From the NCBI GenBank assembly GCA_963675665.1, contig OY776510.1, positions 4,288,001 to 4,352,000 on the forward strand: a DNA stretch of 64,000 bases, in the 5' to 3' direction. Source of the DNA: Spirochaetia bacterium (GTDB lineage: Bacteria; Spirochaetota; Spirochaetia; UBA9216). The notes beneath the pieces were generated by a model. It was not told where the DNA came from and made no database searches. It saw only the letters and a program-made list of their open reading frames with translations. Positions 1 through 64,000 of the stretch are shown here, in pieces (positions within the stretch are counted from its first letter, which is position 1; each line of letters starts with the position of its first letter). The position numbers and the translations under genes are program-made.

Positions 1-363
1 GGGTGCAAAATCAATGGGTCCCTGCTCAAGTGGTCCGTGATATTCGGGAAGTTGGGTATTTTCATCTATAGAATAACGGAAAAACGGATCATCCAGCAGA
101 ATTTTTGTAAAACTGGCCAGATAGAACTGAAACTCATAACTGTAGTGGTTCCCTGGGTCCTTCAGACTTCGGGAATCCAGCTTATCATAACCGGCCGGGA
201 AATGCCCGTTTAATAGTTCCAGCAGAGCTTCAGGCGAACCTCCGGCTGCCTGGTATGCTGTTAGAATATTCATAACAGCAATTGCCGGGCAGGGAAAGAT
301 ATTTATCTTGTATTCACCGTCTGATCTGAATTGATTTTCTCTGCTCCATGGAGGATGAAGCAT
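1..363 (-). CDS. Partial CDS (N-terminal 121 codons, runs off the window start); unknown function
   Basis: ATG at 363-361, then an uninterrupted frame to base 1 (MLHPPWSRENQFRSDGEYKINIFPCPAIAVMNILTAYQAAGGSPEALLELLNGHF...LKDPGNHYSYEFQFYL...). Not in the ORF track because there is no stop in the window. Confidence 0.7.
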   Translation of the reverse strand, partial: MLHPPWSRENQFRSDGEYKINIFPCPAIAVMNILTAYQAAGGSPEALLELLNGHFPAGYDKLDSRSLKDPGNHYSYEFQFYLASFTKILLDDPFFRYSIDENTQLPEYHGPLEQGPIDFAP

Positions 364-394
364 AATTCTTCCGCGCAAATCCACTCCGGGCCAG

Positions 395-1216
395 TCAGAC
401 AATCAGGTCCTCCATAAAATTTTCGAGCTCGGCCGAATAGCCTGTATCTATAGCCCAGTCAGGTATATGATCGCATGCGTCCAAAATCATAAGATGCTCT
501 CCAAGCAGCTCTTTTATCCTTGCAGTCTGCACATATTTAATGTTTACAATCCTGTCTTCAGCGCCGAAAACGACACGTAGAGGAACCTTCAGTGATTGAT
601 AAATTGCATGCTCGCTCGGGAAACCGTTTTTATTGATATTTTGAAAAAGCAGGCTCCTTGCGCGCCCATCTGTATTTTTAATATTTTCAGAAAATAATGC
701 CTTTATTTCAGACCTTGAAGTAAGGGCATCTGTCCATATTGCGACCTGCTTATCAGACAGGGTTTCTGAAAAAAAGGAAGTATTATCCGGCATAGGTAAA
801 AATGCTTCGGGAAAATCCGCCAGACCTGAGATTGGCGGCGCGCCAATAACAAACAATCCTTTCAAAACGGAACCCAGCCGCGCTGCCGAACCAACGGCGA
901 TGTGCCCCCCCAGCGATACGCCAAGTAATATGACTTCATCAATACTCAAAACCTCAAGCAGACCTTTCAGATGTGAAAAATAACCCTCATGAGAATAGAG
1001 CCCTTCAGGGTTCGCCGGAACTGCCGAATCTCCATGGCCTGGCAGATCATAAGCCAGGAACCCGTATTTTTTAAACTTTTCATTCTTTAAAAGCGGTGTA
1101 AAAATTTCCCTGGATAGAGAATTGCCGTGAATACAAACTATTACCGGATTATCTCCCCGCCGATAAATCACAGACGTAGAGTTTCCGTTCACTGAAATTG
1201 TTTTTTTTATATTCAT
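395..1216 (-). CDS. Alpha/beta fold hydrolase
   Basis: HG oxyanion motif (IHGNS), DLPGHG, nucleophile elbow GVSLGG, C-terminal D and H. Start set at MNIKK by analogy to the paralog. Confidence 0.9.
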   Translation of the reverse strand: MNIKKTISVNGNSTSVIYRRGDNPVIVCIHGNSLSREIFTPLLKNEKFKKYGFLAYDLPGHGDSAVPANPEGLYSHEGYFSHLKGLLEVLSIDEVILLGVSLGGHIAVGSAARLGSVLKGLFVIGAPPISGLADFPEAFLPMPDNTSFFSETLSDKQVAIWTDALTSRSEIKALFSENIKNTDGRARSLLFQNINKNGFPSEHAIYQSLKVPLRVVFGAEDRIVNIKYVQTARIKELLGEHLMILDACDHIPDWAIDTGYSAELENFMEDLIV

Positions 1217-1309
1217 TCTGCTGCCTAATTCTAGTAGGTACATTATATAGCGGAATCAGGCATGGGCATAGGAGAAAATTCTGAATATCTGAATCCTGAT
1301 GATGGATAT

Positions 1310-2134
1310 TCAGGAAACAAGACTCTCCATGAAGCTGGAAAATTCTTTCAAAAAACTATCCTCTCCTGTAAACGACGGTAAATGCTGCGCATTTTTTATT
1401 ATCCTGAGGCGATCTCCAAGTAATCCTGCGATTCTGTTATTCTCCAGGTAAGTCAAATTTACCATGCGATCATTTTCTCCATAAACAAAAAGAAACGGGA
1501 TATCGGTAGCTTTCAAAAAATCATGTTCATTGTGACCATCACCCGCAATAATAGCCGGAAAAAAATATTTACGTGAATCGGAATCAGAGGTCATTACAGC
1601 ATCAGAAAGAACAGGTTTAATTGCATCATCACTGGAGATGTAATCAACAATTAATGCTCTTTCATTATCTGAGATCTGCTCTTTAAAAAGAGAGGCGCCT
1701 TCCGCGAGGGGAAGAAATGCCGATCCAAAATCTTCAAAACTTCTTACCGGCGGTGTGCCAATTGTGCATATGCCCTTTACAGCATTCCCAAGGTTCTGCC
1801 CTGCAGCTTCCATGGCGAGATGGCCGCCCATTGAAAAACCAAGAAGAACCATTTCATCAATTCCGAGACTATCAACAATTGTTTCGATATGCTTTGCATA
1901 CCCTGACATTGAATAAGTTTCATCCGGTGCAGCAGGACGGGCCGAACCGCCGTGACCGGGCAGGTCAAAAACCATCATCCCATATCTTTTCAGCCCTTCA
2001 CATTCAAACAGCGGCGTAAAAATTTCCTTTGATAAAGAATTTCCATGAATACAGACTATCACGGGACTGTCTCCCTTACGGTATCTTACAGACGTGGAAA
2101 TTCCGTTTATTGAAATTGTTTCTTTGATATTCAT
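1310..2134 (-). CDS. Alpha/beta fold hydrolase (tandem paralog)
   Basis: IHGNS, DLPGHG, GFSMGG, GENDRMV, AQHLP. Confidence 0.9.
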   Translation of the reverse strand: MNIKETISINGISTSVRYRKGDSPVIVCIHGNSLSKEIFTPLFECEGLKRYGMMVFDLPGHGGSARPAAPDETYSMSGYAKHIETIVDSLGIDEMVLLGFSMGGHLAMEAAGQNLGNAVKGICTIGTPPVRSFEDFGSAFLPLAEGASLFKEQISDNERALIVDYISSDDAIKPVLSDAVMTSDSDSRKYFFPAIIAGDGHNEHDFLKATDIPFLFVYGENDRMVNLTYLENNRIAGLLGDRLRIIKNAQHLPSFTGEDSFLKEFSSFMESLVS

Positions 2135-2238
2135 TTTTTCCTGCTTATAAATTTTAGTACAGATCAGTATATAACCAGGTCATTAATGAATAAAGAGGAT
2201 AAAAGAAAAAGCGTGTTTATAATTTATAGAAATGTCTT

Positions 2239-2973
2239 TTATTTCAGCAGCCCGTATAGCCTGCGTTCCAGACTGACAAAATCGTCGCTGTACTCATCCC
2301 TTCGGCCTGAAATACGCTCGATATCTATATCCATAAAAACTGCTTCATCATTTTTTAATATAATAAGCCTGTCGGCAATATAAACCGCTTCGGTAATATC
2401 ATGGGTGACAAACAGCATGGAAGTGTCCAACCCCCTGTTCAATTCAACCAGCAGATCCTGAAGAGAGCGCCTTGTCGGGGCGTCAAGCGCGGTAAAAGGT
2501 TCATCAAGAAGCAGAATGTCCGGCCTGGTTGACAACGCCCTGGCTATTACTGCCCGCTGTTTCATTCCCCCTGAAAGCTGGGATGGAAATAAATCCGCAT
2601 CATCAGACAAACCAACCAGTTCCAGTAGATTCTCCGTCTGAATACTGATGTCTTCCACATTACTATTTCTATATTTCAACGGGAATTTAACATTAGCTGA
2701 AGTAGTCAGCCAGGGAAAAAGCTGATCTGAATTCTGAAAAACCATAATCCGGTTCTTTCCGGGACCGGAAACAACTCCATACTTGTCTTCTATTATCCCT
2801 GAGCCGGGAAAAATGAATCCGCCCGCCAGATTTAAAAGAGTGCTCTTTCCGCAGCCTGAGGGGCCAATCACACAGACAATCTCGCCGTGTTGCAGGCTTG
2901 CAGAAAAGTTATTCAGCACCGGCTGATAACCAGGATACGCAAAAGATACGTTGTTAAAGCTGAGTACGTTCAT
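2239..2973 (-). CDS. NitT/TauT-family ABC transporter ATP-binding protein
   Basis: Walker A GPSGCGKS, signature LSGGMKQR, Walker B LLLDEPF, H-loop VTHD. Confidence 0.95.
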   Translation of the reverse strand: MNVLSFNNVSFAYPGYQPVLNNFSASLQHGEIVCVIGPSGCGKSTLLNLAGGFIFPGSGIIEDKYGVVSGPGKNRIMVFQNSDQLFPWLTTSANVKFPLKYRNSNVEDISIQTENLLELVGLSDDADLFPSQLSGGMKQRAVIARALSTRPDILLLDEPFTALDAPTRRSLQDLLVELNRGLDTSMLFVTHDITEAVYIADRLIILKNDEAVFMDIDIERISGRRDEYSDDFVSLERRLYGLLK

Positions 2974-3761
2974 CCTTCACCCCACCTTCCAAGCGTTGAA
3001 AACTCCACAAGGTAAAAAAGACCGCTTTCAACTGCAAGCCCGATTAAAGCAAGCATAAGAATTCCTGCATACATCCCTTCGGTATCCATGAAAATACGCT
3101 TCTCAAACACAAACCAGCCCAGACCGCCCCCGCTGCCTGTGATGCCGAAGATCATTTCCGCGCTGACGGCAGCCCGCCATGCCCGTGCCCATGCCGTTTT
3201 CAGACCGGAAAATATATGTGCGAATGACGCCGGAACCATTATTCGAAAAAAGAAGGCGACCGTACTCAACCCGTAATTGGCCCCGATTTTGCGATAGACT
3301 GCCGGAACTGAATCAAATCCGGCTGATATATTAACAACAAGCGGCCAGAGCACGGAATGAAGAATAACCATAAGCAGGGTGTTGCCGCCTATGCCGAAAA
3401 TCAGAATAAAAACGGGAAGCACCGCGATTCCGGGCAGAGGATGAAAAACTGCGGTGAGCATTGAAGCAAGGCGGCGCACAGCAGTAAGTTGAAACGAAGC
3501 AGCCGAAAGACCGAAAGCAATCGCCGCCCCCATAATAATCCCGGCGCAGACAAATCCCAGGGACACAAGGGTTCCTGTCAGCAGTTCACCGGAAACAAGC
3601 TCGGCTCCGAAGGTCTTTACAACGGAAGAGAAAGGAGGAAGAATCAGTTTTGACACAAGTCCGCTGCGGGCGGTTATTTCCCAAATTACTATAAAAAGGA
3701 CAAACCAGAGTACCGTGCCTCCGGGATTATCGTGCTTCAGCTTGCGCAGGGGCTTAATCAT
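2970..3761 (-). CDS. NitT/TauT-family ABC transporter permease
   Basis: About 6 hydrophobic helices, LPPFSSV, PLPGIAVLP, SAEM motif; start (3761 or 3773) overlaps the SBP stop. Confidence 0.9.
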   Translation of the reverse strand: MIKPLRKLKHDNPGGTVLWFVLFIVIWEITARSGLVSKLILPPFSSVVKTFGAELVSGELLTGTLVSLGFVCAGIIMGAAIAFGLSAASFQLTAVRRLASMLTAVFHPLPGIAVLPVFILIFGIGGNTLLMVILHSVLWPLVVNISAGFDSVPAVYRKIGANYGLSTVAFFFRIMVPASFAHIFSGLKTAWARAWRAAVSAEMIFGITGSGGGLGWFVFEKRIFMDTEGMYAGILMLALIGLAVESGLFYLVEFSTLGRWGEG

Positions 3762-4704
3762 TATAGAGAACATCTCCCGGGTTGATTTTTTCCGAAAGAT
3801 ATCCGTTTTCATGCATAAACAAAATAAAATTCTCAAGCCCGTAGAGTTCGGTAGTATATTTCATGTCTTCGCGGGTAATATACTGAAAGACCTGCTTTTC
3901 CGGCAGGTTGTAAATTCCGGCAAGTATTTCGGCTGATTCCTCCGGGTTTGTATTTATAAAATCAACGGACTGTCCAAGCGCCTTCAGAAAGCTTTTAAGC
4001 AAGCCCGGGTTTTCCTCAATAAACTTACCGTCCGCCATTGCCCCTATAAAAGAAAATTCACCGCCGAAAGCATCAAACCCGGATAAAATCGTTTTAAATC
4101 GGCTGCCGTCCGCTGCTTCGGTATCATTTTCCATAAAAATATAAGGAGGCGAAGTAAAATGCGCATCAACTGCTCCCGAGACCAGGGCTGTCATCCCGTC
4201 CGGGTGCTTCATAGTCACAAGGGCCTTGTCAAACCGGGCGGCATCGCCATACTTTCGTTCAGAAGCCATCGACAGTAATATATGCTGAATGCTTCCCGGC
4301 TGCGGCAGTGCAATACGGTGCCGGGGGGTCAGACTACTGAAGTCGGGGATGGCCTCTCCAGCAACAAGTCCTACCGGACAGACGCTTAACCCCGAAACAA
4401 GCTTCCAGTTCATGCCCTTGTCAGCGCCTATCAGAAACGGAGGAAGCCCCATAAATCCGAGATCAACCTCGCCGGCAAGCACAGCCTCACGGATAGCGGC
4501 GGTATTACCCAGCTTGACCCAATTAACTTCAATTTCCGGTTCCAGCTTCTCAAAAAAACCCTGAGAACGCATAATCTGCAGCGGAGCATAAGCCAGTCCG
4601 TATTGTTCGGCGATCGTTACCTTCCCGACGCCGCTGCATGAGAAAAATAATATCTGCAGAACCGATAAAAGTACGATTGAAAGCGTCCGGCCGATTGATT
4701 TCAT
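3754..4704 (-). CDS. NitT/TauT/NMT1-like ABC substrate-binding lipoprotein
   Basis: Lipobox-like FFSC, QYGLAYAPL, ALPQPGSIQH; operon with permease and ATPase. Confidence 0.85.
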   Translation of the reverse strand: MKSIGRTLSIVLLSVLQILFFSCSGVGKVTIAEQYGLAYAPLQIMRSQGFFEKLEPEIEVNWVKLGNTAAIREAVLAGEVDLGFMGLPPFLIGADKGMNWKLVSGLSVCPVGLVAGEAIPDFSSLTPRHRIALPQPGSIQHILLSMASERKYGDAARFDKALVTMKHPDGMTALVSGAVDAHFTSPPYIFMENDTEAADGSRFKTILSGFDAFGGEFSFIGAMADGKFIEENPGLLKSFLKALGQSVDFINTNPEESAEILAGIYNLPEKQVFQYITREDMKYTTELYGLENFILFMHENGYLSEKINPGDVLYND

Positions 4705-5984
4705 CTGTTGCCTCCGAAAAGCATTTTATCATAAAACTGTATCATGTTCCCGCCGTTTTCATCTTCAATTCTCAATTGCGAATATGCCTGTCCCACAATC
4801 GAATCAGCTTCATCGCCGCTTTCGCAGCAGACGATAAAATATCCCGCCCGCTGCGTTGAGTTCAGCCGATTGCGGATAATCGTTCCGGGCTTCAGCAGAA
4901 AAGCACCGCCGATTACGCCCCGCATATTTAAAACCTCGTCCATCCCGGATTGCGATACAATTTCACCCTCATTGCAGAAAAACATCTGAAGTGATACAAC
5001 ACCTTGCTGTCGCAGTCCATTAAAAACTGAGGGGTCATAATTCCGGCGGCAACTCATTTTGATCATAACGTCAAGAATATCTTTGCCGGTAATATAAGGG
5101 ATAAATTCATCCTCATAAGCCCCGCCGAGCCGGCAGGCGGTTTCGTTAACTATTATCCGACCCTGTTCACCTGAACTGCTGTCCCGCCCCACAAGGTACT
5201 GGAAATATACCGGCCCTTCCCTCAATCCGAACGCTTCAATTATCCGTTCGGTTAACAGGCGGATCTCATCCAGTCTCCCGAAGTATTTCGACGGGTAATG
5301 ATGGGCAATGCACACCCCTATTCCGGGCGGATTATCAACAGTAACCCTGTCGGTTACCGTAAGAATATGGAGTTTCCCGTTTACAAGCCAGCCGCTGAGG
5401 GTAATCTCGTCGGAAGGGTAATATTCCTCAACAAGGATTTCATCGCAGCGGCTGAAGCCGAGCACCTCGTCGATACGGCAGCGCAATTCGTCCTCCGTTT
5501 CAAGTCGGAAAACCCCGCGCTGTCCCTGAGAATCAAGGGGTTTGCTTACCACAGGGAAATGCAGGCCCGAAATGTCTGCGTCTTTAAAGCCGCGTCTTAC
5601 AATACGATAAGGCGCCACCGGTATTCCTGCAGCCGTCAGTCTTGATTTCATTGCTTTCTTGTTTGTAACAAGCAGGGCGCGGGACTCATCAAGAAAATAC
5701 GGAATACCCAGGCCCGCAGCAGTCCGGGCTGCAGTCAGTACCGGCTGATCGGTACCGGTTACAAGCAGCGCGTCTATGCGTTTGCCCGTTTCGGCCTGGA
5801 AACGCCGGGCGGCGGATTCTGTTTCTGCAGCGTCAAAAGTCGAAGCCTTTGCGGTAAAATCAGCCTCAAGGCAGCCGGGAGCTCCGGGGTTCATATCAGT
5901 TACAAATGTAGTTATACCCATGCTGCGGCATCTTCTGACTACCGACAGCTGCCCCGGGCCGCCGCCGAGAATGTGGAGAATCAA
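4701..5984 (-). CDS. ATP-grasp domain ligase
   Basis: ILGGG N-terminus, NKKAMK, FPVVSKPLDSQGQRGV, VEEY, NETACRLGG; TTG start overlaps the GT2 stop (TTGA) with GGGAGG upstream. Confidence 0.85.
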   Translation of the reverse strand: MILHILGGGPGQLSVVRRCRSMGITTFVTDMNPGAPGCLEADFTAKASTFDAAETESAARRFQAETGKRIDALLVTGTDQPVLTAARTAAGLGIPYFLDESRALLVTNKKAMKSRLTAAGIPVAPYRIVRRGFKDADISGLHFPVVSKPLDSQGQRGVFRLETEDELRCRIDEVLGFSRCDEILVEEYYPSDEITLSGWLVNGKLHILTVTDRVTVDNPPGIGVCIAHHYPSKYFGRLDEIRLLTERIIEAFGLREGPVYFQYLVGRDSSSGEQGRIIVNETACRLGGAYEDEFIPYITGKDILDVMIKMSCRRNYDPSVFNGLRQQGVVSLQMFFCNEGEIVSQSGMDEVLNMRGVIGGAFLLKPGTIIRNRLNSTQRAGYFIVCCESGDEADSIVGQAYSQLRIEDENGGNMIQFYDKMLFGGNR

Positions 5985-6754
5985 AGGCAGCCTCCCTTTT
6001 CGGCAACCCGGTACTGTTCTCCGGCTTTTCTGCTGCCGAAGGGACCGTACCACCATATCAGCTTCAGATAAAGCCTTACGCGGGCTGCCGGAGAATACCT
6101 GCCCGAACCGTGAGGTCCCGCCCGTTGCGACGGACTTTCCAATTGCTTTGCTTTATACTCAATACTTGTTGCAGTGAAACCGTTTCTGAACAGCTCGGCG
6201 GAAATATAAACAAAGGGCTGAACAGCCGCACAGACAACCTCTACTGCCCCGCGGCTTATAACCCTGTAGCTTCCGATTCGGAGTCCGGCGGGTTTTCCCA
6301 TAAAAACCGTAAAAAACTGGTCCCGCATCCTGCCGCCGGCCCTGCGGCGGACGCTTCTTCCTGGTACCGCATAGACTGCGCCGGTACCGGCGGCGGAAGC
6401 CCTGAGGCGCTCCACCATAAAGGGTATCATTTCCGGCGGGTGCTGAAGATCATCGTCAATGGTAACTACCGATTCGCCGCGGCTGTGTCTTAATCCGCAG
6501 AGAACGGCAAGCTGCTGGCCGTAATTCCGTTCAAGGCTGATGTATCCTGTGAAAAACCTTTCCCTGTACTTTTCCTTACAGAACTGCCTGATCAAATCAA
6601 GACTGCCGTCGGAACTTCCGTCATCAACAAAAAGAAGTTCCGTATCTTCATCAAGTTTGCCTGTAACTTTAAGCAGCCTTTCGAATAAAGCCTTTAAATT
6701 TGATTCGCCGTTAAAAACAGGGACAATTATACTAAGCACCGGCGGCCTCAACAA
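5981..6754 (-). CDS. GT2 glycosyltransferase, polyprenyl-phosphate (ArnC/GtrB/DPM1-like) type
   Basis: SIIVPVFN, VDDGSSDGS, RNYGQQ, DDDLQHPP; start may be GTG at 6739. Confidence 0.9.
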   Translation of the reverse strand: MLRPPVLSIIVPVFNGESNLKALFERLLKVTGKLDEDTELLFVDDGSSDGSLDLIRQFCKEKYRERFFTGYISLERNYGQQLAVLCGLRHSRGESVVTIDDDLQHPPEMIPFMVERLRASAAGTGAVYAVPGRSVRRRAGGRMRDQFFTVFMGKPAGLRIGSYRVISRGAVEVVCAAVQPFVYISAELFRNGFTATSIEYKAKQLESPSQRAGPHGSGRYSPAARVRLYLKLIWWYGPFGSRKAGEQYRVAEKGGCL

Positions 6755-7100
6755 TAAATGGCAACAGGAAACCGGCAGTAATCAGAATCACGCCGATTAC
6801 CTGAAAAAGATTAATCCTTTCATTAAGGAGAAAGCGGGCTGAAATAAAAACCAGTATATAATTCAGACTGTTAAATGCGAATGCTTCGGATAACTGGATC
6901 TCAGAGAGTGCATTAATATATAACAGTGGCGCCGCCGCCATGCATATTCCGGCGCCGACAATCCCCGGGCACAGCAGAGATTTGATAAAAGCGGGGAATC
7001 CTTTGCCTGTAACCACCGCGCCGGCATTTCTTTTCATCAGGATCTGTCCGGCTGTTACAAGTACCGGCATCAGAAAAAGCATGAAATAGCTGCTAAGCAT
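6732..7100 (-). CDS. Small 4-TM SMR/EamA-like membrane protein (ArnE/ArnF flippase-like)
   Basis: GQILMK, LSEAFAF, LLNERI motifs; about 120 aa, hydrophobic. Confidence 0.75.
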   Translation of the reverse strand: MLSSYFMLFLMPVLVTAGQILMKRNAGAVVTGKGFPAFIKSLLCPGIVGAGICMAAAPLLYINALSEIQLSEAFAFNSLNYILVFISARFLLNERINLFQVIGVILITAGFLLPFIVEAAGA

Positions 7101-7443
7101 TTTTCGAAGCTCCCGCTGCCGTAAAAATAATTCCTGCAAAAATCAGTAATGCACCGGCAAAGCGTGCCCAGCCGGGTTTTTCATCAAAAATCAGCATCGA
7201 CAACGGCAGAATCAGCAGGTAAACGGCTCCTGTAAACGGGTACGCCGCTGAAAGTGATAATCTGCGCAGGACAAGCATCCAGATGAAAGCCCGAAGAATC
7301 AGGCAGCAATAACTTATAAATGTAAAGATATTAATAAAACCGCCGGTCCTGCCTGAAAACCCCGCAGCGGTCTGCCCTCCCAACTGCAGCAGCAGAAACA
7401 TAACCAGAAGGGGCACGGGATTATCAAATCTTATCCTGTTCAT
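7093..7443 (-). CDS. Small 4-TM SMR/EamA-like membrane protein (ArnE/ArnF flippase-like)
   Basis: W..VLRRLSLSAAYP and IFDEKP motifs typical of ArnE/F-like proteins; 116 aa. Confidence 0.75.
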   Translation of the reverse strand: MNRIRFDNPVPLLVMFLLLQLGGQTAAGFSGRTGGFINIFTFISYCCLILRAFIWMLVLRRLSLSAAYPFTGAVYLLILPLSMLIFDEKPGWARFAGALLIFAGIIFTAAGASKNA

Positions 7444-7498
7444 CAGAATGGATTATATATTAACACTGGCTCAAGTTGCAATTTCCTTGGCAAATCTA

Positions 7499-7527
7499 TT
7501 GACTTTTTTTTTGTGTTTAAGTATAAA
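7499..7527 (+). promoter_or_regulatory. sigma70 promoter of tRNA-Phe
   Basis: TTGACT-N17-TATAAA, 10 nt upstream of the tRNA. Confidence 0.75.
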
Positions 7528-7537
7528 TACATCCAAT

Positions 7538-7610
<73 letters not shown>

Positions 7611-7615
7611 CAGCT

Positions 7616-7651
7616 GACCATTTCAAGCAAGCTTGAAATGGTCTTTTTTTT
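7616..7651 (+). terminator. Rho-independent terminator after tRNA-Phe
   Basis: GACCATTTCAAG-CAAG-CTTGAAATGGTC followed by T8. Confidence 0.9.
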
Positions 7652-7684
7652 GGGATTAATCATCAATTGATAATTTTTTCAATT

Positions 7685-8458
7685 TCACCCTAGCAGCCGG
7701 TAAAGTCTCTTTTCAATCTCAATCGATGTTTCCGATTCAAGGGTCCGGCCGGAGTGCGGGTCATTGTTGGTAATATGTTCGAGTATTTCAGCAGGTTTGC
7801 CGGGCGAGAGCACGAAAATTTCATCGCCGAGAAGAATTGCCTCATTTATATCATGAGTGACAAATACGGAGGTTCTGCGGTCTTCAACCCAAAGCTTCGT
7901 GAACAACTCTGTTAAATTTATTTTCAGACCCAGATCAAGCGCCTGAAAGGGTTCATCCATCAGGATGGTATCTGCCGGATAGGCAAAGGCGCGGGCAATT
8001 GCCGCCCGCTGACGCATCCCCCCTGAAAGCTGGGCCGGATAATAATCCATAAACGAACCCAACCCTACAAGCGTCAGGTAATGTTCGGCTGTTTTGCGAC
8101 TATTGACGGCCCCCAAGTGCTTATTCAGTACAATCTCAATATTTCGCCGTACAGAACGCCAGGGAAGAAGACGGGGTTCCTGAAACAATACTGATATCCG
8201 TCCTTTATCGTTTTCCGAACGCCCGGCAGCATCAATATAACCGGAACCGGGTTCAAGCAGACCGCTGACAAGATTTAAAAGCGTTGTTTTTCCGCATCCT
8301 GACGGACCCAGAATTACGCTGACTTTGGCCGCAGGCATTTTCATGCTGAAAGCCCTGAACACCGGGTCCTTCGCTGTATCTGGATATGCAAAGCTGATAT
8401 TATCAAGTTTAATTCCGAAGGTTTCTGCATCGGATGCTTTTCTGTTATTTTCAGGCAT
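7685..8458 (-). CDS. NitT/TauT-family ABC transporter ATP-binding protein
   Basis: GPSGCGKT, FQEPRLLPW, LSGGMRQR, LMDEPF, VTHD. Confidence 0.95.
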   Translation of the reverse strand: MPENNRKASDAETFGIKLDNISFAYPDTAKDPVFRAFSMKMPAAKVSVILGPSGCGKTTLLNLVSGLLEPGSGYIDAAGRSENDKGRISVLFQEPRLLPWRSVRRNIEIVLNKHLGAVNSRKTAEHYLTLVGLGSFMDYYPAQLSGGMRQRAAIARAFAYPADTILMDEPFQALDLGLKINLTELFTKLWVEDRRTSVFVTHDINEAILLGDEIFVLSPGKPAEILEHITNNDPHSGRTLESETSIEIEKRLYRLLG

Positions 8459-9218
8459 CTGCGGGCTCCCACTTTCTTCTTTTTATTAATAAATCAAGCA
8501 GAAATTCCGACAACCAGCTTAGTATTACAGCAACCACTGTCCAGGCCATGACTTCAGCAGTCTCAAGGTTCATCTGGGAAAATTGAAGCCCGGTACCTAC
8601 TGCGCGTACCGGCTGACTGAGCACTTCCGCCGCAATTACTACCTTCCACCCCACCCCAATTGCGGAACGCAGCCCGCCAAGAATAAACGGCATAACCGAA
8701 GGAACTGTTATTTCCCTGAAGACCTCCGTCCTCGAAAGCCGGTAAGAAACACCGAGTTCAACAAGCTTTCGATCAACGCCCTTCACCCCCTGTTTGACAT
8801 TCGCGGTCAGAATCGGGAAAATCATAAGAACGCAGACAAAAACCGGAACAATATCCGTACTGAACCAGATCATTGCCAGCAGAATAATAGACATAACGGG
8901 AACGGTTCTCGTTATTGAAATAATCGGCGACAGCAACGCGTCAATTTTCGAACTGCTTCCGCAACCGATTCCGGCTGCAAAACCCAGAACAAAAGATATT
9001 ATAAGCCCGTAGGCAGTCCTTAAAACCGTAGCCCCGACCGCCAGCCAGAACCCGGAATCGATCATAATTGAAAGCAGCCGGAGAAAAACAGTCTCCGGCG
9101 CGGGCAGAATAATATCGGTTCCGATATGTATGGACACGAATTTCCAGATAAACAGAAATCCGGCAGCCGATAAAAATCCGATAATTCGTTTTTCAGTTTT
9201 CGAAGTAAAAACCTTCAT
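8451..9218 (-). CDS. NitT/TauT-family ABC transporter permease
   Basis: ILPAPETV, PVMSIILLA, WKVVIAAEVL; start at MKVFTS. Confidence 0.9.
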   Translation of the reverse strand: MKVFTSKTEKRIIGFLSAAGFLFIWKFVSIHIGTDIILPAPETVFLRLLSIMIDSGFWLAVGATVLRTAYGLIISFVLGFAAGIGCGSSSKIDALLSPIISITRTVPVMSIILLAMIWFSTDIVPVFVCVLMIFPILTANVKQGVKGVDRKLVELGVSYRLSRTEVFREITVPSVMPFILGGLRSAIGVGWKVVIAAEVLSQPVRAVGTGLQFSQMNLETAEVMAWTVVAVILSWLSEFLLDLLIKRRKWEPADA

Positions 9219-10179
9219 CAGGCAGTTTCCCTCCAACGGAAACCGGATCAAGTTCAAGAAGCATACTGAGGAAGTCCTCAACATCTGCTCTTGAATCAGC
9301 TGCAGAGATGAACTGAATACCGCTTACCGGTATTGCAGGTTTTGCTGCGACAGCAGTCATGATTCCGATTTCTTCAATTGCGGCCGATGCCTCATCAGGA
9401 TTCGAGACTACCCAGTTAATGGAAGCTTCAAGCGCAGATACAATTTCTGCAGCAGCTTCAGGCCTGGCCTCTATCAGTCTTTCACTCAGCACAAACACAG
9501 TAAAGGGAAATGGTTTCTGCGTTCCGCGAATTTTCATCAGTTCCTGCTGAGGGTCAAGTACTATACCTGCTTTTGTATTCGTTTCAGCCATCAGGGCAAA
9601 CGGCTGCGGAATAAAAGCTGTATCCGCCTTGCCGGCGGCAAGCAGCTGAACAATCTGGGGCGGAGTAGACGTGAAATTCAGCGTCACATCTTTTTCAGGA
9701 TCCAGACCGTTTTCGATAAGCAGGTATCTAAGCAGGTAATCAGGAGTAGCTCCCTTTCCGGTAAGATATATTGTCTTGCCCTTCAGTTCAGGCCAGTCGG
9801 TTACCGAAGAATCTGAAGACAGCATATACAGGGACCCGACCCCGCTGACTGCCGCCAGTTTGTACCCTATCCCTTTTGTATAAAGCTTTGCCGCGGTGTT
9901 TACAGGTAAGAATGCGGCATCAATCTCACCGCTGGTCATTTTGGTAACGGCATCAAGCGGCGAACCCAGCAGAATGTATTCAGCGTTTACATTATAACCC
10001 GGCTGAAATTTGTCTTTCATCATTTCAGCTGCGGCAAAACCGGAAGGGCCTTTCAGCGCTGCGATTGTAATATTCACCTCAGCCGGCGCTGCTGCTTCCT
10101 GTGAACCTCCGGCAATCATGCCGAAACATGCAATGGTAAAAAGAACTGTTGTCAGTAAAATAATTTTACCTCTTTTCAT
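9193..10179 (-). CDS. NitT/TauT-family ABC substrate-binding protein
   Basis: Signal peptide ending IAGGSQE; LKGPSG, PVNTAAKLY, GKGATPD, PQPF motifs. Confidence 0.85.
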   Translation of the reverse strand: MKRGKIILLTTVLFTIACFGMIAGGSQEAAAPAEVNITIAALKGPSGFAAAEMMKDKFQPGYNVNAEYILLGSPLDAVTKMTSGEIDAAFLPVNTAAKLYTKGIGYKLAAVSGVGSLYMLSSDSSVTDWPELKGKTIYLTGKGATPDYLLRYLLIENGLDPEKDVTLNFTSTPPQIVQLLAAGKADTAFIPQPFALMAETNTKAGIVLDPQQELMKIRGTQKPFPFTVFVLSERLIEARPEAAAEIVSALEASINWVVSNPDEASAAIEEIGIMTAVAAKPAIPVSGIQFISAADSRADVEDFLSMLLELDPVSVGGKLPDEGFYFEN

Positions 10180-10216
10180 TGTTTTTCCCCTTTGAATTTA
10201 ATTTGGATTTTAGGCA

Positions 10217-10477
10217 TTAACTCTTTGAAATGCCGGTTTTGATACTGACCCCCGGAATTCGTCCGATCTTTCCGCTGAGCGCTCCTATTTCATCAGTGGT
10301 AGCGTGCAGGATCAGCGTTATTATTGATAAACTGCCGCCTTCAAGATTGGGAATCCCCATTCTGCCTGAGATAATTGATGAGTATTCTGTAAGGATTTGC
10401 TGGACAGCAGAAGCATTCTTTTCCCGGTCTTCAATTATTATACCGGCAAATGCAAATCTGCGTATCTGTTCGCTCAT
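10217..10477 (-). CDS. TM1266-family small protein (putative iron-only hydrogenase system regulator, ACT/NikR-C-like)
   Basis: GIIIEDR, ISGRMGIP, IGALSGKIGRIPGVSIK pattern; 86 aa. Confidence 0.85.
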   Translation of the reverse strand: MSEQIRRFAFAGIIIEDREKNASAVQQILTEYSSIISGRMGIPNLEGGSLSIITLILHATTDEIGALSGKIGRIPGVSIKTGISKS

Positions 10478-10593
10478 GTATCCTCCCCGAATGATTAATT
10501 ACGAGGAAGGTTTGTCTTCCGTGTCACCTCGGGTCAGTAAAAACCTTCCTTCAGAGCTGATTAAGATTACATGTCCATGACCTTAATTGTCAA
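10478..10593 (-). promoter_or_regulatory. Promoter plus structured 5' leader (candidate translational switch)
   Basis: TTGACA-N18-TAATCT; perfect 10-bp stem AGGAAGGTTT/AAACCTTCCT whose 3' arm can instead pair with the SD CGGGGAGG. Confidence 0.55.
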
Positions 10594-10605
10594 TCTGTAT
10601 TTTTA

Positions 10606-11343
10606 TCAATTAGATAATTTTTTAATGAATTCATTCATTTTTGAATCGAGTGAACTGTAAATAAAATGAAGGAGATCATTCTTGCAGCTCCCGGGCATTG
10701 GTTCGCTGAATTTCAGGATATGAATGACACTTCCGAAATTCCGCTCAAGAATCTTTTGTGCATCAATTTCAACCGACTTTCCGTTAAGACTTAAAACAAC
10801 TCTGATTTTTTGATCGACAGAAATTTCATCAGCCTGCGAGGTACTGCACGAAAGACCGGAAACACTGATATCGTGCACAACACTCGGATACTCCCCTGCA
10901 TCTGTTACAATCTTCATTGATGCAATATTGTCATCAGAGCCTCCGTAGCGAACAAAATCTCTGCGCCCTTTCCCGCCAAGTTCAACCAGCATCCGGTTTA
11001 ATTCAGCTTTAAAATCGTTTTTGTCTCCCTGGTAATGAATTGAACGTGTACATAATCCACAAAGCGGCTTTGCATTATCATATAGAGCGACTGTTTCGGG
11101 CAGAACTTCTGCAGAAACTCCGTTGAACGCTTCATTTATTTCTTCGGGCAGCCAGTCCAGATCGTTGTTGATAAGATTAATAATTATAATACTGCCCGGA
11201 TAGTACTCGACAAGAGGCTTTATCTTCTCATAATCATAGATATAATATACTTCAAACTGATTGCGAAGCGGACCGTAAAAAATTTCCCTTAATTCTTCAT
11301 CCGGATAAAGGACAAATATTTTTTTTCCTGTTATATCCCGCAT
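10606..11343 (-). CDS. PilZ domain protein
   Basis: C-terminal RRDFVR (RxxxR) and DISVSG (DxSxxG). Confidence 0.8.
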   Translation of the reverse strand: MRDITGKKIFVLYPDEELREIFYGPLRNQFEVYYIYDYEKIKPLVEYYPGSIIIINLINNDLDWLPEEINEAFNGVSAEVLPETVALYDNAKPLCGLCTRSIHYQGDKNDFKAELNRMLVELGGKGRRDFVRYGGSDDNIASMKIVTDAGEYPSVVHDISVSGLSCSTSQADEISVDQKIRVVLSLNGKSVEIDAQKILERNFGSVIHILKFSEPMPGSCKNDLLHFIYSSLDSKMNEFIKKLSN

Positions 11344-11423
11344 AATGAAAGACTAATCTTAATATCATACAAAGGCAAGTAATTTTTTACTTGAATTATT
11401 TTGATAAAAAAGTTAAATTCCAA

Positions 11424-11536
11424 AGGTAAAGGGGAGTAGCTGACAGATAATCATTCGTATTTTCTGTTTTAATTATTCGTCAGGACGGCTTATGCCCGGG
11501 TAATTATATTCCTTAGGAAATGCAAGACCTTTACCT
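11424..11536 (+). ncRNA. yybP-ykoY (Mn2+) riboswitch
   Basis: AAAGGGGAGTAGC ... CGTCAGGACGG ... GCAAGACCTTT core; P1 AGGTAAAGG/CCTTTACCT; upstream of a cation antiporter; candidate promoter TTGAAT-N17-TAAATT at 11391-11419. Confidence 0.9.
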
Positions 11537-11580
11537 GAGTTTTAACCATATGTGATAAAATTCAGGTAAAGGTCTTTTTT
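11524..11580 (+). terminator. Riboswitch-controlled intrinsic terminator
   Basis: AAGACCTTTACCTGAGTTTT...AAAATTCAGGTAAAGGTCTT plus T-tract; mutually exclusive with riboswitch P1. Confidence 0.85.
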
Positions 11581-11616
11581 ATTGTCAGAAATATCTACAA
11601 GGCTTCAGGAGAAGGT

Positions 11617-12612
11617 ATGGAAGAATTTATTGTTTCACTGGTTGAAGGACTACCGATAGTCCTGCTTTTTGTTATAATCTTCGGGGTACTCTATGTTCTT
11701 GGAAAGGGAGCTGATTTGCTTGTTGATGAAGCAGTAACGCTTTCTGTAAAATGGGGAATCCCGAAAGTTCTTATAGGGGCAACGGTAGTCAGCCTCGGCA
11801 CCACCCTTCCCGAAGCCTCAGTCTCGGTAATGGCTGCAATAAAGGGAAATCCCGACCTTGCACTTGGTAATGCAGTGGGTTCAATTATCTGCGATACCGG
11901 CCTGATAATCGGGATTGCCGCAATAATCTCTCCGCTTGTTCTGAATAAAAAACTTGTAAACAGGCAGGGATGGCTTCAGTTCGGATCGGGAATCCTTCTC
12001 ATAGCCGTATCTTTGCTGGCCGGCGCATCTGTTCCCCAGGTTGCCGGTTTTATATTCCTTGCGCTGCTGGTCCTTTACATGATAATTACCGTCCGCTGGT
12101 CACGGGGCTCTGACAAGCCGCAATCTGAAGGGCTTGAGCATCAGGATGAAAGCCCTATTTACCTTGTTCTTTTAAAACTGGCTATAGGTGTGGCATTGAT
12201 AATTGTTTCTTCCAAAGTTCTTATTCCTACGGTCGGGGTTACGGCAATGAAAATAGGTATTCCCGAAAGTATCATTGCTGCGACCCTTGTCGCTTTCGGT
12301 ACATCGCTTCCTGAACTTGTAACAGCCGTATCGGCGGCAAGACACGGTCACGGCGACCTGGCAATTGGGAATATAATCGGCGCCGACATACTGAATGTAC
12401 TTTTTGTTGTGGGGGCCTCTGCCGCTGTTACACCGCAGGGTCTGCCCATTCCTGATTATTTCTTCTCGCTTCAGTTTCCTGTAATGATGGGAATTCTTTT
12501 AACTTTCAGATTAATCACACTTTTTGCCAAAGTTGAAATCAAACGATGGCACGGAATCATGCTGCTTTTAATGTATACAGGATATACAGTTATAAGCTAT
12601 GTTATTGTATAA
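11617..12612 (+). CDS. Cation:proton/sodium antiporter, CaCA (YrbG-like) family; probable Mn2+/Ca2+ exporter
   Basis: Alpha repeats GTTLPE..GNAVGS and GTSLPE..GNIIGA; Mn riboswitch upstream. Confidence 0.9.
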   Translation: MEEFIVSLVEGLPIVLLFVIIFGVLYVLGKGADLLVDEAVTLSVKWGIPKVLIGATVVSLGTTLPEASVSVMAAIKGNPDLALGNAVGSIICDTGLIIGIAAIISPLVLNKKLVNRQGWLQFGSGILLIAVSLLAGASVPQVAGFIFLALLVLYMIITVRWSRGSDKPQSEGLEHQDESPIYLVLLKLAIGVALIIVSSKVLIPTVGVTAMKIGIPESIIAATLVAFGTSLPELVTAVSAARHGHGDLAIGNIIGADILNVLFVVGASAAVTPQGLPIPDYFFSLQFPVMMGILLTFRLITLFAKVEIKRWHGIMLLLMYTGYTVISYVIV

Positions 12613-12655
12613 AACAAAAAACCGGCCCAATATATTTCAGGCCGGTTTGATTTTT
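12611..12655. terminator. Probable bidirectional terminator
   Basis: AAACCGGCC-N12-GGCCGGTTT flanked by A- and T-rich tracts between convergent genes. Confidence 0.7.
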
Positions 12656-12675
12656 AATCAGAGAATTCTGATTTT

Positions 12676-13968
12676 TTAAAGAAAAATCTTTAAAAGAAAT
12701 AAAATCCCTACAATATAAGACAGTATCGAAATTTCCTTGTACTTACCTGTAAAAAGTTTCAGTAGAATCCATGACAACATTCCGAACATGATGCCGTCGG
12801 CAATGCTGTAGGCAAGCGGCATAATAATTATTGTAAGAAATGCCGGAATTGCTTCAGTAAAATCGCTGAAGTCAATATCCTTTACAGGACTCATCATGAA
12901 GAGCCCGACCAGGATTAAAGCCGGAGCAGTCGCGGCTCCGGGAACCATCAGAAACAATGGAGAAAGGAAGAGCGCTACAACAAAAAGAACTGCCGTTACA
13001 ACCGAGGTAAGCCCTGTCCGCCCGCCTTCGGAAACGCCCGATGCACTTTCGACATATGTAGTTACTGTGCTTGTTCCCATTACGGCACCAAAGACCGTTC
13101 CGATAGCATCTGCAAACAACGCCTGCTTTACACGCGGAATTTTACCGTCTTTATCAAGAAGTCCGGCTTTTGTTGAAACACCTATAAGCGTTCCGACGGT
13201 GTCGAACATATCAACAAACAGGAATGTAAAAAGAACAACCAGCATATCGACACTGAAAAGCTGAGAGAAATCAAACTGCCAGAATACGCCCTTTGGAGAC
13301 GGAGGAAGCCAGCTTCCCGACGGCAGCTGTGTTATTCCCATGGGAATACCGATAATTGTAGTAATAACTATACCGATTAGAAGTGCGCCCCTGATCTTTA
13401 ATGCAAGAAGCACTCCCATTATGAAAAGACCTATAATGGCAAGCAGGCCGGGTCCACTTGTCAGAGAGCCTATGCCGACAAGTGTTGCATCATTGTTAAC
13501 AATAAGGCCTGCGCCCTGAAGTCCGATAAAGGCGATAAACAAACCGATTCCGACCGATACAGCCTTTTTAACATTAGCCGGAATACTGTTTATTATCGCT
13601 TCGCGGATATTCAGGAAGGTAAGAATGATAAAAATTATACCCTCGATAAAAACAGCTGTAAGTGCCATCTGCCATGAATAGCCCATTCCAAGCACTACGC
13701 CGAATGCAAAAAATGCGTTCAGCCCCATTCCCGGGGCAAGCGCAAACGGTAACTTGGCCCATAAGCCCATTACAAGCGTTGCCACAGCCGAAGCAACAGC
13801 GGTTGCGGTAAAAACCCCGCCTGCATCCATTCCTGCCGCAGCAAGAATTCCCGGGTTGACAATGAGAATATACGCCATTGTCATGAATGTTGTCAGCCCT
13901 GCAACAACCTCTGTCCTTATTGTTGTTCCATGAGCTCCGAGCTGAAAGAAATCGTTTTTATTTGACAC
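12676..13968 (-). CDS. NCS2/AzgA-family purine (guanine/hypoxanthine) permease, PbuG-like
   Basis: TTFMTMAYILIVNP, APGMGLNAFF, DMFDTVGT, YVESASGVSEGGRTG; GTG start. Confidence 0.95.
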   Translation of the reverse strand: MSNKNDFFQLGAHGTTIRTEVVAGLTTFMTMAYILIVNPGILAAAGMDAGGVFTATAVASAVATLVMGLWAKLPFALAPGMGLNAFFAFGVVLGMGYSWQMALTAVFIEGIIFIILTFLNIREAIINSIPANVKKAVSVGIGLFIAFIGLQGAGLIVNNDATLVGIGSLTSGPGLLAIIGLFIMGVLLALKIRGALLIGIVITTIIGIPMGITQLPSGSWLPPSPKGVFWQFDFSQLFSVDMLVVLFTFLFVDMFDTVGTLIGVSTKAGLLDKDGKIPRVKQALFADAIGTVFGAVMGTSTVTTYVESASGVSEGGRTGLTSVVTAVLFVVALFLSPLFLMVPGAATAPALILVGLFMMSPVKDIDFSDFTEAIPAFLTIIIMPLAYSIADGIMFGMLSWILLKLFTGKYKEISILSYIVGILFLLKIFL

Positions 13969-14049
13969 GATTTGCTCCTTTAAAAGATTTTTTTATCTGC
14001 TGCGCCGACCCGAAAGCAAACGGAACACGCAGCAAAGGAGCATACGGTT

Positions 14050-14124
14050 CCGATTCGAAGTCAGGTAATTTACGGTTACCCGGTAGAGACTTGTCGGCCA
14101 TATTCCGACGATTATACGAACCGG
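14050..14124 (-). ncRNA. Purine (guanine-type, C74) riboswitch aptamer
   Basis: TCGTATAAT-CGTCGG-AATATGG-CCGAC-AAGTCTCTAC-CGGGTAA-CCGTAAA-TTACCTG-AC; upstream of a purine permease. Confidence 0.93.
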
Positions 14125-14203
14125 CTGCTGATTATTGAACATTTGATATTAAGATGCCGATGACCGGATGTCAAGGAATTCGTGATTTTTCATCATTTTA
14201 TGC

Positions 14204-15067
14204 TCATCCGTAAAAATCAAGAACCTCCATAGCCCGTTCAGTTATAAACAAATCGCCGTATTTCCTGTTTCCGAACGGCACCGCCAGCCGGCCCATGCTG
14301 CGCTCCATTCTCCAGCCGCCCTCAACCTGTTTATTTTTAAGCAATTTAACAGCCTTGTTGAGCCTCCTGTCCCTTACCCCTTCCCTTTTAAGCAGCCAGA
14401 GAATTTCAAGGAGGTCGCTATTGTACATATGCGGAAACCCCAGCTTGCATATTGAAGGATGCAGAAACTTTGATTTATCATGTGAACTGAAACACACTTC
14501 GTGCAGCAGGACATAATCTATGCATTTGGATAAAAGACTTTTTGCATTGGCAGTGCGGCTTTCTGCGGATAAAAACGACAACCCCTTCAGGATCTTGATT
14601 ACACCCCAGTAACATGTATGAGGGCCATAACAGCTGCGATTTCCGTAGTATGGGGGGTCGGCCGGTGTCTTATAATCCCCGTCGTCAAATCTCTGATATT
14701 CATTAAAAAAACTAACAATCCCGTTTACGGCTATATCATTTTCGAATCCGAAATATGAATGCAGATAGAGCATGTTTCCGTTCAGGCAGGGGATCGGGAA
14801 ATGACTCCTGCCGATCGTGTAAATACCGTTTTCATTATCGTAAAAACTTCGGGCAATCAAGTTAAACGGTTTTTCAGGGTTATATGTCCGGCATTTTAAA
14901 TCAGCCAGTAGAATCAGGGTCCACAGCGTGGATTTATACTTAGGGCAGTAATGTTGATAATCAGGATAATACTTGTCTCCCGGCTTCAGAACATTCCAGC
15001 ATCCGTTTTCATCCTGTTTACCATATATTTCCCGTATAAGAATATTTCTTTTTTCCTCAAGGTTCAT
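14204..15067 (-). CDS. Hypothetical protein, prenyltransferase/squalene-oxidase-repeat-like (alpha/alpha toroid)
   Basis: QDENGCW, PKYKSTLWTL, PCLNGNML, QRFDDG, QVEGGW repeats; coupled to the GyrI-like gene. Confidence 0.6.
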   Translation of the reverse strand: MNLEEKRNILIREIYGKQDENGCWNVLKPGDKYYPDYQHYCPKYKSTLWTLILLADLKCRTYNPEKPFNLIARSFYDNENGIYTIGRSHFPIPCLNGNMLYLHSYFGFENDIAVNGIVSFFNEYQRFDDGDYKTPADPPYYGNRSCYGPHTCYWGVIKILKGLSFLSAESRTANAKSLLSKCIDYVLLHEVCFSSHDKSKFLHPSICKLGFPHMYNSDLLEILWLLKREGVRDRRLNKAVKLLKNKQVEGGWRMERSMGRLAVPFGNRKYGDLFITERAMEVLDFYG

Positions 15068-15075
15068 AATTTTTT

Positions 15076-15699
15076 CTATTCCACACTGAATCTCAAAACT
15101 GTTTTTAGATTTTGAGGGTCAGTTTTTCTTGCGTCGGAAAGGTAAATTTCCCTATGGTTCTTCGATAACCTCTTTAGTCCGTTCTCTTCCGAAAAAGATT
15201 CCATCAATTTAAAACTTTCCGGTTCATCATCGTATGGGCCTCTATGAAGCATTTGTACACATTTGCCCTCATCAATTGCCGAAAACCTGACATCTTCAAG
15301 CAGCCTGTGCGGTTTATTTTTTTTTGTTCTTGTTATAATTTCACCCGCGAACTCGTCACTGACAAAATCAGGCTGCCTGATCATCAGGGAAAAAGCGAGC
15401 TGATTCTTGTCAAGAATACCGTTGAAGGCGGCCTGTCCTTCAGCGGTCAGGCTCCATACTCCTTCGAGAGGATAAACAGTATAGTCATAATATCCGTCAG
15501 GAGCCAGGTTCTTTTTGGGACTCATCTTTACAGCATATGAGAGGGAATATAATATTCCGATATACTCGCTGAAGAAATCATCATTAGGGTTACCGCTGCC
15601 GTCGATCACAAAAAAACTCATTTTCGGTATTTCAATATACTCCGGTTTTGTCTTCGGCAGGTAATACTGTTTTTCATTTTTTTTCCATTCATGCTTCAT
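15076..15699 (-). CDS. GyrI-like small-molecule-binding protein
   Basis: MKHEWKK, DGSGNPN, VYPLEGVW, MIRQPDFV, HRGPYDDE, HREIYLSD; AAGGAG SD. Confidence 0.9.
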   Translation of the reverse strand: MKHEWKKNEKQYYLPKTKPEYIEIPKMSFFVIDGSGNPNDDFFSEYIGILYSLSYAVKMSPKKNLAPDGYYDYTVYPLEGVWSLTAEGQAAFNGILDKNQLAFSLMIRQPDFVSDEFAGEIITRTKKNKPHRLLEDVRFSAIDEGKCVQMLHRGPYDDEPESFKLMESFSEENGLKRLSKNHREIYLSDARKTDPQNLKTVLRFSVE

Positions 15700-15730
15700 G
15701 CTGTCGCTCCTTGTATGAGCACTATATAAC

Positions 15731-15754
15731 ATTATACACGACAACAGTATGTCA
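15731..15754 (-). promoter_or_regulatory. -10 box with adjacent TGACA-N6-TGTC(G) inverted repeat
   Basis: Minus strand TGACAtactgtTGTCG-tg-TATAAT with no good -35. Confidence 0.5.
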
Positions 15755-15855
15755 TAAATTACGTTTGAAATACCAAAACCGGACGGGAATATCTGTAAAT
15801 AATATGATAGAATGGAAATTAATCAAGTTTGGAGTTTTCTATTGTAGTGAAATAA

Positions 15856-16827
15856 ATGAAAAAATCGATTATTCATAATTATAAAGTTTATATAATGATC
15901 TTATTGCTTCCCCTGTTATTTGCATGTAGCCAAAATAACACTGAAGATGAAAAAGACGATATTAAGTGTGATTTTACTTTTATTATAATTTCAGATTTGC
16001 AGACAAGGATCCCCGGTTTTCCGGATGATCCCTGGTATGACAGCAGAGGAAATATTAAAAATATTGAAAAAACCATAAAACTGATTAATAAAAGTGAAAA
16101 GGATTCGTCATTTCTTGTAGTCACCGGAGATCTTGTAGGTTGCCTGTTCAGCGAAAACCCGGATGATTACGGCATAGGGATTCTGAATCCCGCTGAAAAG
16201 ATGCTGTCGCTTATGGGAGAATTGCAGCTGCCCTGGTACCCTGTTCTTGGAAACCATGATTATCAAAAGGGATTCGACACAGTCAGGGGCGAAGGAATAA
16301 CAACAGATAATCAGGAGGCAATTGAAGCCGTATGGAATAAACTGCTGAACATTCCTCCATACTATTCGGAAATATACAAAGGAGTTAATCTGATTTTTTT
16401 AAACAGCTGCCGGGGAGACGCTAATATTCTGAGTTGCGTCAGCAAAGAAGTTGAAAGGATCTGTACAGGCTCTTTTGACAGTGAGCAGCTTGAATGGCTT
16501 GCAAGCGAACTTGAAAAAGAAGAACCGGCAATACTTTTCTGTCACCATCCGCCCGAAACCGATGATCCGCTTGTAATGTGGAGTTTTTCATCTATGTTTA
16601 CGATTCAGGATGGGGATAATTTTTATGATATCACTTACCAATATAGAAATAAAATCATGGGAATTTTCGCCGGTCATGGACACCTTTTTCAGAAAGATAT
16701 GCTTCATGAAATAATTCCGGTATGTGAAACCGGGTCTTTGGGCGATAAATTAGCGGAACCGGAAAGATACACAAAAGTTTATGTTGATCTTGTGTCCGGG
16801 TCTCTGCAATTTGTATGGATTGAGTAA
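15856..16827 (+). CDS. Calcineurin-like metallophosphoesterase lipoprotein
   Basis: Lipobox LFAC; SDLQ, TGDLV, GNHD, HHP, GHGH. Confidence 0.85.
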   Translation: MKKSIIHNYKVYIMILLLPLLFACSQNNTEDEKDDIKCDFTFIIISDLQTRIPGFPDDPWYDSRGNIKNIEKTIKLINKSEKDSSFLVVTGDLVGCLFSENPDDYGIGILNPAEKMLSLMGELQLPWYPVLGNHDYQKGFDTVRGEGITTDNQEAIEAVWNKLLNIPPYYSEIYKGVNLIFLNSCRGDANILSCVSKEVERICTGSFDSEQLEWLASELEKEEPAILFCHHPPETDDPLVMWSFSSMFTIQDGDNFYDITYQYRNKIMGIFAGHGHLFQKDMLHEIIPVCETGSLGDKLAEPERYTKVYVDLVSGSLQFVWIE

Positions 16828-16885
16828 ATTGTTATTTAACATTCTGCCGTACTGAAAAAATCACATAAAATTTTCATTCCCGGGT

Positions 16886-17128
16886 CTAATAATCAATGCC
16901 GGCAGCCTGTACATTATCGGGATCAAAAGCGTGACAGGGAACAACTCCGTAAACCATATTGCAATGCGGACATTTATCTTCGAACGTTGACATTTCAAAT
17001 TCTTTTCCGCATTCGATACATTTGATTTCAAAGGGAACCGGCATCATTTGCTCTGCGAAGCCCATCATCCTTACTTTATCTACCGTTTGTGTTCCGTTTT
17101 CAAAAACTCCGCTGCATCCTTCATGCAT
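16886..17128 (-). CDS. Small Cys/His-rich zinc-ribbon protein
   Basis: MHEGCSG..CIECG..CPHC..PCHA; start overlaps the ATPase stop. Confidence 0.75.
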   Translation of the reverse strand: MHEGCSGVFENGTQTVDKVRMMGFAEQMMPVPFEIKCIECGKEFEMSTFEDKCPHCNMVYGVVPCHAFDPDNVQAAGIDY

Positions 17129-18158
17129 AATTTTCTCCTGATGTTTCGATTTTATCGAGAATTTCGCCCTTTCTGAGCTTTTTACGATATGACAGAAGGG
17201 TTTTATCCATCTCTTCAAGTGTAGTTAAAATCTCTCTTTCTTTATCTGTTGTTTTAATGATTTTATGGATACCGCCGTTTTTTATAACAATTCGCTTGTC
17301 GCCCATTAAGGCAAGAATGGGATCATGTGTTGCCATGAGAACAACCTTGTCCTCGGCAATCAGAAGATCAAGAGCCTGTTTACGGTCAATTCCTGCATTT
17401 TCAATTTCATCAATCAATATAATCGGCGATTTGCTCAGGATTGCAGTATCAGCGATCATCAGCGCCCGCGACTGGCCTCCGCTAAGGCTTGTAATCGGCG
17501 TATCCGGAGAGAATCTTTCTCCGGCAAGCAAATTAGCGTTTTCTATTATCCTTCCGATCACTTCGCTCCTGTTTGACACAAGACGGCTCTCGGCATGAAG
17601 CTCAACAAATTCGTACACAGACAAATCCATCACAAAGTTCATGTTCTGGGAAATCTGGGCAACAAGTTTATCTGATGTTGAAAACCGCCACTTGTTATCA
17701 GGTTTGTCATTATTGATCAGAATACTGCGCGATGTCGGCGTATCGTTCTGGGCTACCCATTCTATATCTCCAAGCAGCCTGCTTTTACCCGAGCCGGTAG
17801 GACCTACAATACAGATAATTTCACCCTGTCTTATTTCAAACCTATCAAAATTCTCCTTATTACCGGATTTGTCGGTCCCGGGAAGAATTGTAACAGATTG
17901 AACAACATCTTCATGATTTCCAAGAAACACATTCATTTGATTGACATATTCAGCTATCTGCCTGAAATGAAGTTCAATATCTATAGCATTATCTTCAATT
18001 TCATTTTCATCAAAAGCTGCAAAATATTCTTCGAGAGTAAGATGATCCTTGTTTCTGATGTCCAGGTTGTTATCATTAAAATAAGTTAAAATGAAAGGGT
18101 AATCCGCCAGCAGTTTCTCAATCTTTCCGAAACGCACATCCTGGTTACTTAATCTCAT
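17121..18158 (-). CDS. ABC-type ATPase with N-terminal DUF1858-like region (no adjacent permease)
   Basis: GPTGSGKS, LSGGQ, LIDEIEN, ATHD. Confidence 0.85.
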   Translation of the reverse strand: MRLSNQDVRFGKIEKLLADYPFILTYFNDNNLDIRNKDHLTLEEYFAAFDENEIEDNAIDIELHFRQIAEYVNQMNVFLGNHEDVVQSVTILPGTDKSGNKENFDRFEIRQGEIICIVGPTGSGKSRLLGDIEWVAQNDTPTSRSILINNDKPDNKWRFSTSDKLVAQISQNMNFVMDLSVYEFVELHAESRLVSNRSEVIGRIIENANLLAGERFSPDTPITSLSGGQSRALMIADTAILSKSPIILIDEIENAGIDRKQALDLLIAEDKVVLMATHDPILALMGDKRIVIKNGGIHKIIKTTDKEREILTTLEEMDKTLLSYRKKLRKGEILDKIETSGENYA

Positions 18159-18167
18159 AATAATCCC

Positions 18168-18860
18168 CTATTCATCCATCTTTATTTTACGGATATTACC
18201 GGCCTGATAATCTTCACCTATTCTGGTTTCACCCAGGCAATAGGAACAAAGGGCCGACGGCATTGGAAATCTCAGCTCTTTTCCGGTGAGCGTTTTCAAG
18301 TCTTCTTTTTCATCATAGAGAAGAGTTGAAAGTTCAAAACTGCCCTGTCCTGTCAGCCCGTTTATGTTCATAATCGTTGCGCCCGGGTTTACCGTATTTA
18401 CACGGGAAGCAAAAACCTCCCGCTCGGCCTGTGAAACAATATCGCCTTTTGTGATAACGACTATATCAGCAGATTTAAGCATTGGACCGATTTTCTTGGG
18501 GGTGTTTATTCCGCTCAGATTATCAATTATACAAACTGCCATAATTCCTTTTATGTAGGGAGAACAGCGGTTGCATAAACCCGCTGATTCGCTGATTAAA
18601 ATATCGAATTTATTCTCCACTCCCCATTTGGTAACTTCCTCGATATTGCTGATAAAATAATGATCCGGGCATAATGCGCCGGAAAGCCCTTTCTTAACAG
18701 GTATTCCGGCTTTTTCATACAGAATGTCGTCATCCGTATAGAGACAATCGAATTTGGCAACTGCCGTTTTCAAACCTCTTTTGTTCAGAGATTCGATGGT
18801 TTTAAGAATAACAGAAGTCTTTCCTGATGAGGGCGGACCCGAAATTGTAATCAGATTCAT
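18168..18860 (-). CDS. HypB/UreG/CobW-like G3E GTPase
   Basis: GPPSSGKT, LCPDH, ESAGLCNRCSP, TKGD, C-terminal CSYC. Confidence 0.85.
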   Translation of the reverse strand: MNLITISGPPSSGKTSVILKTIESLNKRGLKTAVAKFDCLYTDDDILYEKAGIPVKKGLSGALCPDHYFISNIEEVTKWGVENKFDILISESAGLCNRCSPYIKGIMAVCIIDNLSGINTPKKIGPMLKSADIVVITKGDIVSQAEREVFASRVNTVNPGATIMNINGLTGQGSFELSTLLYDEKEDLKTLTGKELRFPMPSALCSYCLGETRIGEDYQAGNIRKIKMDE

Positions 18861-18863
18861 TGG

Positions 18864-20099
18864 TTAAACCCCAGCCATTACAGATTTGTTAAAAACAGAC
18901 TCACAATGTTTTATCAAAGCGCTTATATCGTTACTGTAGATGTAATCCCATCCAAGCCACATAAACCCGTTTTCATCAGGAAGCCTGTTATCAATTGCCG
19001 GGTTTGTACTAGGGAAAAGCCCGTTATGAGAAAGGATACGACCGACTTCCTCCGATGCAAAGAAATCAATTACCGGCTGAAGTTTCCTGCTTTTTTCTTT
19101 TTTAGACAGCATAAAGATCGGACTGATAATTGCACCGTCTTTTGGCCATACAGCTTTCATGGGCCCGCCGTCTTTCACCATCTTTGTAAAGAAATTAGGC
19201 ATTATCGTAACAATCGGACGGTTCTCTTTCTTTCGATCGCTCCTGACCATCTGGGACGGATGAAGTGATTCCAGCAGGTTGCGCCCCAGTTTTGCAACAC
19301 CTTCATCTCCGTACATTTTATGAATATTCAGAAGGATACCGTTGAATAAATCAAAATCGCCGACAGGAAGAGAAACCCTGTTATTAAAAACCGGATCCAG
19401 AATATCTTCCCAGCTTTGAGGAACAGGCAAATCGCCCAGTTCCTTCATATTTACCAGAAAGACAGCCGGCACAACTCCGATTACGGAATAATGTTTTTCG
19501 GGATCCTTCAATCCGCCATCTTTGAACGACGAGTTGATTCCGGTAAATTTGACAGTATCCGCAAACACTCCCTGTTTTTTAAAACGGCCTATCAGATTTT
19601 TATCAAAAAACATATCAAATCCGGCTGATATAAAAAGATCCGGCAGCTCTGTGGCGTCATTTATCCCTTTTATATTATCTTCAACCCAGGAAAGACCCAT
19701 GGAAGCAGCTTTCAGTTCATGTTCTATAGTTACATCATTTTCCAGGGAATAAGATTTTATAAATCTGTTGAAACCTTCCAGCAGAGGAATACGAACCGGG
19801 CAAGGCAGCAGCCCGACGACCTTCAGGGCTTCTGCTCCTGCTGCTTTTTTATTGGCGGAAAGTGTTTCATCAACAGAATTATTCCCGGATTCGATTGCTG
19901 CAATTAAAAGTCCGGCAAAGCTGTCGTAATCCAGTTGTTTCAGTATTAAAGAGGTCCTGAGTGAAATTGTCTTTCCGAATTCTTCCCGCTTTTTTTCATC
20001 TCCCATATGGTTGAATCCATTGGAAGTAAATACAGGAATGGTTTCAGGGTATTTTTCGGCAATCTCAAAAAGTGTGCTGTCTTTTTCAAAATAATTCAT
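18864..20099 (-). CDS. DUF1858-like domain fused to a substrate-binding-protein fold, no signal peptide
   Basis: N-terminal TLFEIAEKYPETIPVF; LLPCPVRIP; PQSWEDILDP and WPKDGA typical of PotD/AfuA-like SBP folds. Confidence 0.75.
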   Translation of the reverse strand: MNYFEKDSTLFEIAEKYPETIPVFTSNGFNHMGDEKKREEFGKTISLRTSLILKQLDYDSFAGLLIAAIESGNNSVDETLSANKKAAGAEALKVVGLLPCPVRIPLLEGFNRFIKSYSLENDVTIEHELKAASMGLSWVEDNIKGINDATELPDLFISAGFDMFFDKNLIGRFKKQGVFADTVKFTGINSSFKDGGLKDPEKHYSVIGVVPAVFLVNMKELGDLPVPQSWEDILDPVFNNRVSLPVGDFDLFNGILLNIHKMYGDEGVAKLGRNLLESLHPSQMVRSDRKKENRPIVTIMPNFFTKMVKDGGPMKAVWPKDGAIISPIFMLSKKEKSRKLQPVIDFFASEEVGRILSHNGLFPSTNPAIDNRLPDENGFMWLGWDYIYSNDISALIKHCESVFNKSVMAGV

Positions 20100-20117
20100 T
20101 AAGAACTCCGAAAATTG

Positions 20118-20459
20118 TTAATCAAGTATCTTTGTCTGCGAAACCGGTTTGGGAAGCTTCATAACAAGCACCCTTACATCTTCATCTGTTTCATTATAAA
20201 TACAGTGAACAATATCTTTGGGACTTTCTATTACATCATCTTTTTTGACTGTCAGTTTTTCATCGCCGACAAGTATGGCAGGAGTTCCTTCCAGCACATA
20301 AAAAGCGACATCGACCGGTGTAATGTGCGGTTTCAAACCTTCGCCGGCTTTTAATAACAGATGCATTATCAGGGCATGCTCTTTATCATATATTTTTGTA
20401 GATGAAACCCCATGAGGGTTCCCGGAAATCTCTTTGTCTGCATAATTGGTTATATTCAC
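20118..20459 (-). CDS. Cupin domain protein
   Basis: PHITPVD..YVLEG..PKDIVH. Confidence 0.85.
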   Translation of the reverse strand: MNITNYADKEISGNPHGVSSTKIYDKEHALIMHLLLKAGEGLKPHITPVDVAFYVLEGTPAILVGDEKLTVKKDDVIESPKDIVHCIYNETDEDVRVLVMKLPKPVSQTKILD

Positions 20460-20495
20460 CTGATTCTCCTTTGCATGTGTCTATTACCTGTATTT

Positions 20496-20894
20496 TTATC
20501 TGAAATCAGATAATTTGATCTTTTTGAACGTATTATATGTATCATTGGAAATTCTGTTTAATTCATTACTGAAAATACATTTTTCAAAAGCACAATGCGG
20601 TTTATTCAGAGGGCAGCTACTTAACTCTGCCTTTCCCTCCATTATTTCATATATGTCCAGAAACGAGATATTCTCAGCCGTCCTGCCAAGTCCGACACCG
20701 CCTGCCGGTCCCCTGACTGAATTAACAAGGCCGGCTCTGCTGAGCTTCTGAAATACTTTTGCAAGATGCGCCTGTGATGCATTAAGCTCTTCAGCAAGGG
20801 TTTTTACAGTCATGAGTTCCGGGTTGTTCGATGCTATTAAAACCATGCTGTGTAATGCCAGAGAAACACCCTCAGATATATTTACAAGATTCAT
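20496..20894 (-). CDS. Rrf2-family transcriptional regulator (3 Cys, probable Fe-S)
   Basis: HLAKVFQKLSRAGLVNSVRGPAGG; CPLNKPHCAFEKC. Confidence 0.92.
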   Translation of the reverse strand: MNLVNISEGVSLALHSMVLIASNNPELMTVKTLAEELNASQAHLAKVFQKLSRAGLVNSVRGPAGGVGLGRTAENISFLDIYEIMEGKAELSSCPLNKPHCAFEKCIFSNELNRISNDTYNTFKKIKLSDFR

Positions 20895-20903
20895 ATTCTC
20901 TCC

Positions 20904-20949
20904 ATAGGTATTATGGTACCATAATACCTATTTATTAAAATACTGTCAA
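20904..20949 (-). promoter_or_regulatory. sigma70 promoter overlapped by a perfect 28-bp palindrome (probable Rrf2 operator)
   Basis: TTGACA-N17-TATTAT; ATAGGTATTATGGT|ACCATAATACCTAT at 20904-20931. Confidence 0.8.
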
Positions 20950-20993
20950 TTCTTTCTTAACCAAAAACTATAGTTTTAGAAGTGCCCTTAATT

Positions 20994-21386
20994 TTATTCT
21001 TTTAAGCTTATATGACCACGGCCTTCACCTTTAAGCCATTCACCTTCTATTACTTGTAAATTCTCACGTATTGTTCTGACTGCAGTCTCTATCGGGATAT
21101 CATCAACCAGCACGCAAACAAATTTCTTGCGAATACGCTTGATATTCGGTCCGAAAGCAAAGGATACTGCCGTGTTAACATTTTCTTTAACAAGTATTTC
21201 CGCAATTCCCCTTGCCTTATCAGGATCGGCATGTGTTCTTTCTTCTTCTGTTGAATTTGCTATTTTATTAATTAATCGGTAATTATCCTCAGTTATCTCG
21301 CAGATTAAAAAATACTCTGCATCTCCAAAATGCCTCTTAATAAAACTTTTTCCATCATCTGTTGCAAAAGCAGCTTTTATTATCAT
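20994..21386 (-). CDS. NifB/NifX-family (FeMo-cofactor-binding-like) protein
   Basis: AFATDDG, HFGDA, FGPN. Confidence 0.8.
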   Translation of the reverse strand: MIIKAAFATDDGKSFIKRHFGDAEYFLICEITEDNYRLINKIANSTEEERTHADPDKARGIAEILVKENVNTAVSFAFGPNIKRIRKKFVCVLVDDIPIETAVRTIRENLQVIEGEWLKGEGRGHISLKE

Positions 21387-21548
21387 TTTACACTCCTTCG
21401 TCCCGGAACATATTTATTTTAGAGTTCGTGTAACAAATATAATGAGCATATGTGCATAAGTCAATATTGCATGATTACCATTCCCGAATAAAATAACTAT
21501 ACTCGGGAATTGTTTATTTAAATTCTGCTTATGTGCTAAAATTAGCAG

Positions 21549-22160
21549 GTGGATATACAGAATACTGTTTTTAATGAACTGTTCAGACAGGGAAGGCAAA
21601 TAGAACTTGCCAGGGGTGATGTACTGCACGATGTGCATGATGAATGCAAAGCACTGGGGAAAATTATCAAAGGCAAACTCAGACTTTCACGAATTTTGTC
21701 ATCCGGACGGGAAATAACTTTCAAGGAATTCATACCCGGCGAAATTTATGCGGAACTTCTTGTGTTTACCGGTGAGCCTTACCCGGGTTGGCTGATTGCA
21801 TCGGAAAACTCCACTGTTATAGAAGTTGAGTTCAGCCATGTTCTTGAACTCCTGGGCAACAGCGTCGCCTTAATTGAATTCATGTCCGGGGTTTCCAGAA
21901 AAACCAACCACCTGGCGAATAAAATAGAAATACTGTCTTTTAAAACGGTAAAACAAAAAATTGCCTTTTATCTGCTTACCGAAAACAATCCAGTTATTTC
22001 TTCAGTCTCCGGTTTATCCGATAACCTTGCCTGCTCACGCGAGGCCCTTTCCAGGGCTTTAAGTGAAATGGCGGGTAACGGAATAATCACCAGAGACGGC
22101 AAAGATATCCGAATAAAAGATAAAACAGAGCTTGAGAAACTGCTGCTGGGGCCTCTCTGA
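21549..22160 (+). CDS. Crp/Fnr-family regulator, HcpR-like
   Basis: cNMP-binding-like domain (GEIYAE..YP), SFKTVKQKIAFYL, HTH SREALSRALSEM. Confidence 0.85.
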   Translation: MDIQNTVFNELFRQGRQIELARGDVLHDVHDECKALGKIIKGKLRLSRILSSGREITFKEFIPGEIYAELLVFTGEPYPGWLIASENSTVIEVEFSHVLELLGNSVALIEFMSGVSRKTNHLANKIEILSFKTVKQKIAFYLLTENNPVISSVSGLSDNLACSREALSRALSEMAGNGIITRDGKDIRIKDKTELEKLLLGPL

Positions 22161-22346
22161 TAAATTATTTGCCGGTATAATAACTAATGCTGACCGGACA
22201 GACTATGTATTTCTTTTCTCTTTTCAGACATTTGCAAATTCTTCTTCACCGTTTTGTTTTTGCAGAACTACGCAATCAAATAATTTCTTTTCCTTTTTGA
22301 AAACTGCTTCCGCGAATAAACTGCAATTTTTAGAAGTCCCCATAAT

Positions 22347-22382
22347 AAAAATCCGCCGGAATAACGTCTGCTATTCCGGCGG
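22347..22382 (-). terminator. Intrinsic terminator downstream of the DJ-1/PfpI gene
   Basis: CCGCCGGAATA-N8-TATTCCGGCGG followed by ATTTTT on the minus strand. Confidence 0.75.
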
Positions 22383-22476
22383 TAAAACAAAAAGGAGGTT
22401 GACAGTCGTGCTGACGCGCGACTGTTTAAAGTTTCCTACAGAAACTTTAAAAGAAAAAAACCTATAACAACACAAG

Positions 22477-23793
22477 CTACTGGCGCAACAGTCCAATCGT
22501 CATTGCATCAACAAATTCGGGTAATTCGGGTGTTGTTCGGCCTGAGACTATATTGTGATCAACAGTTGCCGACCAGTCGGCACAGAATTCCCCACCCTGG
22601 GCTTCAAATCCCGGAACACATGAAATCCAGCCGGTAGATTTTCGTCCCTCTACTATTCCGGCCGCCGCTACAGCATTCGGACCGTGACACATAAAAGAAA
22701 TAACCTTTCCGGCGTCGTTTGCCTTTCTCAGAAACTCAAGTGGGTATCCGGCTTCTATCATATTCCATGGGCAAAAAGCGCCCGGAATCATAAGTCCGTC
22801 GAAATCATCCATATTCGTATCTTTCAGGTCCTGTATTTTATAAAGGTTATCAGGAATTTCCTGAAGCGGGACGGACATTCCGAAATTACCCTGAACCACA
22901 TCAAGGCCCAATAGCGGCGGACGGGCGCGCTTGCAGCCGGTGAATGTGCCTAAAAGTATATTGGCGCCGCGGTGCATGAATTCCAGCACGGGAACGGCAA
23001 TTTCGAAATCTTCAAAATCCCAGCCGGTTATCAGCATCATCCGCTTGCCTGCCAGAATTCCCTTTCTCGGGTCCTTGTAGCCGGGAGAAAATTGCCTGCA
23101 CAGAGCACTTACAAACTCAGGAGTATCTATCGTATCCTTTGCTGTCAAAATCCGGTCATCCATAACAACCCTGGTATTTAACTTGAAGTTTGATGTCTTT
23201 TTAAGAATATAATCAACCTGCTCATTTCCGGTGCAGTCTTTTCCAATAGTGAGCCCTACGGTCAGCATCGGAATGATGCCCCCTCCTATTCCGCCGATAA
23301 CAGCACCGTTGGAGTATGCATTTTTGAGAAGATCCTGTACTTCTTTTTCGGTGCACATGATATCTCCGGAAGGTCCGCCGGGAATAATTATTGCATCATA
23401 GTCTTTATAATCAGCGTCGTATAATGATTTTGATGAATCCGCCTTCTCTCCTCCTCCTACCGGAATCGGATCAACGGTAAGGCCCCACAGCCCTACTACA
23501 CCTTTTGTACGGATGTTCGGCCGGGTCCATTTCCAGGTTACCCTGTCTACCAGCAGAAACTCCAGCTTGCCTCCGAGCTCTCCGATATATGAAGCTATAT
23601 AATAAGCCTGAAAATCGCTGAATTCAGTAGCCACAACACAGCCGATCTTCTTTCCGGCCAGGGGACCAACATCCTTGGTACATCCGCCTTTCGGCCCGGT
23701 CCACAGGGTAGCGCCGTCTTTTTGCTGTATATCTATCCCTCTTGATTTTATAACTTCTATATAATCTGCAGACGGATCATAATTATTTCCCAT
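22477..23793 (-). CDS. Two-domain DJ-1/PfpI-family protein
   Basis: Domain 1 EFSDFQ..YDAIIIPGG; domain 2 DFEDFE..FDGLMIPGA..MCHGP; GGAGA SD. Confidence 0.85.
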   Translation of the reverse strand: MGNNYDPSADYIEVIKSRGIDIQQKDGATLWTGPKGGCTKDVGPLAGKKIGCVVATEFSDFQAYYIASYIGELGGKLEFLLVDRVTWKWTRPNIRTKGVVGLWGLTVDPIPVGGGEKADSSKSLYDADYKDYDAIIIPGGPSGDIMCTEKEVQDLLKNAYSNGAVIGGIGGGIIPMLTVGLTIGKDCTGNEQVDYILKKTSNFKLNTRVVMDDRILTAKDTIDTPEFVSALCRQFSPGYKDPRKGILAGKRMMLITGWDFEDFEIAVPVLEFMHRGANILLGTFTGCKRARPPLLGLDVVQGNFGMSVPLQEIPDNLYKIQDLKDTNMDDFDGLMIPGAFCPWNMIEAGYPLEFLRKANDAGKVISFMCHGPNAVAAAGIVEGRKSTGWISCVPGFEAQGGEFCADWSATVDHNIVSGRTTPELPEFVDAMTIGLLRQ

Positions 23794-23828
23794 CAAATCT
23801 TCTCCTTTGATTATCTTATAAAATAAAG

Positions 23829-23844
23829 CGCAATTATCATGCCA
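23829..23844 (-). promoter_or_regulatory. sigma54 (-24/-12) promoter of the DJ-1/PfpI gene
   Basis: TGGCATGATAATTGCG = GG-N10-GC, about 35 nt upstream of the ATG. Confidence 0.85.
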
Positions 23845-24119
23845 TTGAAAATGGATTTACAAATTTTTATAAACATGTAAAAAACAGGATACTCTAAAAA
23901 ACTGAAGCTTTCAGAGATTTATCCCGGATTTACAGAACGCTTATTTATTTCCTGATAAAGAAATAAATAAATTCCAGGGCATCTCTGACAACCCCGATTC
24001 AGGGATATCAGATATACGCGAATTATAATCATCTAAAATTTTAATATTATTTGATACACGGCAGGAGTTCCGGTTTTGTTCATTTTTTTTACATTCACGC
24101 ATTATTCTGTGTAAAAAAT

Positions 24120-25949
24120 CTACACAGGGACAGGATGCTCTTCATTTTGCGGCAGCATAATTATAAAGCGGCATCCGCCTTCAGACCTGTTCTCAACATT
24201 AATAGTCCCGCCGCTTTTGGTTATTATCGAATAGCACAATGAAAGCCCCAATCCTAGATTTCGGGAATCGGTGCTCTTTGTTGAAAAAAACGGGGTAAAA
24301 ACAGAATCCATCTTGTCAGCAGGCAACCCGGGACCATCATCCTCAATTGCAATTAATACCGAGCTTTTCCCGTCCTTTACGTTTGTCGAGGTAATAATTC
24401 TGACTTCACCGCCGTCGCCTGTTGCTTCACAGGCATTTTTAATGATATTTATTAACACCTGCCTCAGTTCATTTTTATTCATCTTCACAATAAGCGGATC
24501 TTCAAGTTTTTCAACACAAAAATTAATCTTTCCGTAAATATTATTTTTCCGGATCAGTTTAATATAGCTTTCCACCAGGCTGTTAACGTCTATTTCTCCG
24601 GCATTAATCATATTGGAATCGGAAAAGGTTACCAGGCGGGATACAATCTGTGAAATAAAATCAAGCTCTTCCTTTACATCGGCAAGAGGATCAACAAGAC
24701 TTTCATCATCGACCCGGGTACGAATATAGCGAATATAATTCATTACAATCTCAAGGGAATTATTAATCTCATGCCCCACCCCGGCGGCCAGCAAGCCTAT
24801 TGAAGAAAGATTTTCCGCCAGCATCATTTTCTTCTGCAGAGTATAATAATCCGTAACGTCCTCAATAATAATGATATGACCGACAATTGCAATTCCGTCA
24901 TATATGGGCACTATTTTCATTGTGTTCATTGAATGGTGCTCACCGATAGTAATAGGTACATCAAAAAATGAATGGCTCTCCTTTGATTCAAGGGAAGCCA
25001 TAATTAATTTATAAACTTCATTTTTCTGTTCGGCGAAAATAAAACTGATGTTCTTATACAGGTAATTCTCCCTGACTATTTCAAAATGACGTTCGAATGA
25101 TCGGTTTGCCATTATAATTTTATGACCCGGATCTATTACTGCAAGATTAATCGGAAGGGTATTTAGAATAGCCTCATTAAAACGCAGGAAATGATAAAAC
25201 TCTGACTGGAGTTCGGAAAGCTTTACCTTTTCCACAGTTTCAGTGTATGCAAGCCTGATCATGTTAACCTTGTCGATACCGTCAACCGGTCCGGAAAAAA
25301 GGACTTTCCCGTTACGCAGAATACTGACTTTATCTGCAAAATCATAAAGTTTTTCTATATCATGGGTTATAAAAACAATTGCTGTTCCCTTTCTTTTTAG
25401 CCTGTGAAAAACACCGGTAAAAATCCTTGAGAATTCCGAGCCCAGTTTAATAAAAATTTCATCGAGTACCAGAATATCCGGAGTCTTTTCAATCTGCCGG
25501 ATAAGTTCAACAGCTGTATACTCGGAAGATTTAAGCTCTTTAAGCTTCCGGTTTAAATCAATTCTGATACCGTACTTTTCCAATAATTTTTCAGCCTGTT
25601 TATAGACCCTTCCCCGCGGCAGGAAAAAACCTTTATATGCGATATCGTTATCGAATAACAGATATTCCCATACCAGAAAATTATCATTGGCGACACGATC
25701 CTGATGAACCATACAGGCTTTAATTTGCCCTTTTTTTACAATATGTCCTGATGAAGGCTTCAATACTTCGCTGATAATCTTGCCGAGCGTGGATTTACCG
25801 CAACCGTTCTCACCCAGAACCGCATGAATTTCACCGCGACGGACTATAAAAGTAAGATTTGACAGAACGTCGTTATAGTTGGTGCTGAAACTGATATTCT
25901 CAAGCCTCAGGATTTCATTTGCGGATCCGTCAGCCTTCGCTGATTCCAT
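24120..25949 (-). CDS. Cytoplasmic histidine kinase with N-terminal ABC-ATPase domain (ABC-PAS-HisKA-HATPase)
   Basis: GEIHAVLGENGCGKSTL, ILVLDE, FITHD, ADKVSILRNG; PAS-like ILNTLPINLAVID..MANRSF; H-box GVGHEINNSL; N box QVLINIIKNA; DDGPG, PFFSTK, GLGLSL; no TM segment. Confidence 0.88.
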   Translation of the reverse strand: MESAKADGSANEILRLENISFSTNYNDVLSNLTFIVRRGEIHAVLGENGCGKSTLGKIISEVLKPSSGHIVKKGQIKACMVHQDRVANDNFLVWEYLLFDNDIAYKGFFLPRGRVYKQAEKLLEKYGIRIDLNRKLKELKSSEYTAVELIRQIEKTPDILVLDEIFIKLGSEFSRIFTGVFHRLKRKGTAIVFITHDIEKLYDFADKVSILRNGKVLFSGPVDGIDKVNMIRLAYTETVEKVKLSELQSEFYHFLRFNEAILNTLPINLAVIDPGHKIIMANRSFERHFEIVRENYLYKNISFIFAEQKNEVYKLIMASLESKESHSFFDVPITIGEHHSMNTMKIVPIYDGIAIVGHIIIIEDVTDYYTLQKKMMLAENLSSIGLLAAGVGHEINNSLEIVMNYIRYIRTRVDDESLVDPLADVKEELDFISQIVSRLVTFSDSNMINAGEIDVNSLVESYIKLIRKNNIYGKINFCVEKLEDPLIVKMNKNELRQVLINIIKNACEATGDGGEVRIITSTNVKDGKSSVLIAIEDDGPGLPADKMDSVFTPFFSTKSTDSRNLGLGLSLCYSIITKSGGTINVENRSEGGCRFIIMLPQNEEHPVPV

Positions 25950-27258
25950 ACTTCTCCAGTTTGTTATAAAGTGTTTTCCGGCTCATTTTCAGAACTTCAG
26001 CCGTTTTTGTTTTATTATTGTCATTTTTCAGCAGAGTATTCAGAATCAGCTGTTTCTCCATGTCTTCCCTGATATTATCAGTTTGCTTTTCCGGAGTACT
26101 TCTGCGATGCTGCATTCCGAGCGGCAGGTCTTCGATTTTTATTTCTTCATCCGCAGCAACTGCACAAGCATACTGAATGGTGTTTTTCAGCTCCCGGATA
26201 TTTCCGGGCCATGTATATTCAAGAAAAAGATCTATCACCTCGGCAGATAATTTGCGTTTTTTAACCGTGCCTACACAATAATCGCTGATAAAATATTCGG
26301 ATAGTACAGGAATGTCCTCTTTGCGTTCCTTCAGCGGCGGCAATTTGATAACGGCAGTACTGAGCCTGTAAAAAAGGTCTTCCCGGAATTCCTTCCGTGC
26401 GATCATCTGTTCAAGGTTTTTGTTTGTTGCGGCAATGAAACGGACATCAACGGTAATCGTTTTATTACCACCTATCCGCCTTACTTCCTTGTTCTGCAGT
26501 GTTCTTAGAATCTTTGACTGAATTGCCAGCGACATATCGCCTATTTCATCCATAAACAGATTGCTGCCGTCGGCACGCTCGAATATTCCTTTATAATCTG
26601 AATTGGCCCCGGTATATGCACCTTTGTTATGACCGAAAAGTTCATTGTCAAGGATACTTTCCTGAAATGCCGCGCAGTTGATTTTTTGCAGACAGGATGT
26701 GCTTCTGGGAGAAATATCATGAATATAATCTGCCAGAACTTCTTTACCGGTTCCGTTTTCACCCAGAATAAGAATAGGCAAATCAGTAGCGGCAAGCTTT
26801 CTCGCCCTGGCCAGCGTTTTTATCAGATCCGGATTTTTTGTAATAAAATCTCCATGCTCATTACATACAGCAGTATCAACAGTATTGGTTGATTCGTTAT
26901 CGGCTATTGCCGATTCAACGACCCTCAGCAGCAGATCAAAATCAACCGGTTTTTGTATGTAATCGTAAGCTCCGATTTTTATCGTATCAACAGCGGATTC
27001 AATCGAACCGTATCCGGTAATCATTATTACCGGTATGTTTTTCTTCAGAGACATAATGTCCCGTAAAAGCCTGCGGCTGTCTTCATCACCAAGCATCAGA
27101 TCAAGCAGAATGAGATCAAAATTATTCAGTTTAACGCTTTCCAGCGCAGTTCTGCTGTCGTTTGCCCAAGAAACCTTGTACCCCAGCTGTTCGAAGTTTA
27201 CAGCCAGACTCTTGCATACCTTAACCTTGTCGTCAATTATGAAAATATTCCTGACCAT
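25930..27258 (-). CDS. NtrC-family sigma54-dependent response regulator (REC-AAA+-Fis HTH)
   Basis: IDD..LLDL REC; GENGTGKE; ELFGHNKGAYTGA; FMDEIG; FREDLFYRL; WPGNIREL; TAEVLKMSRKTLYNKL. Confidence 0.95.
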   Translation of the reverse strand: MVRNIFIIDDKVKVCKSLAVNFEQLGYKVSWANDSRTALESVKLNNFDLILLDLMLGDEDSRRLLRDIMSLKKNIPVIMITGYGSIESAVDTIKIGAYDYIQKPVDFDLLLRVVESAIADNESTNTVDTAVCNEHGDFITKNPDLIKTLARARKLAATDLPILILGENGTGKEVLADYIHDISPRSTSCLQKINCAAFQESILDNELFGHNKGAYTGANSDYKGIFERADGSNLFMDEIGDMSLAIQSKILRTLQNKEVRRIGGNKTITVDVRFIAATNKNLEQMIARKEFREDLFYRLSTAVIKLPPLKERKEDIPVLSEYFISDYCVGTVKKRKLSAEVIDLFLEYTWPGNIRELKNTIQYACAVAADEEIKIEDLPLGMQHRRSTPEKQTDNIREDMEKQLILNTLLKNDNNKTKTAEVLKMSRKTLYNKLEKYGISEG

Positions 27259-27416
27259 AATGTTACGTAATTATACAAACCTTCCTTTTAAACCGTATAA
27301 AATGGTGACACTGAATTATCAGGTTTAAACCCATATCTGTCAAGCAGGTATAATAAAACGACTTATCTCATTACAACACAATAATTTATATTTACACGTT
27401 TCGGCCGATAGCTCTT

Positions 27417-27432
27417 TGGCACGTCGATTGCT
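27417..27432 (+). promoter_or_regulatory. sigma54 (-24/-12) promoter of the dehydrogenase-GRE operon
   Basis: TGGCACG-TCGA-TTGCT, matching the consensus TGGCACG-N4-TTGCW. Confidence 0.9.
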
Positions 27433-27472
27433 TGTGTATTTTTGGTATAATAAATTAAATCGGAGGCTGATT

Positions 27473-28510
27473 TTGATTCCTGAAACAATGAAGGCTGGCG
27501 TGATGACGGAGCCTGGTAAAATAACTGTTCAAGAAGTAAAAACTCCTGAAATCGGAGATAATGATGTATTAATAAAGGTCAGGTACTGCGGTATCTGCGG
27601 AACCGACGTGCATATATTCAACGGCGTATACAGCAGAGATAAACTGCCGCTTATCCCCGGGCATGAATTTGTCGGAGAAATTGCCGCAATGGGAAAAAAC
27701 GTTACCAGGTATAAAATCGGCGACACAGTTACTGCCGATATAAATCTCAGCTGCGGATCATGCATCTACTGCCTTCAGAATAAACCGCTTTTATGCAGCG
27801 AGATGAGTCAGGTGGGAATTCATCAGAACGGCGCCTTTGCAGAATATGTCGCATTTCCGGCGGAGAGCGTTGTAGAACTGAATCCGGATACACCTAAAGA
27901 AAAACTTGCACTCATAGAGCCTGTATCATGCTGCGTAAGAACATTCCGGATGGCGGAGATATCTTTCGCAAAAAGCGTTGCAATAATAGGCGGCGGAAGC
28001 ATGGGCCTTCTTCTTTTACAAATGGCAAAGCTTGTCGGAGCCGCTCCGGTCATCATGGTGGCCCGCCGACAGGAAACCCTTGACCTTGCAGTTGAAATGG
28101 GCGCCGACGACACCGTGCTTATCGGCAATGGAGATACCGACAGGCTGAAAGAACTTACCGGAGGCCAGGGAGCTGATTTTGTTATCGAAGCAGTCGGCAG
28201 AAAAGAAACCTATGAGAAAGCATGTGAGATGCTGGGACCCGGCGGAAGGCTGGTTGCGTTCGGGATAATGGAACAGGGTGAAAAAACGCCGTTTGAGTTT
28301 TTTAACACTGTTTTGCTGGAACAAAGCTTAACCGGCTCATGCGCCGGAATGGGAATCGACTTTCATGAAGCAAAAAGGCTTGTTGAGTACGATCGTTTCG
28401 ACCTGGGCAGGTACAGCAACAATATTGTCCCGCTTGAGCGGATTGCCGACGGTTTCAACATGGCGATAAACGATAAAACGGTTTTGAAAGTAATCATTGA
28501 TATGGGATGA
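27473..28510 (+). CDS. Zn-dependent (MDR) polyol/sugar-alcohol dehydrogenase-like
   Basis: CGICGTD, PGHE, CGSCIYC..C, GGGSMG; TTG start 6 nt after GGAGG. Confidence 0.9.
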   Translation: MIPETMKAGVMTEPGKITVQEVKTPEIGDNDVLIKVRYCGICGTDVHIFNGVYSRDKLPLIPGHEFVGEIAAMGKNVTRYKIGDTVTADINLSCGSCIYCLQNKPLLCSEMSQVGIHQNGAFAEYVAFPAESVVELNPDTPKEKLALIEPVSCCVRTFRMAEISFAKSVAIIGGGSMGLLLLQMAKLVGAAPVIMVARRQETLDLAVEMGADDTVLIGNGDTDRLKELTGGQGADFVIEAVGRKETYEKACEMLGPGGRLVAFGIMEQGEKTPFEFFNTVLLEQSLTGSCAGMGIDFHEAKRLVEYDRFDLGRYSNNIVPLERIADGFNMAINDKTVLKVIIDMG

Positions 28511-28546
28511 TCCCTTAAAGTCAATCAGGATACAGGAGATAAAAAC

Positions 28547-29566
28547 TTGAAAGCATTGGTATGGACCGGCGCGGATCAGTCGGCAATTAGAGAAATTGAC
28601 AAACCTGAAATAAAAGAGGATGAAGTTCTGCTTAAGGTAAAGGCAACCGGCGTATGCGGAACCGATCTTACAATATTCAAGGGATATTTTCCCGCCCACA
28701 GGGCTGTTGCTCCCATGGCGCTCGGCCATGAAATGAGCGGGGTAATAGCCGAAAAAGGAAATGCCGTAACAGGCTATGAAGTCGGAGACAGGGTTATTGC
28801 CGATCCGCTGATTTCATGCGGGACCTGTTATAATTGCGTTAAGGGGCTCAGGCACATATGCAAAACGCTTGCCCTGTTCGGGGTGGACAGCGACGGATCC
28901 TTCGCTGAATATGTAAAGGTAAAAGCAGAAAAACTGTACCGGATACCCGATACGCTGTCATTTGAGAAAGCCGCGCTTTTTGAACCGCTCGCTGTCGCCG
29001 TACACGCAGTCAGGCGCTCAAAACTTGCAACCGGGGATACGGTAATGGTAATCGGCGGCGGGCCAATCGGAATTCTTATTGCAATGGTAGCCGAAACTGC
29101 CGGTGCCAGAACAATCATCGTATCCGAGATCCAGCAGTCGCGTCTGAATCTTCTTAATGAATACGGATTTAAAACAATCAATCCTGCAAAAATTGACAAT
29201 GAATCAATTATCAATAATTATTATGAAGGAGCAGGCCCGGAAGTTGTATTTGAAGTAACCGGAACAGCAGGCGGTTTTCAGGCGGCTATTGATATTGCCT
29301 GTTACAGGGGCCGCATCATGGAAGTCGGAGTGCCCAAAGGCGAGCAGACAATGGATATCCGGAAAGGCAACTTCGGTGAACTTGAAATTTTAGGTTCGCG
29401 TGTTTACGAACCGGTTGATATCAAAACAGCACTTAAAATAATTGATGATGCCCGTTATGACTGGGACAAACTGATCACAACATTTCCGCTGGAAAAGGGA
29501 CCGGAAGTTCTTACCGAACTTGCAAGCGGTAAAACATCATTAATGAAAGCAATCTTCACGTTGTAG
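28547..29566 (+). CDS. Zn-dependent (MDR) polyol/sugar-alcohol dehydrogenase-like
   Basis: GVCGTD, LGHE, CGTCYNC..C, EPLAVAVHA, GGGPIG; TTG start with GGAGA SD. Confidence 0.9.
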   Translation: MKALVWTGADQSAIREIDKPEIKEDEVLLKVKATGVCGTDLTIFKGYFPAHRAVAPMALGHEMSGVIAEKGNAVTGYEVGDRVIADPLISCGTCYNCVKGLRHICKTLALFGVDSDGSFAEYVKVKAEKLYRIPDTLSFEKAALFEPLAVAVHAVRRSKLATGDTVMVIGGGPIGILIAMVAETAGARTIIVSEIQQSRLNLLNEYGFKTINPAKIDNESIINNYYEGAGPEVVFEVTGTAGGFQAAIDIACYRGRIMEVGVPKGEQTMDIRKGNFGELEILGSRVYEPVDIKTALKIIDDARYDWDKLITTFPLEKGPEVLTELASGKTSLMKAIFTL

Positions 29567-29581
29567 TAGGAGGAATGATAA

Positions 29582-31993
29582 ATGGCGATAGAAGTAAGAT
29601 TAACCGATTCAGATGCAGCTAAAGCAGTCAAATGGCGCACTTCAAAGCTTAATGAAGAAGTACTGGCTGTCGAACCTGAAATCTGCATAGAACGGGCAAG
29701 GCTTGTTACCGAATCATATAAAAAAACCGAAACCGAACCGATGATAATCCGCAGGGCAAAAGCGCTGGCAAACGTTCTTGAAAATCAGACGATATTCATT
29801 CATAAAGATCAGCTTATTGCCGGTGTACAGGCAAGTAAACTCCGTTCATCTCCGCTTTTCCCTGAAACCGAAGCAAACTACCTGAAAAAGGAAATCGATC
29901 TCTTTGAAAAAAGGGAACAGGACAGACTGATTGTTCCGGCCGACGTAAGAAAAGAACTTCTGGAAGAAATTCTTCCGTACTGGAAAGGCAAATGTATAGA
30001 TGAGATTGCACTCGCTGCAATGCCCGAAAAGACCCGCGAGATTGCAATGCTCGAGAACCAGATTTTCTCGGTTGGAATACACCTTACCGGTTCAATCGGC
30101 CATATAATAGCCGATTACGACAGGGTAATTGCAAGAGGTTTTCTCGGCATCAGGGAAGACGCTGAAAATTATCTCAAAACCGTTGACTTTTCAGATCCTG
30201 AAAATACATCAAAGCTTCATTTCTATAAGGCTATCATAATCGTGTGCGATGCAGTGATGGCCTGGGGCAAACGGTATGCTGTTCTTGCGCGGGAAGAAGC
30301 AATAAAAGAAACGGATGAACGTTGGAAAAAAGAACTTGATACAATGGCCGACATCTGCGAACGTGTTCCGGCCCTTCCGGCCAGAAATTTCCGCGAAGCC
30401 GTGCAGGCTTTCTGGTTCTCACATCTGCTTTGTTATATTGAGCAGAACGGACTTGCTGTTTCGGTAGGGCGTTTTGATCAGTTTATGTACCCTTATTACA
30501 GGCAGGACATTGATAACGGCGCCATCACCAAAGATGAAGCCCAGGAGCTGTTGGAATGCCTGTGGATTAAATTCACCGAGGTTATGAGAGCATACGATTT
30601 TGAATGTGCAAAATATTATGCCGGATTTTCAATCTCCGAAAACCTTGTTCTGGGCGGAGTTACCCCGGACGGAAAAGATGCGACCAACGAACTTTCCTAC
30701 ATGTGTCTCGACGCAGAATCCCACACAAGCCTTTCGCAACCTAATCTCGCAGTTCGTGTTCACAACAATATGCCGGAGGATTTCTTCCGCAAAGCAGTCA
30801 GGCTTGCATCAACAGGCCGGACAAAACCCGAGTTTTTCAACGATTCAGTTGCGCTTCAGTCGCTGCTGTCGCTCGGTGTCCCTTTAAAAGATGCCCGCGA
30901 CTATTCTATTTCCGGATGTGTGGAAGCAGTTCCGCCGCATACAAACGGAATGACAAACGCAGCAATGTCGAATATTGCAAAGGCGCTTGAGCTTGCTCTT
31001 AACGACGGGGTATGCAGACTTACCGGAAAGCAGATAGGACCGAAAACCGGCGACCCGCGGGAGTTTAAATCCATTCGCGAGTTGCTTGATGCATTCAAAA
31101 ACCAGGTTGCCGCATATGTAAAAGAGATGGTGACCGCGCTTCAGTTTATCGAAAAAACCCATGCTCAATATTATCCGCTGCCATACTTCTCGCTGATTAT
31201 GGACGACTGTCTTGAACTGGGCCTGGATATAACCGAAGGCGGCGCCCGATATAATTATACAGGTCCGCAGGCGGTAGGTCTGTCGGATGTTGCTGATTCG
31301 CTGGCGGCCATAGGAAAATTCGTCTTTGACGACAAGAGCATTTCAATGGATCAGCTTCTTAAAGCTCTTAACGACAATTTTGAAGGAAGCGAAGAACTCC
31401 GCCAGCGTCTTTCGAACAAAGCGCCGAAATACGGCAACGACGATGATTACGTCGATTCACTCGCCGCTGAAGTTGTAAAAATCTACTGCGAAGAAGTTGA
31501 ACAGTATAAAAACACCCGCGGCGGCGTTTACCGTCCGGGCGTATATTCGGTATCTGCAAATGTTCCGCTGGGAATGCATGTCGGTGCAACACCGAACGGC
31601 CGGTTCAGCCGGGCGGCGCTCGGAGACGGCGTAGGACCCGTTCAGGCCTGCGATATAATGGGCCCCACCGCGGTTACCCGCTCCGTTGCAAAACTAAATC
31701 ATGAACTGGTAACAAACGGGACCCTTCTGAACCAGAAATTCAGCCGGGATCTAATGAACTCAGACGAAGGCAAACAGGGACTGGGCGATCTAATCCGAAG
31801 TTACTTTGATCTCGGCGGATGGCATATCCAGTTCAATGTAGTCGACGCAAAAGTATTGCGTGAAGCGCAGACCAAACCGCAGGACCACAAAGACCTTATT
31901 ATCAGGGTTGCCGGATACAGCGCTTTCTTTGTTGAACTCGACAGCAAGGTACAGGATGACATCATTAACAGAACTGAACAAAAGAAATTCTAA
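29582..31993 (+). CDS. Glycyl radical enzyme, PFL2/dehydratase-eliminase-like, substrate unknown
   Basis: 803 aa; GRFDQ; Cys loop SGCVE (single Cys, so not PFL); Gly loop IRVAGYSAFF; AGGAGG SD. Confidence 0.95.
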   Translation: MAIEVRLTDSDAAKAVKWRTSKLNEEVLAVEPEICIERARLVTESYKKTETEPMIIRRAKALANVLENQTIFIHKDQLIAGVQASKLRSSPLFPETEANYLKKEIDLFEKREQDRLIVPADVRKELLEEILPYWKGKCIDEIALAAMPEKTREIAMLENQIFSVGIHLTGSIGHIIADYDRVIARGFLGIREDAENYLKTVDFSDPENTSKLHFYKAIIIVCDAVMAWGKRYAVLAREEAIKETDERWKKELDTMADICERVPALPARNFREAVQAFWFSHLLCYIEQNGLAVSVGRFDQFMYPYYRQDIDNGAITKDEAQELLECLWIKFTEVMRAYDFECAKYYAGFSISENLVLGGVTPDGKDATNELSYMCLDAESHTSLSQPNLAVRVHNNMPEDFFRKAVRLASTGRTKPEFFNDSVALQSLLSLGVPLKDARDYSISGCVEAVPPHTNGMTNAAMSNIAKALELALNDGVCRLTGKQIGPKTGDPREFKSIRELLDAFKNQVAAYVKEMVTALQFIEKTHAQYYPLPYFSLIMDDCLELGLDITEGGARYNYTGPQAVGLSDVADSLAAIGKFVFDDKSISMDQLLKALNDNFEGSEELRQRLSNKAPKYGNDDDYVDSLAAEVVKIYCEEVEQYKNTRGGVYRPGVYSVSANVPLGMHVGATPNGRFSRAALGDGVGPVQACDIMGPTAVTRSVAKLNHELVTNGTLLNQKFSRDLMNSDEGKQGLGDLIRSYFDLGGWHIQFNVVDAKVLREAQTKPQDHKDLIIRVAGYSAFFVELDSKVQDDIINRTEQKKF

Positions 31994-31994
31994 T

Positions 31995-32915
31995 ATGTCG
32001 GATACAGGGGTTATCTTCAACATCCAGCGTTTCTCACTGCATGACGGCCCCGGAATGCGGACAGTCCTTTTTCTGAAAGGCTGTCCTCTTTCCTGCCTGT
32101 GGTGTTCCAACCCCGAGTCTCAGAACCCGGATGAAGAACTGCTTTATTACAGGAACAAGTGCATCCTCTGCGGAAGTTGCGTCAAAGCCGCCGGAGGGAA
32201 CGAACTGGCGGCAAGCGGAATCTCACTTTCCGAAGACGGGATTGTTTTTGACCGGGAAAAACTTGATGTAGCTGCAGCAGCTGAAACCTGTCCGACCGGA
32301 GCGCTGGAGATAATTGGCCGAAAAACCAGCGCCGAAGAAATTATGCCGATGCTGATGCGCGACATTACATATTTCAGGCGCTCCGGCGGCGGAATTACGC
32401 TTTCAGGAGGAGAGCCGACGATACAGACAGGGTTCTGCCGGGAGCTGCTGCTTCGGCTACGTGAACTGGGAGTGAATACAGCTGTCGAGACATGCGGGTA
32501 CCGAAAGTGGGATCCTTTTCTGCGCGCGATAGAACCGGCAGATTTGATTTTATACGATCTTAAAGCAGCAGATTCTGAAGTGCACAAATCCGGCACAGGA
32601 GTCGGCAACGAAATTATACTTGAAAATTTTCTGAAGCTTGTGCCTGTCAAGAATTTGACGGCCCGAATTCCGGTAATACCCGGATTTAATGCGACTGATG
32701 AGAATTTCAAACAGACTGCCGCTTTTATTCTGAACAGCGGGTTCAAAGGCGAAGTCCATCTTCTACCCTATCACAGTTACGGTTCAGGAAAGTATAAAGC
32801 GATGCAGCAGGAATACCAACTTGCGGGGACAGAACCTCCGACCGAAGAACAACTGAAAAAATGGGCCTATGAATTTGAATCAGGAGGTCTGACAGTTAAA
32901 ATACACAAGCACTGA
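31995..32915 (+). CDS. Glycyl-radical enzyme activating protein (radical SAM)
   Basis: HDGPGMRT, CPLSCLWC, ferredoxin-like insert, SGGEP, VETCG, LLPYH. Confidence 0.95.
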   Translation: MSDTGVIFNIQRFSLHDGPGMRTVLFLKGCPLSCLWCSNPESQNPDEELLYYRNKCILCGSCVKAAGGNELAASGISLSEDGIVFDREKLDVAAAAETCPTGALEIIGRKTSAEEIMPMLMRDITYFRRSGGGITLSGGEPTIQTGFCRELLLRLRELGVNTAVETCGYRKWDPFLRAIEPADLILYDLKAADSEVHKSGTGVGNEIILENFLKLVPVKNLTARIPVIPGFNATDENFKQTAAFILNSGFKGEVHLLPYHSYGSGKYKAMQQEYQLAGTEPPTEEQLKKWAYEFESGGLTVKIHKH

Positions 32916-32932
32916 TATTAATCGCTGTCTTG

Positions 32933-34576
32933 TCAGAGGCCCTTTTCAAATACGATCTTGCCGTCAATCATGGTAAGGTCAACCTCTACCCTGTTCAGTT
33001 TGCCTGTCGGGATCGAGGTGATATCTTCAGAAAGAACAATCATATCCGCCAGTTTTCCTTTTTCAAGGCTCCCTTTGATATCTTCTTCAAAAGACAGATA
33101 TGCACCGTGCAGAGTAGCACAGCGAACAGCCTCGGCAACAGAAATACACTGCGTCTGATCCAGCTGAATTTCATTTGTCCTGTTATACCGGTTAACCGCT
33201 CCGTCTATAGTGTGAATCCCTATAGGTCCGGACGGGTAATCGCTTGCAATAGACACCTTGATTCCGGCATCAAGCATGCTCCTGAGGGCAATAAGATACT
33301 TCATCCGCTCGCCGTAAAAACGGGCGTAATTGGCGCCTATTGTGGTGAGCATCCCCGGATTCACAGTCGGGCATATATTCATCTTTGCCATTCGATCTAT
33401 AAGGTCCTGGTCGCATAGCGTGCAGTGCTCTATGCGGTGCCGCAAATCGGGTCTCGGGTTATCTTTAAAGGCTTTCTCATAACCTTCAACCATGAATTCC
33501 ACAGCCAGGTCTCCTATCGCATGCGCAGTTGCCTGGCATTCGGCGTCGTTGATCTCTTTTATATATTCTGTCACCTCTTCACGTTCCCAGCCTCGTTCTC
33601 GCGGAAGTTCAGGATTATGACTGTAAGGCTCACGGGTTGCGCATGACGGGCCGCCGGATCCGCCGTCTATCATAAATTTGCAGGAGCCTATCCTGAAATG
33701 TTCATCTCCGAGCCCGGTAGTAAAACCGAGCGATAAAAAGTGAGCATTGTCTTCCTTTGAGAAGGGTTTACCAAAGATACTGTGAAGAAGCATATATGAA
33801 CGAATTTTAAACTTGCGCTCGCGGCAAAGCTTCTGCATTATATGGTATGAAGGCCTGTCGCACTCGCCTGCGTCATGCACCGAAGTAATTCCTGCGCGCA
33901 GTGCAATATCATGTGATTTCATGGCGGCTTTAGCCTGCTGTTCCTCGGTGTAATCTACCATCCCCCACAGCTTGAAATGGGTATGCCCCCGAACCATTCC
34001 CGTCAGCTTTCCGTCTATAACCTCAACTTCGTCTTCAGGATATTTTGCGGCGTCTTCCGGTCCGTAAACGTCCAGGTATTCAAGGGCTTTGGTATTATAC
34101 ATGCAGATATGTCCGCCTCCGTGCATACAGTGGACCGGGTTGTCGGGCGCTATTGCATCAAGTTCTTCTATTGAAGGGTGTCTTTTTTCGGGAAGCAGCA
34201 GCGGTTCATAACCCATCATCGACACCCATTGCCCGGGTTGCTTCAGGGCAACCGCTTTTTTCAGCAGGTCAAGCATTTCGGCAAGACTCCTGCAATTTGA
34301 CGCTGAAGTATTAATCATTGCAGAATCAAGTTCGGTCCCGATAAATCCTGCAAGAATCGGATGAAAATGAGAATCGATTATGCCGGGCATCAGTGTCCGA
34401 CCTGCAAGATCTATCTGTTCGGTTTTATCGTCGATATATTCATCAAGACCGTCGTTTGTTCCGACATAAACAATCCTGTTGCCCTTCACGGCAAGAGCTT
34501 CCGCTATTACGTCACCGGCGTTAACAGTAAGAACTCTTCCGTTTCTGAAAACCGTATCAGCAAATCCAAGTCTCAT
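32933..34576 (-). CDS. Amidohydrolase_3 family protein (YtcJ/NfdA-like)
   Basis: PGIIDSHFH, KFMIDG, HAIGD, RIEH, SDYP, KGSLEKGKLAD; start MRLGFAD. Confidence 0.9.
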   Translation of the reverse strand: MRLGFADTVFRNGRVLTVNAGDVIAEALAVKGNRIVYVGTNDGLDEYIDDKTEQIDLAGRTLMPGIIDSHFHPILAGFIGTELDSAMINTSASNCRSLAEMLDLLKKAVALKQPGQWVSMMGYEPLLLPEKRHPSIEELDAIAPDNPVHCMHGGGHICMYNTKALEYLDVYGPEDAAKYPEDEVEVIDGKLTGMVRGHTHFKLWGMVDYTEEQQAKAAMKSHDIALRAGITSVHDAGECDRPSYHIMQKLCRERKFKIRSYMLLHSIFGKPFSKEDNAHFLSLGFTTGLGDEHFRIGSCKFMIDGGSGGPSCATREPYSHNPELPRERGWEREEVTEYIKEINDAECQATAHAIGDLAVEFMVEGYEKAFKDNPRPDLRHRIEHCTLCDQDLIDRMAKMNICPTVNPGMLTTIGANYARFYGERMKYLIALRSMLDAGIKVSIASDYPSGPIGIHTIDGAVNRYNRTNEIQLDQTQCISVAEAVRCATLHGAYLSFEEDIKGSLEKGKLADMIVLSEDITSIPTGKLNRVEVDLTMIDGKIVFEKGL

Positions 34577-34589
34577 TTCTATCCATCCT

Positions 34590-36443
34590 TTATTTAAAAT
34601 CAAGAGCCAGCGATCCGTCCCAGTTTTCCGGGGGTTCATCCCTGAATTTCCTGCAGCGCTCGCTGAACATCATGGACAGCCAGTCATCCTTTTTAACACC
34701 AAGAACCTTCCGGAAATAATCTTCAGCTGATTCCCAGTTGCCGAGTTTGTACTGCTTCAATCCTTTATTATACCAGTCTTTTGTTTCCGTAGTATCAGGG
34801 TCATTCGGCATTATAAGAGAAAAAAGCCTTGTAGCAGACAGTTTTCCTTTAACCTTGACGATATCGACCTCCCGCAATTCCATTGAATCATCTATATGCG
34901 CCGACATCTCTTCGGATATAAGAATCTTTCTTTTATAATGCTTTGTCAGACCTTCCAGTCTTGATGCAATATTGACTGTATCTCCTATTGCAGTGTAATC
35001 AAATTTCTCAGAAGATCCAATATTACCAACAATCGCATCGCCTTCATGAAGACCTATTCCGATATCATAACCTGTAGCGGGCAGATTCAATTCATCAAGC
35101 TGAACTTTCGACATGGCTCCAATCATCTCCGAAGCTGCTTTAACAGCCCTCATCGCATTATCTTCATAACTTATGGGAGCCCCGAAAATGGCGAAGATTG
35201 CATCTCCGATAAACTTGTCTATTGAGCCCCCGTATTTTTTTATAATATCAACCATTATGGTAAAATGGCTGTTCAGGAACCTGACTACAGCTTCAGCTGA
35301 ATTGTTCTCGCTGATGGATGTGAATGATCTGATATCCGAAAAAAGAACTACAATACTCCTTTTCTCTCCAACCAGAAGCGCTTCATCGCTCTGCTTCTCG
35401 ACAAGATCATTTATTATTTCACGCGGGACAAACTTTCCAAAAACATTCCTTATGCCCTCTTCCATTCTCCTCGCCTGATTATACAGAAGAGAATTTTCAA
35501 CCACAATTGCAGAACCTTCGGAAAAAACTTCAATATTGGAACTGATTTTTTCTGAAAAATAGTTATTTATGAAGCTGCCGGCATGAATGCTCCCTACAGG
35601 TTCACCGCCTTTTCCCGTAAGCAGAAATGTAACGTAAGAACTTATTTTTCTGTTATCAAGCCGGATCTTGTCAAAATCGGTCCTGCCGTCAACACCGAAA
35701 ATTTTAGTCCTGAGATCTTTAAAGCCGAGTTCCGGAAATTCTTCAGCAAAATCAGGGTAACATACTTTGATGAACTCATCGCAATCAACCTTCAAAACAG
35801 ATTCCGACGGCAAAATATATGCTTCAGGGATTCTGTTGTTTCTGATCATTATAACCCCGATATCCGCCTCACATACCATGGGTAAGAGGCTCAGTATATC
35901 TTCGCATGTTTTTTCCAGGGAACCTATGGATCGTCCTACATTCCCTATCATGTTAAGGATTGTAGATTTAAAAAGTTCGGAATCAAAAAGGGATCCTATA
36001 AGCTCAAAGACGCTGTCGCTGTTTATCGAAGCTCCGTCGACGGTTATTAACTCCCTGTCCGGGGCTTCATGCCCGACAAGCCCGGCAACCTCTGAAAGCA
36101 GGATTTCAATATTATCAAAATCCTTGTTTACAAAGGAATCTGCTCCTGAAGTAATAGCCCAGTACTTGTCCCTGTCGCCGGAGAGGCTTGTATGCATAAT
36201 AATCGGAATTTTACAGATTTCACGCCGACTTTTCAGTAACCTGCTTGCCTGGTAGCCCTGCATAAGCGGCATTTCCACATCCATTACAATCAGATCCGGT
36301 ATTTCTTTATAGGCAGCAATAATACCCTCTACACCGTCGGCGGCCCGCGACACTGTATAACCTTCATTTCGCAGTGTCTGTTCAAGAACGCCGGCAACCA
36401 GGTCGGAATCATCTATAACCAGTATTTTATATTTCCTCTCCAT
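34590..36443 (-). CDS. Response-regulated class III adenylate cyclase (REC, GAF-like, cyclase)
   Basis: REC IDD..MDVEMP; LFSDIRSFT, KFIGDA, DYTAIGDTVNIASRLE (Lys/Asp ATP-specifying residues). Confidence 0.9.
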   Translation of the reverse strand: MERKYKILVIDDSDLVAGVLEQTLRNEGYTVSRAADGVEGIIAAYKEIPDLIVMDVEMPLMQGYQASRLLKSRREICKIPIIMHTSLSGDRDKYWAITSGADSFVNKDFDNIEILLSEVAGLVGHEAPDRELITVDGASINSDSVFELIGSLFDSELFKSTILNMIGNVGRSIGSLEKTCEDILSLLPMVCEADIGVIMIRNNRIPEAYILPSESVLKVDCDEFIKVCYPDFAEEFPELGFKDLRTKIFGVDGRTDFDKIRLDNRKISSYVTFLLTGKGGEPVGSIHAGSFINNYFSEKISSNIEVFSEGSAIVVENSLLYNQARRMEEGIRNVFGKFVPREIINDLVEKQSDEALLVGEKRSIVVLFSDIRSFTSISENNSAEAVVRFLNSHFTIMVDIIKKYGGSIDKFIGDAIFAIFGAPISYEDNAMRAVKAASEMIGAMSKVQLDELNLPATGYDIGIGLHEGDAIVGNIGSSEKFDYTAIGDTVNIASRLEGLTKHYKRKILISEEMSAHIDDSMELREVDIVKVKGKLSATRLFSLIMPNDPDTTETKDWYNKGLKQYKLGNWESAEDYFRKVLGVKKDDWLSMMFSERCRKFRDEPPENWDGSLALDFK

Positions 36444-36447
36444 TTTA

Positions 36448-38613
36448 TTATCCGATAAGGTCTTTTACTTCTTTTACAAGATTCCCGCGGTCAAAATCAG
36501 ATTTTATTATAAACCGGTTTGCTCCGGCCTTACGGGATTCCCGGCGATTCTGCTCATTATCATCGGAAGAAACAACAATAACCGGAGCTGATGAATGTCT
36601 TTCGTCCTTTCTGAGGTTTTCTATAAACGTAAGACCATCCATTCTGGGCATATGTATATCGGTGATAATCAGATCAAACCGTTGTTCCTTAAGTTTCTCA
36701 AGTCCCTCAATCCCGTCGTTTGCCGTTGAGACACTGTAATGCTCCACCTCAAGAATGGATTTTTCAATTTCCCGGGTAGAAAATGAATCGTCAACCACAA
36801 GAACTTTTTTATAGGCCCTGTCCGCTGTTGAGAACTTCCGCCTGGACTCTATTCCCCTTATTCTCTTGAATCTGTTTATTATTTCAGGAATATACAGAAT
36901 ATTGATAATGTTGTAATTTTCATCAAATACTATTCCCTGTACCGATTTCATAGCAGAAAGATTTTTGGGAACAGGTTTGAAAATCAGCGAATTATACTGG
37001 ATTACCGAATCAACTGTTATTCCTATAATCTCGCCGAGGTTTTCAACAACCACAACAAAAGATTTTTCCGTGTTTACAGGTTCCAGGCTCGACTTGTCTA
37101 TTATTGCAGCCAGGGGATAAAGAGGAATAATTGAATTTCTCAGTTTATACCCCTTCCTGTTGAGAAGATCCAGCTCTTCATTTTTCGGTACTATCACTAT
37201 TTCCCTTACATAAGCGGAAGGAATCAAAAACCTTTCACCGGAAACTGCAATAAAAAATCCGTTTACGGTGGCAAGTGATAACGGAAGGGAAAGTTTGAAT
37301 TCAGTACCCTTGCCCTTTTCACTTGAGAGCGAAATCTTGCCTTTCATGCTTTCAATATTATGCTTAACTATATCCAGTCCTACTCCCCTGCCCGACAGTT
37401 CGCTTATTTCATCCTTGGTGGAAAAACCGGACATAAAAAGAAATGAATTAAGTGCGGCGTCATCCATCTCGTCAATTTCTTCTTTCTGGTTTGGAAACAT
37501 CTCGGCAGCCCGGAGCCTGACCTTTGTATAATCAAATCCTCTGCCGTCGTCGCTGATTCGGATTACTATATTCCCGCTTTCCGAAGTACAGAACACATTA
37601 AGAGAGCCTGATTCCTGCTTTCCCGCAGCTTTCCTTTCTTCCGGCTTTTCAATTCCGTGGTCGACGGCATTTCTTATTATATGAATTACAGGATCATGCA
37701 GTCTTTCAAGAATAAACTTGTCGAGCTTCAGTTCCGTGCCGTTGGTTGAGAAATCGATCTTCTTTCCCATTATCATTGCAGTTTCCTCAACCATCTTTCC
37801 AAGATTGCCCAGAATCAATTCAAGAGGTAGCATCCGAAGGGAGAGGATTTCTTCCTGAAGTTCAAATATGCTTCTTTCAATCTGGGGAAGCTCCTCAAGA
37901 AACCCTTTTTTCAGCGTTTTAAGATCCTCAAATGCTTCATTCATCTCGTCCTGCGAACCGGCGGAAAGGTGCTGAACTTTTTTTAGTCTCTGTTCAAGAT
38001 CTGCAAGCACTTCATTTTCTTTTCTGAGCTGAAACTGCCTGATAATCAGGTTGTTTAACAATTTTACAATCTTCTCAATTCTGTTTACATTAATCCGGAT
38101 AGTCTCGTATCTCTTCCCGCTATCCTCAATTTCTGATCCTGAAGCTCCGGACTTTCCGGATACAGGCGTATCAGATGTTTCTTTCTGTCCCGGAATAAGC
38201 GACCTCAGTTTTTGCACGTCATAAGGTTCATTGGAATAAGCATATTCAAAGGCCGCAACAAGTTCGGCGGCATCAATTACATCGTCAGATTCCGTTTTTA
38301 TATGCTCCGCGCATGCACGTATATAATCTGTTGTAATAAACACCAGTTGAATCAGATCAGATGCAATTCCATATCTTTCCTCTTTAACGCCCTTGAATAC
38401 ATTTTCAATTCCGTGAGTTATTTTCTCAATGGTCTTGAATTTCAGCATTCTGGATGAACCCTTCATTGTATGAAGAGCCCTCAGAAGTTTTGTCAGTTCG
38501 TCGGCATTATCCGGATCATTTTTCAGAACAAGAATGCAGTTATCAACAACAGAAAGGTTATCTTCAAGCTCTTCAAGGTAGTTTGCAATAAATGCATCTC
38601 TGTCAAGTCCCAT
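36448..38613 (-). CDS. cheA: CheA-REC hybrid kinase (WspE-like)
   Basis: Hpt LHTMKGSS; HIIRNAVDHG; SGRGVGLD; CheW domain; C-terminal REC VVDD..TDIHMP. Confidence 0.92.
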   Translation of the reverse strand: MGLDRDAFIANYLEELEDNLSVVDNCILVLKNDPDNADELTKLLRALHTMKGSSRMLKFKTIEKITHGIENVFKGVKEERYGIASDLIQLVFITTDYIRACAEHIKTESDDVIDAAELVAAFEYAYSNEPYDVQKLRSLIPGQKETSDTPVSGKSGASGSEIEDSGKRYETIRINVNRIEKIVKLLNNLIIRQFQLRKENEVLADLEQRLKKVQHLSAGSQDEMNEAFEDLKTLKKGFLEELPQIERSIFELQEEILSLRMLPLELILGNLGKMVEETAMIMGKKIDFSTNGTELKLDKFILERLHDPVIHIIRNAVDHGIEKPEERKAAGKQESGSLNVFCTSESGNIVIRISDDGRGFDYTKVRLRAAEMFPNQKEEIDEMDDAALNSFLFMSGFSTKDEISELSGRGVGLDIVKHNIESMKGKISLSSEKGKGTEFKLSLPLSLATVNGFFIAVSGERFLIPSAYVREIVIVPKNEELDLLNRKGYKLRNSIIPLYPLAAIIDKSSLEPVNTEKSFVVVVENLGEIIGITVDSVIQYNSLIFKPVPKNLSAMKSVQGIVFDENYNIINILYIPEIINRFKRIRGIESRRKFSTADRAYKKVLVVDDSFSTREIEKSILEVEHYSVSTANDGIEGLEKLKEQRFDLIITDIHMPRMDGLTFIENLRKDERHSSAPVIVVSSDDNEQNRRESRKAGANRFIIKSDFDRGNLVKEVKDLIG

Positions 38614-38614
38614 A

Positions 38615-40030
38615 CTATGCTCCTTTCTTTTCCATCCTGGAAATCCAGCCCCTGCAAACTTCAGCAAAATATCGGGCGTTAAATCCCTCTAAAAGAAACT
38701 GATAACTGAAGTTACCACTTCTGATATATGCATCAATAGATCTGAGGCAGTCCTTGTAATCTCTCAATGCCTTCCCGGGATTTCTGTCCTTTTCTATTGA
38801 AGCCCTCTGATATATGGCCGGCCAGAAACCGGTGTTTTGTCTCAGAGCAGCACTGAACAGCTTTACGGCCCTGTCATAATCGCTGTTACGTAAAAACTTT
38901 ATACCCCTGAAATAATCAGTAATCTCATTCTCTCCCCACTTTTCAATGAGCTTTTCTTCCGCTTCGCCGGCCTTTTCCAGTTCCCCGGAATTAAGAAAAT
39001 ACATAGTCTTAAGATAATCTACAGCGGCGATAAAGGCGTCTGTTCCGGGCTGTTCATAAACCGGGTTGTTCAGTCTGCGGCTTATGTGTTTCAATATCTC
39101 GGAAAGCAGCACCCGGCGATTTTCATAAGAAGTTTTTGCTGTAACAGTATTCTTCGTCTGATAAGGCTGTATAATCATCTCCCTGTCCGGTATTATTCCG
39201 GCTTTTTTCTCCTGCGGCTGCTTTTTTCTGAAAAAATAACAATTGTCTGAGTTTTGCAGAACAAGCTCAACATGTCCAAGAAGCGGGATTTCTGATGAAG
39301 ACAGAAAAAGATAGCCGCCCGGCGTCATATGCGAAACAATCCTGTCGAGAATTCCTGATCGCATCCCGGTCCGAACATAGATAAGCATGTTGCGAAGGAA
39401 AACTATATCGATATTTTCCGGAACCGGATCATACGATTCATCAGCCAGATTCAGCTGAAGGGGGATTATCAGATCAAGATATTTTCCGGGAGTTCTGAAA
39501 ACATCAACAGAATCTGAGGCGTCTTTTCCAAGAAGCGAATGAAAGTCACTGCCGTCCTCCCTGAATGAATTTCTGCCGTATACACCCTTTTGCAGCATTC
39601 CAACGGCAAGAGGATTAATATCGCTTGCATATACCCTGAGGTCGGTCAGATTTCCGAGAAAGGATGCCGACAAAGCAGCAAGAGATATAGCCTCTTCACC
39701 GGTTGAACAGGCTGCACTCCATATTTTCAGCTGGCGGGGTGTATTTTTCCGTATTTCCGGAAAAATATTTTCGACAAGAACCCTGAAATGCTTCTGCTCA
39801 CGAAAAAAATATGTTTCATTTATGGTAACTGCGTCCAGAAACATATCTCTTTCAGCAGCATCAGACTTAACCAATGAAAGGTAATCTTCCGCTGAAATCT
39901 TTAAAGCTCCGGTTCGGTCTGCAATATAGGATTGTACAAACCGGTAATTGGTTTCCGGCAAAGTGATGCCTGTAAGCGTTTCGATAAACGATAAAACTTT
40001 TTCAAAGCAGTAAGCTTCCGCCGAAATCAT
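38615..40030 (-). CDS. cheR: CheR methyltransferase with C-terminal TPR-like region (WspC-like)
   Basis: TINETYFFRE, IWSAACSTGEE, RNMLIY; helical C-terminal extension. Confidence 0.9.
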   Translation of the reverse strand: MISAEAYCFEKVLSFIETLTGITLPETNYRFVQSYIADRTGALKISAEDYLSLVKSDAAERDMFLDAVTINETYFFREQKHFRVLVENIFPEIRKNTPRQLKIWSAACSTGEEAISLAALSASFLGNLTDLRVYASDINPLAVGMLQKGVYGRNSFREDGSDFHSLLGKDASDSVDVFRTPGKYLDLIIPLQLNLADESYDPVPENIDIVFLRNMLIYVRTGMRSGILDRIVSHMTPGGYLFLSSSEIPLLGHVELVLQNSDNCYFFRKKQPQEKKAGIIPDREMIIQPYQTKNTVTAKTSYENRRVLLSEILKHISRRLNNPVYEQPGTDAFIAAVDYLKTMYFLNSGELEKAGEAEEKLIEKWGENEITDYFRGIKFLRNSDYDRAVKLFSAALRQNTGFWPAIYQRASIEKDRNPGKALRDYKDCLRSIDAYIRSGNFSYQFLLEGFNARYFAEVCRGWISRMEKKGA

Positions 40031-41064
40031 CTCTTTAAAGCACCCTCCATCATCGAAATCATCCTTTCAGGAATCTCCTGGAGCGGCAGGATTTCCGACG
40101 CTGCGCCCGCATCTATAGCAGCCTTGGGCATACCGAAGATAGCGCTTGTCGACTGATCCTGAACAAGGGTATATCCGCCTTTATTAAGTATTTTCAGGCA
40201 TCCGTCCGCTCCGTCGCGCCCCATCCCCGTCAGCAGAACTCCCAAAAGATTTTTCCCGTAATTTTCTGCTGCTGTCGAAAACAGTACATCCACAGCCGGT
40301 TTCTGGTTGAGTACTGCAGGCGTATCCTCAAGACACAGCCTGTTTTGTCTCACTGCCAGATGCCGGTTTACAGGGGCTATCAATACTTCTCCGGGGGTAA
40401 AAACATCGTTATCAACCGCAAGCCTGACTTTTAATTCCACAAGCTCATCCAGCCATGCGGCATAACCATGATCAAAATGCTCTTCAAGATGCTGCACAAC
40501 CGCTATACCGACAGGAAACGAAGACGGAAGCCTCGACAGCAGCTCTTTGACGGCCAGGGGACCGCCTGTAGAAGCCCCTATTACTACAGCAGCCGTTTTT
40601 ACAGGCGGAACTTTCCCCAATATTATTCCTTTGCCGTTTTTGCTCCCGGGATAATTATACCTTGCAGATTGGGAAGCAAGCCTGATTTTTGAAGTAAGCT
40701 CATTCAGGAATACAGGAGAACTTATAACGTCAATATCGGGTTTCTCGATAATATCCAGAGCGCCGGACGATAACGCTTCGAAACTTACTCCGGCGTCTAC
40801 AGAATTTGAAAATATCACGATAGGCACGGGTTTTTCGGACATGATCCGGCTTGTCGCTTCAAGACCGTTCATCACCGGCATATTAATATCCATTATAATA
40901 ACATCCGGTTCAAGTTCATTATTCAGTTCACAGGCCTTCTGTCCGTTTGAGGCTTCGCCGATTACCGAGAAACCTTCGGCATCAGTCAGTACATGCCTGA
41001 GAATACTTCTAATCAGAGCGGAATCGTCCACAATCAGGACTCCAAGCCCTGCTTTACTGCTCAT
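40027..41064 (-). CDS. cheB: CheB REC-methylesterase
   Basis: REC plus GASTGGP, VQH, LTGMGRDGA, FGMP. Confidence 0.95.
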   Translation of the reverse strand: MSSKAGLGVLIVDDSALIRSILRHVLTDAEGFSVIGEASNGQKACELNNELEPDVIIMDINMPVMNGLEATSRIMSEKPVPIVIFSNSVDAGVSFEALSSGALDIIEKPDIDVISSPVFLNELTSKIRLASQSARYNYPGSKNGKGIILGKVPPVKTAAVVIGASTGGPLAVKELLSRLPSSFPVGIAVVQHLEEHFDHGYAAWLDELVELKVRLAVDNDVFTPGEVLIAPVNRHLAVRQNRLCLEDTPAVLNQKPAVDVLFSTAAENYGKNLLGVLLTGMGRDGADGCLKILNKGGYTLVQDQSTSAIFGMPKAAIDAGAASEILPLQEIPERMISMMEGALKR

Positions 41065-41606
41065 GCTGTCAAGCCTCCGTAAATGACGGTATCAATATCA
41101 ATAAAAAAGTAGGCGCCGAGATTCCCCCTGAATCTGCATCCGAGAATCCCTTTATCGTTCAGACGTTTCCTCAGCCGTCCCGGCAGCAGTTTGATTTCGC
41201 TGAAATCAACTTTTATGATTTCGGACTGGCTCCCTATTCTGAATGCCAGGTAATCTGTACTTGCTTCAGGATCCGTATTTGTTATAACTGTCCTTATTTT
41301 ATTTCCTGTAATTTTGTTAAACATTGAAACATCAGATACAAGCGCTATTTTCAAACCCTTCTGGGGTTCCGCCTGAAAGAGTTCACCCAGAAGGGTATCC
41401 AGTTCATAGACTACAAGCTTTTCATGCCTGAACATCATAGTGCCTGCGCAATATTCCGGACAGATCTCATTTCCCTGATAAGGAACAATATTATCAAGAT
41501 AAACGCTGGCAAAAAACTGGTCCCTGTTTATCAAAAATCCCACATTTTCATGCTCCACCGACAGGAAATCATGAGCATTTAGAGAAAAAGACTTTTCAGG
41601 CTCCAA
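41061..41606 (-). CDS. Divergent CheW-like protein
   Basis: Lies between cheW and cheB; CheW-like pattern (GTMMFRHEKLVVYELDTLL..FFIDIDTV); TTG start inferred. Confidence 0.5.
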   Translation of the reverse strand: MEPEKSFSLNAHDFLSVEHENVGFLINRDQFFASVYLDNIVPYQGNEICPEYCAGTMMFRHEKLVVYELDTLLGELFQAEPQKGLKIALVSDVSMFNKITGNKIRTVITNTDPEASTDYLAFRIGSQSEIIKVDFSEIKLLPGRLRKRLNDKGILGCRFRGNLGAYFFIDIDTVIYGGLTA

Positions 41607-42102
41607 GATCCCGCTCCAGTCTTTCGAGTACTTTCTGCAAATCAACAATAAAAATCTCCTGTTCATGCAGGGAAATGGAACCCAGAAAAAAACCCTCCTC
41701 GCCCGTATCCTCGGTTATAAGATGGATATTCTTTTCAGTCAGCTTTGCGATTTCAAGAATCTCGGAAATAATAAATGCAAGCTGATCATTCTCACGGTTG
41801 ATTACCATAAAAACTGCCGATTCATTTCGCTCCTGCTCAAATAGCGCGTTAAGATCAAGCACAGTATACGGCTCTCCATGCCTGTTTATAAAACCCCTGA
41901 CATATGGGGGCACAAACGGTACATAAAATAAAGGATAATCCAGTATTATTTCTCTAATATCGTTTGCATAAAGAGCATATTTTTTTCCGGCCACCTGAAA
42001 AACTATAAATTTTTCTATTCTTTCATCTCTTACAATCCTGTCTTTTTTATCCAGTGACTGTTCTTTCTCAATACGCTCAAGCAATTCGTCATTATTCATC
42101 AT
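41596..42102 (-). CDS. cheW: CheW adaptor
   Basis: FIVFQV..YAL..IREI..VPFVPPYVRGFINRHGEPYTVLDL. Confidence 0.9.
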   Translation of the reverse strand: MMNNDELLERIEKEQSLDKKDRIVRDERIEKFIVFQVAGKKYALYANDIREIILDYPLFYVPFVPPYVRGFINRHGEPYTVLDLNALFEQERNESAVFMVINRENDQLAFIISEILEIAKLTEKNIHLITEDTGEEGFFLGSISLHEQEIFIVDLQKVLERLERDLGA

Positions 42103-44086
42103 TTCCAACCTGGTATCTGTCGACAATCTCTTTAAGACTTTCAGCCATTTCCTTCAGGCTGACCGAAGAGGATGCAGTTGATTTGGTGGATACAACAAAA
42201 TTATCAATTCCGTTTGATATCTGCCTGAGCGTGAGCAGGATTTGCTCGAATGCCGAAACCTGCTGATTAATGGAGGAAGCTATCTGTTCAGCCGATTCAG
42301 CCGATATTTCAGCTGAGCTGAGAACATCCTCAAAGATCCTCTGAAGTTCACCCGACAGTTCTCCGCCCTCCCTGATATGTTCGGTTCCCTCCTCGGAGGC
42401 TATGATAAGATTATCCGACGAGTGCTGAATCTCGTTTATTTTACCCTTTATCTCATTGGTTGAAGCCATGGTGCTGTCTGCGAGTCTTCTGATTTCAGTT
42501 GCAACTATCTGAAAGTTTTTACCCGCCTCACCGGCTGCAGAAGCTTCAAGTTCAGCGTTAAATGCAATTATTTTTGTCTGATCGGCAATACCGTTGATAA
42601 TATTTACTATTTCCCAAATGCTGTCTATTTTCTCCCCAAGCAACTTGATCCCTTCAATAGTGTCTGAATTTGAGTTTTTAATCTCATCCATCTTGCCGAG
42701 GCTGTCCTGGACAGTTGAAAAACCGGTCTGGACTACCTCGCGGGTTTTATTGGAAATCTTGGCGACCTCGCCAATCCTGTTGGCTATACTCTTTGAGAGG
42801 TTGTCGGAATCTTCCATTGTACTGACAATTTCCTTTACCGCCGCTGCCTGCTCGTTTGAAGTAGCGGTAATTTCCTGTGATGAGACTGACAGGCTCTGAA
42901 CAGATTCAAAAAGCTCGGATGACGTATTTTTGATTTTCTTAAGCATTTCTTCAACCGTATCTATCAGCGAATTGAAATGCACCGACATTACGCCTATTTC
43001 ATCGTCAGAAATATTCTCAACCCTTCCGGTGAGATCGCCGGCTGCAATATTTGTTGTCAGCTCCCTGACATACTTCAGCGGTTTCATTATCCTGGAAAGA
43101 ACAAAGGCGATAACAAGATTGGTAAGAATAAACGCCGCGCTTAATACTATTATGCTGATAATTTTTATTTTATTCAGCAGCCCGAACATATCCTCTACAT
43201 AAGCCTTTGTGACGATAATCAAATCAAGCTCCGGATAGGAGCGGAAGTATGCAATCGAATCCGTGCCTATCTCATCATTAACCATCCGGTAGGTAATTGA
43301 GCCGTTCTGCTTTTCAATAATCTCCCTTATAAAATAACGCCCGTCCGCCGCCTGGTTATCGTAAAGATTCTCTCCCTTTCTGGTAGGATGAATAAGAAGC
43401 TCCCCTTCGGAATTCATGATATAAGGGTAACCGTGCTCACCAACCTTGAGACTCAGAATCCTTTTTTCCAGTTCATTCAGGCTGACTAACGATCTGAATT
43501 CCGATTTATAGGATGATGCCCATATTATAAGGTCCCACGGTTTAAAATAGGCCATTCCTCCGGCTTTGGCACGCTCTTCAGCCTCATCCTTGTTTTTCCA
43601 CATATATTCGATATAGCCTTCCTTCATGGAAGTAGCCTGTTTCATAAAATCGTAGCCGCTGGCGTCCGCGCCTTCAGAAAGAGGATGTATGACTAAAATT
43701 CCCGTTCCGCTAACGCCGGCAAGATAACCGGTATCTCCAATCTTTCCTATATCGGGATCAAGAATAATAGCCTTCGCTTTCAGCCAGGCTTGCTGTTCGG
43801 TTTGTCTTCCGGCAAGATATTCGTTATATTCGTGCTCCACAAGTCTTTTTATGGCTTCAGCCAATCCAATCAGATAGTTTTGAACGCTTGTATCAACATA
43901 ACTGTCTGTAATCTGATATATCAGCTCGGTCGTATTTGACAATTCCATACGGTACTGTTTTTCAAGACCGGACGACAAACTCATGAAAATGCCCAGTCCC
44001 AGGCCGAACAATACAATTATATATATTACTCCGAATACAGCCTGTATCTTGAAATTAATACTTGAAACCAGTCCCTTGATCTTCAC
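42092..44086 (-). CDS. Methyl-accepting chemotaxis protein with periplasmic Cache domains
   Basis: 2 TM, Cache motifs (GDTGYL..HP; GYPYIMN..HP), HAMP (DEIG), signalling tip IIAFNAELEASAAGEAG. Confidence 0.92.
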   Translation of the reverse strand: MKIKGLVSSINFKIQAVFGVIYIIVLFGLGLGIFMSLSSGLEKQYRMELSNTTELIYQITDSYVDTSVQNYLIGLAEAIKRLVEHEYNEYLAGRQTEQQAWLKAKAIILDPDIGKIGDTGYLAGVSGTGILVIHPLSEGADASGYDFMKQATSMKEGYIEYMWKNKDEAEERAKAGGMAYFKPWDLIIWASSYKSEFRSLVSLNELEKRILSLKVGEHGYPYIMNSEGELLIHPTRKGENLYDNQAADGRYFIREIIEKQNGSITYRMVNDEIGTDSIAYFRSYPELDLIIVTKAYVEDMFGLLNKIKIISIIVLSAAFILTNLVIAFVLSRIMKPLKYVRELTTNIAAGDLTGRVENISDDEIGVMSVHFNSLIDTVEEMLKKIKNTSSELFESVQSLSVSSQEITATSNEQAAAVKEIVSTMEDSDNLSKSIANRIGEVAKISNKTREVVQTGFSTVQDSLGKMDEIKNSNSDTIEGIKLLGEKIDSIWEIVNIINGIADQTKIIAFNAELEASAAGEAGKNFQIVATEIRRLADSTMASTNEIKGKINEIQHSSDNLIIASEEGTEHIREGGELSGELQRIFEDVLSSAEISAESAEQIASSINQQVSAFEQILLTLRQISNGIDNFVVSTKSTASSSVSLKEMAESLKEIVDRYQVGNDE

Positions 44087-45840
44087 CCTTTTACCTCCTG
44101 TACGGAATCGGATTCCTTCTGATTAATTATAAGGAGTTTTAAAGATTCAGCCATTTCCTTCAGCTGCGCTGATGAAAAACTGCCTGCCTTTGCGGAAACA
44201 GCAAAATTCTCTATCCCGTCCGATATCATTCTCAAAGTCATCAGAATCTGTTCGAAAGACGCTACCTGCTGATTGACTGATCCCTCTATATTGCCAGCGG
44301 ATTCGGAAGAATTTGCCGCAGAGTCCTTAATCTGTCTAAAAACATCACTAAGCTCCCTGGATATTGTTCTTCCTTCATTGATTATATCAGTCCCCTTTTC
44401 TGAGGCTGTAATGACCTCTTCCGAAGATTTTTGAATCTCAATGATCTTTTTCCTGATTTCAGCAGTTGAGGCGACGGTATTATCAGCCAGACGCCTGATT
44501 TCGGTTGCAACAATCTGAAAATTCCTGCCTGCATCCCCGGCTGCCGAAGCCTCAAGTTCGGCATTAAAAGCAATAATCTTTATCTGGTTTGCAACACCGT
44601 TAATTATATTAAGGATGTCCCAGATACTGTTTATCTTGTCGCTCAGTAAACGGAGACCTTCTATGCTCCTGTCGTTTGCTTCGCCTATTTCTTCCATTTT
44701 GGCCAGGCTCATACCGACCTTTGTTTCGCCGGAATCAACTGTAGACTCAGTATCCTCAGCAACAGAAGCCACAAGTTTTATCTTTTCGGCGATATTTCTG
44801 GCCAGCTGGTCCGAATCTTCCATTGTCGATACAATTTCCTTGACTGCCGCAGCCTGCTGATTGGAGGTTGACGACAATTCATGCGAAGAAGACGAAAGGT
44901 CTCCTACTGCACCGGTAATCATTGATACCGCCCGATCTATTTCACTTATCATGTTTCTGAAATTCAATACCGCGATATTTATCAGATGACTGATATAGGC
45001 ATAATCATCCGAAAGGTCGGTGGGAATAATCTCATCAATATCTTCATTGCCGCCGCTCAACCGTGACAATGATTTCTTCAATAGATCGAGCGGCCGCCTC
45101 ATCATCAAAAGAGTCATCAGAATGGAAACAAGAAGGGTAAAAGTGTTTACAATTATTACTCCTCCGATTCTCTTCAGCAGCAAATCCGGGTTGAGACCTG
45201 AAATATATCCGGAGTAAAACGAAAAAAATACAGTGATATTTGTAAACACCATGGGAACTACAAGGAAAAGCATGCTGCGCTTAATCACTCCCAGGCCGAA
45301 AGTTTTTCTGCTTTCGATAAATTTCTCATCAAGAAATCCGCCTGCTGTTATCTGCTGCCCAACAGGCCTGACAAGAATTGAGGTCGCCATATAAGCTGCA
45401 ATAGCGGCAAGATACGAGCCGTAAAAGGCAAGAACAACAGACATCAGACATTTTATGCCTTCGATATTCAGGAAAAAATACATATATCCGATAACAACCA
45501 TGGCTCCTGCGAATATACGGATAAAAAGCAGAATAGAATGCTTCAGCGGGAGCCCCATACTTTCCAGGAAAAGCTTTTTTGCCAGTTTTATGTCGGAGGT
45601 TCCTCCGTTAAAGCTGTCAAGCATGGCAGAAATCTTTTTACCCATAAAAATATTAACAGGCATTGCCGCCCCGCCTACAACTGCAAGGGCAATTATTACA
45701 ACAAATTTCAGAATGCGCGTCACATGGTCCGGCGACATGTCAAGAAGAAGAAGAACATACGCCGAGGCTACCGGAACACCGAAACACAAACCAATTAATT
45801 CAGTCTGAAGAAAATTGAATAGAAATTTGGATCCCTTCAT
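44083..45840 (-). CDS. Methyl-accepting chemotaxis protein with multi-TM membrane-embedded input
   Basis: Several hydrophobic segments with short loops, HAMP-like region, tip IIAFNAELEASAAGDAG. Confidence 0.9.
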   Translation of the reverse strand: MKGSKFLFNFLQTELIGLCFGVPVASAYVLLLLDMSPDHVTRILKFVVIIALAVVGGAAMPVNIFMGKKISAMLDSFNGGTSDIKLAKKLFLESMGLPLKHSILLFIRIFAGAMVVIGYMYFFLNIEGIKCLMSVVLAFYGSYLAAIAAYMATSILVRPVGQQITAGGFLDEKFIESRKTFGLGVIKRSMLFLVVPMVFTNITVFFSFYSGYISGLNPDLLLKRIGGVIIVNTFTLLVSILMTLLMMRRPLDLLKKSLSRLSGGNEDIDEIIPTDLSDDYAYISHLINIAVLNFRNMISEIDRAVSMITGAVGDLSSSSHELSSTSNQQAAAVKEIVSTMEDSDQLARNIAEKIKLVASVAEDTESTVDSGETKVGMSLAKMEEIGEANDRSIEGLRLLSDKINSIWDILNIINGVANQIKIIAFNAELEASAAGDAGRNFQIVATEIRRLADNTVASTAEIRKKIIEIQKSSEEVITASEKGTDIINEGRTISRELSDVFRQIKDSAANSSESAGNIEGSVNQQVASFEQILMTLRMISDGIENFAVSAKAGSFSSAQLKEMAESLKLLIINQKESDSVQEVKG

Positions 45841-46262
45841 CAGTTTTCCCCGGCATCATTGAACACATTATGTTCATCAACAAGATAGATTTTCCGCATT
45901 CCGTCGGAAAAACCGATACGCTTGATCAAAATATCAATGAAGGCCTTATCATCATTATTTATATCAGAAAAACTGCATCCGACTTCATACATGCCCGGAT
46001 TCTCGGCTTCACGGCACCATTTCACTTCAGCCTCAAGATCCAGCCTTGTCCTGTCAAGACTGAGCGATTCAGGAATAATTATCCCGAGACGTAGAGCTTT
46101 GCCCTGTTTAATTTCGGACTTCATGACTAAAAGTATCCCGGAAGAGTTGATATCTCCCAGCTTTGCTATCGGCTGATTCTTTTTCAGATCATTAACAGTC
46201 AGATAATATAAAAGATGCCTTCTGACCTCGGACCGGCTCTCATTGTTATTATATTTTTTCAT
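45840..46262 (-). CDS. Stand-alone PilZ domain protein
   Basis: RSEVR (RxxxR), DINSSG, AEVKWCR..YEVGCSF; stop overlaps the MCP start. Confidence 0.8.
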   Translation of the reverse strand: MKKYNNNESRSEVRRHLLYYLTVNDLKKNQPIAKLGDINSSGILLVMKSEIKQGKALRLGIIIPESLSLDRTRLDLEAEVKWCREAENPGMYEVGCSFSDINNDDKAFIDILIKRIGFSDGMRKIYLVDEHNVFNDAGEN

Positions 46263-46332
46263 AGTATAAATTATTCATAATGATGTATAAAAAAGCAAAC
46301 CTTTTTACTGAAATAATTTTTATATTGCATAA

Positions 46333-47856
46333 TCAAAGCGGCTCCACCCTGACGACACCGTTTTTTTTATCAAGCTTGAACCTTACCGAGCCGAGTTCCC
46401 GGTTTACAACATATGAAATATGGCAAATCTCAATATAGACCCCCGGATACACTGTATTTCTTACGACGACTTCAGCGTTGTCGTTTTTATCGAGTTTATA
46501 AACAAGATTTGACGAGTTATTGTTCAATTGCCTGAGAGTCGACTGAAGTCTGTCGCGCAGCTCAATCAGTTTGGGATTTTGCTCACCGGATTTTGAAATT
46601 TGTTCTCTAACCTGATTAAGCTTTGTCGCTACCTGTATGGCATTATCCCTTAACCACTTAAGTTTATTCTCTATAACATAATCAACTCCGCAATATATCT
46701 CGGTTCTGGGGCCCATGGAAGAACCTATCTGGGTTGCAATCAATCCGTTCTGTGCATAAATACACCCCCCTACAATCACACCTTTTTTACCGAGAGTAAT
46801 CTTGTCGCTTGTAAAGATTTCCGAATTCATAATACCGGCTTCAAGGATAATAAGCCCGTGCGATTCAACAAAGCAGTTTTCAATAAACTTGGCCTTGATT
46901 TTACCGCCTGCTTTAACCCTGCCTTTCTTTCGTCCGATAATACCCATTCCTACATATAAATCATTTTCACAATTAATAACGGATGCATCCAAAGTTCCGG
47001 CAGTATACAACGATCCGCCCGCTTTTATTTTAAAACCGTCCTGTATTTGCCCCTTGATAATTATATCTCCGGGGAATTCAACGTTTCCGGTACTGTAATC
47101 GACATTCGAGGAAATCTGAAGCACTTCATTTACGTAAAAACCTTTGCTGTCCTGCTCGAATGTTCCATCACACTCGGAGATTACCTTATTCTCGGAAATT
47201 GCAGTGTTCTTGCCCGGCACTAAAACCGTGATATTCTTTGTTGAAAATTGTATTTCCTTGCCGAATACGGTATATCCATATTCGCCCTGTTGCTCAGGAA
47301 TAATCTGCGCAAGGACCTGGCCTTTTTTTACCAATTTAAAAGGACTTATTTCCTTGTAGTCTATTCGTGTTAATCCCTCGGTATTCTTTTTACCGGTTAA
47401 AACAAGTTCATCAGACAATACAAAGTGTTTCGGGATATGTTTAACAGGCGTTTTGCCCCTTGCTATAATGATATTTTTTAAAATCTTGAACTCTGTATTG
47501 CATGTTAATATTGATTCCTTTATAACGTCCGCTTCAATGCCGAAAACAACATTTTTAGCAGCAAGAGCCTGGGCAACATTTTCATAAACAACAGGTTTCA
47601 TACCTTCAGTGGGGGGATAAAAATCGGCAACAACATTCATCTCATCAGTTGAAATATTAATTTCAACTGTTCCGTCTGATTTATATTCCTGACCTTCATA
47701 CTCATTCTCCACAAAAACTTCATGGGCCTTATCCGAAATTTCATCTTCAATGTAATGATCAGTCCCTTCGTGATTTTCCAGATATTCAAGTTCATTAAGC
47801 AAATTCTCTGTCTGAGAAAGCAGATCTTCCAAAAAATAATTATTTTTTTCACTCAT
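46333..47856 (-). CDS. FapA/DUF342-family protein
   Basis: IARGKTP, IDYKE, VKKGQVLA, VDYSTGNVEFPGDIIIKG, IYCGVDY. Confidence 0.88.
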   Translation of the reverse strand: MSEKNNYFLEDLLSQTENLLNELEYLENHEGTDHYIEDEISDKAHEVFVENEYEGQEYKSDGTVEINISTDEMNVVADFYPPTEGMKPVVYENVAQALAAKNVVFGIEADVIKESILTCNTEFKILKNIIIARGKTPVKHIPKHFVLSDELVLTGKKNTEGLTRIDYKEISPFKLVKKGQVLAQIIPEQQGEYGYTVFGKEIQFSTKNITVLVPGKNTAISENKVISECDGTFEQDSKGFYVNEVLQISSNVDYSTGNVEFPGDIIIKGQIQDGFKIKAGGSLYTAGTLDASVINCENDLYVGMGIIGRKKGRVKAGGKIKAKFIENCFVESHGLIILEAGIMNSEIFTSDKITLGKKGVIVGGCIYAQNGLIATQIGSSMGPRTEIYCGVDYVIENKLKWLRDNAIQVATKLNQVREQISKSGEQNPKLIELRDRLQSTLRQLNNNSSNLVYKLDKNDNAEVVVRNTVYPGVYIEICHISYVVNRELGSVRFKLDKKNGVVRVEPL

Positions 47857-47859
47857 AAA

Positions 47860-48213
47860 TTACTTCTCTCTTAAAAAATCGAGAATCTTTCCAATCTCAA
47901 AAGGTTTTTTCAGAACGCCCTTCGCCCCGGCATCCAGAGCCTCTCTTACTATGGGATCTCCCGGAAAAGCAGTGATGATCATTATATTTGATTCGGGTTT
48001 CTCTCTCATGATAGTCTTTGTTACCAGTGCACCGTTCTTTTCCGGCATTCGCATATCAATCATAATAAGATCATAATCTTCAGCTAAAGCAGCCTTTTCA
48101 CCTTCAGAAGACCTTGAATAGGTTTCAACCTCATAACCCATATCATCAAGGATTGTTTTTACAGCCTCAAGAATAGGGATTTCATCGTCAATTACCAGCA
48201 ATCTTTTTTTCAT
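47860..48213 (-). CDS. Single-domain response regulator
   Basis: IDDE, IDMRMP, ITA, KPF; AAGGAGG SD. Confidence 0.9.
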   Translation of the reverse strand: MKKRLLVIDDEIPILEAVKTILDDMGYEVETYSRSSEGEKAALAEDYDLIMIDMRMPEKNGALVTKTIMREKPESNIMIITAFPGDPIVREALDAGAKGVLKKPFEIGKILDFLREK

Positions 48214-48270
48214 ACATCCTCCTTGATAATTAATTATTATCCATTTGAATATCAATTAAAATATACATCT

Positions 48271-50079
48271 TCAGTCAGAAACAGTAAGGTAGATAAAAAA
48301 TGAAGTTCCTTTATCCATTTCCGTTTCAAGACCAATAGCTCCTCCATGCTTCTGAACTATTCCATATACCCTGGAAAGCCCGATGCCGGCCCCGCTTCCA
48401 AAATCCTTGGAAGTAAAATACGGTTCAAAAATCCTTTCAATCAGTTCCTCTTCAATACCCCTTCCTTTGTCGATGATGCTGATGCAGGCAGTTACTGCCG
48501 AATCATCCTTCAAAAAGTTGTAGATTAGCTTTCCGGGTTTTTCAATTGCGGCTGTTATCAGGATCTCGCTTCCGCTTTCCGATGCATTAATACTGTTTGT
48601 AAGTAGTTCCGACATCATCTCTTTAAACAGGTTCTGATCAATGGAAACGCCGATATCATCATCCATACTGAAGAATCTTATACTGATGTTTTCTCTATTT
48701 TCTTCCCTGAATTCATTCAGGAAATCAGACAGGCAATTTACAATATTTATCTTCTCAAAATGAACATCATAAGAGCCTATCGAAGTCATTAACCCCTGGA
48801 GAATACTGTCGGCCTTTTCTACGCCGCTGGTAATCCGGTTTACGGAATTCTGCAATACCTTATCTTCTGATTTTAATTTAATGACCTGCGCATGACCGTG
48901 AATACCTGCAAGGATGTTATTAATATCATGGGCCATACCTGCCGCAAGTTTTGTAATGGAATCAAGATGTCTGCTTCTTGTTTCAAGAGACATCAGTTGT
49001 TTCTGTTTATCTTCCAATTCCAGCAAGGTTGTAATATCCATAAATGAGCCTTCGATTGCCTCATTTCCATCCAGATCCGATATAATGTGCGCAGTTATTA
49101 ATACTATTAACTTTTCTCCATTTTCATTTGTTAAATTTGTTTGCAGGTTTTTTATAACCTTATCTGTTTCAAGCTTGCTGAAAAAATATTCCAATTCAAT
49201 TTCATTCCTGAATACATCTCTAAGATTCTTTTTATGAAGTTCTCCGGTATTGTCTACACCAATTATCTTTTTCAGGGCAGAATTACTGGACTTGAAATTT
49301 CCCTGCGTATCGCAACTAAACATGGGAACAGGCAATTCTTCAAAAAGGTATCTGTACTTCTTTGTGCTTTTCGCCAGTTTCTGCTCGGTATCTCTGAGGA
49401 TTCGGATATCGCTGAAACTTTCTATCAGCAACGCTCTTTTGTCAATCTCGAATTTCCTGACGTTCTTTATTACAGGGACCACCTCATTCCTGTTGTTTAT
49501 GATAAACCGTTCAGAACTGTCAACTTCCTGATGCAAATCAGTAACAGGACATTCGCCCTTTTTTGTTGTACAGATATGGGAAAAGCATTCTGCTCCGATT
49601 AATTCATCTTTACTTTTTCCGATGAGCATTTCAGCCGAAGGATTAATATCAATAATCCTGTGTTCTTCCGGTTCAATAATTACCAGTCCGTCGGGAATGG
49701 CTTCAAAAAGGATTCTCCAGTTCGCCTCTTTTTGCGCAAGAAGATCTTTTGCTTTTTTTAATTTTTTATAATTTAAAAACACAATACCCAACATTACGCC
49801 GAAACATATAAGTACCGCACAGGGAAGAACCAGCGACTGTGTTAGCAGTTTCGGATCTCTGTACCATGTCAGGGACAGTATTGTAAAATTTGATAATAAC
49901 GCCGTAACCGTTCCGCCGGCAATCTGCCAGAAAAAAGCGCCGGCAAAAACAGGCAACATAAAAAAGGGAGCAGCTTTTCTGGGGTCAGCCAAAAAATCCA
50001 GCGAAAACAACAGCACTGCCGGGATAAAAGCGAAAATCATTATACCTGTTTTAAAGACTATCTTATTCCGTTGTCTCAT
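48271..50079 (-). CDS. Membrane-bound PAS-PAS histidine kinase
   Basis: N-terminal TMs, two PAS domains, GMAHDINN, DKGRG, EPYFTSK, GIGLS. Confidence 0.9.
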   Translation of the reverse strand: MRQRNKIVFKTGIMIFAFIPAVLLFSLDFLADPRKAAPFFMLPVFAGAFFWQIAGGTVTALLSNFTILSLTWYRDPKLLTQSLVLPCAVLICFGVMLGIVFLNYKKLKKAKDLLAQKEANWRILFEAIPDGLVIIEPEEHRIIDINPSAEMLIGKSKDELIGAECFSHICTTKKGECPVTDLHQEVDSSERFIINNRNEVVPVIKNVRKFEIDKRALLIESFSDIRILRDTEQKLAKSTKKYRYLFEELPVPMFSCDTQGNFKSSNSALKKIIGVDNTGELHKKNLRDVFRNEIELEYFFSKLETDKVIKNLQTNLTNENGEKLIVLITAHIISDLDGNEAIEGSFMDITTLLELEDKQKQLMSLETRSRHLDSITKLAAGMAHDINNILAGIHGHAQVIKLKSEDKVLQNSVNRITSGVEKADSILQGLMTSIGSYDVHFEKINIVNCLSDFLNEFREENRENISIRFFSMDDDIGVSIDQNLFKEMMSELLTNSINASESGSEILITAAIEKPGKLIYNFLKDDSAVTACISIIDKGRGIEEELIERIFEPYFTSKDFGSGAGIGLSRVYGIVQKHGGAIGLETEMDKGTSFFIYLTVSD

Positions 50080-51811
50080 AATTTATCTCCACCGGCAGCT
50101 CAATAAAAAATGTTGTATATTCATCTTCAGCTGATCGACAATACAGATTGCCTTTATGCTCTTTAATGATGCTGTGACTTATCGAAAGGCCCAATCCTGT
50201 CCCCTTTGTCCTGTCTTTTGTCGTGAAAAACGGTTCAAAAATTTTCTGCCGGTTTTCCTCTTTTATTCCCGCACCAAAATCTTTTACCGTAATTCTGATA
50301 AATTCATTTTCATTAACTAATAATTCCGAAACATTTATCTCAATTATCTTTTCAGGATTATATTCACTGAACTTCTCATTTAATGCGTCACAGGCATTTG
50401 TTAAAAGATTCATAAGGACCTGTTCAACCTCTCCCCTTCTGCAGCATATTTCCGGAAGATTTTCGGGAATATCTTTTTTAATCACAACATGGCTGCGCTT
50501 CGCATAAGCTCCGATAATGGTGATAACATAATCAATCATTTCTATAACTTTTACTTTCTCCAACTTACTCTGCTGATCAGCCCTTGCAAACTGCAACAGG
50601 TTTCTGACTATAACTGCAATTCTCTCAGTTTCTTTGGTTATTGCATTGGAAAATTCCCTGATTTCTGCAGAACAACTTTCATCATCCCTGATCAGCTGGG
50701 CGTAATTCATTATGCCGTTTATGGGATTGTTGATTTCATGCGCAACTCCTCCGGCCAGAATTCCAATCGACTCCAGTTTTTGCTGCTGCATCATCTTTGC
50801 TTCAATTTGACGTCTTTCTTCAAGCAGTTTTTCTTTTTCTTCGATTTCATTCTTCAGTTCGCCGGTTCTCTCTTCCACCAGTTTTTCCAGCCTGCTTTGA
50901 TATTCCGCCAGTTTCTCCTCAGTCAGTTTTCTGATGCTTATGTCCCGTATTACTCCCACCGTGCCTATTAATACTTTTTTCTTTTGTGAATGGCCTGTTG
51001 TTATGCCTGAACTGTTTACCTCAGCCATAGTATATCCATTTCGCATAATGAATGACTTACTTAACGGCGCACTGTATTTATTATTTATGAGCAACCTGAT
51101 TTCCAGCTCTGTTGTTTTTCGATCTCCGGAACGTCTTTCATCAAACAGCTTCACAGTTTGATTTGCATTACTGTTATGATTTTTCAGTTTTTTAATAACA
51201 ATTTCACGGCTAACGTTGTCAACATCATCCGGATGAATTATTTTGCTAAAATGACTTCCGATAAGTTCTGCGGGGGTATATCCCAGATTTTCAATAGCCT
51301 CGTTGACATAAGTGAAATAACCTTCGTCATTAATCCGGTAAACGATGTCCGGTATCGTTCTGACCAAACTTCTGAAACGTTCTTCAGAGGCGGCTAACAT
51401 ATCCAATTTTTCCAATAACTCGGTATTAACCCTGTTTAATTCCAGAAAGATGTTAACCTTGCATCTAAGATGCTCCGGGTTATACGGTTTGACAATAAAA
51501 TCTACAGCACCGGCTTCATAACCCTTAAATACATGTGTTTCATCAGAATATACCGCAGACATAAAGATTATAGGCATATTTCTGGTTTTCAGATCACTGC
51601 GTAAGAGTTCTGCAAGCTCATAACCGTTAATCTCAGGCATTTGTACATCAAGAATCGCAAGAGCAAACTGATTATTAATTGCAGCCCGTAAAGCCTCTTC
51701 CCCGCTGCCGGCACTTATTATTTCAGCATCTATATGTTTCAGACTTTTAGTGAGCACAATGAGGTTTTCCCTCCTGTCGTCCACAATCAGGATTTTCTGC
51801 TTAGTCTTCAT
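50063..51811 (-). CDS. REC-PAS-histidine kinase
   Basis: VDD..LDVQMP; PAS IHPDD; GVAHEINNP; NLLTNA; GTGLGL. Confidence 0.92.
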
Positions 51812-52382
51812 CAGTTCCCCCTGTCAGACGCACAAGCAAATCTGCAATTTCTCCGGATTTTGCAATATAATCAGCACCTGCAGTATTGACAGCAGCTTGC
51901 GGCATTACAGAACAATAAGCAGTTTCAGGATCCTGAATAACAGCAAGGCCGCCGAATGAGCGAATTTTCTTTAAACCCTGTGCGCCGTCCGAATTAGCCC
52001 CGGTTAAAATTACTCCGATTGCAGCTCTGCCGTATGCCATTGCAACGCTTTCAAACAGCACATCGATTGAGGGCCTTGAGTAATTTACTTTCTCTTCAAC
52101 AGATAATGAAAAGGTTGAGTCAGCATTTATCAACAAATGGTAGTTAGCCGGGGCAACATAAACTACACCCGAATGGAATTCCTGCTTGTCTTCAGCTTCT
52201 TTTACTTCAGCTGCAATTTTCTCATTCAATACATTAGCAAAACTGAAACCTGTATCGCTACTTATATGTTGGGCAATAACAATAGGGACTGTCAATGAAA
52301 CGTTGTATAGAATTTCCGACAGAACCTCTATTCCGCCGGCTGACGAACCCATAACAACCAATTTATAATTACCCTTTATCAT
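51801..52382 (-). CDS. cheB: CheB methylesterase lacking REC
   Basis: GSSAGG, AQH, SRPSIDVLF, LTGANSDG. Confidence 0.9.
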   Translation of the reverse strand: MIKGNYKLVVMGSSAGGIEVLSEILYNVSLTVPIVIAQHISSDTGFSFANVLNEKIAAEVKEAEDKQEFHSGVVYVAPANYHLLINADSTFSLSVEEKVNYSRPSIDVLFESVAMAYGRAAIGVILTGANSDGAQGLKKIRSFGGLAVIQDPETAYCSVMPQAAVNTAGADYIAKSGEIADLLVRLTGGTDED

Positions 52383-53206
52383 AGTTTTTTCTTCTTATAG
52401 ATTCGTTTAGCGTGGTCCAGCATATCAAAATATTCATTTACGTTACTGTATGCCAGGCTCTCCTTTGTCCCGATACATAAATATCCGCTGCGGACAATAC
52501 TGTCGGTCAGCATTTTCAGCACCCTGTTTTGGAGCTCAGTATTGAAGTAAATCAACACATTTCTGCAAAGAACCAGGTTCATCTCACCGAAAGAGCTGTC
52601 GCAGACAAGGTTATGGTTTGTGAATATTATTTTCTTTTTAAGTTGCTCATTCATTATTACAGAATCATAGCCGGCATGATAGTAATTTGAAAAATCCTCT
52701 ATTCCGCCGGAATTTTGATAGTTTCGAATAAAGTCTTTAACCCTTTTTATATCATAAATACCTTTACTTGCAATATTGAGTGAAGAATCGTTAAAATCGG
52801 TAGCATATATTTTTACTCTTTCATAAAGCCCGGTCTCGCAGCATAAAATTGCAAGTGAATATGCTTCCTCACCCGTTGCGCATCCCGCCGTCCAGATTTT
52901 TACACTGGAGTAGGACTTAAGAAGCGGCAAAACCTCATCACGCAGATATTTAAAAACCCCGGGGTCACGAAACATCTCGGAGACAGGTATAGACAGATAC
53001 TGAACCAGCTCAGACATAAGATCAGGATTACGAAGAAGATCGGGAATAACAGATGAAATATGAATATAGTTCTTCTTTTCGCAGAATAAACTCAACCTAC
53101 GGTAGACTGAAGCCTTCGAATATGAGTAGAAATCATAACCGTATCTGTTGTTCAAGGCTTTTATTACGAGCTCCATTTCAATTTGCTCAAGTTCTCTGTC
53201 TTCCAA
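52379..53206 (-). CDS. cheR: CheR methyltransferase
   Basis: YGYDF, SEMFRDP, IWTAGCATGEE, CRNVLIYF; TTG start right after the kinase stop. Confidence 0.92.
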   Translation of the reverse strand: MEDRELEQIEMELVIKALNNRYGYDFYSYSKASVYRRLSLFCEKKNYIHISSVIPDLLRNPDLMSELVQYLSIPVSEMFRDPGVFKYLRDEVLPLLKSYSSVKIWTAGCATGEEAYSLAILCCETGLYERVKIYATDFNDSSLNIASKGIYDIKRVKDFIRNYQNSGGIEDFSNYYHAGYDSVIMNEQLKKKIIFTNHNLVCDSSFGEMNLVLCRNVLIYFNTELQNRVLKMLTDSIVRSGYLCIGTKESLAYSNVNEYFDMLDHAKRIYKKKKL

Positions 53207-53207
53207 C

Positions 53208-56200
53208 CTATTCCTGCCTGTATAACCAAACCTTGATAAGTGATAGCAGCTTCTCACTGTCCACCGGCTTTGTCAGATAATCATTGGCACCCGCTTTAAG
53301 ACATTTTTCCCTGTCGCCCTTCATCGCCTTGGCAGTAAGCGCAATAACAGGTATATCTTTCATATCCTCATCTGCTTTCATTCTTCGTATAGCTTCATAG
53401 CCGTCCATTTCAGGCATCATTATATCCATCAGAACCAAATCAACATCATTATTTTCAGCAAGAAGCTTAAGCGCCTTTTCACCTGATTCAGCCTTTAATG
53501 TATCAAACCCCCTGGCGCCAAGAATTTTCGAGAGAGCAAACAGGGTCCGCATATCATCATCGACTATAAGTATTCGCCCTTCAACAAAAGCTACTCCCGA
53601 TTCTTTCATTACCGAATTGATTTGTTTCTTTGTGCTTACCCCCGATTCAACAACCTTGTGCAAAAAGAGCGAAACTTCATCTATAAGGCGGTTGTCGGAT
53701 CTTATATCCTTGATAATTATTGAACTGCTGTATTCATTAAGTATTATTTCTTCCTCTTCTGTAATATCTTTGCCGGTATAGATTATGACCGGAGGAAGAG
53801 GACTGTCGGTATCAAGCTTTCTTATCTTTTTAAGAAGTTCATTGCCGCTTATATCAGGCAGACCGAGATCAAGAATTAAACAATGGAAAGTATCGTTTTC
53901 AAGAAGCTTTAAAGCACCCTTGCCGGTCCGGACCTGTGTAACCTCTATGCTCTCGTCGGGAAATAATCCTGCAATATGCTTGCTCAAAACCTTGTCGTCT
54001 TCAATTATCAGAAGTTTTCTTACCCGGTCGGCACTCAATACCGATAATTTTCTAATTACATCATCTATCTGCTCTTTTGATACAGGTTTGTTCAGAAAAC
54101 CTATGGCACCTTCCTTGTAAACATCTATTGTCGGTGATTGCACGGAGATAATATGAACCGGAATATGCATAGTAAGTTTATTCTCCTTTAACCGCTTTAG
54201 AACCCCGTGACCGTCAATTCCGGGAAGCTGCATGTCAAGAATTATACCGTCGGGCAGGTATTTTGCTGCAAGAAAGACTCCTTTATACCCGTCAAGCGCG
54301 CTTATACACTTGTACCCTTCCTTTCTGCAATGTTTCATTACAATTTTCTGAAATTTGGCATCGTCTTCAATGATAAGGATTACCTTGTCATCATCAGTAA
54401 TAGAGGTGCGATCATCAGCAACCTCTTTTTCAGGCAAGAGTTCAGACTCAATTGTCTTCAGTTCTTCAGCAGGTACTTTATCCCCGATCTCTTTTTCATT
54501 CTTTACGTCTGTTACTATCAAATCGGTAGGTAGATACAGACTGAAACGGCTGCCCTCTCCGGGTTTGCTTTCCAGCTCTATTTCTCCCTGTAAAAGCGCG
54601 GCAAGTTCGCGGACAATCGATAGCCCGAGTCCCGTGCCTCCATACCGCCTGGAGGTGCTGCCGTCGGCCTGCTGGAAAGCTTCAAATATAATCTGTTGCT
54701 GTTCGCCGGATATACCTATCCCGGTATCAACAACATCAATTCGGATGCCTCCGACACTAATTCTATCCGATTTTGAAAAGACAACATTTACTTCTCCGAC
54801 CGAAGTAAATTTTATAGCATTACCTAAAAGGTTGCGAATTATCTGCTCCAGCCTCATATTGTCGGTTCGAATTGACTCCGGAGTTTCCTTATTTATAATT
54901 ACCGTAAAACCAATAGATTTTTCATTTGCCATCCTTAAGAAAGCTGTCTCAATGCTGTTTTTCAGATTGCTTAAATAAACCTGGTCAATATAAAGTTCGA
55001 GCCGTCCCGCTTCAATTCTTGAAAGGTCAAGAATCTGGTTTATAAGATTCAGCAGATCATTTCCGCCGTTATAAATAATTTCCGCAGATTCAACCTGATC
55101 ATCCGTTAAATTACCCTCTTCATTGCCTGCAAGCTCTTTGGCCAGCAGCAGCAGACTGTTCAGCGGAGTTCTTAATTCATGAGACATATTTGAAAGAAAC
55201 TCGGATTTATACTTGCTTGCAAGGATCAAATTCCTTGCCTTTTCTTCAAGTTTTTTTCTTGCTGCAGATATCTGATGCTGTTTTTCCTCAAGCAGATTGT
55301 TCTTTTCTTCCAGTTCAACATTAGATTCTTCAAGCTCTACCCTCTGCTCAAGAAGCTTTGATTCTGATATCCTCAGTTGCCGCGACTGCTCTTCCAGTTC
55401 CTCGTTTGATACACGAAGTTCTTCCTGCTGCGCCTGCAGCTCCTGCTTCTGTTCTTCGGTTTTTCGTAAAAGCGCCCTTTCCTGTTCCATACTTTGCAGA
55501 CTGCTCAACGCAATTGCTATGCTCTCGGAAATTTCTTCGAGGTAATTTTGAGTCAGCTTGCCAATCTCAGTGGTGAACGCAAGCTCTACAACACCTTTAA
55601 CATCTTTGGAATAAACCAGGGGTATTATTATTATCTTTTTCGGGACCGCCTTAACCATATCAGAACCGTAGTAGATATAATTTTCAGGCGGCTTATCTAC
55701 CACCCGGATTATTCTGTCTGCAGCAGCCTGACCGACAAACCCCTCATTGAGTGAAAAAGTATCCGGTACATCTTCATCCGTCAGATAGTTGTAAGCAGTT
55801 GTTCTTTTAAGCACTCCCTCTTTCATAATAAAGAATGCGCCTATATCGGCATGAGTATATTCACAAATTTCATTCAGTACATCGTTACAGAGTTTTTTAA
55901 TATCATCCCGACCCCTGATCGATTCCGCCATCCGGTTCTGGCCCGTCTGAAGCCAGTCCCTGATTTTCAGGTTTTCAGTCTGCTCTTCAAGCATATCCAT
56001 CATCTGATCATACGCCTGTGAGATAAGCCCGACTTCATCCTTTGTCTTGATATTCGTGCGCTCAGCAAGATTATCCGGACCAACGGCTTTTACTGCGGAA
56101 TTCAGCTTTGAAAGCGGGCCAGTTATAGATTTTGATATAAGAAACGATATGATAATCGCAACAGCAAGAATTATAAGCAATATAATATATGTCGTTGTTC

Positions 56201-57053
56201 TGAGTTTAAATACGCTCATAAGCACTTCTTCGGCTTTCTGCTCAATTATCAGCTTCCATGCTTCTTCATGACCTGGTATGGTTTCGGTTGCATATGCACA
56301 TAATGTATTTACGCCGTTTACTTTCTCCGCAAAAAATCCACGCGACTTCGAGGCTTTTAAATAAACCGGATCTTCCTTATGCTGTTCCAGCGGTCTGAAA
56401 GATCCGGTTGAATATAATAGCTGCCCCTGCCCGTTATACAGGCGAACCCTGGTTGTCTTATACACTTTGCCTTTAAGTTCCACTATATGGGTAAGTGTCG
56501 CCATATTTATATATGCCCTAAGTACTCCTGAAAAATTATTATCATCATCTTCAAGTTTAATTGAAACAGGAAAATACAATTCACCGGTTATTGCCGACTG
56601 CTCAATACCGTATTGGTGAAAACCTTCTTCAACAGTCGGAGCCCACCAGTGTTCATCCGAAAAAGTCCTTCCCACTTCATTTTCCACAGCCGTGTCGGCA
56701 ATACAGATACCTTCAGAATCCATCAGCTTTATCCTGTCGAAAATCTGGTACCCGTAGATGTAGAACATTTTTTTCATCAGATTTTCCTCGATGAATAATT
56801 CCACATTTTCAATTTCCCAGATTCTTGAAGCTGATGCGACCAGTAAAAGCTGTGATTGCTGTCTGTCAATTTCCATTTTTAAATCGGTAATATACCCATC
56901 TGCAAACTGCAGTGAATTCAACTGCACTTCTTCCGTCAAAGCTTTTACCGAAGCACCGGAAGAAAAGAACCCAAAGATTGCTATACATGCACAAAGGATA
57001 ATGAAACCTGACAACAATCTCGATTGTATACTGAACCCGATATTTTTATTCAT
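53208..57053 (-). CDS. Hybrid histidine kinase: Cache-like, HAMP, GAF, coiled coil, HisKA, HATPase and three REC domains
   Basis: 2 TM; KDEVG HAMP; GEG-like GAF; QQEEL/NEELEEQ heptads; MSHELRTPLN; GGTGLGL; three REC domains with conserved Asp. Confidence 0.92.
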   Translation of the reverse strand: MNKNIGFSIQSRLLSGFIILCACIAIFGFFSSGASVKALTEEVQLNSLQFADGYITDLKMEIDRQQSQLLLVASASRIWEIENVELFIEENLMKKMFYIYGYQIFDRIKLMDSEGICIADTAVENEVGRTFSDEHWWAPTVEEGFHQYGIEQSAITGELYFPVSIKLEDDDNNFSGVLRAYINMATLTHIVELKGKVYKTTRVRLYNGQGQLLYSTGSFRPLEQHKEDPVYLKASKSRGFFAEKVNGVNTLCAYATETIPGHEEAWKLIIEQKAEEVLMSVFKLRTTTYIILLIILAVAIIISFLISKSITGPLSKLNSAVKAVGPDNLAERTNIKTKDEVGLISQAYDQMMDMLEEQTENLKIRDWLQTGQNRMAESIRGRDDIKKLCNDVLNEICEYTHADIGAFFIMKEGVLKRTTAYNYLTDEDVPDTFSLNEGFVGQAAADRIIRVVDKPPENYIYYGSDMVKAVPKKIIIIPLVYSKDVKGVVELAFTTEIGKLTQNYLEEISESIAIALSSLQSMEQERALLRKTEEQKQELQAQQEELRVSNEELEEQSRQLRISESKLLEQRVELEESNVELEEKNNLLEEKQHQISAARKKLEEKARNLILASKYKSEFLSNMSHELRTPLNSLLLLAKELAGNEEGNLTDDQVESAEIIYNGGNDLLNLINQILDLSRIEAGRLELYIDQVYLSNLKNSIETAFLRMANEKSIGFTVIINKETPESIRTDNMRLEQIIRNLLGNAIKFTSVGEVNVVFSKSDRISVGGIRIDVVDTGIGISGEQQQIIFEAFQQADGSTSRRYGGTGLGLSIVRELAALLQGEIELESKPGEGSRFSLYLPTDLIVTDVKNEKEIGDKVPAEELKTIESELLPEKEVADDRTSITDDDKVILIIEDDAKFQKIVMKHCRKEGYKCISALDGYKGVFLAAKYLPDGIILDMQLPGIDGHGVLKRLKENKLTMHIPVHIISVQSPTIDVYKEGAIGFLNKPVSKEQIDDVIRKLSVLSADRVRKLLIIEDDKVLSKHIAGLFPDESIEVTQVRTGKGALKLLENDTFHCLILDLGLPDISGNELLKKIRKLDTDSPLPPVIIYTGKDITEEEEIILNEYSSSIIIKDIRSDNRLIDEVSLFLHKVVESGVSTKKQINSVMKESGVAFVEGRILIVDDDMRTLFALSKILGARGFDTLKAESGEKALKLLAENNDVDLVLMDIMMPEMDGYEAIRRMKADEDMKDIPVIALTAKAMKGDREKCLKAGANDYLTKPVDSEKLLSLIKVWLYRQE

Positions 57054-58137
57054 AACTCAGATTCCCGTTTTTAATAACCGCAGGCATCAGTTCAAAATCG
57101 AAATCTCTGCTTCCCTCTTTTACAAAGATCTTCCCAAGAGAACCAGTGTTAACGAAACCTCCCGACAACTGCGTCCTGATTTCTTCGCGGTTTATTTCTT
57201 TACCTTCCATCAAGGAAGCGAATATCTTTACTGCCTCGTAACCGTTTGCTCCGTAATGGTTCAAAGGCGTGTTAAATTCAGATTCGAATTTATCTTTAAG
57301 TTCGGCAGCATATGAATAATTACTGTTGTAGATAATCGGTGCGGAACAGCAGATTCCATCTGCAGCGGCAAGCTCTCTCACCTGTGTCTGGCTCGCCGAA
57401 CTGTGCGCCAGAATTACTCCATTATAATCTGCATCATGCAGCTGAATAAGAATATCAGACATATCGGTTGCATAACCGACAACATATACGGATTGTGCTT
57501 TTAGAATATCATCCATATTTTTACCGATATCAGTATTTTCAGGTTCATAAGCAAAACTGCTTATACTGACAGTATTCTCTGCTTTTATTGCTTCCTCAAA
57601 TAAATTCATTATGAAAATACCTAAGGCGTCATTTCTGTATATAACGGCTACATTCTTCAGTCTTTTTTTATCGATGAAATACATAATAGGAGGTATTTCC
57701 TTTGCTGCAGAGACATAAAATCTAAAAATGCAGTCGCCGGTTTTCGTTATCTCTGTATTTGAGCTTACAAGACAAAGCAGGGGCACTTTATTCTGTTGTG
57801 CAAGCGGGGCTATGGCCAACGAGATTGAACTTAAAGCTGTAATGTATATTTCAGGATTATACTCCTGCTCAAGTTCATTAAAAAGCTCAACCGCTTTTTC
57901 CTGACTGGTTTCATTATCCCGGACAATCAGTTCGACAGGACGCTCATTAATACCGCCCCATTCATTCAGTTCTTCAGCAGCAAGCCTTATGCCGTCTGTG
58001 GTTTCAGACATATGGGAACCCGATCCGGTTGAGGATATTATTACAGCAATCCTTACGGGATCATTCTTTACACATGAGGACATAAATACTGCAACCACCA
58101 CCGAAAAGATTAAGAATAATTCAAATTTCTTTTTCAT
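57046..58137 (-). CDS. Branched-chain-amino-acid-type (Peripla_BP_6-like) substrate-binding lipoprotein, orphan
   Basis: Lipobox FMSSC; GGINERPVELIVRD; FRF; ANGYEAV; no transporter genes adjacent. Confidence 0.85.
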   Translation of the reverse strand: MKKKFELFLIFSVVVAVFMSSCVKNDPVRIAVIISSTGSGSHMSETTDGIRLAAEELNEWGGINERPVELIVRDNETSQEKAVELFNELEQEYNPEIYITALSSISLAIAPLAQQNKVPLLCLVSSNTEITKTGDCIFRFYVSAAKEIPPIMYFIDKKRLKNVAVIYRNDALGIFIMNLFEEAIKAENTVSISSFAYEPENTDIGKNMDDILKAQSVYVVGYATDMSDILIQLHDADYNGVILAHSSASQTQVRELAAADGICCSAPIIYNSNYSYAAELKDKFESEFNTPLNHYGANGYEAVKIFASLMEGKEINREEIRTQLSGGFVNTGSLGKIFVKEGSRDFDFELMPAVIKNGNLSYE

Positions 58138-58157
58138 AATGTATATTCTCCCCATTT

Positions 58158-59330
58158 TTATTCTTTTTCCGAATTCACAGGAAAAGTCAGAATCACATCG
58201 GTTCCTGTTCCGGGTTCACTCTTAATCTCCAGACGGCCACTGTTTCTGCACACTACGCCGTATACCTTGCTTAAACCCAGACCGTTAAACTTCGGCCCCT
58301 TGGTTGTGTAATAAGGTTCACAGCAATGTTTGCTCAACTCTTCGGTCATTCCGCACCCTTTGTCGGAAATGATAATATCCGCAAACGAACCGTCAATCAC
58401 TGATGAAATCTTTATTGCGCTGCCGTTTTCCGAAGCTTCAATCGAATTAGCAACAACCTCTTTAAGAATCTCCGTCAACTCGGCGTCTTTACCTGATATC
58501 TTTGTCCCGTTTGTGTCGGAACTGATAATAATCTTTAATTTTTTATTGATTACCCTTTCATCCGATTTGAAATATTCACCAACGGATTTTAAAAGAACTG
58601 CGACCTCCACATCTCCTGTTATCGAATTCTGATCACTGCTTTTAATATGAAATTCATCCAGTTTCTTTATGCTTCTTTCAATCTGCTCAGCAGACTGGAT
58701 TATCTTCTGAATATAATTAATGGAACCGGAATCTTTGCCGTTTAACCTTTCCAGAAGGGCCTCGGCATATATCATGACGGGAGACAGGGAATTATTTATA
58801 TCATGAGAAATACCGCTTGAGATGAAATCGAGAACCTTCAAACGTTCATTATAAATCTGTTCGTTCTGCATCCGGCTTAATTCATTCAGGGCGTGTTCAA
58901 GTTCTTTTGTTCGTTCTTTTACAAGATCTTCCAGTTCTTCCTGATACCTTTTGTTCTCAGCTTCCAGGCATTTAAGCTTTAATGCATTTTTTACGGATTT
59001 TATAATGGAATTCTTGTCGACGGGTTTAAAAAGATAATCACAGGCTCCAAGCCGCAAGGCTTCAGTTGCAGTTGACACATTTGGTTCTCCGGTAATAACA
59101 ATAACCTTAACGCATGGGCAAACAGTAAGGATTTCTTTAATCAGTTCAACACCGTTAATTCCGGGAAGAAGAATATCGGTAACTATCACATCAAAACAGG
59201 CGGTCTTTATTCTATCAAGAGCGGATTCAGCCTCTCCGACGGTCTCTACGTCATACCCTTCCTTCTCAAGGAATTTTTGCAATGTGAACCTTATACTCTG
59301 CTCATCGTCTACAATCATTATACTATTCAT
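58158..59330 (-). CDS. REC-histidine kinase
   Basis: VDDE..TDILLP; ISHDINNSL; DKGCG; EPYYTTK; GLGLS. Confidence 0.9.
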   Translation of the reverse strand: MNSIMIVDDEQSIRFTLQKFLEKEGYDVETVGEAESALDRIKTACFDVIVTDILLPGINGVELIKEILTVCPCVKVIVITGEPNVSTATEALRLGACDYLFKPVDKNSIIKSVKNALKLKCLEAENKRYQEELEDLVKERTKELEHALNELSRMQNEQIYNERLKVLDFISSGISHDINNSLSPVMIYAEALLERLNGKDSGSINYIQKIIQSAEQIERSIKKLDEFHIKSSDQNSITGDVEVAVLLKSVGEYFKSDERVINKKLKIIISSDTNGTKISGKDAELTEILKEVVANSIEASENGSAIKISSVIDGSFADIIISDKGCGMTEELSKHCCEPYYTTKGPKFNGLGLSKVYGVVCRNSGRLEIKSEPGTGTDVILTFPVNSEKE

Positions 59331-60430
59331 GATTCGGAACCTGTTCTGGAATTACAGTTAAGCTTGTTCATTATTTCTACCAGATCTTCAATGATATTGA
59401 AAAATGAGTCCGTCACATCCGGATCAAAATGAGAAGCCCTTCCGTTTTTTATTATCTCCGTCGCTTTCTCAACACTAAAAGCTTCTTTATAAGGTCTTTT
59501 GGTCGTCAAGGCATCAAAAACATCAGCAATGGCACATATTCTGCCTTCAACAGGTATTTCAGCTCCCTTAAGTCCTTCCGGATAACCCGAACCGTCCCAC
59601 TTTTCATGGTGCGTAAGGGCAATTACGCGGCCTTTTCTGATAAAGTCATTATTGGAACCCTGCAGTATTTCTGCCCCGATAAACGTGTGCATCTTCATCT
59701 GTTCCCATTCTTCTGAATTGAGCTTTCCTTTCTTCAGAAGGATGTTGTCGGGAATTCCGATCTTACCGATATCATGCATCGATGATGTGTACAGAATTAA
59801 TTCTACTTCGAAATCCGGAAGCCCCATTTCTGCAGCGACTGCAGCCGCATAGCTGCTCATACGCTGTATATGTGTTGCAGTATCCTCGTCCTTATATTCA
59901 GCAGCTCTTGACAGTCTGTGAATTGTATCGAGCGACGCGGTTTTTATTTTAGATAATGCCTGTTCCAGTTGCTGCGTTCTGTCTGCCACCTGCTTTTCCA
60001 GTTCTTTCTGGTAGTTCATCATATGATCGTTATATGCTTTAACTTTTAGTAATGATCTTACTCTTGCGGATAATTCAGCAAAATGGGGAGGTTTTACAAG
60101 AAAATCGTCGGCCCCTGCTTTCAGGGCTTCTATTCTGAGCTCCTGGTCATTCTGTCCCGTTACAATTATGATTGGAATATGCTTCAGTTTATTATTATTT
60201 TTAAGCTTCTTTGTTATTTCAAGACCATTAATGCCAGGCATGTTAATATCAAGAAGCACTACGTCAACTGACTCTGGTGTTATTTGGTCGAGAACCGACA
60301 GCCCGTCATATGCTTCAATAACATCATATCCTTCCAAATCAAGAATATCATGCAAAGATTTTCTTATCTTAGGTTCATCATCAGCTACCATAATTATTGC
60401 TGCTTTTTCAGACTTTTTTTCCCTATTCAT
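59327..60430 (-). CDS. REC-HD-GYP cyclic-dinucleotide phosphodiesterase (RpfG-like)
   Basis: REC; HIQRM; HDIGKIG; HHEKWDGSGYP; DVFDALTTKRPYK. Confidence 0.95.
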   Translation of the reverse strand: MNREKKSEKAAIIMVADDEPKIRKSLHDILDLEGYDVIEAYDGLSVLDQITPESVDVVLLDINMPGINGLEITKKLKNNNKLKHIPIIIVTGQNDQELRIEALKAGADDFLVKPPHFAELSARVRSLLKVKAYNDHMMNYQKELEKQVADRTQQLEQALSKIKTASLDTIHRLSRAAEYKDEDTATHIQRMSSYAAAVAAEMGLPDFEVELILYTSSMHDIGKIGIPDNILLKKGKLNSEEWEQMKMHTFIGAEILQGSNNDFIRKGRVIALTHHEKWDGSGYPEGLKGAEIPVEGRICAIADVFDALTTKRPYKEAFSVEKATEIIKNGRASHFDPDVTDSFFNIIEDLVEIMNKLNCNSRTGSES

Positions 60431-60433
60431 AAC

Positions 60434-63037
60434 TCACCGGCCTCTGTCCGAAACCCTGCCTAAAACTTCCCGCAGGGTTTTAATGCGCGGAGGTTTCGGA
60501 ATGACACAGAACAGTGCATCCGATTGCTGCTCCGCATTTTTCATTTGATGTCCCCATCCGGAAAGCATTACTATAGGGATGTCCGGGTATAATTGTTTTA
60601 TTTCACCGGCTAATTGGTATCCGTCCATTCCCGGCATACCCAGATCCGTAATAATTACATCCGGAAGCGAATTGATCTTGTACATTGATTTAAGCGTATA
60701 TAATGCTTCCAGTCCGCTTTCAACAACAGTTACAAAATGCCCATCTATTGAAAACATCTCTTTTAATCCCTCCAGGATTCTGTAATCGTCGTCAACGCAT
60801 AAAATTTTCATGGGACTGCTGCAGATTTTTTCATCCTCATTACAAAGTCTATTTCTTTCGGAATCAGCCGCAGTTTCTGAAGTGTTGAAAAATAAATTGA
60901 CTGAAGTGCCCTCTCCTGCAGTACTGTTCACCTGCATTTCCCCATTATGCCGCTGAACCATACCGTAAACTTCAGCCAGACCAAGGCCGGTTCCGGCAGC
61001 TCCCTTTGTAGTAAAAAAAGGTTCCATACATTGAGTTAACTGCTCTTTGCTCATTCCAAGTCCGTTATCTGTAACGCTTATCTGAATTTTGCCGCCATTA
61101 AGCTCTTCAGCAAGTATGATTTCTCCACCGTCAGGCATTGCGTCTACCGAATTGAATATACAGTTCATCAGTGATTCTCTGATATCGCTCCGAACTCCAT
61201 TGATTTCAACAGCGTCATCTTCCAAACTCTTTTTTAAAATTATGGAAACTCCCTTTTTATTCGGAATAGTTTTCCATTTCGGTCTTGTCAGTTCAATCAC
61301 ATCATCAAATAGCTCATCTATATTGAGCAACTCCATGTTTTCTTCTTTGTTCTGCTTATAAAAGGTTCTCAGTCTCTGAGTTACATTTTCAATATCTGCC
61401 ACAGCGTTCTGAATATTTCTTAAATATTTTTGTGCCCTGTCGCTGAGACCGATTTCAGTTTCAATCAATGCCTCTGTATACAGTGTAATTGGTGCGAGCG
61501 TATTATTAATATCATGTGTAATTCCACTTGCAATCTGGCCCATTGCCTTGATACGTTCCTGCTTTTTAATTGCCTCCTGGGCTTTTACCAGTTGCGCAAA
61601 GGAATCCTGCGCCTGATTCAGCAGGTTAATATTGGTATTTAGAAGAGATAAAAATTCTGATACTCCTTTTAAAAAGTAAAGATGATTATCATTCAGAAAT
61701 CCATTCTTAACCGCCATTATCAGATTACCTGTCAACCTGTCATTATTGATAATCGGAAGCAGAATTATTTCATTTTTACCTTTATCGATAAGGTTTTTGA
61801 CATAGATTGTAAAATCAGATTCCTCACTGTTCAGCCGCGGATCGGATTCCTGCAGGATAATAATCCTGTGGGTATCGCTGTTTAAAATATGAAAGTCCGA
61901 AGATTTTAATGCCAGATTATGAGTAATGAAATTGTTTTCTTTTAATATCTTAAATTTAAAATTACTGTTATCACTACCTATTGTACAGAATCCGACATAG
62001 CCCGGATTAAAATAATCGTTCAATTTCAGTAAAAAGCATTCATGAAGTTCATTCTCGTCTGCAATTCCTGCAATATCAATAAAGAAACTATTCAGCTTCT
62101 CCATCCATTCCGCTTTCAGATTAAGTTCCAGATGAGCTTTATCAAGCTTTAAATATGTGGTTAAAAAAGCTTCTTCTGATTTTTTCCTTGTTGTTATATC
62201 CTCAATTGAAACTTCACAATACTGCTGGCCGTCAAAACCTTCAATCAGGTTGGCGTTCTCTGAAATCCAGAGCATCTCTCCTTTTTTGCCTTTGAATCGG
62301 GTTTCCAGGTAATTGACTGCTCCGGTCCTCTCAAGCTGGTTCTGCCACTCAATTCTGTCTTCCGGGTTCTCATAATATTTCAGGATGTCTCCGCCCTTTA
62401 GTTCTTCAGGTTTTTTAATCCCCAGAAGCTCCAGCATCTTCCTGTTCATTTCAACAATTCGTTCCATTGAGTCGGTAACATAAAGACCTACCGGAAGATT
62501 GTTAAAAAGATTTTTATATTTGATTTCACTCTCTAAATGTTTTTCCCTGTCCCGCATATTGCAGAAAGTTATTGAAACATTCTTTGCAAAAATTGACGAT
62601 AATTCTATATCTTCATCAATAAATCCGCCCGGTTTATTAGCCAGTCCCATAATTCCAAGTAATTCTTCTTTATAAATAATTGGAGCGAACAGTACGTTAT
62701 CCAGTTTAACATGTCCTGACGGAAGCAGTTCTTTCCATTTGCTTGATTCATAATCATTATCGTAAACAGCGCTCCTCAGCCTGCAGCATTTCTCCCTTAA
62801 GCCCCTTATGGGCATCGGTAATCCCGGGTCGACACTACAGGGACGATTGCCGCTGTCCAGGAAAACAACTTCGTTTTCATTTTTATCGGCGTTGAGCAAG
62901 GCAATATATCCTGAATCGGCGCCGACTATATCTTTACAGGCTGTAAATATTATTTCTGCTGCTTCAGAAAAGGTTTTGCAATCATTAGCCTCCTGCGCAG
63001 CTGAGAAAAAGTTTATAAACTTTGATTGTTCAACCAT
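60434..63037 (-). CDS. Cytoplasmic hybrid kinase GAF-PAS-GAF-like-HisKA-HATPase-REC
   Basis: GAF (LANKPGGF), PAS, ITHDINNTL, EPFFTTKG..GTGLGL, REC TDLGMP. Confidence 0.9.
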   Translation of the reverse strand: MVEQSKFINFFSAAQEANDCKTFSEAAEIIFTACKDIVGADSGYIALLNADKNENEVVFLDSGNRPCSVDPGLPMPIRGLREKCCRLRSAVYDNDYESSKWKELLPSGHVKLDNVLFAPIIYKEELLGIMGLANKPGGFIDEDIELSSIFAKNVSITFCNMRDREKHLESEIKYKNLFNNLPVGLYVTDSMERIVEMNRKMLELLGIKKPEELKGGDILKYYENPEDRIEWQNQLERTGAVNYLETRFKGKKGEMLWISENANLIEGFDGQQYCEVSIEDITTRKKSEEAFLTTYLKLDKAHLELNLKAEWMEKLNSFFIDIAGIADENELHECFLLKLNDYFNPGYVGFCTIGSDNSNFKFKILKENNFITHNLALKSSDFHILNSDTHRIIILQESDPRLNSEESDFTIYVKNLIDKGKNEIILLPIINNDRLTGNLIMAVKNGFLNDNHLYFLKGVSEFLSLLNTNINLLNQAQDSFAQLVKAQEAIKKQERIKAMGQIASGITHDINNTLAPITLYTEALIETEIGLSDRAQKYLRNIQNAVADIENVTQRLRTFYKQNKEENMELLNIDELFDDVIELTRPKWKTIPNKKGVSIILKKSLEDDAVEINGVRSDIRESLMNCIFNSVDAMPDGGEIILAEELNGGKIQISVTDNGLGMSKEQLTQCMEPFFTTKGAAGTGLGLAEVYGMVQRHNGEMQVNSTAGEGTSVNLFFNTSETAADSERNRLCNEDEKICSSPMKILCVDDDYRILEGLKEMFSIDGHFVTVVESGLEALYTLKSMYKINSLPDVIITDLGMPGMDGYQLAGEIKQLYPDIPIVMLSGWGHQMKNAEQQSDALFCVIPKPPRIKTLREVLGRVSDRGR

Positions 63038-63046
63038 GGTAATACC

Positions 63047-63445
63047 TCAATAATCAACAGGAGCAGCTTTTGATTTATTCAAACCATTTACAAATTCCTT
63101 AACAAGCCTGACTGCATCTTTGTGTTCTTTGGCTTTATCAAAAAAATAATCACACCCGTCTTCAAAACATTTCTTTCGGCTCAAACCATCAGAACTGTTT
63201 GTTAAAACAATAATTACCGGTTTGATTGTTTTATCACGCAGATATTTCAGCACATCATATCCTGATCCTTCCGGCATTCTTAAATCAAGCAGAAGAATAT
63301 CCGGGTTGTATTCTTCAATCTTGTTTATTGTGGACTTTGCGGTTGTCGATTCAATTATTGATAGTGACGTGATGTTCTGAAGGAGTCTTTTAATATTTTT
63401 TCTAACCAGAGTTGAGTCGTCAGCTATTAAAAGTTTGATAATCAT
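63047..63445 (-). CDS. Single-domain response regulator
   Basis: ADD, LLDLRMP, VLT, FFDK. Confidence 0.9.
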   Translation of the reverse strand: MIIKLLIADDSTLVRKNIKRLLQNITSLSIIESTTAKSTINKIEEYNPDILLLDLRMPEGSGYDVLKYLRDKTIKPVIIVLTNSSDGLSRKKCFEDGCDYFFDKAKEHKDAVRLVKEFVNGLNKSKAAPVDY

Positions 63446-63548
63446 AATCAGCCATTCCCAAAATGTTTCCAGTTAGAGTGTAAACAATAAAAATTCGGTT
63501 TGATATAATGAAAATGTTGATTTTTTTGTAGTCATTTTAACTACAGTC

Positions 63549-64000
63549 TTAGATTAATTCATTTTTAATTGTGTAATAAATCAAATCTGCAGAAGACTTC
63601 ATCCGCATTTTGAACAATATTCTGCTGCGGTAAGTCCGCACGGTATTCTCGCTTATGAATAATTTTCTTCCTATCTCCCGGGTTTTTAATCCTTTTCCAA
63701 TAAGTAAAAGTATCTGAAATTCCCTCTCTGATAATTCCTCATGCGGCAAAATTCTTCCCGGGTTCTGCAAATCCCTGGCAAGTTTTTCACTTAATCCTTG
63801 AGAGATATAGACGCCGTCTCTATATATTTTTCTTATTGCATCCAGGATTTTTCTTGAATCGTTTCCCTTGGTTATATAACCGGAAGCTCCTGCTTTTAAA
63901 GCTCTGACTGCATATTGCTTCTCATCATGCATGCTGAGAATCAATACCGGTAAACTCTTGTCAATTTTCTTTACTTCCTTAAGCAAATCCAGACCGGAAT
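63549..64000 (-). CDS. NarL/LuxR-family response regulator (N-terminus outside the window)
   Basis: Frame open to the window end (..SGLDLLKE); LSMH, GASGYITK, HTH LSEREFQIL..ISENTVRTYRSRI. Confidence 0.92.
   Translation of the reverse strand, partial: SGLDLLKEVKKIDKSLPVLILSMHDEKQYAVRALKAGASGYITKGNDSRKILDAIRKIYRDGVYISQGLSEKLARDLQNPGRILPHEELSEREFQILLLIGKGLKTREIGRKLFISENTVRTYRSRILFKMRMKSSADLIYYTIKNELI

Follow-up and report, generated by a model that had tools for sequence, protein, structure and literature searches.

A putative three-operon σ54 regulon centred on a glycyl radical enzyme

We consider it fairly probable that the genes at 22477-32915 of the 64,000-nucleotide stretch of spirochaete DNA analysed here (the window) belong to a three-operon σ54 regulon for an undescribed, kinase-free fermentation of an imported sugar or sugar alcohol, in which the glycyl radical enzyme (GRE) would carry out a radical C-O elimination on an intermediate that is hydroxylated and larger than glycerol. 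The first operon is a tandem DJ-1/PfpI gene, the second comprises two Zn-MDR dehydrogenases (MDR1 and MDR2), the GRE and its activase, and the third, which also has a σ54 promoter, encodes the ATPase, permease and binding protein of a CUT2 ABC importer together with a split transketolase and an aldehyde:ferredoxin oxidoreductase (AOR). An activator-kinase operon of the σ70 type sits between the first two (Table 1). Many of the chemically demanding reactions of anaerobes are catalysed by glycyl radical enzymes, most clades of which, to our knowledge, have no known substrate. The clade described here can be approached through its fixed pocket signature, its defined partner enzymes and a regulator of its own, whose promoters and predicted binding sites can be recognised, and these therefore provide direct routes to the substrate.

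Every gene listed in the first-pass annotation (tandem DJ-1/PfpI protein, ABC-fused kinase, NtrC-type activator, two MDR dehydrogenases, GRE and activase) is present and, as it had also said, the interval 22477-32915 lacks genes for a shell, a kinase, an aldolase or a transporter. The activator and kinase genes overlap by 20 nt and the ATG of the activase lies 1 nt past the GRE stop codon. The likely start of MDR1 is the TTG at 27473, which is preceded by GGAGG.

Table 1. Features of the GRE locus; positions are those of the window.
Feature	Position	Strand	Remarks
Terminator-like hairpin, 13-bp stem + T-run	22353..22382	-	~95 nt past the DJ-1 stop codon
Tandem DJ-1/PfpI protein	22477..23796	-	439 aa
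Predicted σ54 promoter (-24/-12) of the DJ-1 gene, TGGCATGATAATTGCG	23829..23844	-	
Dyad TTTTACA-N16-TGTAAAA, predicted activator binding site	24087..24116	-	
ABC_tran + PAS + HATPase_c histidine kinase	24120..25949	-	609 aa; cytoplasmic
NtrC-type activator	25930..27258	-	receiver + Sigma54_activat + HTH_8
Variant dyad TTATACA-N16-CGTATAA	27271..27300	.	within the 5' leader of the activator gene
σ70-like promoter of the activator-kinase operon, TTGACA-17-GATAAT	27315..27343	-	11/12 match
Zn-MDR dehydrogenase 1 (MDR1)	27416/27473..28510	+	polyol/threonine dehydrogenase group
Predicted σ54 promoter of the MDR1-MDR2-GRE-activase operon, TGGCACGTCGATTGCT	27417..27432	+	
Zn-MDR dehydrogenase 2 (MDR2)	28547..29566	+	
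Glycyl radical enzyme (GRE), PFL2/eliminase type	29582..31993	+	803 aa; PFL-like + Gly_radical
GRE activase	31995..32915	+	radical SAM CxxxCxxC + ferredoxin-like insert

The three operons share conserved promoters and upstream dyads

The two consensus σ54 promoters that had been proposed on first inspection are found exactly as described, some 35-55 nt upstream of start codons, and they flank the activator gene. Two matches to the promoter pattern in 64 kb are unremarkable in themselves (the mean for shuffled sequences is 1.06, and 27 of 100 shuffles contain at least two), so that support for the promoters rests on their placement, their rarity in the genome and their conservation in congeners. 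A stricter pattern occurs at 20 sites in the 5.15 Mb genome, three of which precede the three regulon operons, and the positions of all three promoters are conserved between this genome and two congeners, G007 and G009, with the counterparts of the DJ-1 promoter at position 3991 of locus L182 and position 17901 of locus L183, respectively. The elements are of the form GG-N10-GC in a TGGCA..TTGC context upstream of genes and the genome carries a single copy of rpoN, which identifies them as predicted σ54 promoters. The TTGACA-17-GATAAT element ahead of the activator gene is the best σ70-like match in 22000-33500.

The locus had initially been regarded as self-contained. This description has to be abandoned, since the third operon, which has a σ54 promoter and the same upstream dyad, adjoins the GRE cluster in both congeners, whereas its orthologues in this genome (80-91% identical) lie 46 kb away. 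If the third operon belongs to the regulon, a transporter and a C-C cleaving step do exist, outside 22477-32915. No activator gene was found in the 18 kb around the remote operon, and the 20 kb examined in each of G007 and G009 contain one activator gene.

A dyad with the pattern TT(T/A)TACA-N16-17-(T/C)GT(A/G)(A/T/G)AA stands before all three σ54 promoters. At the DJ-1 and ABC promoters it takes the form TT(T/A)TACA-N16-17-TGTAAAA and is invariant in the three genomes, including the flanking TAAAC; on the DJ-1 side it begins 3 nt past the kinase stop codon, approximately 270 nt upstream of the promoter. The strict TTTTACACA dyad is absent from the dehydrogenase promoter, and a one-base variant of it is located approximately 130 nt upstream, in this genome as well as in G007 and G009. 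Six sites were counted in about 130 kb of loci from the three genomes, with none elsewhere in those loci. In the whole genome a relaxed pattern detects seven distinct sites, three of them the regulon sites, a count that is not independent because the pattern was derived from these very sites. None of the other 17 strict σ54 sites has this dyad nearby. From this arrangement we infer that the activator binds the dyads. For the DJ-1 gene, a σ54 promoter of its own together with the shared dyad bears out the earlier assignment to the unit. The dyad at the dehydrogenase promoter may instead mediate autoregulation of the activator, as the variant differs by a base and overlaps the activator leader.

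An ABC-ATPase-like domain at the input end of the sensor kinase

The activator is an NtrC-class bEBP with PF00072, PF00158 (213 bits) and a Fis-type HTH (PF02954), and its loop, GAYTGA, is a Phe-to-Tyr variant of GAFTGA. The kinase consists of a single N-terminal ABC nucleotide-binding domain followed by a PAS domain, an H-box (GHEINN) and a HATPase domain. Comparison of 32 sequences revealed that the Walker A (G46, G51, K52) and Walker B (D163) residues of the ABC domain are invariant and that E164 and H196 are kept in at least 90%, while every one of them has a degenerate LSGGQ signature. The kinase of this locus itself retains Walker A, Walker B and the H-loop. The pair is similar to NtrBC, AtoSC and ZraSR in the kinase core (H-box, N, G1, G2), in the receiver-AAA+-HTH organisation of the activator and in having upstream dyads 115-270 nt from GG-N10-GC promoters. 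In contrast to those systems, the kinase lacks a sensor in the membrane or periplasm and has as its input end a single ABC domain that resembles the first half of CUT2 ATPases.

A search of 5.8 billion proteins listed 32 clusters with this ABC-fused kinase architecture, and we found no paper on the combination of ABC_tran and HATPase_c in the literature outside subscription journals. Eight kinase/activator pairs of this type are encoded in the genome, and each of the other seven has CUT2 ABC genes no more than 3 kb away. A kinase with an ABC-ATPase input that is present in eight copies, seven of them beside a CUT2 importer, may represent an unstudied coupling of transport to transcription.

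The GRE has an altered dehydratase pocket

The GRE matches PF02901 (774 bits) and PF01228 (107 bits) above the curated cut-offs and falls into the PFL2/glycerol-dehydratase subfamily (TIGR01774, 855 bits against a cut-off of 678). Its glycyl loop, RVAGYSAF with Gly778, and its Cys loop, SGCVEAV with Cys446, fit the defining loop motifs of GREs (RVxG[FWY] for the glycyl loop). All 64 clade members, as well as 52 of 52 more distant relatives, retain the Cys446-Val-Glu448 sequence; the Glu two residues past the thiyl Cys serves as general base in GRE 1,2-eliminases. The activase scores 324 bits with TIGR02494 (cut-off 174), and its N-terminal motif CPLSCLWC fits CxxxCxxC.

That the GRE differs from characterised enzymes, as the first-pass annotation had suspected, is upheld both by the family models and by the replacement of the diol-dehydratase pocket residues. 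The NCBIfam equivalog cut-off is reached for no characterised GRE: scores and cut-offs are 721 and 1000 for HpfG, 684 and 1000 for HpsG, 702 and 1100 for HypD, 633 and 1050 for CutC, 686 and 1109 for PRK09983, 481 and 1100 for indoleacetate decarboxylase, 356 and 1150 for 4-HPA decarboxylase, and 180 and 994 for PFL. Alignment to 1r8w demonstrates that His174, Tyr655, Gly778 and Cys446-x-Glu448 are retained, and that the presumed pocket residues His281, Ser282, Asp447 and Tyr339 of glycerol dehydratase are replaced by Leu, Ala, Asn and Ser. The His-Ser of NGHSIS and the Asp of GWHD, which are common to 1r8w, 9rco and 5i2a, have given way to NGLAVS and NGMTNA. I166, H174, L291, E353, C446, E448, T458, N459, Y655 and G778 are identical in all 64 clusters of at least 60% identity. 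The clade is an uncharacterised one with a fixed pocket signature, and the literature outside subscription journals, searched for a GRE in combination with transketolase, AOR or a sugar alcohol, gave no description of the clade or of its gene context.

Partner enzymes and importer

Both dehydrogenases contain ADH_N and ADH_zinc_N domains with the catalytic Cys/His-Glu set and the four structural-zinc Cys residues of Zn-MDR enzymes, and neither reaches an equivalog cut-off (Tdh, 201-230 bits against cut-offs of 380-458). The VARR sequence after the second β-strand suggests that MDR1 uses NADP(H), and the VSE motif of MDR2 suggests NAD(H). The importer is of the monosaccharide type. For its binding protein, encoded at 4370629-4371609 of this genome on the minus strand, PDB names and NCBIfam models give no description closer than ribose-type; RbsB scores 145 bits (cut-off 337), and no equivalog cut-off was reached. 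The regulon contains no sugar kinase or PTS gene.

The tandem DJ-1/PfpI protein matches PF01965 (119 bits) and has a Cys-His nucleophile elbow, MCHGP, in its second domain and Gly in place of the elbow Cys in its first. Its closest solved relatives are the two-domain DJ-1D proteins of Arabidopsis (3uk7 and 4ofw), a weak match at 85-88 bits. Proteins of this plant type are reported as glyoxalase III. They share with the protein studied here the tandem arrangement in one chain and the Cys-His elbow in the C-terminal domain, but the present protein lacks the elbow Cys in the first domain and is encoded by a bacterial gene with its own σ54 promoter.

Distribution and gene context of the GRE clade

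Close orthologues of the GRE are present in three of 401 genomes of a phylum sample, that of the window included. In a scan of a genome collection, GREs of at least 64% identity were detected only in loci L001 and L005, and a metagenome scan contained one close relative (L082, 64%) among the best 80 loci listed. Gene context was counted in seven informative loci with a GRE of at least 64% identity (the window's own, those of G007 and G009, L001, L005, L082 and L189). The MDR2-like gene, found near the GRE in all seven, is the most constant neighbour of the clade, and a CUT2 ABC importer likewise occurs in seven of seven (remote in this genome). An MDR1-like gene and the activase were each found in five, and the split transketolase and AOR each in four, while an association of the clade with the DJ-1 gene and with the ABC-fused kinase is confined to this genus. 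Locus L189 is limited to MDR2, GRE and importer, with no transketolase. Given the partial occurrence of transketolase and AOR, the genus-limited DJ-1 and kinase genes and the minimal content of L189, the core of the clade may be a simpler dehydratase/reductase pair.

A proposed pathway and its alternatives

According to the proposed scheme, the kinase would report on its cognate importer, or on the substrate of that importer, and phosphorylate the activator, which would then bind the dyads and open the three promoters. The MDR enzymes would interconvert a polyol and a ketose or aldehyde, and the GRE would dehydrate the hydroxylated intermediate by radical elimination. The transketolase would split a ketose and pass the C2 unit to pentose-phosphate metabolism, the AOR would oxidise the aldehyde product to the acid with reduction of ferredoxin, and the DJ-1 protein would clear reactive oxo-aldehydes. 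The chemistry put forward at the outset, redox conversion followed by radical elimination to a carbonyl and detoxification, remains plausible. For a polyol-amine as substrate there is nothing in favour; the amidohydrolase gene that adjoins the locus at 32933-34639 is not kept in congeners. If the transketolase/AOR logic is true, polyol carbon would enter central metabolism without a kinase. More tentatively, the system could ferment a rare sugar or a sugar alcohol in an undescribed, kinase-free manner. Two dehydrogenases and a GRE dehydratase of a new kind would then rework the carbon chain, the transketolase C2 unit would be transferred to sugar phosphates, a tungsten-type AOR would consume the remaining aldehyde, and a new class of sensor kinase with a transporter ATPase domain would read importer activity.

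Comparable logic applies to the degradation of sulfoquinovose by the sulfo-transketolase pathway, in which GREs such as isethionate sulfite-lyase act downstream (reviewed in PMC9594981 and PMC12890257). There, as is proposed here, an anaerobe cleaves an unusual ketose by means of a split transketolase, and a C2/C3 product passes to a GRE. The GRE of the window differs from those enzymes in being neither IslA-like (7kq3, 494 bits) nor HpsG/HpfG-like (HpfG below its cut-off, as given above), and no genes for a sulfo-sugar isomerase or for sulfite handling are found here.

The best solved matches to the GRE are the B12-independent glycerol dehydratase of Clostridium butyricum (1r8w, 713 bits; DhaB1/DhaB2) and, after it, the GRE 1,2-propanediol dehydratase of Roseburia inulinivorans (5i2a, 666 bits), with which it shares fold, length, the RVAGY loop, the Cys-x-Glu loop, the equivalents of His164 and Tyr640 and an activase gene after the GRE gene. 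This ranking, together with the retained Cys-x-Glu loop and His174, raises the alternative that the GRE is a diverged small-diol dehydratase acting on a C2/C3 transketolase fragment such as ethylene glycol, 1,2-propanediol or glycerol. For example, a tetritol could be converted by MDR to erythrulose, by transketolase to glycolaldehyde, by MDR to ethylene glycol, by the GRE to acetaldehyde and by AOR to acetate. Such a scheme would employ all regulon enzymes and, by our reasoning, be NADH-neutral, and it agrees with the NADP(H)-type and NAD(H)-type appearance of MDR1 and MDR2. We nevertheless regard it as rather unlikely. In place of His281, Ser282, Asp447, Tyr339, Asn156 and Trp445 of the dehydratases the GRE has Leu, Ala, Asn, Ser, Ile and Met, respectively; all 64 clade members share Leu291 and Asn459, and 62 of them have Ala292. 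The shrinkage of several bulky pocket residues (Tyr339 to Ser, Trp445 to Met) points to a larger substrate. The dehydratase systems also differ in context, since microcompartment genes and a 1,3-propanediol-type Fe-ADH are absent here and the GRE is accompanied by two MDR dehydrogenases together with a sugar importer, a transketolase and AOR; in locus L189, moreover, the partners of the GRE are limited to one MDR and an importer, with no transketolase. The anhydro-hexitol-6-phosphate GREs YbiW/PflD of E. coli (8id7, 8yjn, 8yjo) likewise belong to a carbohydrate uptake locus rather than a small-molecule locus. Those enzymes are PTS-fed, act on phosphorylated substrates and have an aldolase downstream; here there is an ABC importer, no kinase or PTS, and a transketolase in place of the aldolase. 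A transporter-fed counterpart, in which the GRE would act as a lyase that opens the ring of an unphosphorylated anhydro-sugar, or of a similar cyclic ether, at a C-O bond, would suit the monosaccharide-type importer and the kinase- and PTS-free regulon, and these sugar-acting members of the superfamily are clear matches (8yjo, 589 bits; 8id7, 517 bits). It is nonetheless improbable, because the similarity (517-589 bits) is lower than to the diol dehydratases, PRK09983 stays below its cut-off and a 1-deoxy-ketose product would be no transketolase donor.

The joint regulation of the three operons has a further competitor, namely that there are two separate units, with the activator beside the GRE running its two neighbouring promoters and the third operon answering to another of the seven paralogous activators. 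The eight similar pairs in the genome, the distance of 46 kb and the variant dyad at the dehydrogenase promoter would all accommodate this, yet we judge it very improbable. The remote operon has no activator gene nearby, the dyad is near none of the other 17 strict σ54 sites, and the operons adjoin in G007 and G009, each with one activator gene in the 20 kb examined. A single regulon is further favoured by the dyad itself, which is the same at the DJ-1 and ABC promoters, flanking TAAAC included, in all three genomes.

Gene content of the cluster

ORF listing and family scans bore out the gene list of the first-pass annotation (see table). The plus-strand genes, which encode two Zn-MDR dehydrogenases (MDR1 and MDR2), a glycyl radical enzyme (GRE) and its activase (motif CPLSCLWC), are separated by gaps of 36, 15 and 1 nt. 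MDR1 probably starts at the TTG at 27473, just 3′ of a GGAGG, and in three genomes the five codons before ATG 27488 differ at wobble positions only. Both MDRs carry catalytic and structural zinc ligands; among solved structures they come closest to a putative zinc-binding dehydrogenase (4ej6) and to dehydrogenases of threonine, xylitol, sorbitol and butanediol. After the second strand MDR1 has VARR and is presumably NADP(H)-dependent, while MDR2 has VSE, which we take to indicate NAD(H). The DJ-1 protein is similar to the DJ-1D proteins of plants, which also have two domains (3uk7, 4ofw), and its Cys-His elbow is confined to the second domain. In the activator, Walker A reads GENGTGKE and the loop GAYTGA, and the genome contains a single copy of rpoN. 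The convergent DJ-1 gene has its strong terminator hairpin inside a 111-aa ORF that lacks a family match and is probably not a gene.

Coordinates of the cluster, its distal operon and features of compared loci
Feature	Sequence	Coordinates	Strand	Remarks
DUF1858 + SBP_bac_6 protein	window	18864-20099	minus	411 aa
ORF	window	22132-22467	plus	111 aa
Terminator hairpin	window	22353-22382
Tandem DJ-1/PfpI protein	window	22477-23796	minus	439 aa
Kinase	window	24120-25949	minus	ABC_tran + PAS + HATPase_c; 609 aa
NtrC-type activator	window	25930-27258	minus	receiver + Sigma54_activat + HTH_8; 20-nt overlap with kinase gene
Eighth kinase/activator pair	window	24120-27258	minus
MDR1	window	27473-28510	plus
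MDR2	window	28547-29566	plus
GRE	window	29582-31993	plus	803 aa
GRE activase	window	31995-32915	plus	ATG located
Signalling genes	window	34590-38667	minus
ABC/transketolase/AOR operon	G000 (own genome)	4366738-4374212
Kinase/activator pair	G000	67804-70905
Kinase/activator pair	G000	592368-595473
Kinase/activator pair	G000	1048712-1051787
Kinase/activator pair	G000	1952435-1955574
Kinase/activator pair	G000	1974796-1977911
Kinase/activator pair	G000	4803883-4806988
Kinase/activator pair	G000	4864593-4867728
GRE paralogue locus (L185)	G000	1961500-1981400
Sensor and regulator genes	L001 (Clostridia MAG)	4517-8696
Tandem GRE genes	L005 (Aerophobetes)	12-5543
IclR regulator, HTH half	L005	2067-2420
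IclR regulator, C-terminal half	L005	2430-2966

A predicted regulon of three operons

Two σ54 promoters lie where the first-pass annotation had placed them, 35-55 nt 5′ of a start codon and flanking the activator-kinase operon. Their number in the window (2 matches, where shuffles averaged 1.06 and 27 of 100 gave at least 2) is not significant when taken alone, and support for them comes instead from position and conservation. The strict pattern TGGCA[CT]-N5-TTGC[ATG] occurs just 20 times in the 5.15 Mb genome, and both promoters recur at equivalent places in two congeners, G007 and G009, where the seven-gene cluster is syntenic (protein identity 64-87%). The activator-kinase operon itself has a conserved σ70-like promoter, TTGACA-17-GATAAT, the best such match of the region.

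The cluster had also been described as self-contained, which did not hold, since a third operon with a σ54 promoter lies outside it. In G007 and G009 the cluster is directly followed by an operon for an aldehyde:ferredoxin oxidoreductase (AOR), a split transketolase and the binding protein, permease and ATPase of a CUT2 (ribose-type) ABC importer. The orthologues in the window's own genome (80-91% identical) are found 46 kb downstream of the GRE, 14.7 kb past the window end, and are preceded by a perfect σ54 promoter, TGGCATGTTTATTGCA, which lies at a distance of 27 nt from the start codon of the ATPase gene and is retained in all three genomes. No activator gene was present within the 18 kb examined around this operon in G000, and none of the three operons includes a sugar kinase, isomerase or aldolase gene.

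When the sequences preceding the DJ-1 and ABC promoters in all three genomes were aligned, an invariant block emerged, TTACACA...TGT..AAAAA.T.AAC; it forms a dyad, TTTTACA-N16-17-TGTAAAA, that lies 150-270 nt before the -24 element. A search of six loci with this pattern returned exactly the six DJ-1/ABC sites and no others; genome-wide, two of the seven strict matches are the DJ-1 and ABC promoter sites. The strict dyad is absent from the dehydrogenase promoter, for which each of the three genomes has a one-base variant, TTATACA-N16-(C/T)GTATAA, some 130 nt upstream; it falls in the leader of the activator gene, which may therefore also be autoregulated. A relaxed pattern covering both forms finds seven distinct sites genome-wide, three of them the regulon's, with about seven expected by chance; because it was built from the regulon's own sites, the independent evidence is conservation in nine of nine promoter regions. 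These comparisons define a predicted three-operon regulon with one σ54 promoter type and one dyad type, and we infer that the neighbouring activator binds the dyads.

The GRE belongs to a clade without assigned function

With 855 bits the GRE clears the PFL2 subfamily model (cut-off 678), and it reaches no equivalog cut-off: HpfG gave 721 bits (cut-off 1000), HypD 702 (1100), PRK09983 686 (1109), HpsG 684 (1000) and CutC 633 (1050). Among solved structures it scored 713 bits with glycerol dehydratase (1r8w), 666 each with a glycyl radical protein (9rco) and diol dehydratase (5i2a), 589 with PflD (8yjo), 586 with HypD (6vxc), 517 with YbiW (8id7) and 494 with IslA (7kq3). Alignments with the sequences of solved proteins show that it retains the glycyl and Cys-x-Glu loops as well as residues equivalent to His164 and Tyr640. 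We predict eliminase-type chemistry for the enzyme and its clade. His281, Ser282 and Asp447, common to 1r8w, 9rco and 5i2a, are replaced by Leu291, Ala292 and Asn459, and Tyr339, Asn156 and Trp445 by Ser, Ile and Met; in the dehydratases the six residues presumably have roles in diol binding. The predicted pocket departs from those of all enzymes compared.

A protein search returned 4661 relatives at E ≤1e-100 among 7998 scored candidates. In an alignment of 118 full-length sequences, the 64 clusters with at least 60% identity, which we treat as the clade, derive from Spirochaetota, Clostridium tyrobutyricum, C. algifaecis, Aerophobetes and metagenomes, and carry generic names throughout. I166, H174, L291, E353, C446, E448, T458, N459, Y655 and G778 are identical in all 64, and A292 and S352 in 62. 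In the wider group of 45-59% identity, which includes a 56% paralogue from the window's own genome, Asn459 is found in 47 of 52 and there are differences elsewhere. The 64 clusters thus make up a close-knit clade whose members probably share one function. The paralogue, whose pocket signature is nearly the same, neighbours three MDRs, an SDR, a CUT2 importer, its own ABC-fused kinase and activator, and a short GH88-like ORF (254 aa, profile positions 72-256 of 352).

A candidate pathway

In the pathway that we propose, an imported substrate would be interconverted between polyol and carbonyl forms by the MDRs and undergo radical dehydration by the GRE; transketolase would cleave a ketose, AOR would oxidise the aldehyde and the DJ-1 protein would guard against oxo-aldehydes. 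The binding protein is ribose-type, comparison giving no more specific assignment. A rival scheme, running from a tetritol through erythrulose, glycolaldehyde, ethylene glycol and acetaldehyde to acetate, would use every part of the regulon and be NADH-neutral, but works only if the GRE is a small-diol dehydratase, against which its altered and apparently roomier pocket argues. The GRE is like the GRE diol dehydratases in predicted chemistry but fails their pocket test, and the locus is unlike microcompartment-borne diol systems and PTS-fed YbiW/PflD systems. The nearest pathway analogue of the locus is the sulfo-transketolase route. The papers returned by literature searches outside subscription journals give no description of the GRE clade, the gene set or the kinase architecture.

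An ABC-fused sensor kinase

Residues 1-250 of the kinase, for which the domain scan gave no membrane segment, align to the first half of CUT2 ATPases (YtfR, LsrA, MglA, XylG). In one search of 5.8 billion proteins, the clusters listed as combining ABC_tran with HATPase_c numbered 32, and all those with a named source are spirochaetes. The 32 members have identical Walker A (G46, G51, K52) and Walker B (D163) residues, at least 90% retain E164 and the H-loop His, and the LSGGQ signature is degenerate in every one. The genome encodes eight such kinases, each adjoining an NtrC-type paralogue, and all seven other pairs have CUT2 ABC genes within 3 kb; the pair beside the 56% GRE paralogue has a σ54-like promoter, TGGTACAGGAATTGCA, before its binding-protein gene. 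We infer that the ABC-like domain couples kinase activity to the cognate importer or to nucleotide state. Several pairs are close to strict σ54 promoter matches. By the orthologous GRE cluster of L001 lie an AraC-type response regulator, a short soluble His_kinase protein (336 aa) and a separate 465-aa protein whose sole Pfam match is ABC_tran, which may represent a split version of the ABC-domain sensor.

Genomic company and spread of the clade

Partners were tallied over seven loci: the own regulon, those of G007 and G009, and four other readable loci, whose GRE is 64-69% identical. The MDR2-like partner and the CUT2 importer are present in all seven, an MDR1-like partner in five, and split transketolase and AOR in four each; an activase was found in five. 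Regulators vary among lineages, and the DJ-1 gene and the ABC-fused kinase accompany the GRE in this genus only. L001 contains MDRs, split transketolases and SDRs, two of each, along with AOR, a cupin and a CUT2 importer. In L005 a second GRE is present with a CUT2 importer, two MDRs and a TIM barrel like that of xylose isomerase. L082 combines its CUT2 importer with an activase, one MDR and a DeoR regulator, and in L189, from another spirochaete family, the company is limited to one MDR and a CUT2 importer.

The clade is uncommon and unevenly spread, occurring in three of five congeners and in three of 401 sampled genomes of the phylum, the window's own included. In window 28001-34000 the GRE operon has a G+C of 0.465-0.49 against 0.38-0.44 in the flanks, and no GRE orthologue was found in one congener of 100% completeness, both of which fit an accessory or transferred unit. 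The tandem GREs of L005 are 53% and 64% identical to the query, and between them the two halves of an IclR regulator occupy separate ORFs, which may reflect a frameshift. Downstream of the cluster in the window, a response regulator-adenylate/guanylate cyclase-TPR fusion lies beside a CheA-like hybrid kinase (Hpt, HATPase, CheW, receiver); in the congeners the cluster has no such neighbours. The DUF1858 protein with a solute-binding domain adjoins cupin, Rrf2 and NifX-like genes.

Follow-up and report, generated by a model that had tools for sequence, protein, structure and literature searches.

Sensor kinases usually sense the outside of the cell through periplasmic or membrane domains of their own. 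In the MalK-MalT and PstB-PhoU-PhoR systems, however, the nucleotide-binding subunit of an importer acts as a signalling hub and informs a regulator of transport activity: MalK holds MalT, and PhoR reads PstB through PhoU. The nucleotide-binding domain (NBD) there works in transport as part of the importer, a separate protein serves as the regulator and, to our knowledge, transporter-coupled sensing (Bce, Pst/PhoR, Uhp) has only been described with separate proteins. The sensor kinase described here, encoded in the window, a stretch of 64,000 nucleotides from a Spirochaetia bacterium, differs from MalK and PstB in carrying its NBD covalently joined to the kinase, where it probably does not power transport.

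The kinase BceS is unable to sense by itself and monitors how the ABC transporter BceAB changes conformation as it works (PMC4513084, PMC10314905), and this flux sensing is in concept the reading that we favour below. BceS, however, is a separate intramembrane kinase with two TM segments bound to the permease BceB in a Gram-positive, exporter-type peptide-resistance system, whereas the kinase of the window lacks TM segments, itself carries the NBD and has CUT2 importers as neighbours. Recruitment of an ABC import component as a sensor is shared with XylFII-LytS, which controls the xylFGH ABC operon (PMC8050422), and with LuxP-LuxQ, ChvE-VirA and TorT-TorS, although in these systems a periplasmic binding protein contacts a membrane kinase, whereas here a cytoplasmic NBD has been recruited; the consulted portion of that review contains neither "ATPase" nor "nucleotide-binding domain".

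The two halves of the protein have their own likenesses. With NtrB/AtoS/ZraS-type kinases and their NtrC-type regulators the locus shares the PAS-DHp-CA alignment and fold, a REC-AAA+-HTH_8 partner and sigma-54 promoters, but TM and periplasmic domains are absent from it, and in its first 235 residues the kinase carries an ABC NBD, unlike any of those kinases. With the CUT2 ATPases (RbsA, MglA, XylG, AraG, YtfR, LsrA) the NBD shares Walker A and B, Q- and H-loops and the non-canonical signature of their NBD1, but it is a single NBD, without the NBD2 that is the sole bearer of LSGGNQQK, it has lost the D-loop Pro/Thr and it is fused to a kinase. A preliminary description of this DNA knew of no characterised kinase with such an architecture and, in line with this, the literature searched yielded no paper on a fusion of an ABC NBD with a histidine kinase; two candidates (PMC2853384 and PMC12688256) were judged irrelevant from the portions consulted.

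The kinase gene and its domains

The preliminary description, in which the strand was unstated, claimed one continuous ORF, and the gene is indeed an uninterrupted frame of 609 aa on the minus strand (Table 1). All the motifs quoted there were found again: GEIHAVLGENGCGKSTL at residues 39-55, MVHQD at 80-84, LKSSEY at 139-144, ILVLDE at 159-164, DEIFIKL at 163-169, ITHD at 194-197 and ADKVSILRNG at 205-214. Pfam recognises ABC_tran at residues 29-164 (6e-17, above cut-off) and HATPase_c at residues 492-602 (2.3e-23), together with weak PAS matches at residues 258-367 and a HisKA match below cut-off at residues 386-444. Among the NCBIfam models, the N-terminal halves of YtfR, LsrA, MglA, XylG and AraG align with residues ~4-249 at 113, 108, 94, 92 and 92 bits (cut-offs 586-850), and AtoS/ZraS align with residues 247-604, AtoS at 206 bits (cut-off 646) and ZraS at 127 (cut-off 479); thus, the protein is neither a CUT2 ATPase equivalog nor an AtoS or ZraS equivalog.

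Table 1. Features of the locus, with positions counted from the first letter of the window.
Feature	Position	Strand	Basis and remarks
Tandem DJ-1/PfpI domain protein, probable second target of the regulator	22477..23796	-	Pfam, NCBIfam
Sigma-54 promoter-like site TGGCATGATAATTGCG, before the DJ-1/PfpI gene	23829..23844	-	sigma-54 scan, relatives
Upstream motif TTACACA-N14-TGTAAAAAA, 6 nt past the kinase stop codon	24085..24114	-	pattern scan, relatives
Sensor kinase gene P0001 (NBD-PAS-DHp-CA)	24120..25949	-	ORF call, Pfam, NCBIfam, AF2 model
HATPase_c catalytic domain, residues 446-602 (N501, D537, G539, G541 conserved)	24144..24614	-	Pfam, alignment
DHp/HisKA, residues 366-445, phospho-acceptor His393	24615..24854	-	Pfam, model, family alignment
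PAS domain, residues 258-365	24855..25178	-	Pfam (weak), model, fold match
Linker, residues 236-257, pLDDT <50	25179..25244	-	AF2 model, alignment
ABC NBD from CUT2 NBD1, residues 8-235	25245..25928	-	Pfam, NCBIfam, tree, model
Sigma-54-dependent response regulator REC-AAA+-HTH_8	25930..27258	-	Pfam (REC-Sigma54_activat-HTH_8), NCBIfam; its 3' end runs 20 nt into the kinase gene
Upstream footprint TTATACA-N-CGTATAAAA, candidate regulator site, ~115 nt upstream of the promoter	27271..27302	+	conservation
Sigma-54 promoter-like site TGGCACGTCGATTGCT, before the ADH-ADH-GRE-activase operon	27417..27432	+	conserved in both orthologous loci
Divergent target operon ADH-ADH-GRE-activase	27474..32915	+	Pfam, NCBIfam, ORFs
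Zn-ADH, first	27474/27489..28510	+	divergent operon
Zn-ADH, second	28547..29566	+	divergent operon
Glycyl radical enzyme (GRE), PFL2/glycerol-dehydratase family	29582..31993	+	divergent operon
Radical-SAM activase, start uncertain	ORF 31860..32915	+	divergent operon

No TM helix is present in the kinase: the highest 19-residue hydropathy value (1.78, at residue 344) falls on what the AF2 model shows as PAS beta strands. The same model shows the DHp helices at residues 366-441, where the H-box motif LAAGVGHEINN carries H393, and structure comparison matches the PAS-DHp-CA fold to YF1 (4gcz), ThkA, NifL and ZraS. Across 132 family representatives, H393, D537 and G541 are present in all and N501 in 131. 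Pfam, NCBIfam, hydropathy and the AF2 model therefore bear out the earlier statement that PAS, HisKA and HATPase domains follow without a TM helix, and the best explanation of these sequence features would be a soluble, dimeric histidine kinase of the NtrB/AtoS type.

Such an architecture could in principle come from two genes wrongly joined during assembly or annotation, a chance that we consider negligible and for which nothing spoke in the data. An independent contig (run X3) covers positions 24000-27500, and thus the whole gene and its junction, with 15 differences and no gaps. Moreover, the genome holds eight full-length paralogs of the kinase, the same unbroken architecture recurs in 26 matches from 14 of 31 related genomes, and sequence libraries contain at least 131 full-length clusters at 50% identity (131 among the best 150 representatives). 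The readings as an artefact or as a singleton, which the preliminary description had raised, are both rejected on these grounds. Contigs from runs X1, X6 and X7 also cover the stretch in parts.

Origin and wear of the nucleotide-binding domain

The preliminary description placed the N-terminal domain with the first NBD of CUT2 importers, and this assignment is upheld by the NCBIfam alignment, by a tree and by the motif pattern. In a quick tree, 22 kinase NBDs form a single clade (SH-aLRT 99) separate from the NBD2 clade (98), and the closest relatives of residues 1-250 from outside the family are sugar ABC ATPases of ~500 aa. The motif set is that of an NBD1, with the Walker A Lys, the Walker B DE, an H-loop and a degenerate signature, and each kinase has a single Walker A where a neighbouring ATPase has two. 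In addition, residues 236-257 correspond to the linker between NBD1 and NBD2 of CUT2 ATPases, which places the junction at the site where PAS-DHp-CA took over from NBD2. Altogether, by its sequence the ABC domain descends from the first NBD of CUT2 sugar ATPases. The preliminary description also noted the degenerate signature, and LSGGQ is indeed absent from the window kinase (LKSSEY) while, among the 132 representatives, Gly is not found among the commonest residues at either signature Gly position. The feature is nonetheless not special to the kinase, since LSGGQ is likewise missing from NBD1 in the neighbouring CUT2 ATPases, whose NBD2 is the half that carries LSGGNQQK; on sequence grounds it is inherited from NBD1.

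The domain has kept some functional residues far better than others. In the window kinase, where Walker A (GENGCGKST) spans residues 46-54 and Walker B (ILVLDE) residues 159-164, K52, Q83, D163-E164 and H196 are retained and the D-loop P/T is gone; its clade also shows a deletion of ~13 residues in the beta subdomain, before the Q-loop, and a replaced A-loop aromatic. Over the family, the Walker A Lys and the Walker B Asp are each kept in 126 of the 132 representatives and the Walker B Glu in 115, with the Q-loop Gln in 99 and the H-loop His in 86; H-loop His, Q-loop Gln and A-loop aromatic are each missing from between one quarter and two fifths of the members. Such a wide retention of the Walker A Lys, set against an H-loop His found in only 86, points to a domain that binds ATP rather than hydrolysing it. 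In the AF2 model the NBD folds confidently (pLDDT ~90).

Between paralogs, the kinase NBDs are about 29-30% identical and the PAS domains 27%, with 43.5% for true transporter NBD1. Kinase NBDs show the same identity to the NBD1 of their own locus as to those of other loci (25.2% in both cases), which led us to reject a repeated local recruitment of the domain and to prefer a single origin, the option also favoured by the quick tree.

Gene neighbourhood and CUT2 importers

Every kinase copy whose upstream side is present follows a sigma-54 response regulator. This also holds for the other seven paralogs of the genome, which adjoin an operon of SBP, tandem-NBD ATPase and permease genes. The linkage check proposed in the preliminary description thus found a widespread family with CUT2 genes adjoining 28 of the 31 evaluable loci, the three exceptions being the window kinase and its two orthologs. 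Each linked transporter encodes a complete two-NBD ATPase of its own, and no additional conserved gene accompanies the kinase at the loci examined. Some apparent departures disappeared after tblastn searches: a locus seemingly with a permease and a binding protein but no ATPase (L017), another without permease (L019) and two without CUT2 genes (L027 and L110) all had real genes masked by antisense ORFs, and CUT2 genes are present at all four. An argument for docking that had been built on these loci was therefore dropped: no linked permease is vacant, and a kinase could only dock in competition with the ATPase of the transporter. The linkage as such is equally expected if the system did nothing more than regulate CUT2 operons. 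Another CUT2 operon of the same genome is accompanied by a sigma-54 regulator and a dCache-HAMP kinase that faces the periplasm, and the NBD thus occupies the position that an extracytoplasmic sensor holds at a comparable operon.

Sigma-54 promoter-like sites precede the operons neighbouring the window kinase, and rpoN is present in the genome. The upstream motif TTACACA-N13-16-TGTRRAAAA has two matches in 5.15 Mb (0-1 in shuffled sequences), before the DJ-1 promoter and before a sigma-54-driven operon of CUT2, transketolase (TKT) and aldehyde:ferredoxin oxidoreductase (AFOR) genes (L023, with its promoter at 12241 and its binding-protein gene at 8630-9610 of that locus), and each of the two relatives carries it at the same two places; the pattern was derived from footprints, post hoc, after four of its six instances were known. 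A strict palindrome pattern for the same motif gave one site, no better than shuffles. The CUT2-TKT-AFOR operon lies 60 kb from the kinase here, and in the orthologous loci of two relatives it is contiguous with the kinase cluster. The locus gives access to a so far uncharacterised regulon of catabolic genes, with two alcohol dehydrogenases (ADHs), a glycyl radical enzyme, DJ-1, transketolase and aldehyde:ferredoxin oxidoreductase.

Signal input and spread of the family

Our best reading, which we hold tentatively, is that the kinase would be a permease-docked sugar sensor, in which PAS-DHp-CA would have taken the place of the NBD2 half of a CUT2 ATPase. The permease, NBD2 and ATP would be the sole specific partners that an NBD1 could have brought along. 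Each kinase dimer would place its two NBDs on the coupling loops of the cognate CUT2 permease dimer, replacing the ATPase of the transporter, and docking of a sugar-loaded binding protein on the permease would close the ATP-glued NBDs as in an ordinary importer. This tweezer movement, proposed after the example of the regulatory C-terminal domains in MalK, would reach the PAS/DHp helices via the short linker and switch the kinase on. Kinase and upstream-encoded sigma-54 regulator would then activate three sigma-54 promoters, those of the ADH-ADH-GRE-activase operon, the DJ-1/PfpI gene and the CUT2-TKT-AFOR operon. The NBD would be an ATP-binding conformational relay and not a motor, because it lacks a canonical signature and the H-loop His is gone in one third of the members. 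With slightly more reserve, we propose that a hydrolysis-impaired NBD1 would replace the CUT2 motor, and that binding protein, permease dimer and NBD-kinase dimer together would form a dedicated receptor, in which docking of the loaded binding protein would lead to ATP-dependent NBD closure and this to phosphotransfer; as part of this proposal, a fast divergence of the docking groove would keep each of the eight kinases on its own permease among ~40 CUT2 systems. If true, sensing outside the cell by a two-component kinase without a membrane segment of its own would be a new way of doing so, and a kinase with a transporter NBD as its input would make transporter-coupled sensing covalent and genetically compact, offering a clean system for a mechanical readout of NBD closure.

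Docking on a permease encoded elsewhere had already been proposed in the preliminary description, and the complex prediction suggested there was carried out with the permease of L023, the candidate encoded 60 kb away behind the same motif. The complex predicted for this single permease with NBD residues 1-245 scored 0.67 (runs of 0.67, 0.68 and 0.46), and the best of three controls 0.01. In a calibration that holds roughly, as our own alignments were used, 116 of 157 solved complexes attained this mark, as did two of 215 mismatched pairs, and the score may reflect a mere likeness to solved ABC NBD-permease complexes. Contacts agree by at least 82%, the pLDDT of the partner is at least 79 and the interface brings GGNxxxxxLSG, a conserved loop at residues 201-215 of the permease, against the Q-loop and helical subdomain of the NBD, a predicted placement at the canonical coupling-loop/Q-loop site. 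A candidate permease and a predicted interface thus speak for the docking proposal, whereas groove conservation across paralogs and co-variation do not. Nowhere in the kinase NBD do paralogs differ more than in the contact columns, where pairwise BLOSUM averages 0.40 compared with 1.58 in the remaining columns (1.99 and 2.36, respectively, in true transporter NBD1), with groove identities of 16.7-18.3% against 33-38% elsewhere, and the permease loop that faces them is nearly invariant. Within the window clade the contact positions are 64.3% identical against 58.4% for the rest of the domain, so that they are no less conserved there, and in two deeper orthogroups they fall below the other positions (43 and 33, with 58 and 55 for the latter); groove columns 87, 91 and 109 are mostly hydrophobic. 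Over 21 kinase-permease pairs, a mirror-tree and co-variation test of low power detected no interface co-variation (partial r 0.06, permutation p ~0.26).

The non-conserved groove, the null co-variation and the fact that each linked transporter owns an ATPase all fit a cytoplasmic mode of sensing, where the PAS domain would bind the imported sugar or a catabolite, and thereby give each paralog its specificity, and the NBD, off the membrane, would bind ATP, dimerise and gate the kinase by energy charge or just provide a regulated dimer interface. Paralogs differ as much in their PAS domain as in their NBD (27% and 30% identity), the PAS domain is conserved in orthologs, and a strongly kept P-loop with eroding hydrolysis residues is what a nucleotide-binding switch should look like. 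We regard this explanation as the main rival, less likely than docking: it leaves unexplained why an NBD of the CUT2 NBD1 type was always recruited and kept in more than 130 divergent clusters, contact positions that are conserved in close orthogroups and mostly hydrophobic are odd for a solvent-exposed groove, and ligand binding by a PAS domain with weak Pfam hits is putative. Reading ATP/ADP, the other option of the preliminary description, would carry no sugar information in a kinase whose CA domain already binds ATP, and would by itself give no explanation for eight paralogs beside different sugar transporters.

Divergence between paralogs together with conservation within the window clade is also the pattern of specificity-determining residues, and the groove could have been re-purposed for some other paralog-specific partner, such as the cognate ATPase or a cytoplasmic protein, through which transporter activity would be read indirectly, much as PhoR does with PstB through PhoU, or MalT with MalK. 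The linkage of the kinase loci to CUT2 operons agrees with this idea, which we find improbable given that no extra conserved gene occurs at the loci and that docking on the permease scored well. Still less probable is a largely vestigial NBD, left from the gene fusion as a scaffold or dimerisation domain while the signal enters elsewhere. The signature motif missing from all members, the losses at the H-loop, Q-loop and A-loop and the deletion in the window clade would suit a decaying domain, but the almost general retention of the Walker A Lys and Walker B Asp, the confident fold and the full-length preservation across the library clusters and the eight paralogs stand against it.

The permease-docked reading concerns a family with a uniform design of ~600 aa across the more than 130 divergent clusters. 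Given its size, its uniformity, its expansion to eight copies in one genome and its one-to-one tie with sugar importers and sigma-54 regulators, this family probably provides free-living spirochaetes, and some other lineages, with a main way of controlling their carbohydrate genes, although the literature searched describes no member of it. Among the 80 loci listed by an H-box-keyed search of genome contigs, three were family members and the rest mostly ordinary PAS kinases, and a metagenome search with a 12-row alignment listed 80 loci, seven of which span the NBD-PAS junction. Finally, the ESM Atlas holds clusters that combine ABC_tran with HisKA, as the window kinase does: one of 515 aa with 136 members, mostly from Spirochaetota, and two of 826 and 852 aa with 64 and 166 members, mostly from Actinomycetota, the 852-aa one with GAF_2, all of them leads picked by feature scores of 0.82 and known by their feature calls.

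The kinase family and its domains

That P0001, the 609-residue kinase of the window, is a real sensor kinase without transmembrane (TM) helices is well supported. A contig from an independent sequencing run (X3, record 9) covers window positions 24000-27500 with 15 substitutions and no gaps, and a fragment from another run (X6) reads through the junction between the nucleotide-binding domain (NBD) and the PAS domain with no differences; an assembly or annotation artefact is excluded. The concern that the fusion might be a singleton is likewise answered: the 5.15-Mb genome of the window (G000) holds eight full-length copies with mutual identities of 26-37% (tblastn), 26 full-length matches are spread over 14 of 31 related genomes (G000 included), and a profile search of 1.84 billion cluster representatives gave, among its best 150 matches, at least 131 single full-length proteins of 585-646 aa, the rest being 18 fragments and one protein of 851 aa. 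All of these 150 matches score above 400 bits, and the family is therefore bigger than those listed. In a collection of 5.8 billion proteins, the 33 best rows (P0002-P0034, of which P0002 is the window's own protein) reach a query coverage of at least 86%, with both PF00005 and PF02518 in 32 of them, and coverage falls to 62% or less beginning with row 34. According to public record titles, members occur in Spirochaeta, Spirochaetales and Spirochaetia metagenome-assembled genomes (MAGs), as well as in MAGs labelled candidate division KSB3 and Treponema denticola. The ESM Atlas keeps the family as one cluster of 62 members.

All the motifs quoted in the preliminary description are found in P0001 (residues 39-55, 80-84, 139-144, 159-169, 194-197 and 205-214). 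In NCBIfam, residues ~4-249 align to the N-terminal halves of the CUT2 sugar-importer ATPases YtfR, LsrA, MglA, XylG and AraG, and residues 247-604 to AtoS and ZraS, every score being far under the equivalog cut-off. An AlphaFold2 model built from 32 family members has a mean pLDDT of 79.6 and a pTM of 0.42. The claimed absence of a TM helix was borne out by hydropathy and by this model, since the top hydrophobic 19-mer (1.78 at residue 344) falls on a pair of PAS beta strands. With the model as Foldseek query, the C-terminal 370 residues match YF1 (4gcz), WalK, ThkA, NifL and ZraS, the N-terminal part matches isolated ABC NBDs, and no solved chain covering both parts was found.

Features of the kinase, its locus and related loci (window coordinates, P0001 residues or locus coordinates)
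Feature	Position	Strand or remark	Source
Kinase ORF P0001, 609 aa	24120-25949	minus	
ABC_tran	residues 29-164		Pfam
PAS	residues 258-367	weak models	Pfam
HisKA	residues 386-444	below cut-off	Pfam
HATPase_c	residues 492-602		Pfam
NBD	residues 8-235	confident, pLDDT about 90	AlphaFold2 model
Linker	residues 237-257	disordered	AlphaFold2 model
PAS	residues 258-365		AlphaFold2 model
DHp helices	residues 366-441	catalytic domain follows	AlphaFold2 model
Sigma-54 regulator, REC-Sigma54_activat-HTH_8	25930-27258	stop overlaps kinase start by 20 nt	Pfam
Tandem DJ-1/PfpI gene		downstream of kinase	Pfam
Sigma-54 promoter-like site before ADH operon	27417-27432	+	scan
Sigma-54 promoter-like site before DJ-1	23829-23844	-	scan
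ATPase, permease, binding protein, split transketolase, AFOR	L023:4733-12213	G000:C1:4366732-4374212	Pfam
URO-D-like genes	L002:5816-7072; L007:11743-13011; L011:6235-7491; L019:2505-3761; L022:153-746		

Descent of the input domain

It is well supported that the input domain derives from the first NBD (NBD1) of a CUT2 ATPase. Leaving the family itself aside, residues 1-250 are most closely related to ~500-aa ABC ATPases annotated for simple sugars, ribose, galactofuranose or inositol. A quick maximum-likelihood tree covered 22 kinase NBDs together with 19 NBD1 and 19 NBD2 domains, both sets taken from neighbouring CUT2 ATPases, plus one outgroup. It groups the kinase NBDs in a single clade (SH-aLRT 99) and places the NBD2 domains in a second one (98), with the NBD1 domains as an unresolved comb around both and a very long outgroup branch. 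The kinase NBDs share 25.2% identity with NBD1 and 19.2% with NBD2. Repeated local recruitment was rejected, as identity to the NBD1 of the own locus equals that to the NBD1 of other loci (both 25.2%); these comparisons indicate that the kinase NBDs stem from one ancient fusion, later duplicated. The C-terminal end of the domain, IDKxNLIRLAYTQ, matches the NBD1-NBD2 linker of CUT2 ATPases; PAS, DHp and catalytic domains have thus taken the place of NBD2.

Group consensus sequences are in line with this descent. In CUT2 NBD1 the Walker A, the Walker B glutamate and the H-loop are canonical and the signature (LS...QQ) is not, and NBD2 has a dead Walker A (GAGRT), no H-loop histidine and a canonical LSGGNQQK signature. 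The kinase NBDs follow the NBD1 pattern, and therefore a homodimer would bring two good P-loops together with signatures that are both degenerate. Both the likeness to a first CUT2 NBD and the degenerate signature stood, the latter now being explained by NBD1 ancestry.

Regulators, transporters and sigma-54 sites

That P0001 works with the adjacent sigma-54 regulator, and that the pair controls the neighbouring sigma-54 operons, are both well supported. Divergent from the pair lie genes for two Zn-alcohol dehydrogenases (ADH), a glycyl radical enzyme (GRE) and a radical-SAM activase; the GRE (29582-31993) scores 855 bits to the generic PFL2/glycerol-dehydratase model, and no substrate-specific NCBIfam equivalog reaches its cut-off. 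All seven other G000 paralogs have an overlapping sigma-54 regulator and, directly adjacent, a CUT2 operon encoding a Peripla_BP_4 binding protein, a ~500-aa two-NBD ATPase and a BPD_transp_2 permease (six divergent, one co-directional). The arrangement is shared by 13 of 15 loci from 11 other genomes (labelled by blastp to Pfam-annotated proteins, with L017 and L019 completed by tblastn), by three genome-collection loci, a KSB3-labelled MAG among them, and by five evaluable metagenome loci. Altogether, the suspected linkage to CUT2 permeases and binding proteins holds in 28 of 31 loci, a count that leaves out two further loci for being too short. Only the window and its orthologs, L008 and L009, depart from this; all three have the common order DJ-1, kinase, regulator and, divergently, ADH, ADH, GRE, activase. 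Each linked transporter encodes its own full ATPase, also in the loci re-checked by tblastn. URO-D-like genes (PF01208, ~420 aa) recur beside the kinase/CUT2 loci of several genomes.

A genome-wide scan for TGGCAC-N5-TTGCA with at least 9/11 matches gave 320 sites (1.24 per 20 kb), 40 of them with at least 10. The site before the ADH operon places the ADH start probably at 27474 or 27489. Sites precede neighbouring operons of paralogs L001, L003, L005, L006 and L007, and non-transporter catabolic genes at L004; none was found at L002 at this threshold. G000 has rpoN, whose Sigma54_DBD match (G000:C1:914059-914541) carries one in-frame TGA within a 470-aa open frame, readable as a sequencing error, a genuine break or readthrough of the selenocysteine type; L006:4250-7343 encodes SelA and a SelB-like GTPase. 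False sigma-54 matches come from a repeated 517-aa ORF, probably an insertion sequence, which is flanked by 114- and 99-aa ORFs and within which six identical copies of a 16-mer are located (G000:C1 at 1725255, 2604998, 2609484, 3531559, 4472874 and 4578117).

A further sigma-54 site precedes a CUT2 operon that lies 60 kb from the window kinase and lacks its own regulator: the L023 operon, with transketolase (TKT) and aldehyde:ferredoxin oxidoreductase (AFOR) genes. Phylogenetic footprinting of the DJ-1 upstream regions at the three orthologous loci yielded the motif TTACACA-N14/15-TGTRRAAAAA, which has exactly two genome matches, one at window 24085-24114 and one ahead of the L023 operon (five shuffled controls gave 1, 0, 1, 0 and 0). 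The L023 binding protein has 88-92% identical orthologs in G001, G004 and G005, three same-genus genomes with a kinase ortholog, and no match at E<=1e-60 in G003, which lacks one. In G001 and G004 the entire CUT2-TKT-AFOR operon lies within the kinase gene cluster, 11-13 kb off, again with sigma-54 site and motif. The motif thus occurs at six of six expected places, only the last two of which were predicted with the pattern already set. A related conserved element, TTATACA-N-YGTATAAAA, stands in the ADH promoter. In G000 a block including a chemotaxis cluster separates the two loci, so the window system obeys the CUT2-linkage rule of its family, its operon sitting in the kinase cluster of relatives. 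Very probably, the pair controls this operon too. The regulon looks like one catabolic route, with uptake, two dehydrogenases, a radical dehydratase-type enzyme, transketolase, aldehyde oxidation and DJ-1, and the L023 operon and the window ADH-ADH-GRE and DJ-1 genes together appear to form a single uncharacterised pathway for a sugar or polyol.

The block at window 32933-45840 (amidohydrolase, REC-adenylate/guanylate cyclase, CheA-like kinase with REC, CheR, CheB and two MCPs) is missing from the corresponding place in both G001 and G004; this suggests that G000 underwent an insertion or rearrangement. By blastp, G000 has about 10 GRE-like and 8 activase-like ORFs, with one more in the CUT2 operon adjoining paralog L001; the genome is unusually rich in importer-linked radical enzymes of unknown substrate. 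Unrelated to the kinase, a possibly metal-linked cluster at window 17121-20099 comprises an ABC ATPase (345 aa), a CobW/HypB-type GTPase and a DUF1858 + SBP_bac_6 fusion (Pfam), and adjoins Rrf2 and cupin genes.

Signal entry and relation to known systems

Four readings of signal entry were ranked, the artefact being excluded: permease docking, cytoplasmic sensing by PAS, a re-purposed groove and a vestigial NBD, in that order. The one placed first, tentatively and at somewhat short of an even chance, has the kinase dimer forming a receptor with binding protein and permease dimer, in which the NBD pair would be glued by ATP and hydrolyse poorly. It is favoured because a permease is the specific partner brought by an NBD1, because CUT2 linkage is invariable, because an interface is predicted, and because a dCache_3-HAMP-HisKA-HATPase_c kinase (739 aa) with a sigma-54 regulator holds the same regulatory position at another sigma-54-dependent CUT2 operon of the genome (L186:5202-8733, G000:C1:611201-614732). 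Prediction of the L023 permease (alignment of 23 CUT2 permeases) with kinase residues 1-245 (family alignment) scored 0.67 (runs 0.67, 0.68 and 0.46; best of three controls 0.01), a mark reached by 116/157 solved complexes and 2/215 mismatched pairs, a calibration only rough here given the custom alignments. Contacts common to the runs amount to at least 82%, partner pLDDT is at least 79, and the interface is canonical: the cytoplasmic coupling loop of the permease (189-215, with invariant G204, N206 and G214) faces NBD residues 80-112 (Q-loop and helical subdomain). Structures of ABC NBD-permease complexes have been solved, although no CUT2 ATPase was among the best PDB sequence matches; the score therefore shows, at the level of the model, that the kinase NBD retains the look of a permease-docking NBD, binding itself being predicted only.

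The proposal of docking on a permease encoded elsewhere thus gained a candidate partner 60 kb off; analysis of the contact surface gave a mixed picture. Across paralogs, no part of the kinase NBD is less conserved than the predicted contacts (mean pairwise BLOSUM 0.40 vs 1.58 elsewhere; 1.99 vs 2.36 in true NBD1 and 1.72 vs 2.24 in NBD2). In the 10 sequences of the window clade their conservation equals or exceeds that of the remaining positions (64.3% vs 58.4%), and between clades their identity drops to 18.3%, against 32.6%. Close orthogroups concur (contact vs rest, 76 vs 65 and 84 vs 74), while deeper ones differ (71/81, 43/58, 33/55 and 51/58). On the permease, interface positions vary less than the others (p-distance 0.48 vs 0.64), and 21 kinase-permease pairs gave no interface-to-interface co-variation once overall divergence was removed (partial r 0.06, p about 0.26). 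The pattern is compatible with fast diversification keeping eight kinases apart among many CUT2 systems (89 permease-like and 46 binding-protein ORFs in G000 by blastp), and also with a groove released from docking; its re-purposing for another partner we consider improbable. Sensing by PAS in the cytoplasm, the NBD being an ATP-dependent switch, is doubtful, yet ranks above the re-purposed groove; both domains are specific to each paralog, with paralog identities of 30% (NBD) and 27% (PAS) and ortholog identities of 58-82%. Among 132 full-length representatives, the kinase residues H393, D537 and G541 are invariant and N501 occurs in 131; the Walker A lysine and Walker B aspartate are kept in 126 each and the Walker B glutamate in 115, with weaker retention of the Q-loop glutamine (99), H-loop histidine (86) and A-loop Tyr/Phe (78). 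Such residue counts fit selection for nucleotide binding and the associated conformational change rather than turnover. The window clade has a ~13-residue deletion ahead of the Q-loop and Thr/Ser at the A-loop aromatic position, and retains K52, Q83, D163-E164 and H196; a vestigial NBD appears very improbable.

Conceptually near systems are MalK-MalT and PstB-PhoU-PhoR, in which the NBD is not within the kinase. The C-terminal part of P0001 is an ordinary NtrB/AtoS-like transmitter, orthologous to neither AtoS nor ZraS (NCBIfam scores under cut-off). Three traits that define a CUT2 ATPase are missing from its N-terminal part, namely the signature, the tandem NBDs and equivalog scores above cut-off, and this part should not be classed as one. 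Also near in concept are Bce-type flux sensing (PMC4513084, PMC10314905), which has its NBD outside the kinase, and binding-protein-dependent kinases such as XylFII-LytS, which controls xylFGH (PMC8050422), again with no NBD inside the kinase. In the openly accessible full-text literature, no description of an ABC-NBD/histidine-kinase fusion was found, in agreement with the initial statement that no characterised kinase of this architecture was known. Since the nearest systems also lack an NBD within the kinase, we rate this one as a two-component system with a transporter-coupled input of a new form; the novelty of this large family, which has no characterised member, lies in the NBD being built into the kinase. 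As leads only, the ESM Atlas holds three other ABC_tran+HisKA clusters (score 0.82), two of them, separate ABC_tran+HisKA(+GAF_2) clusters of 826-852 aa, being mainly from Actinomycetota. These Actinomycetota clusters suggest that NBD-kinase fusions arose or spread outside the P0001 family.
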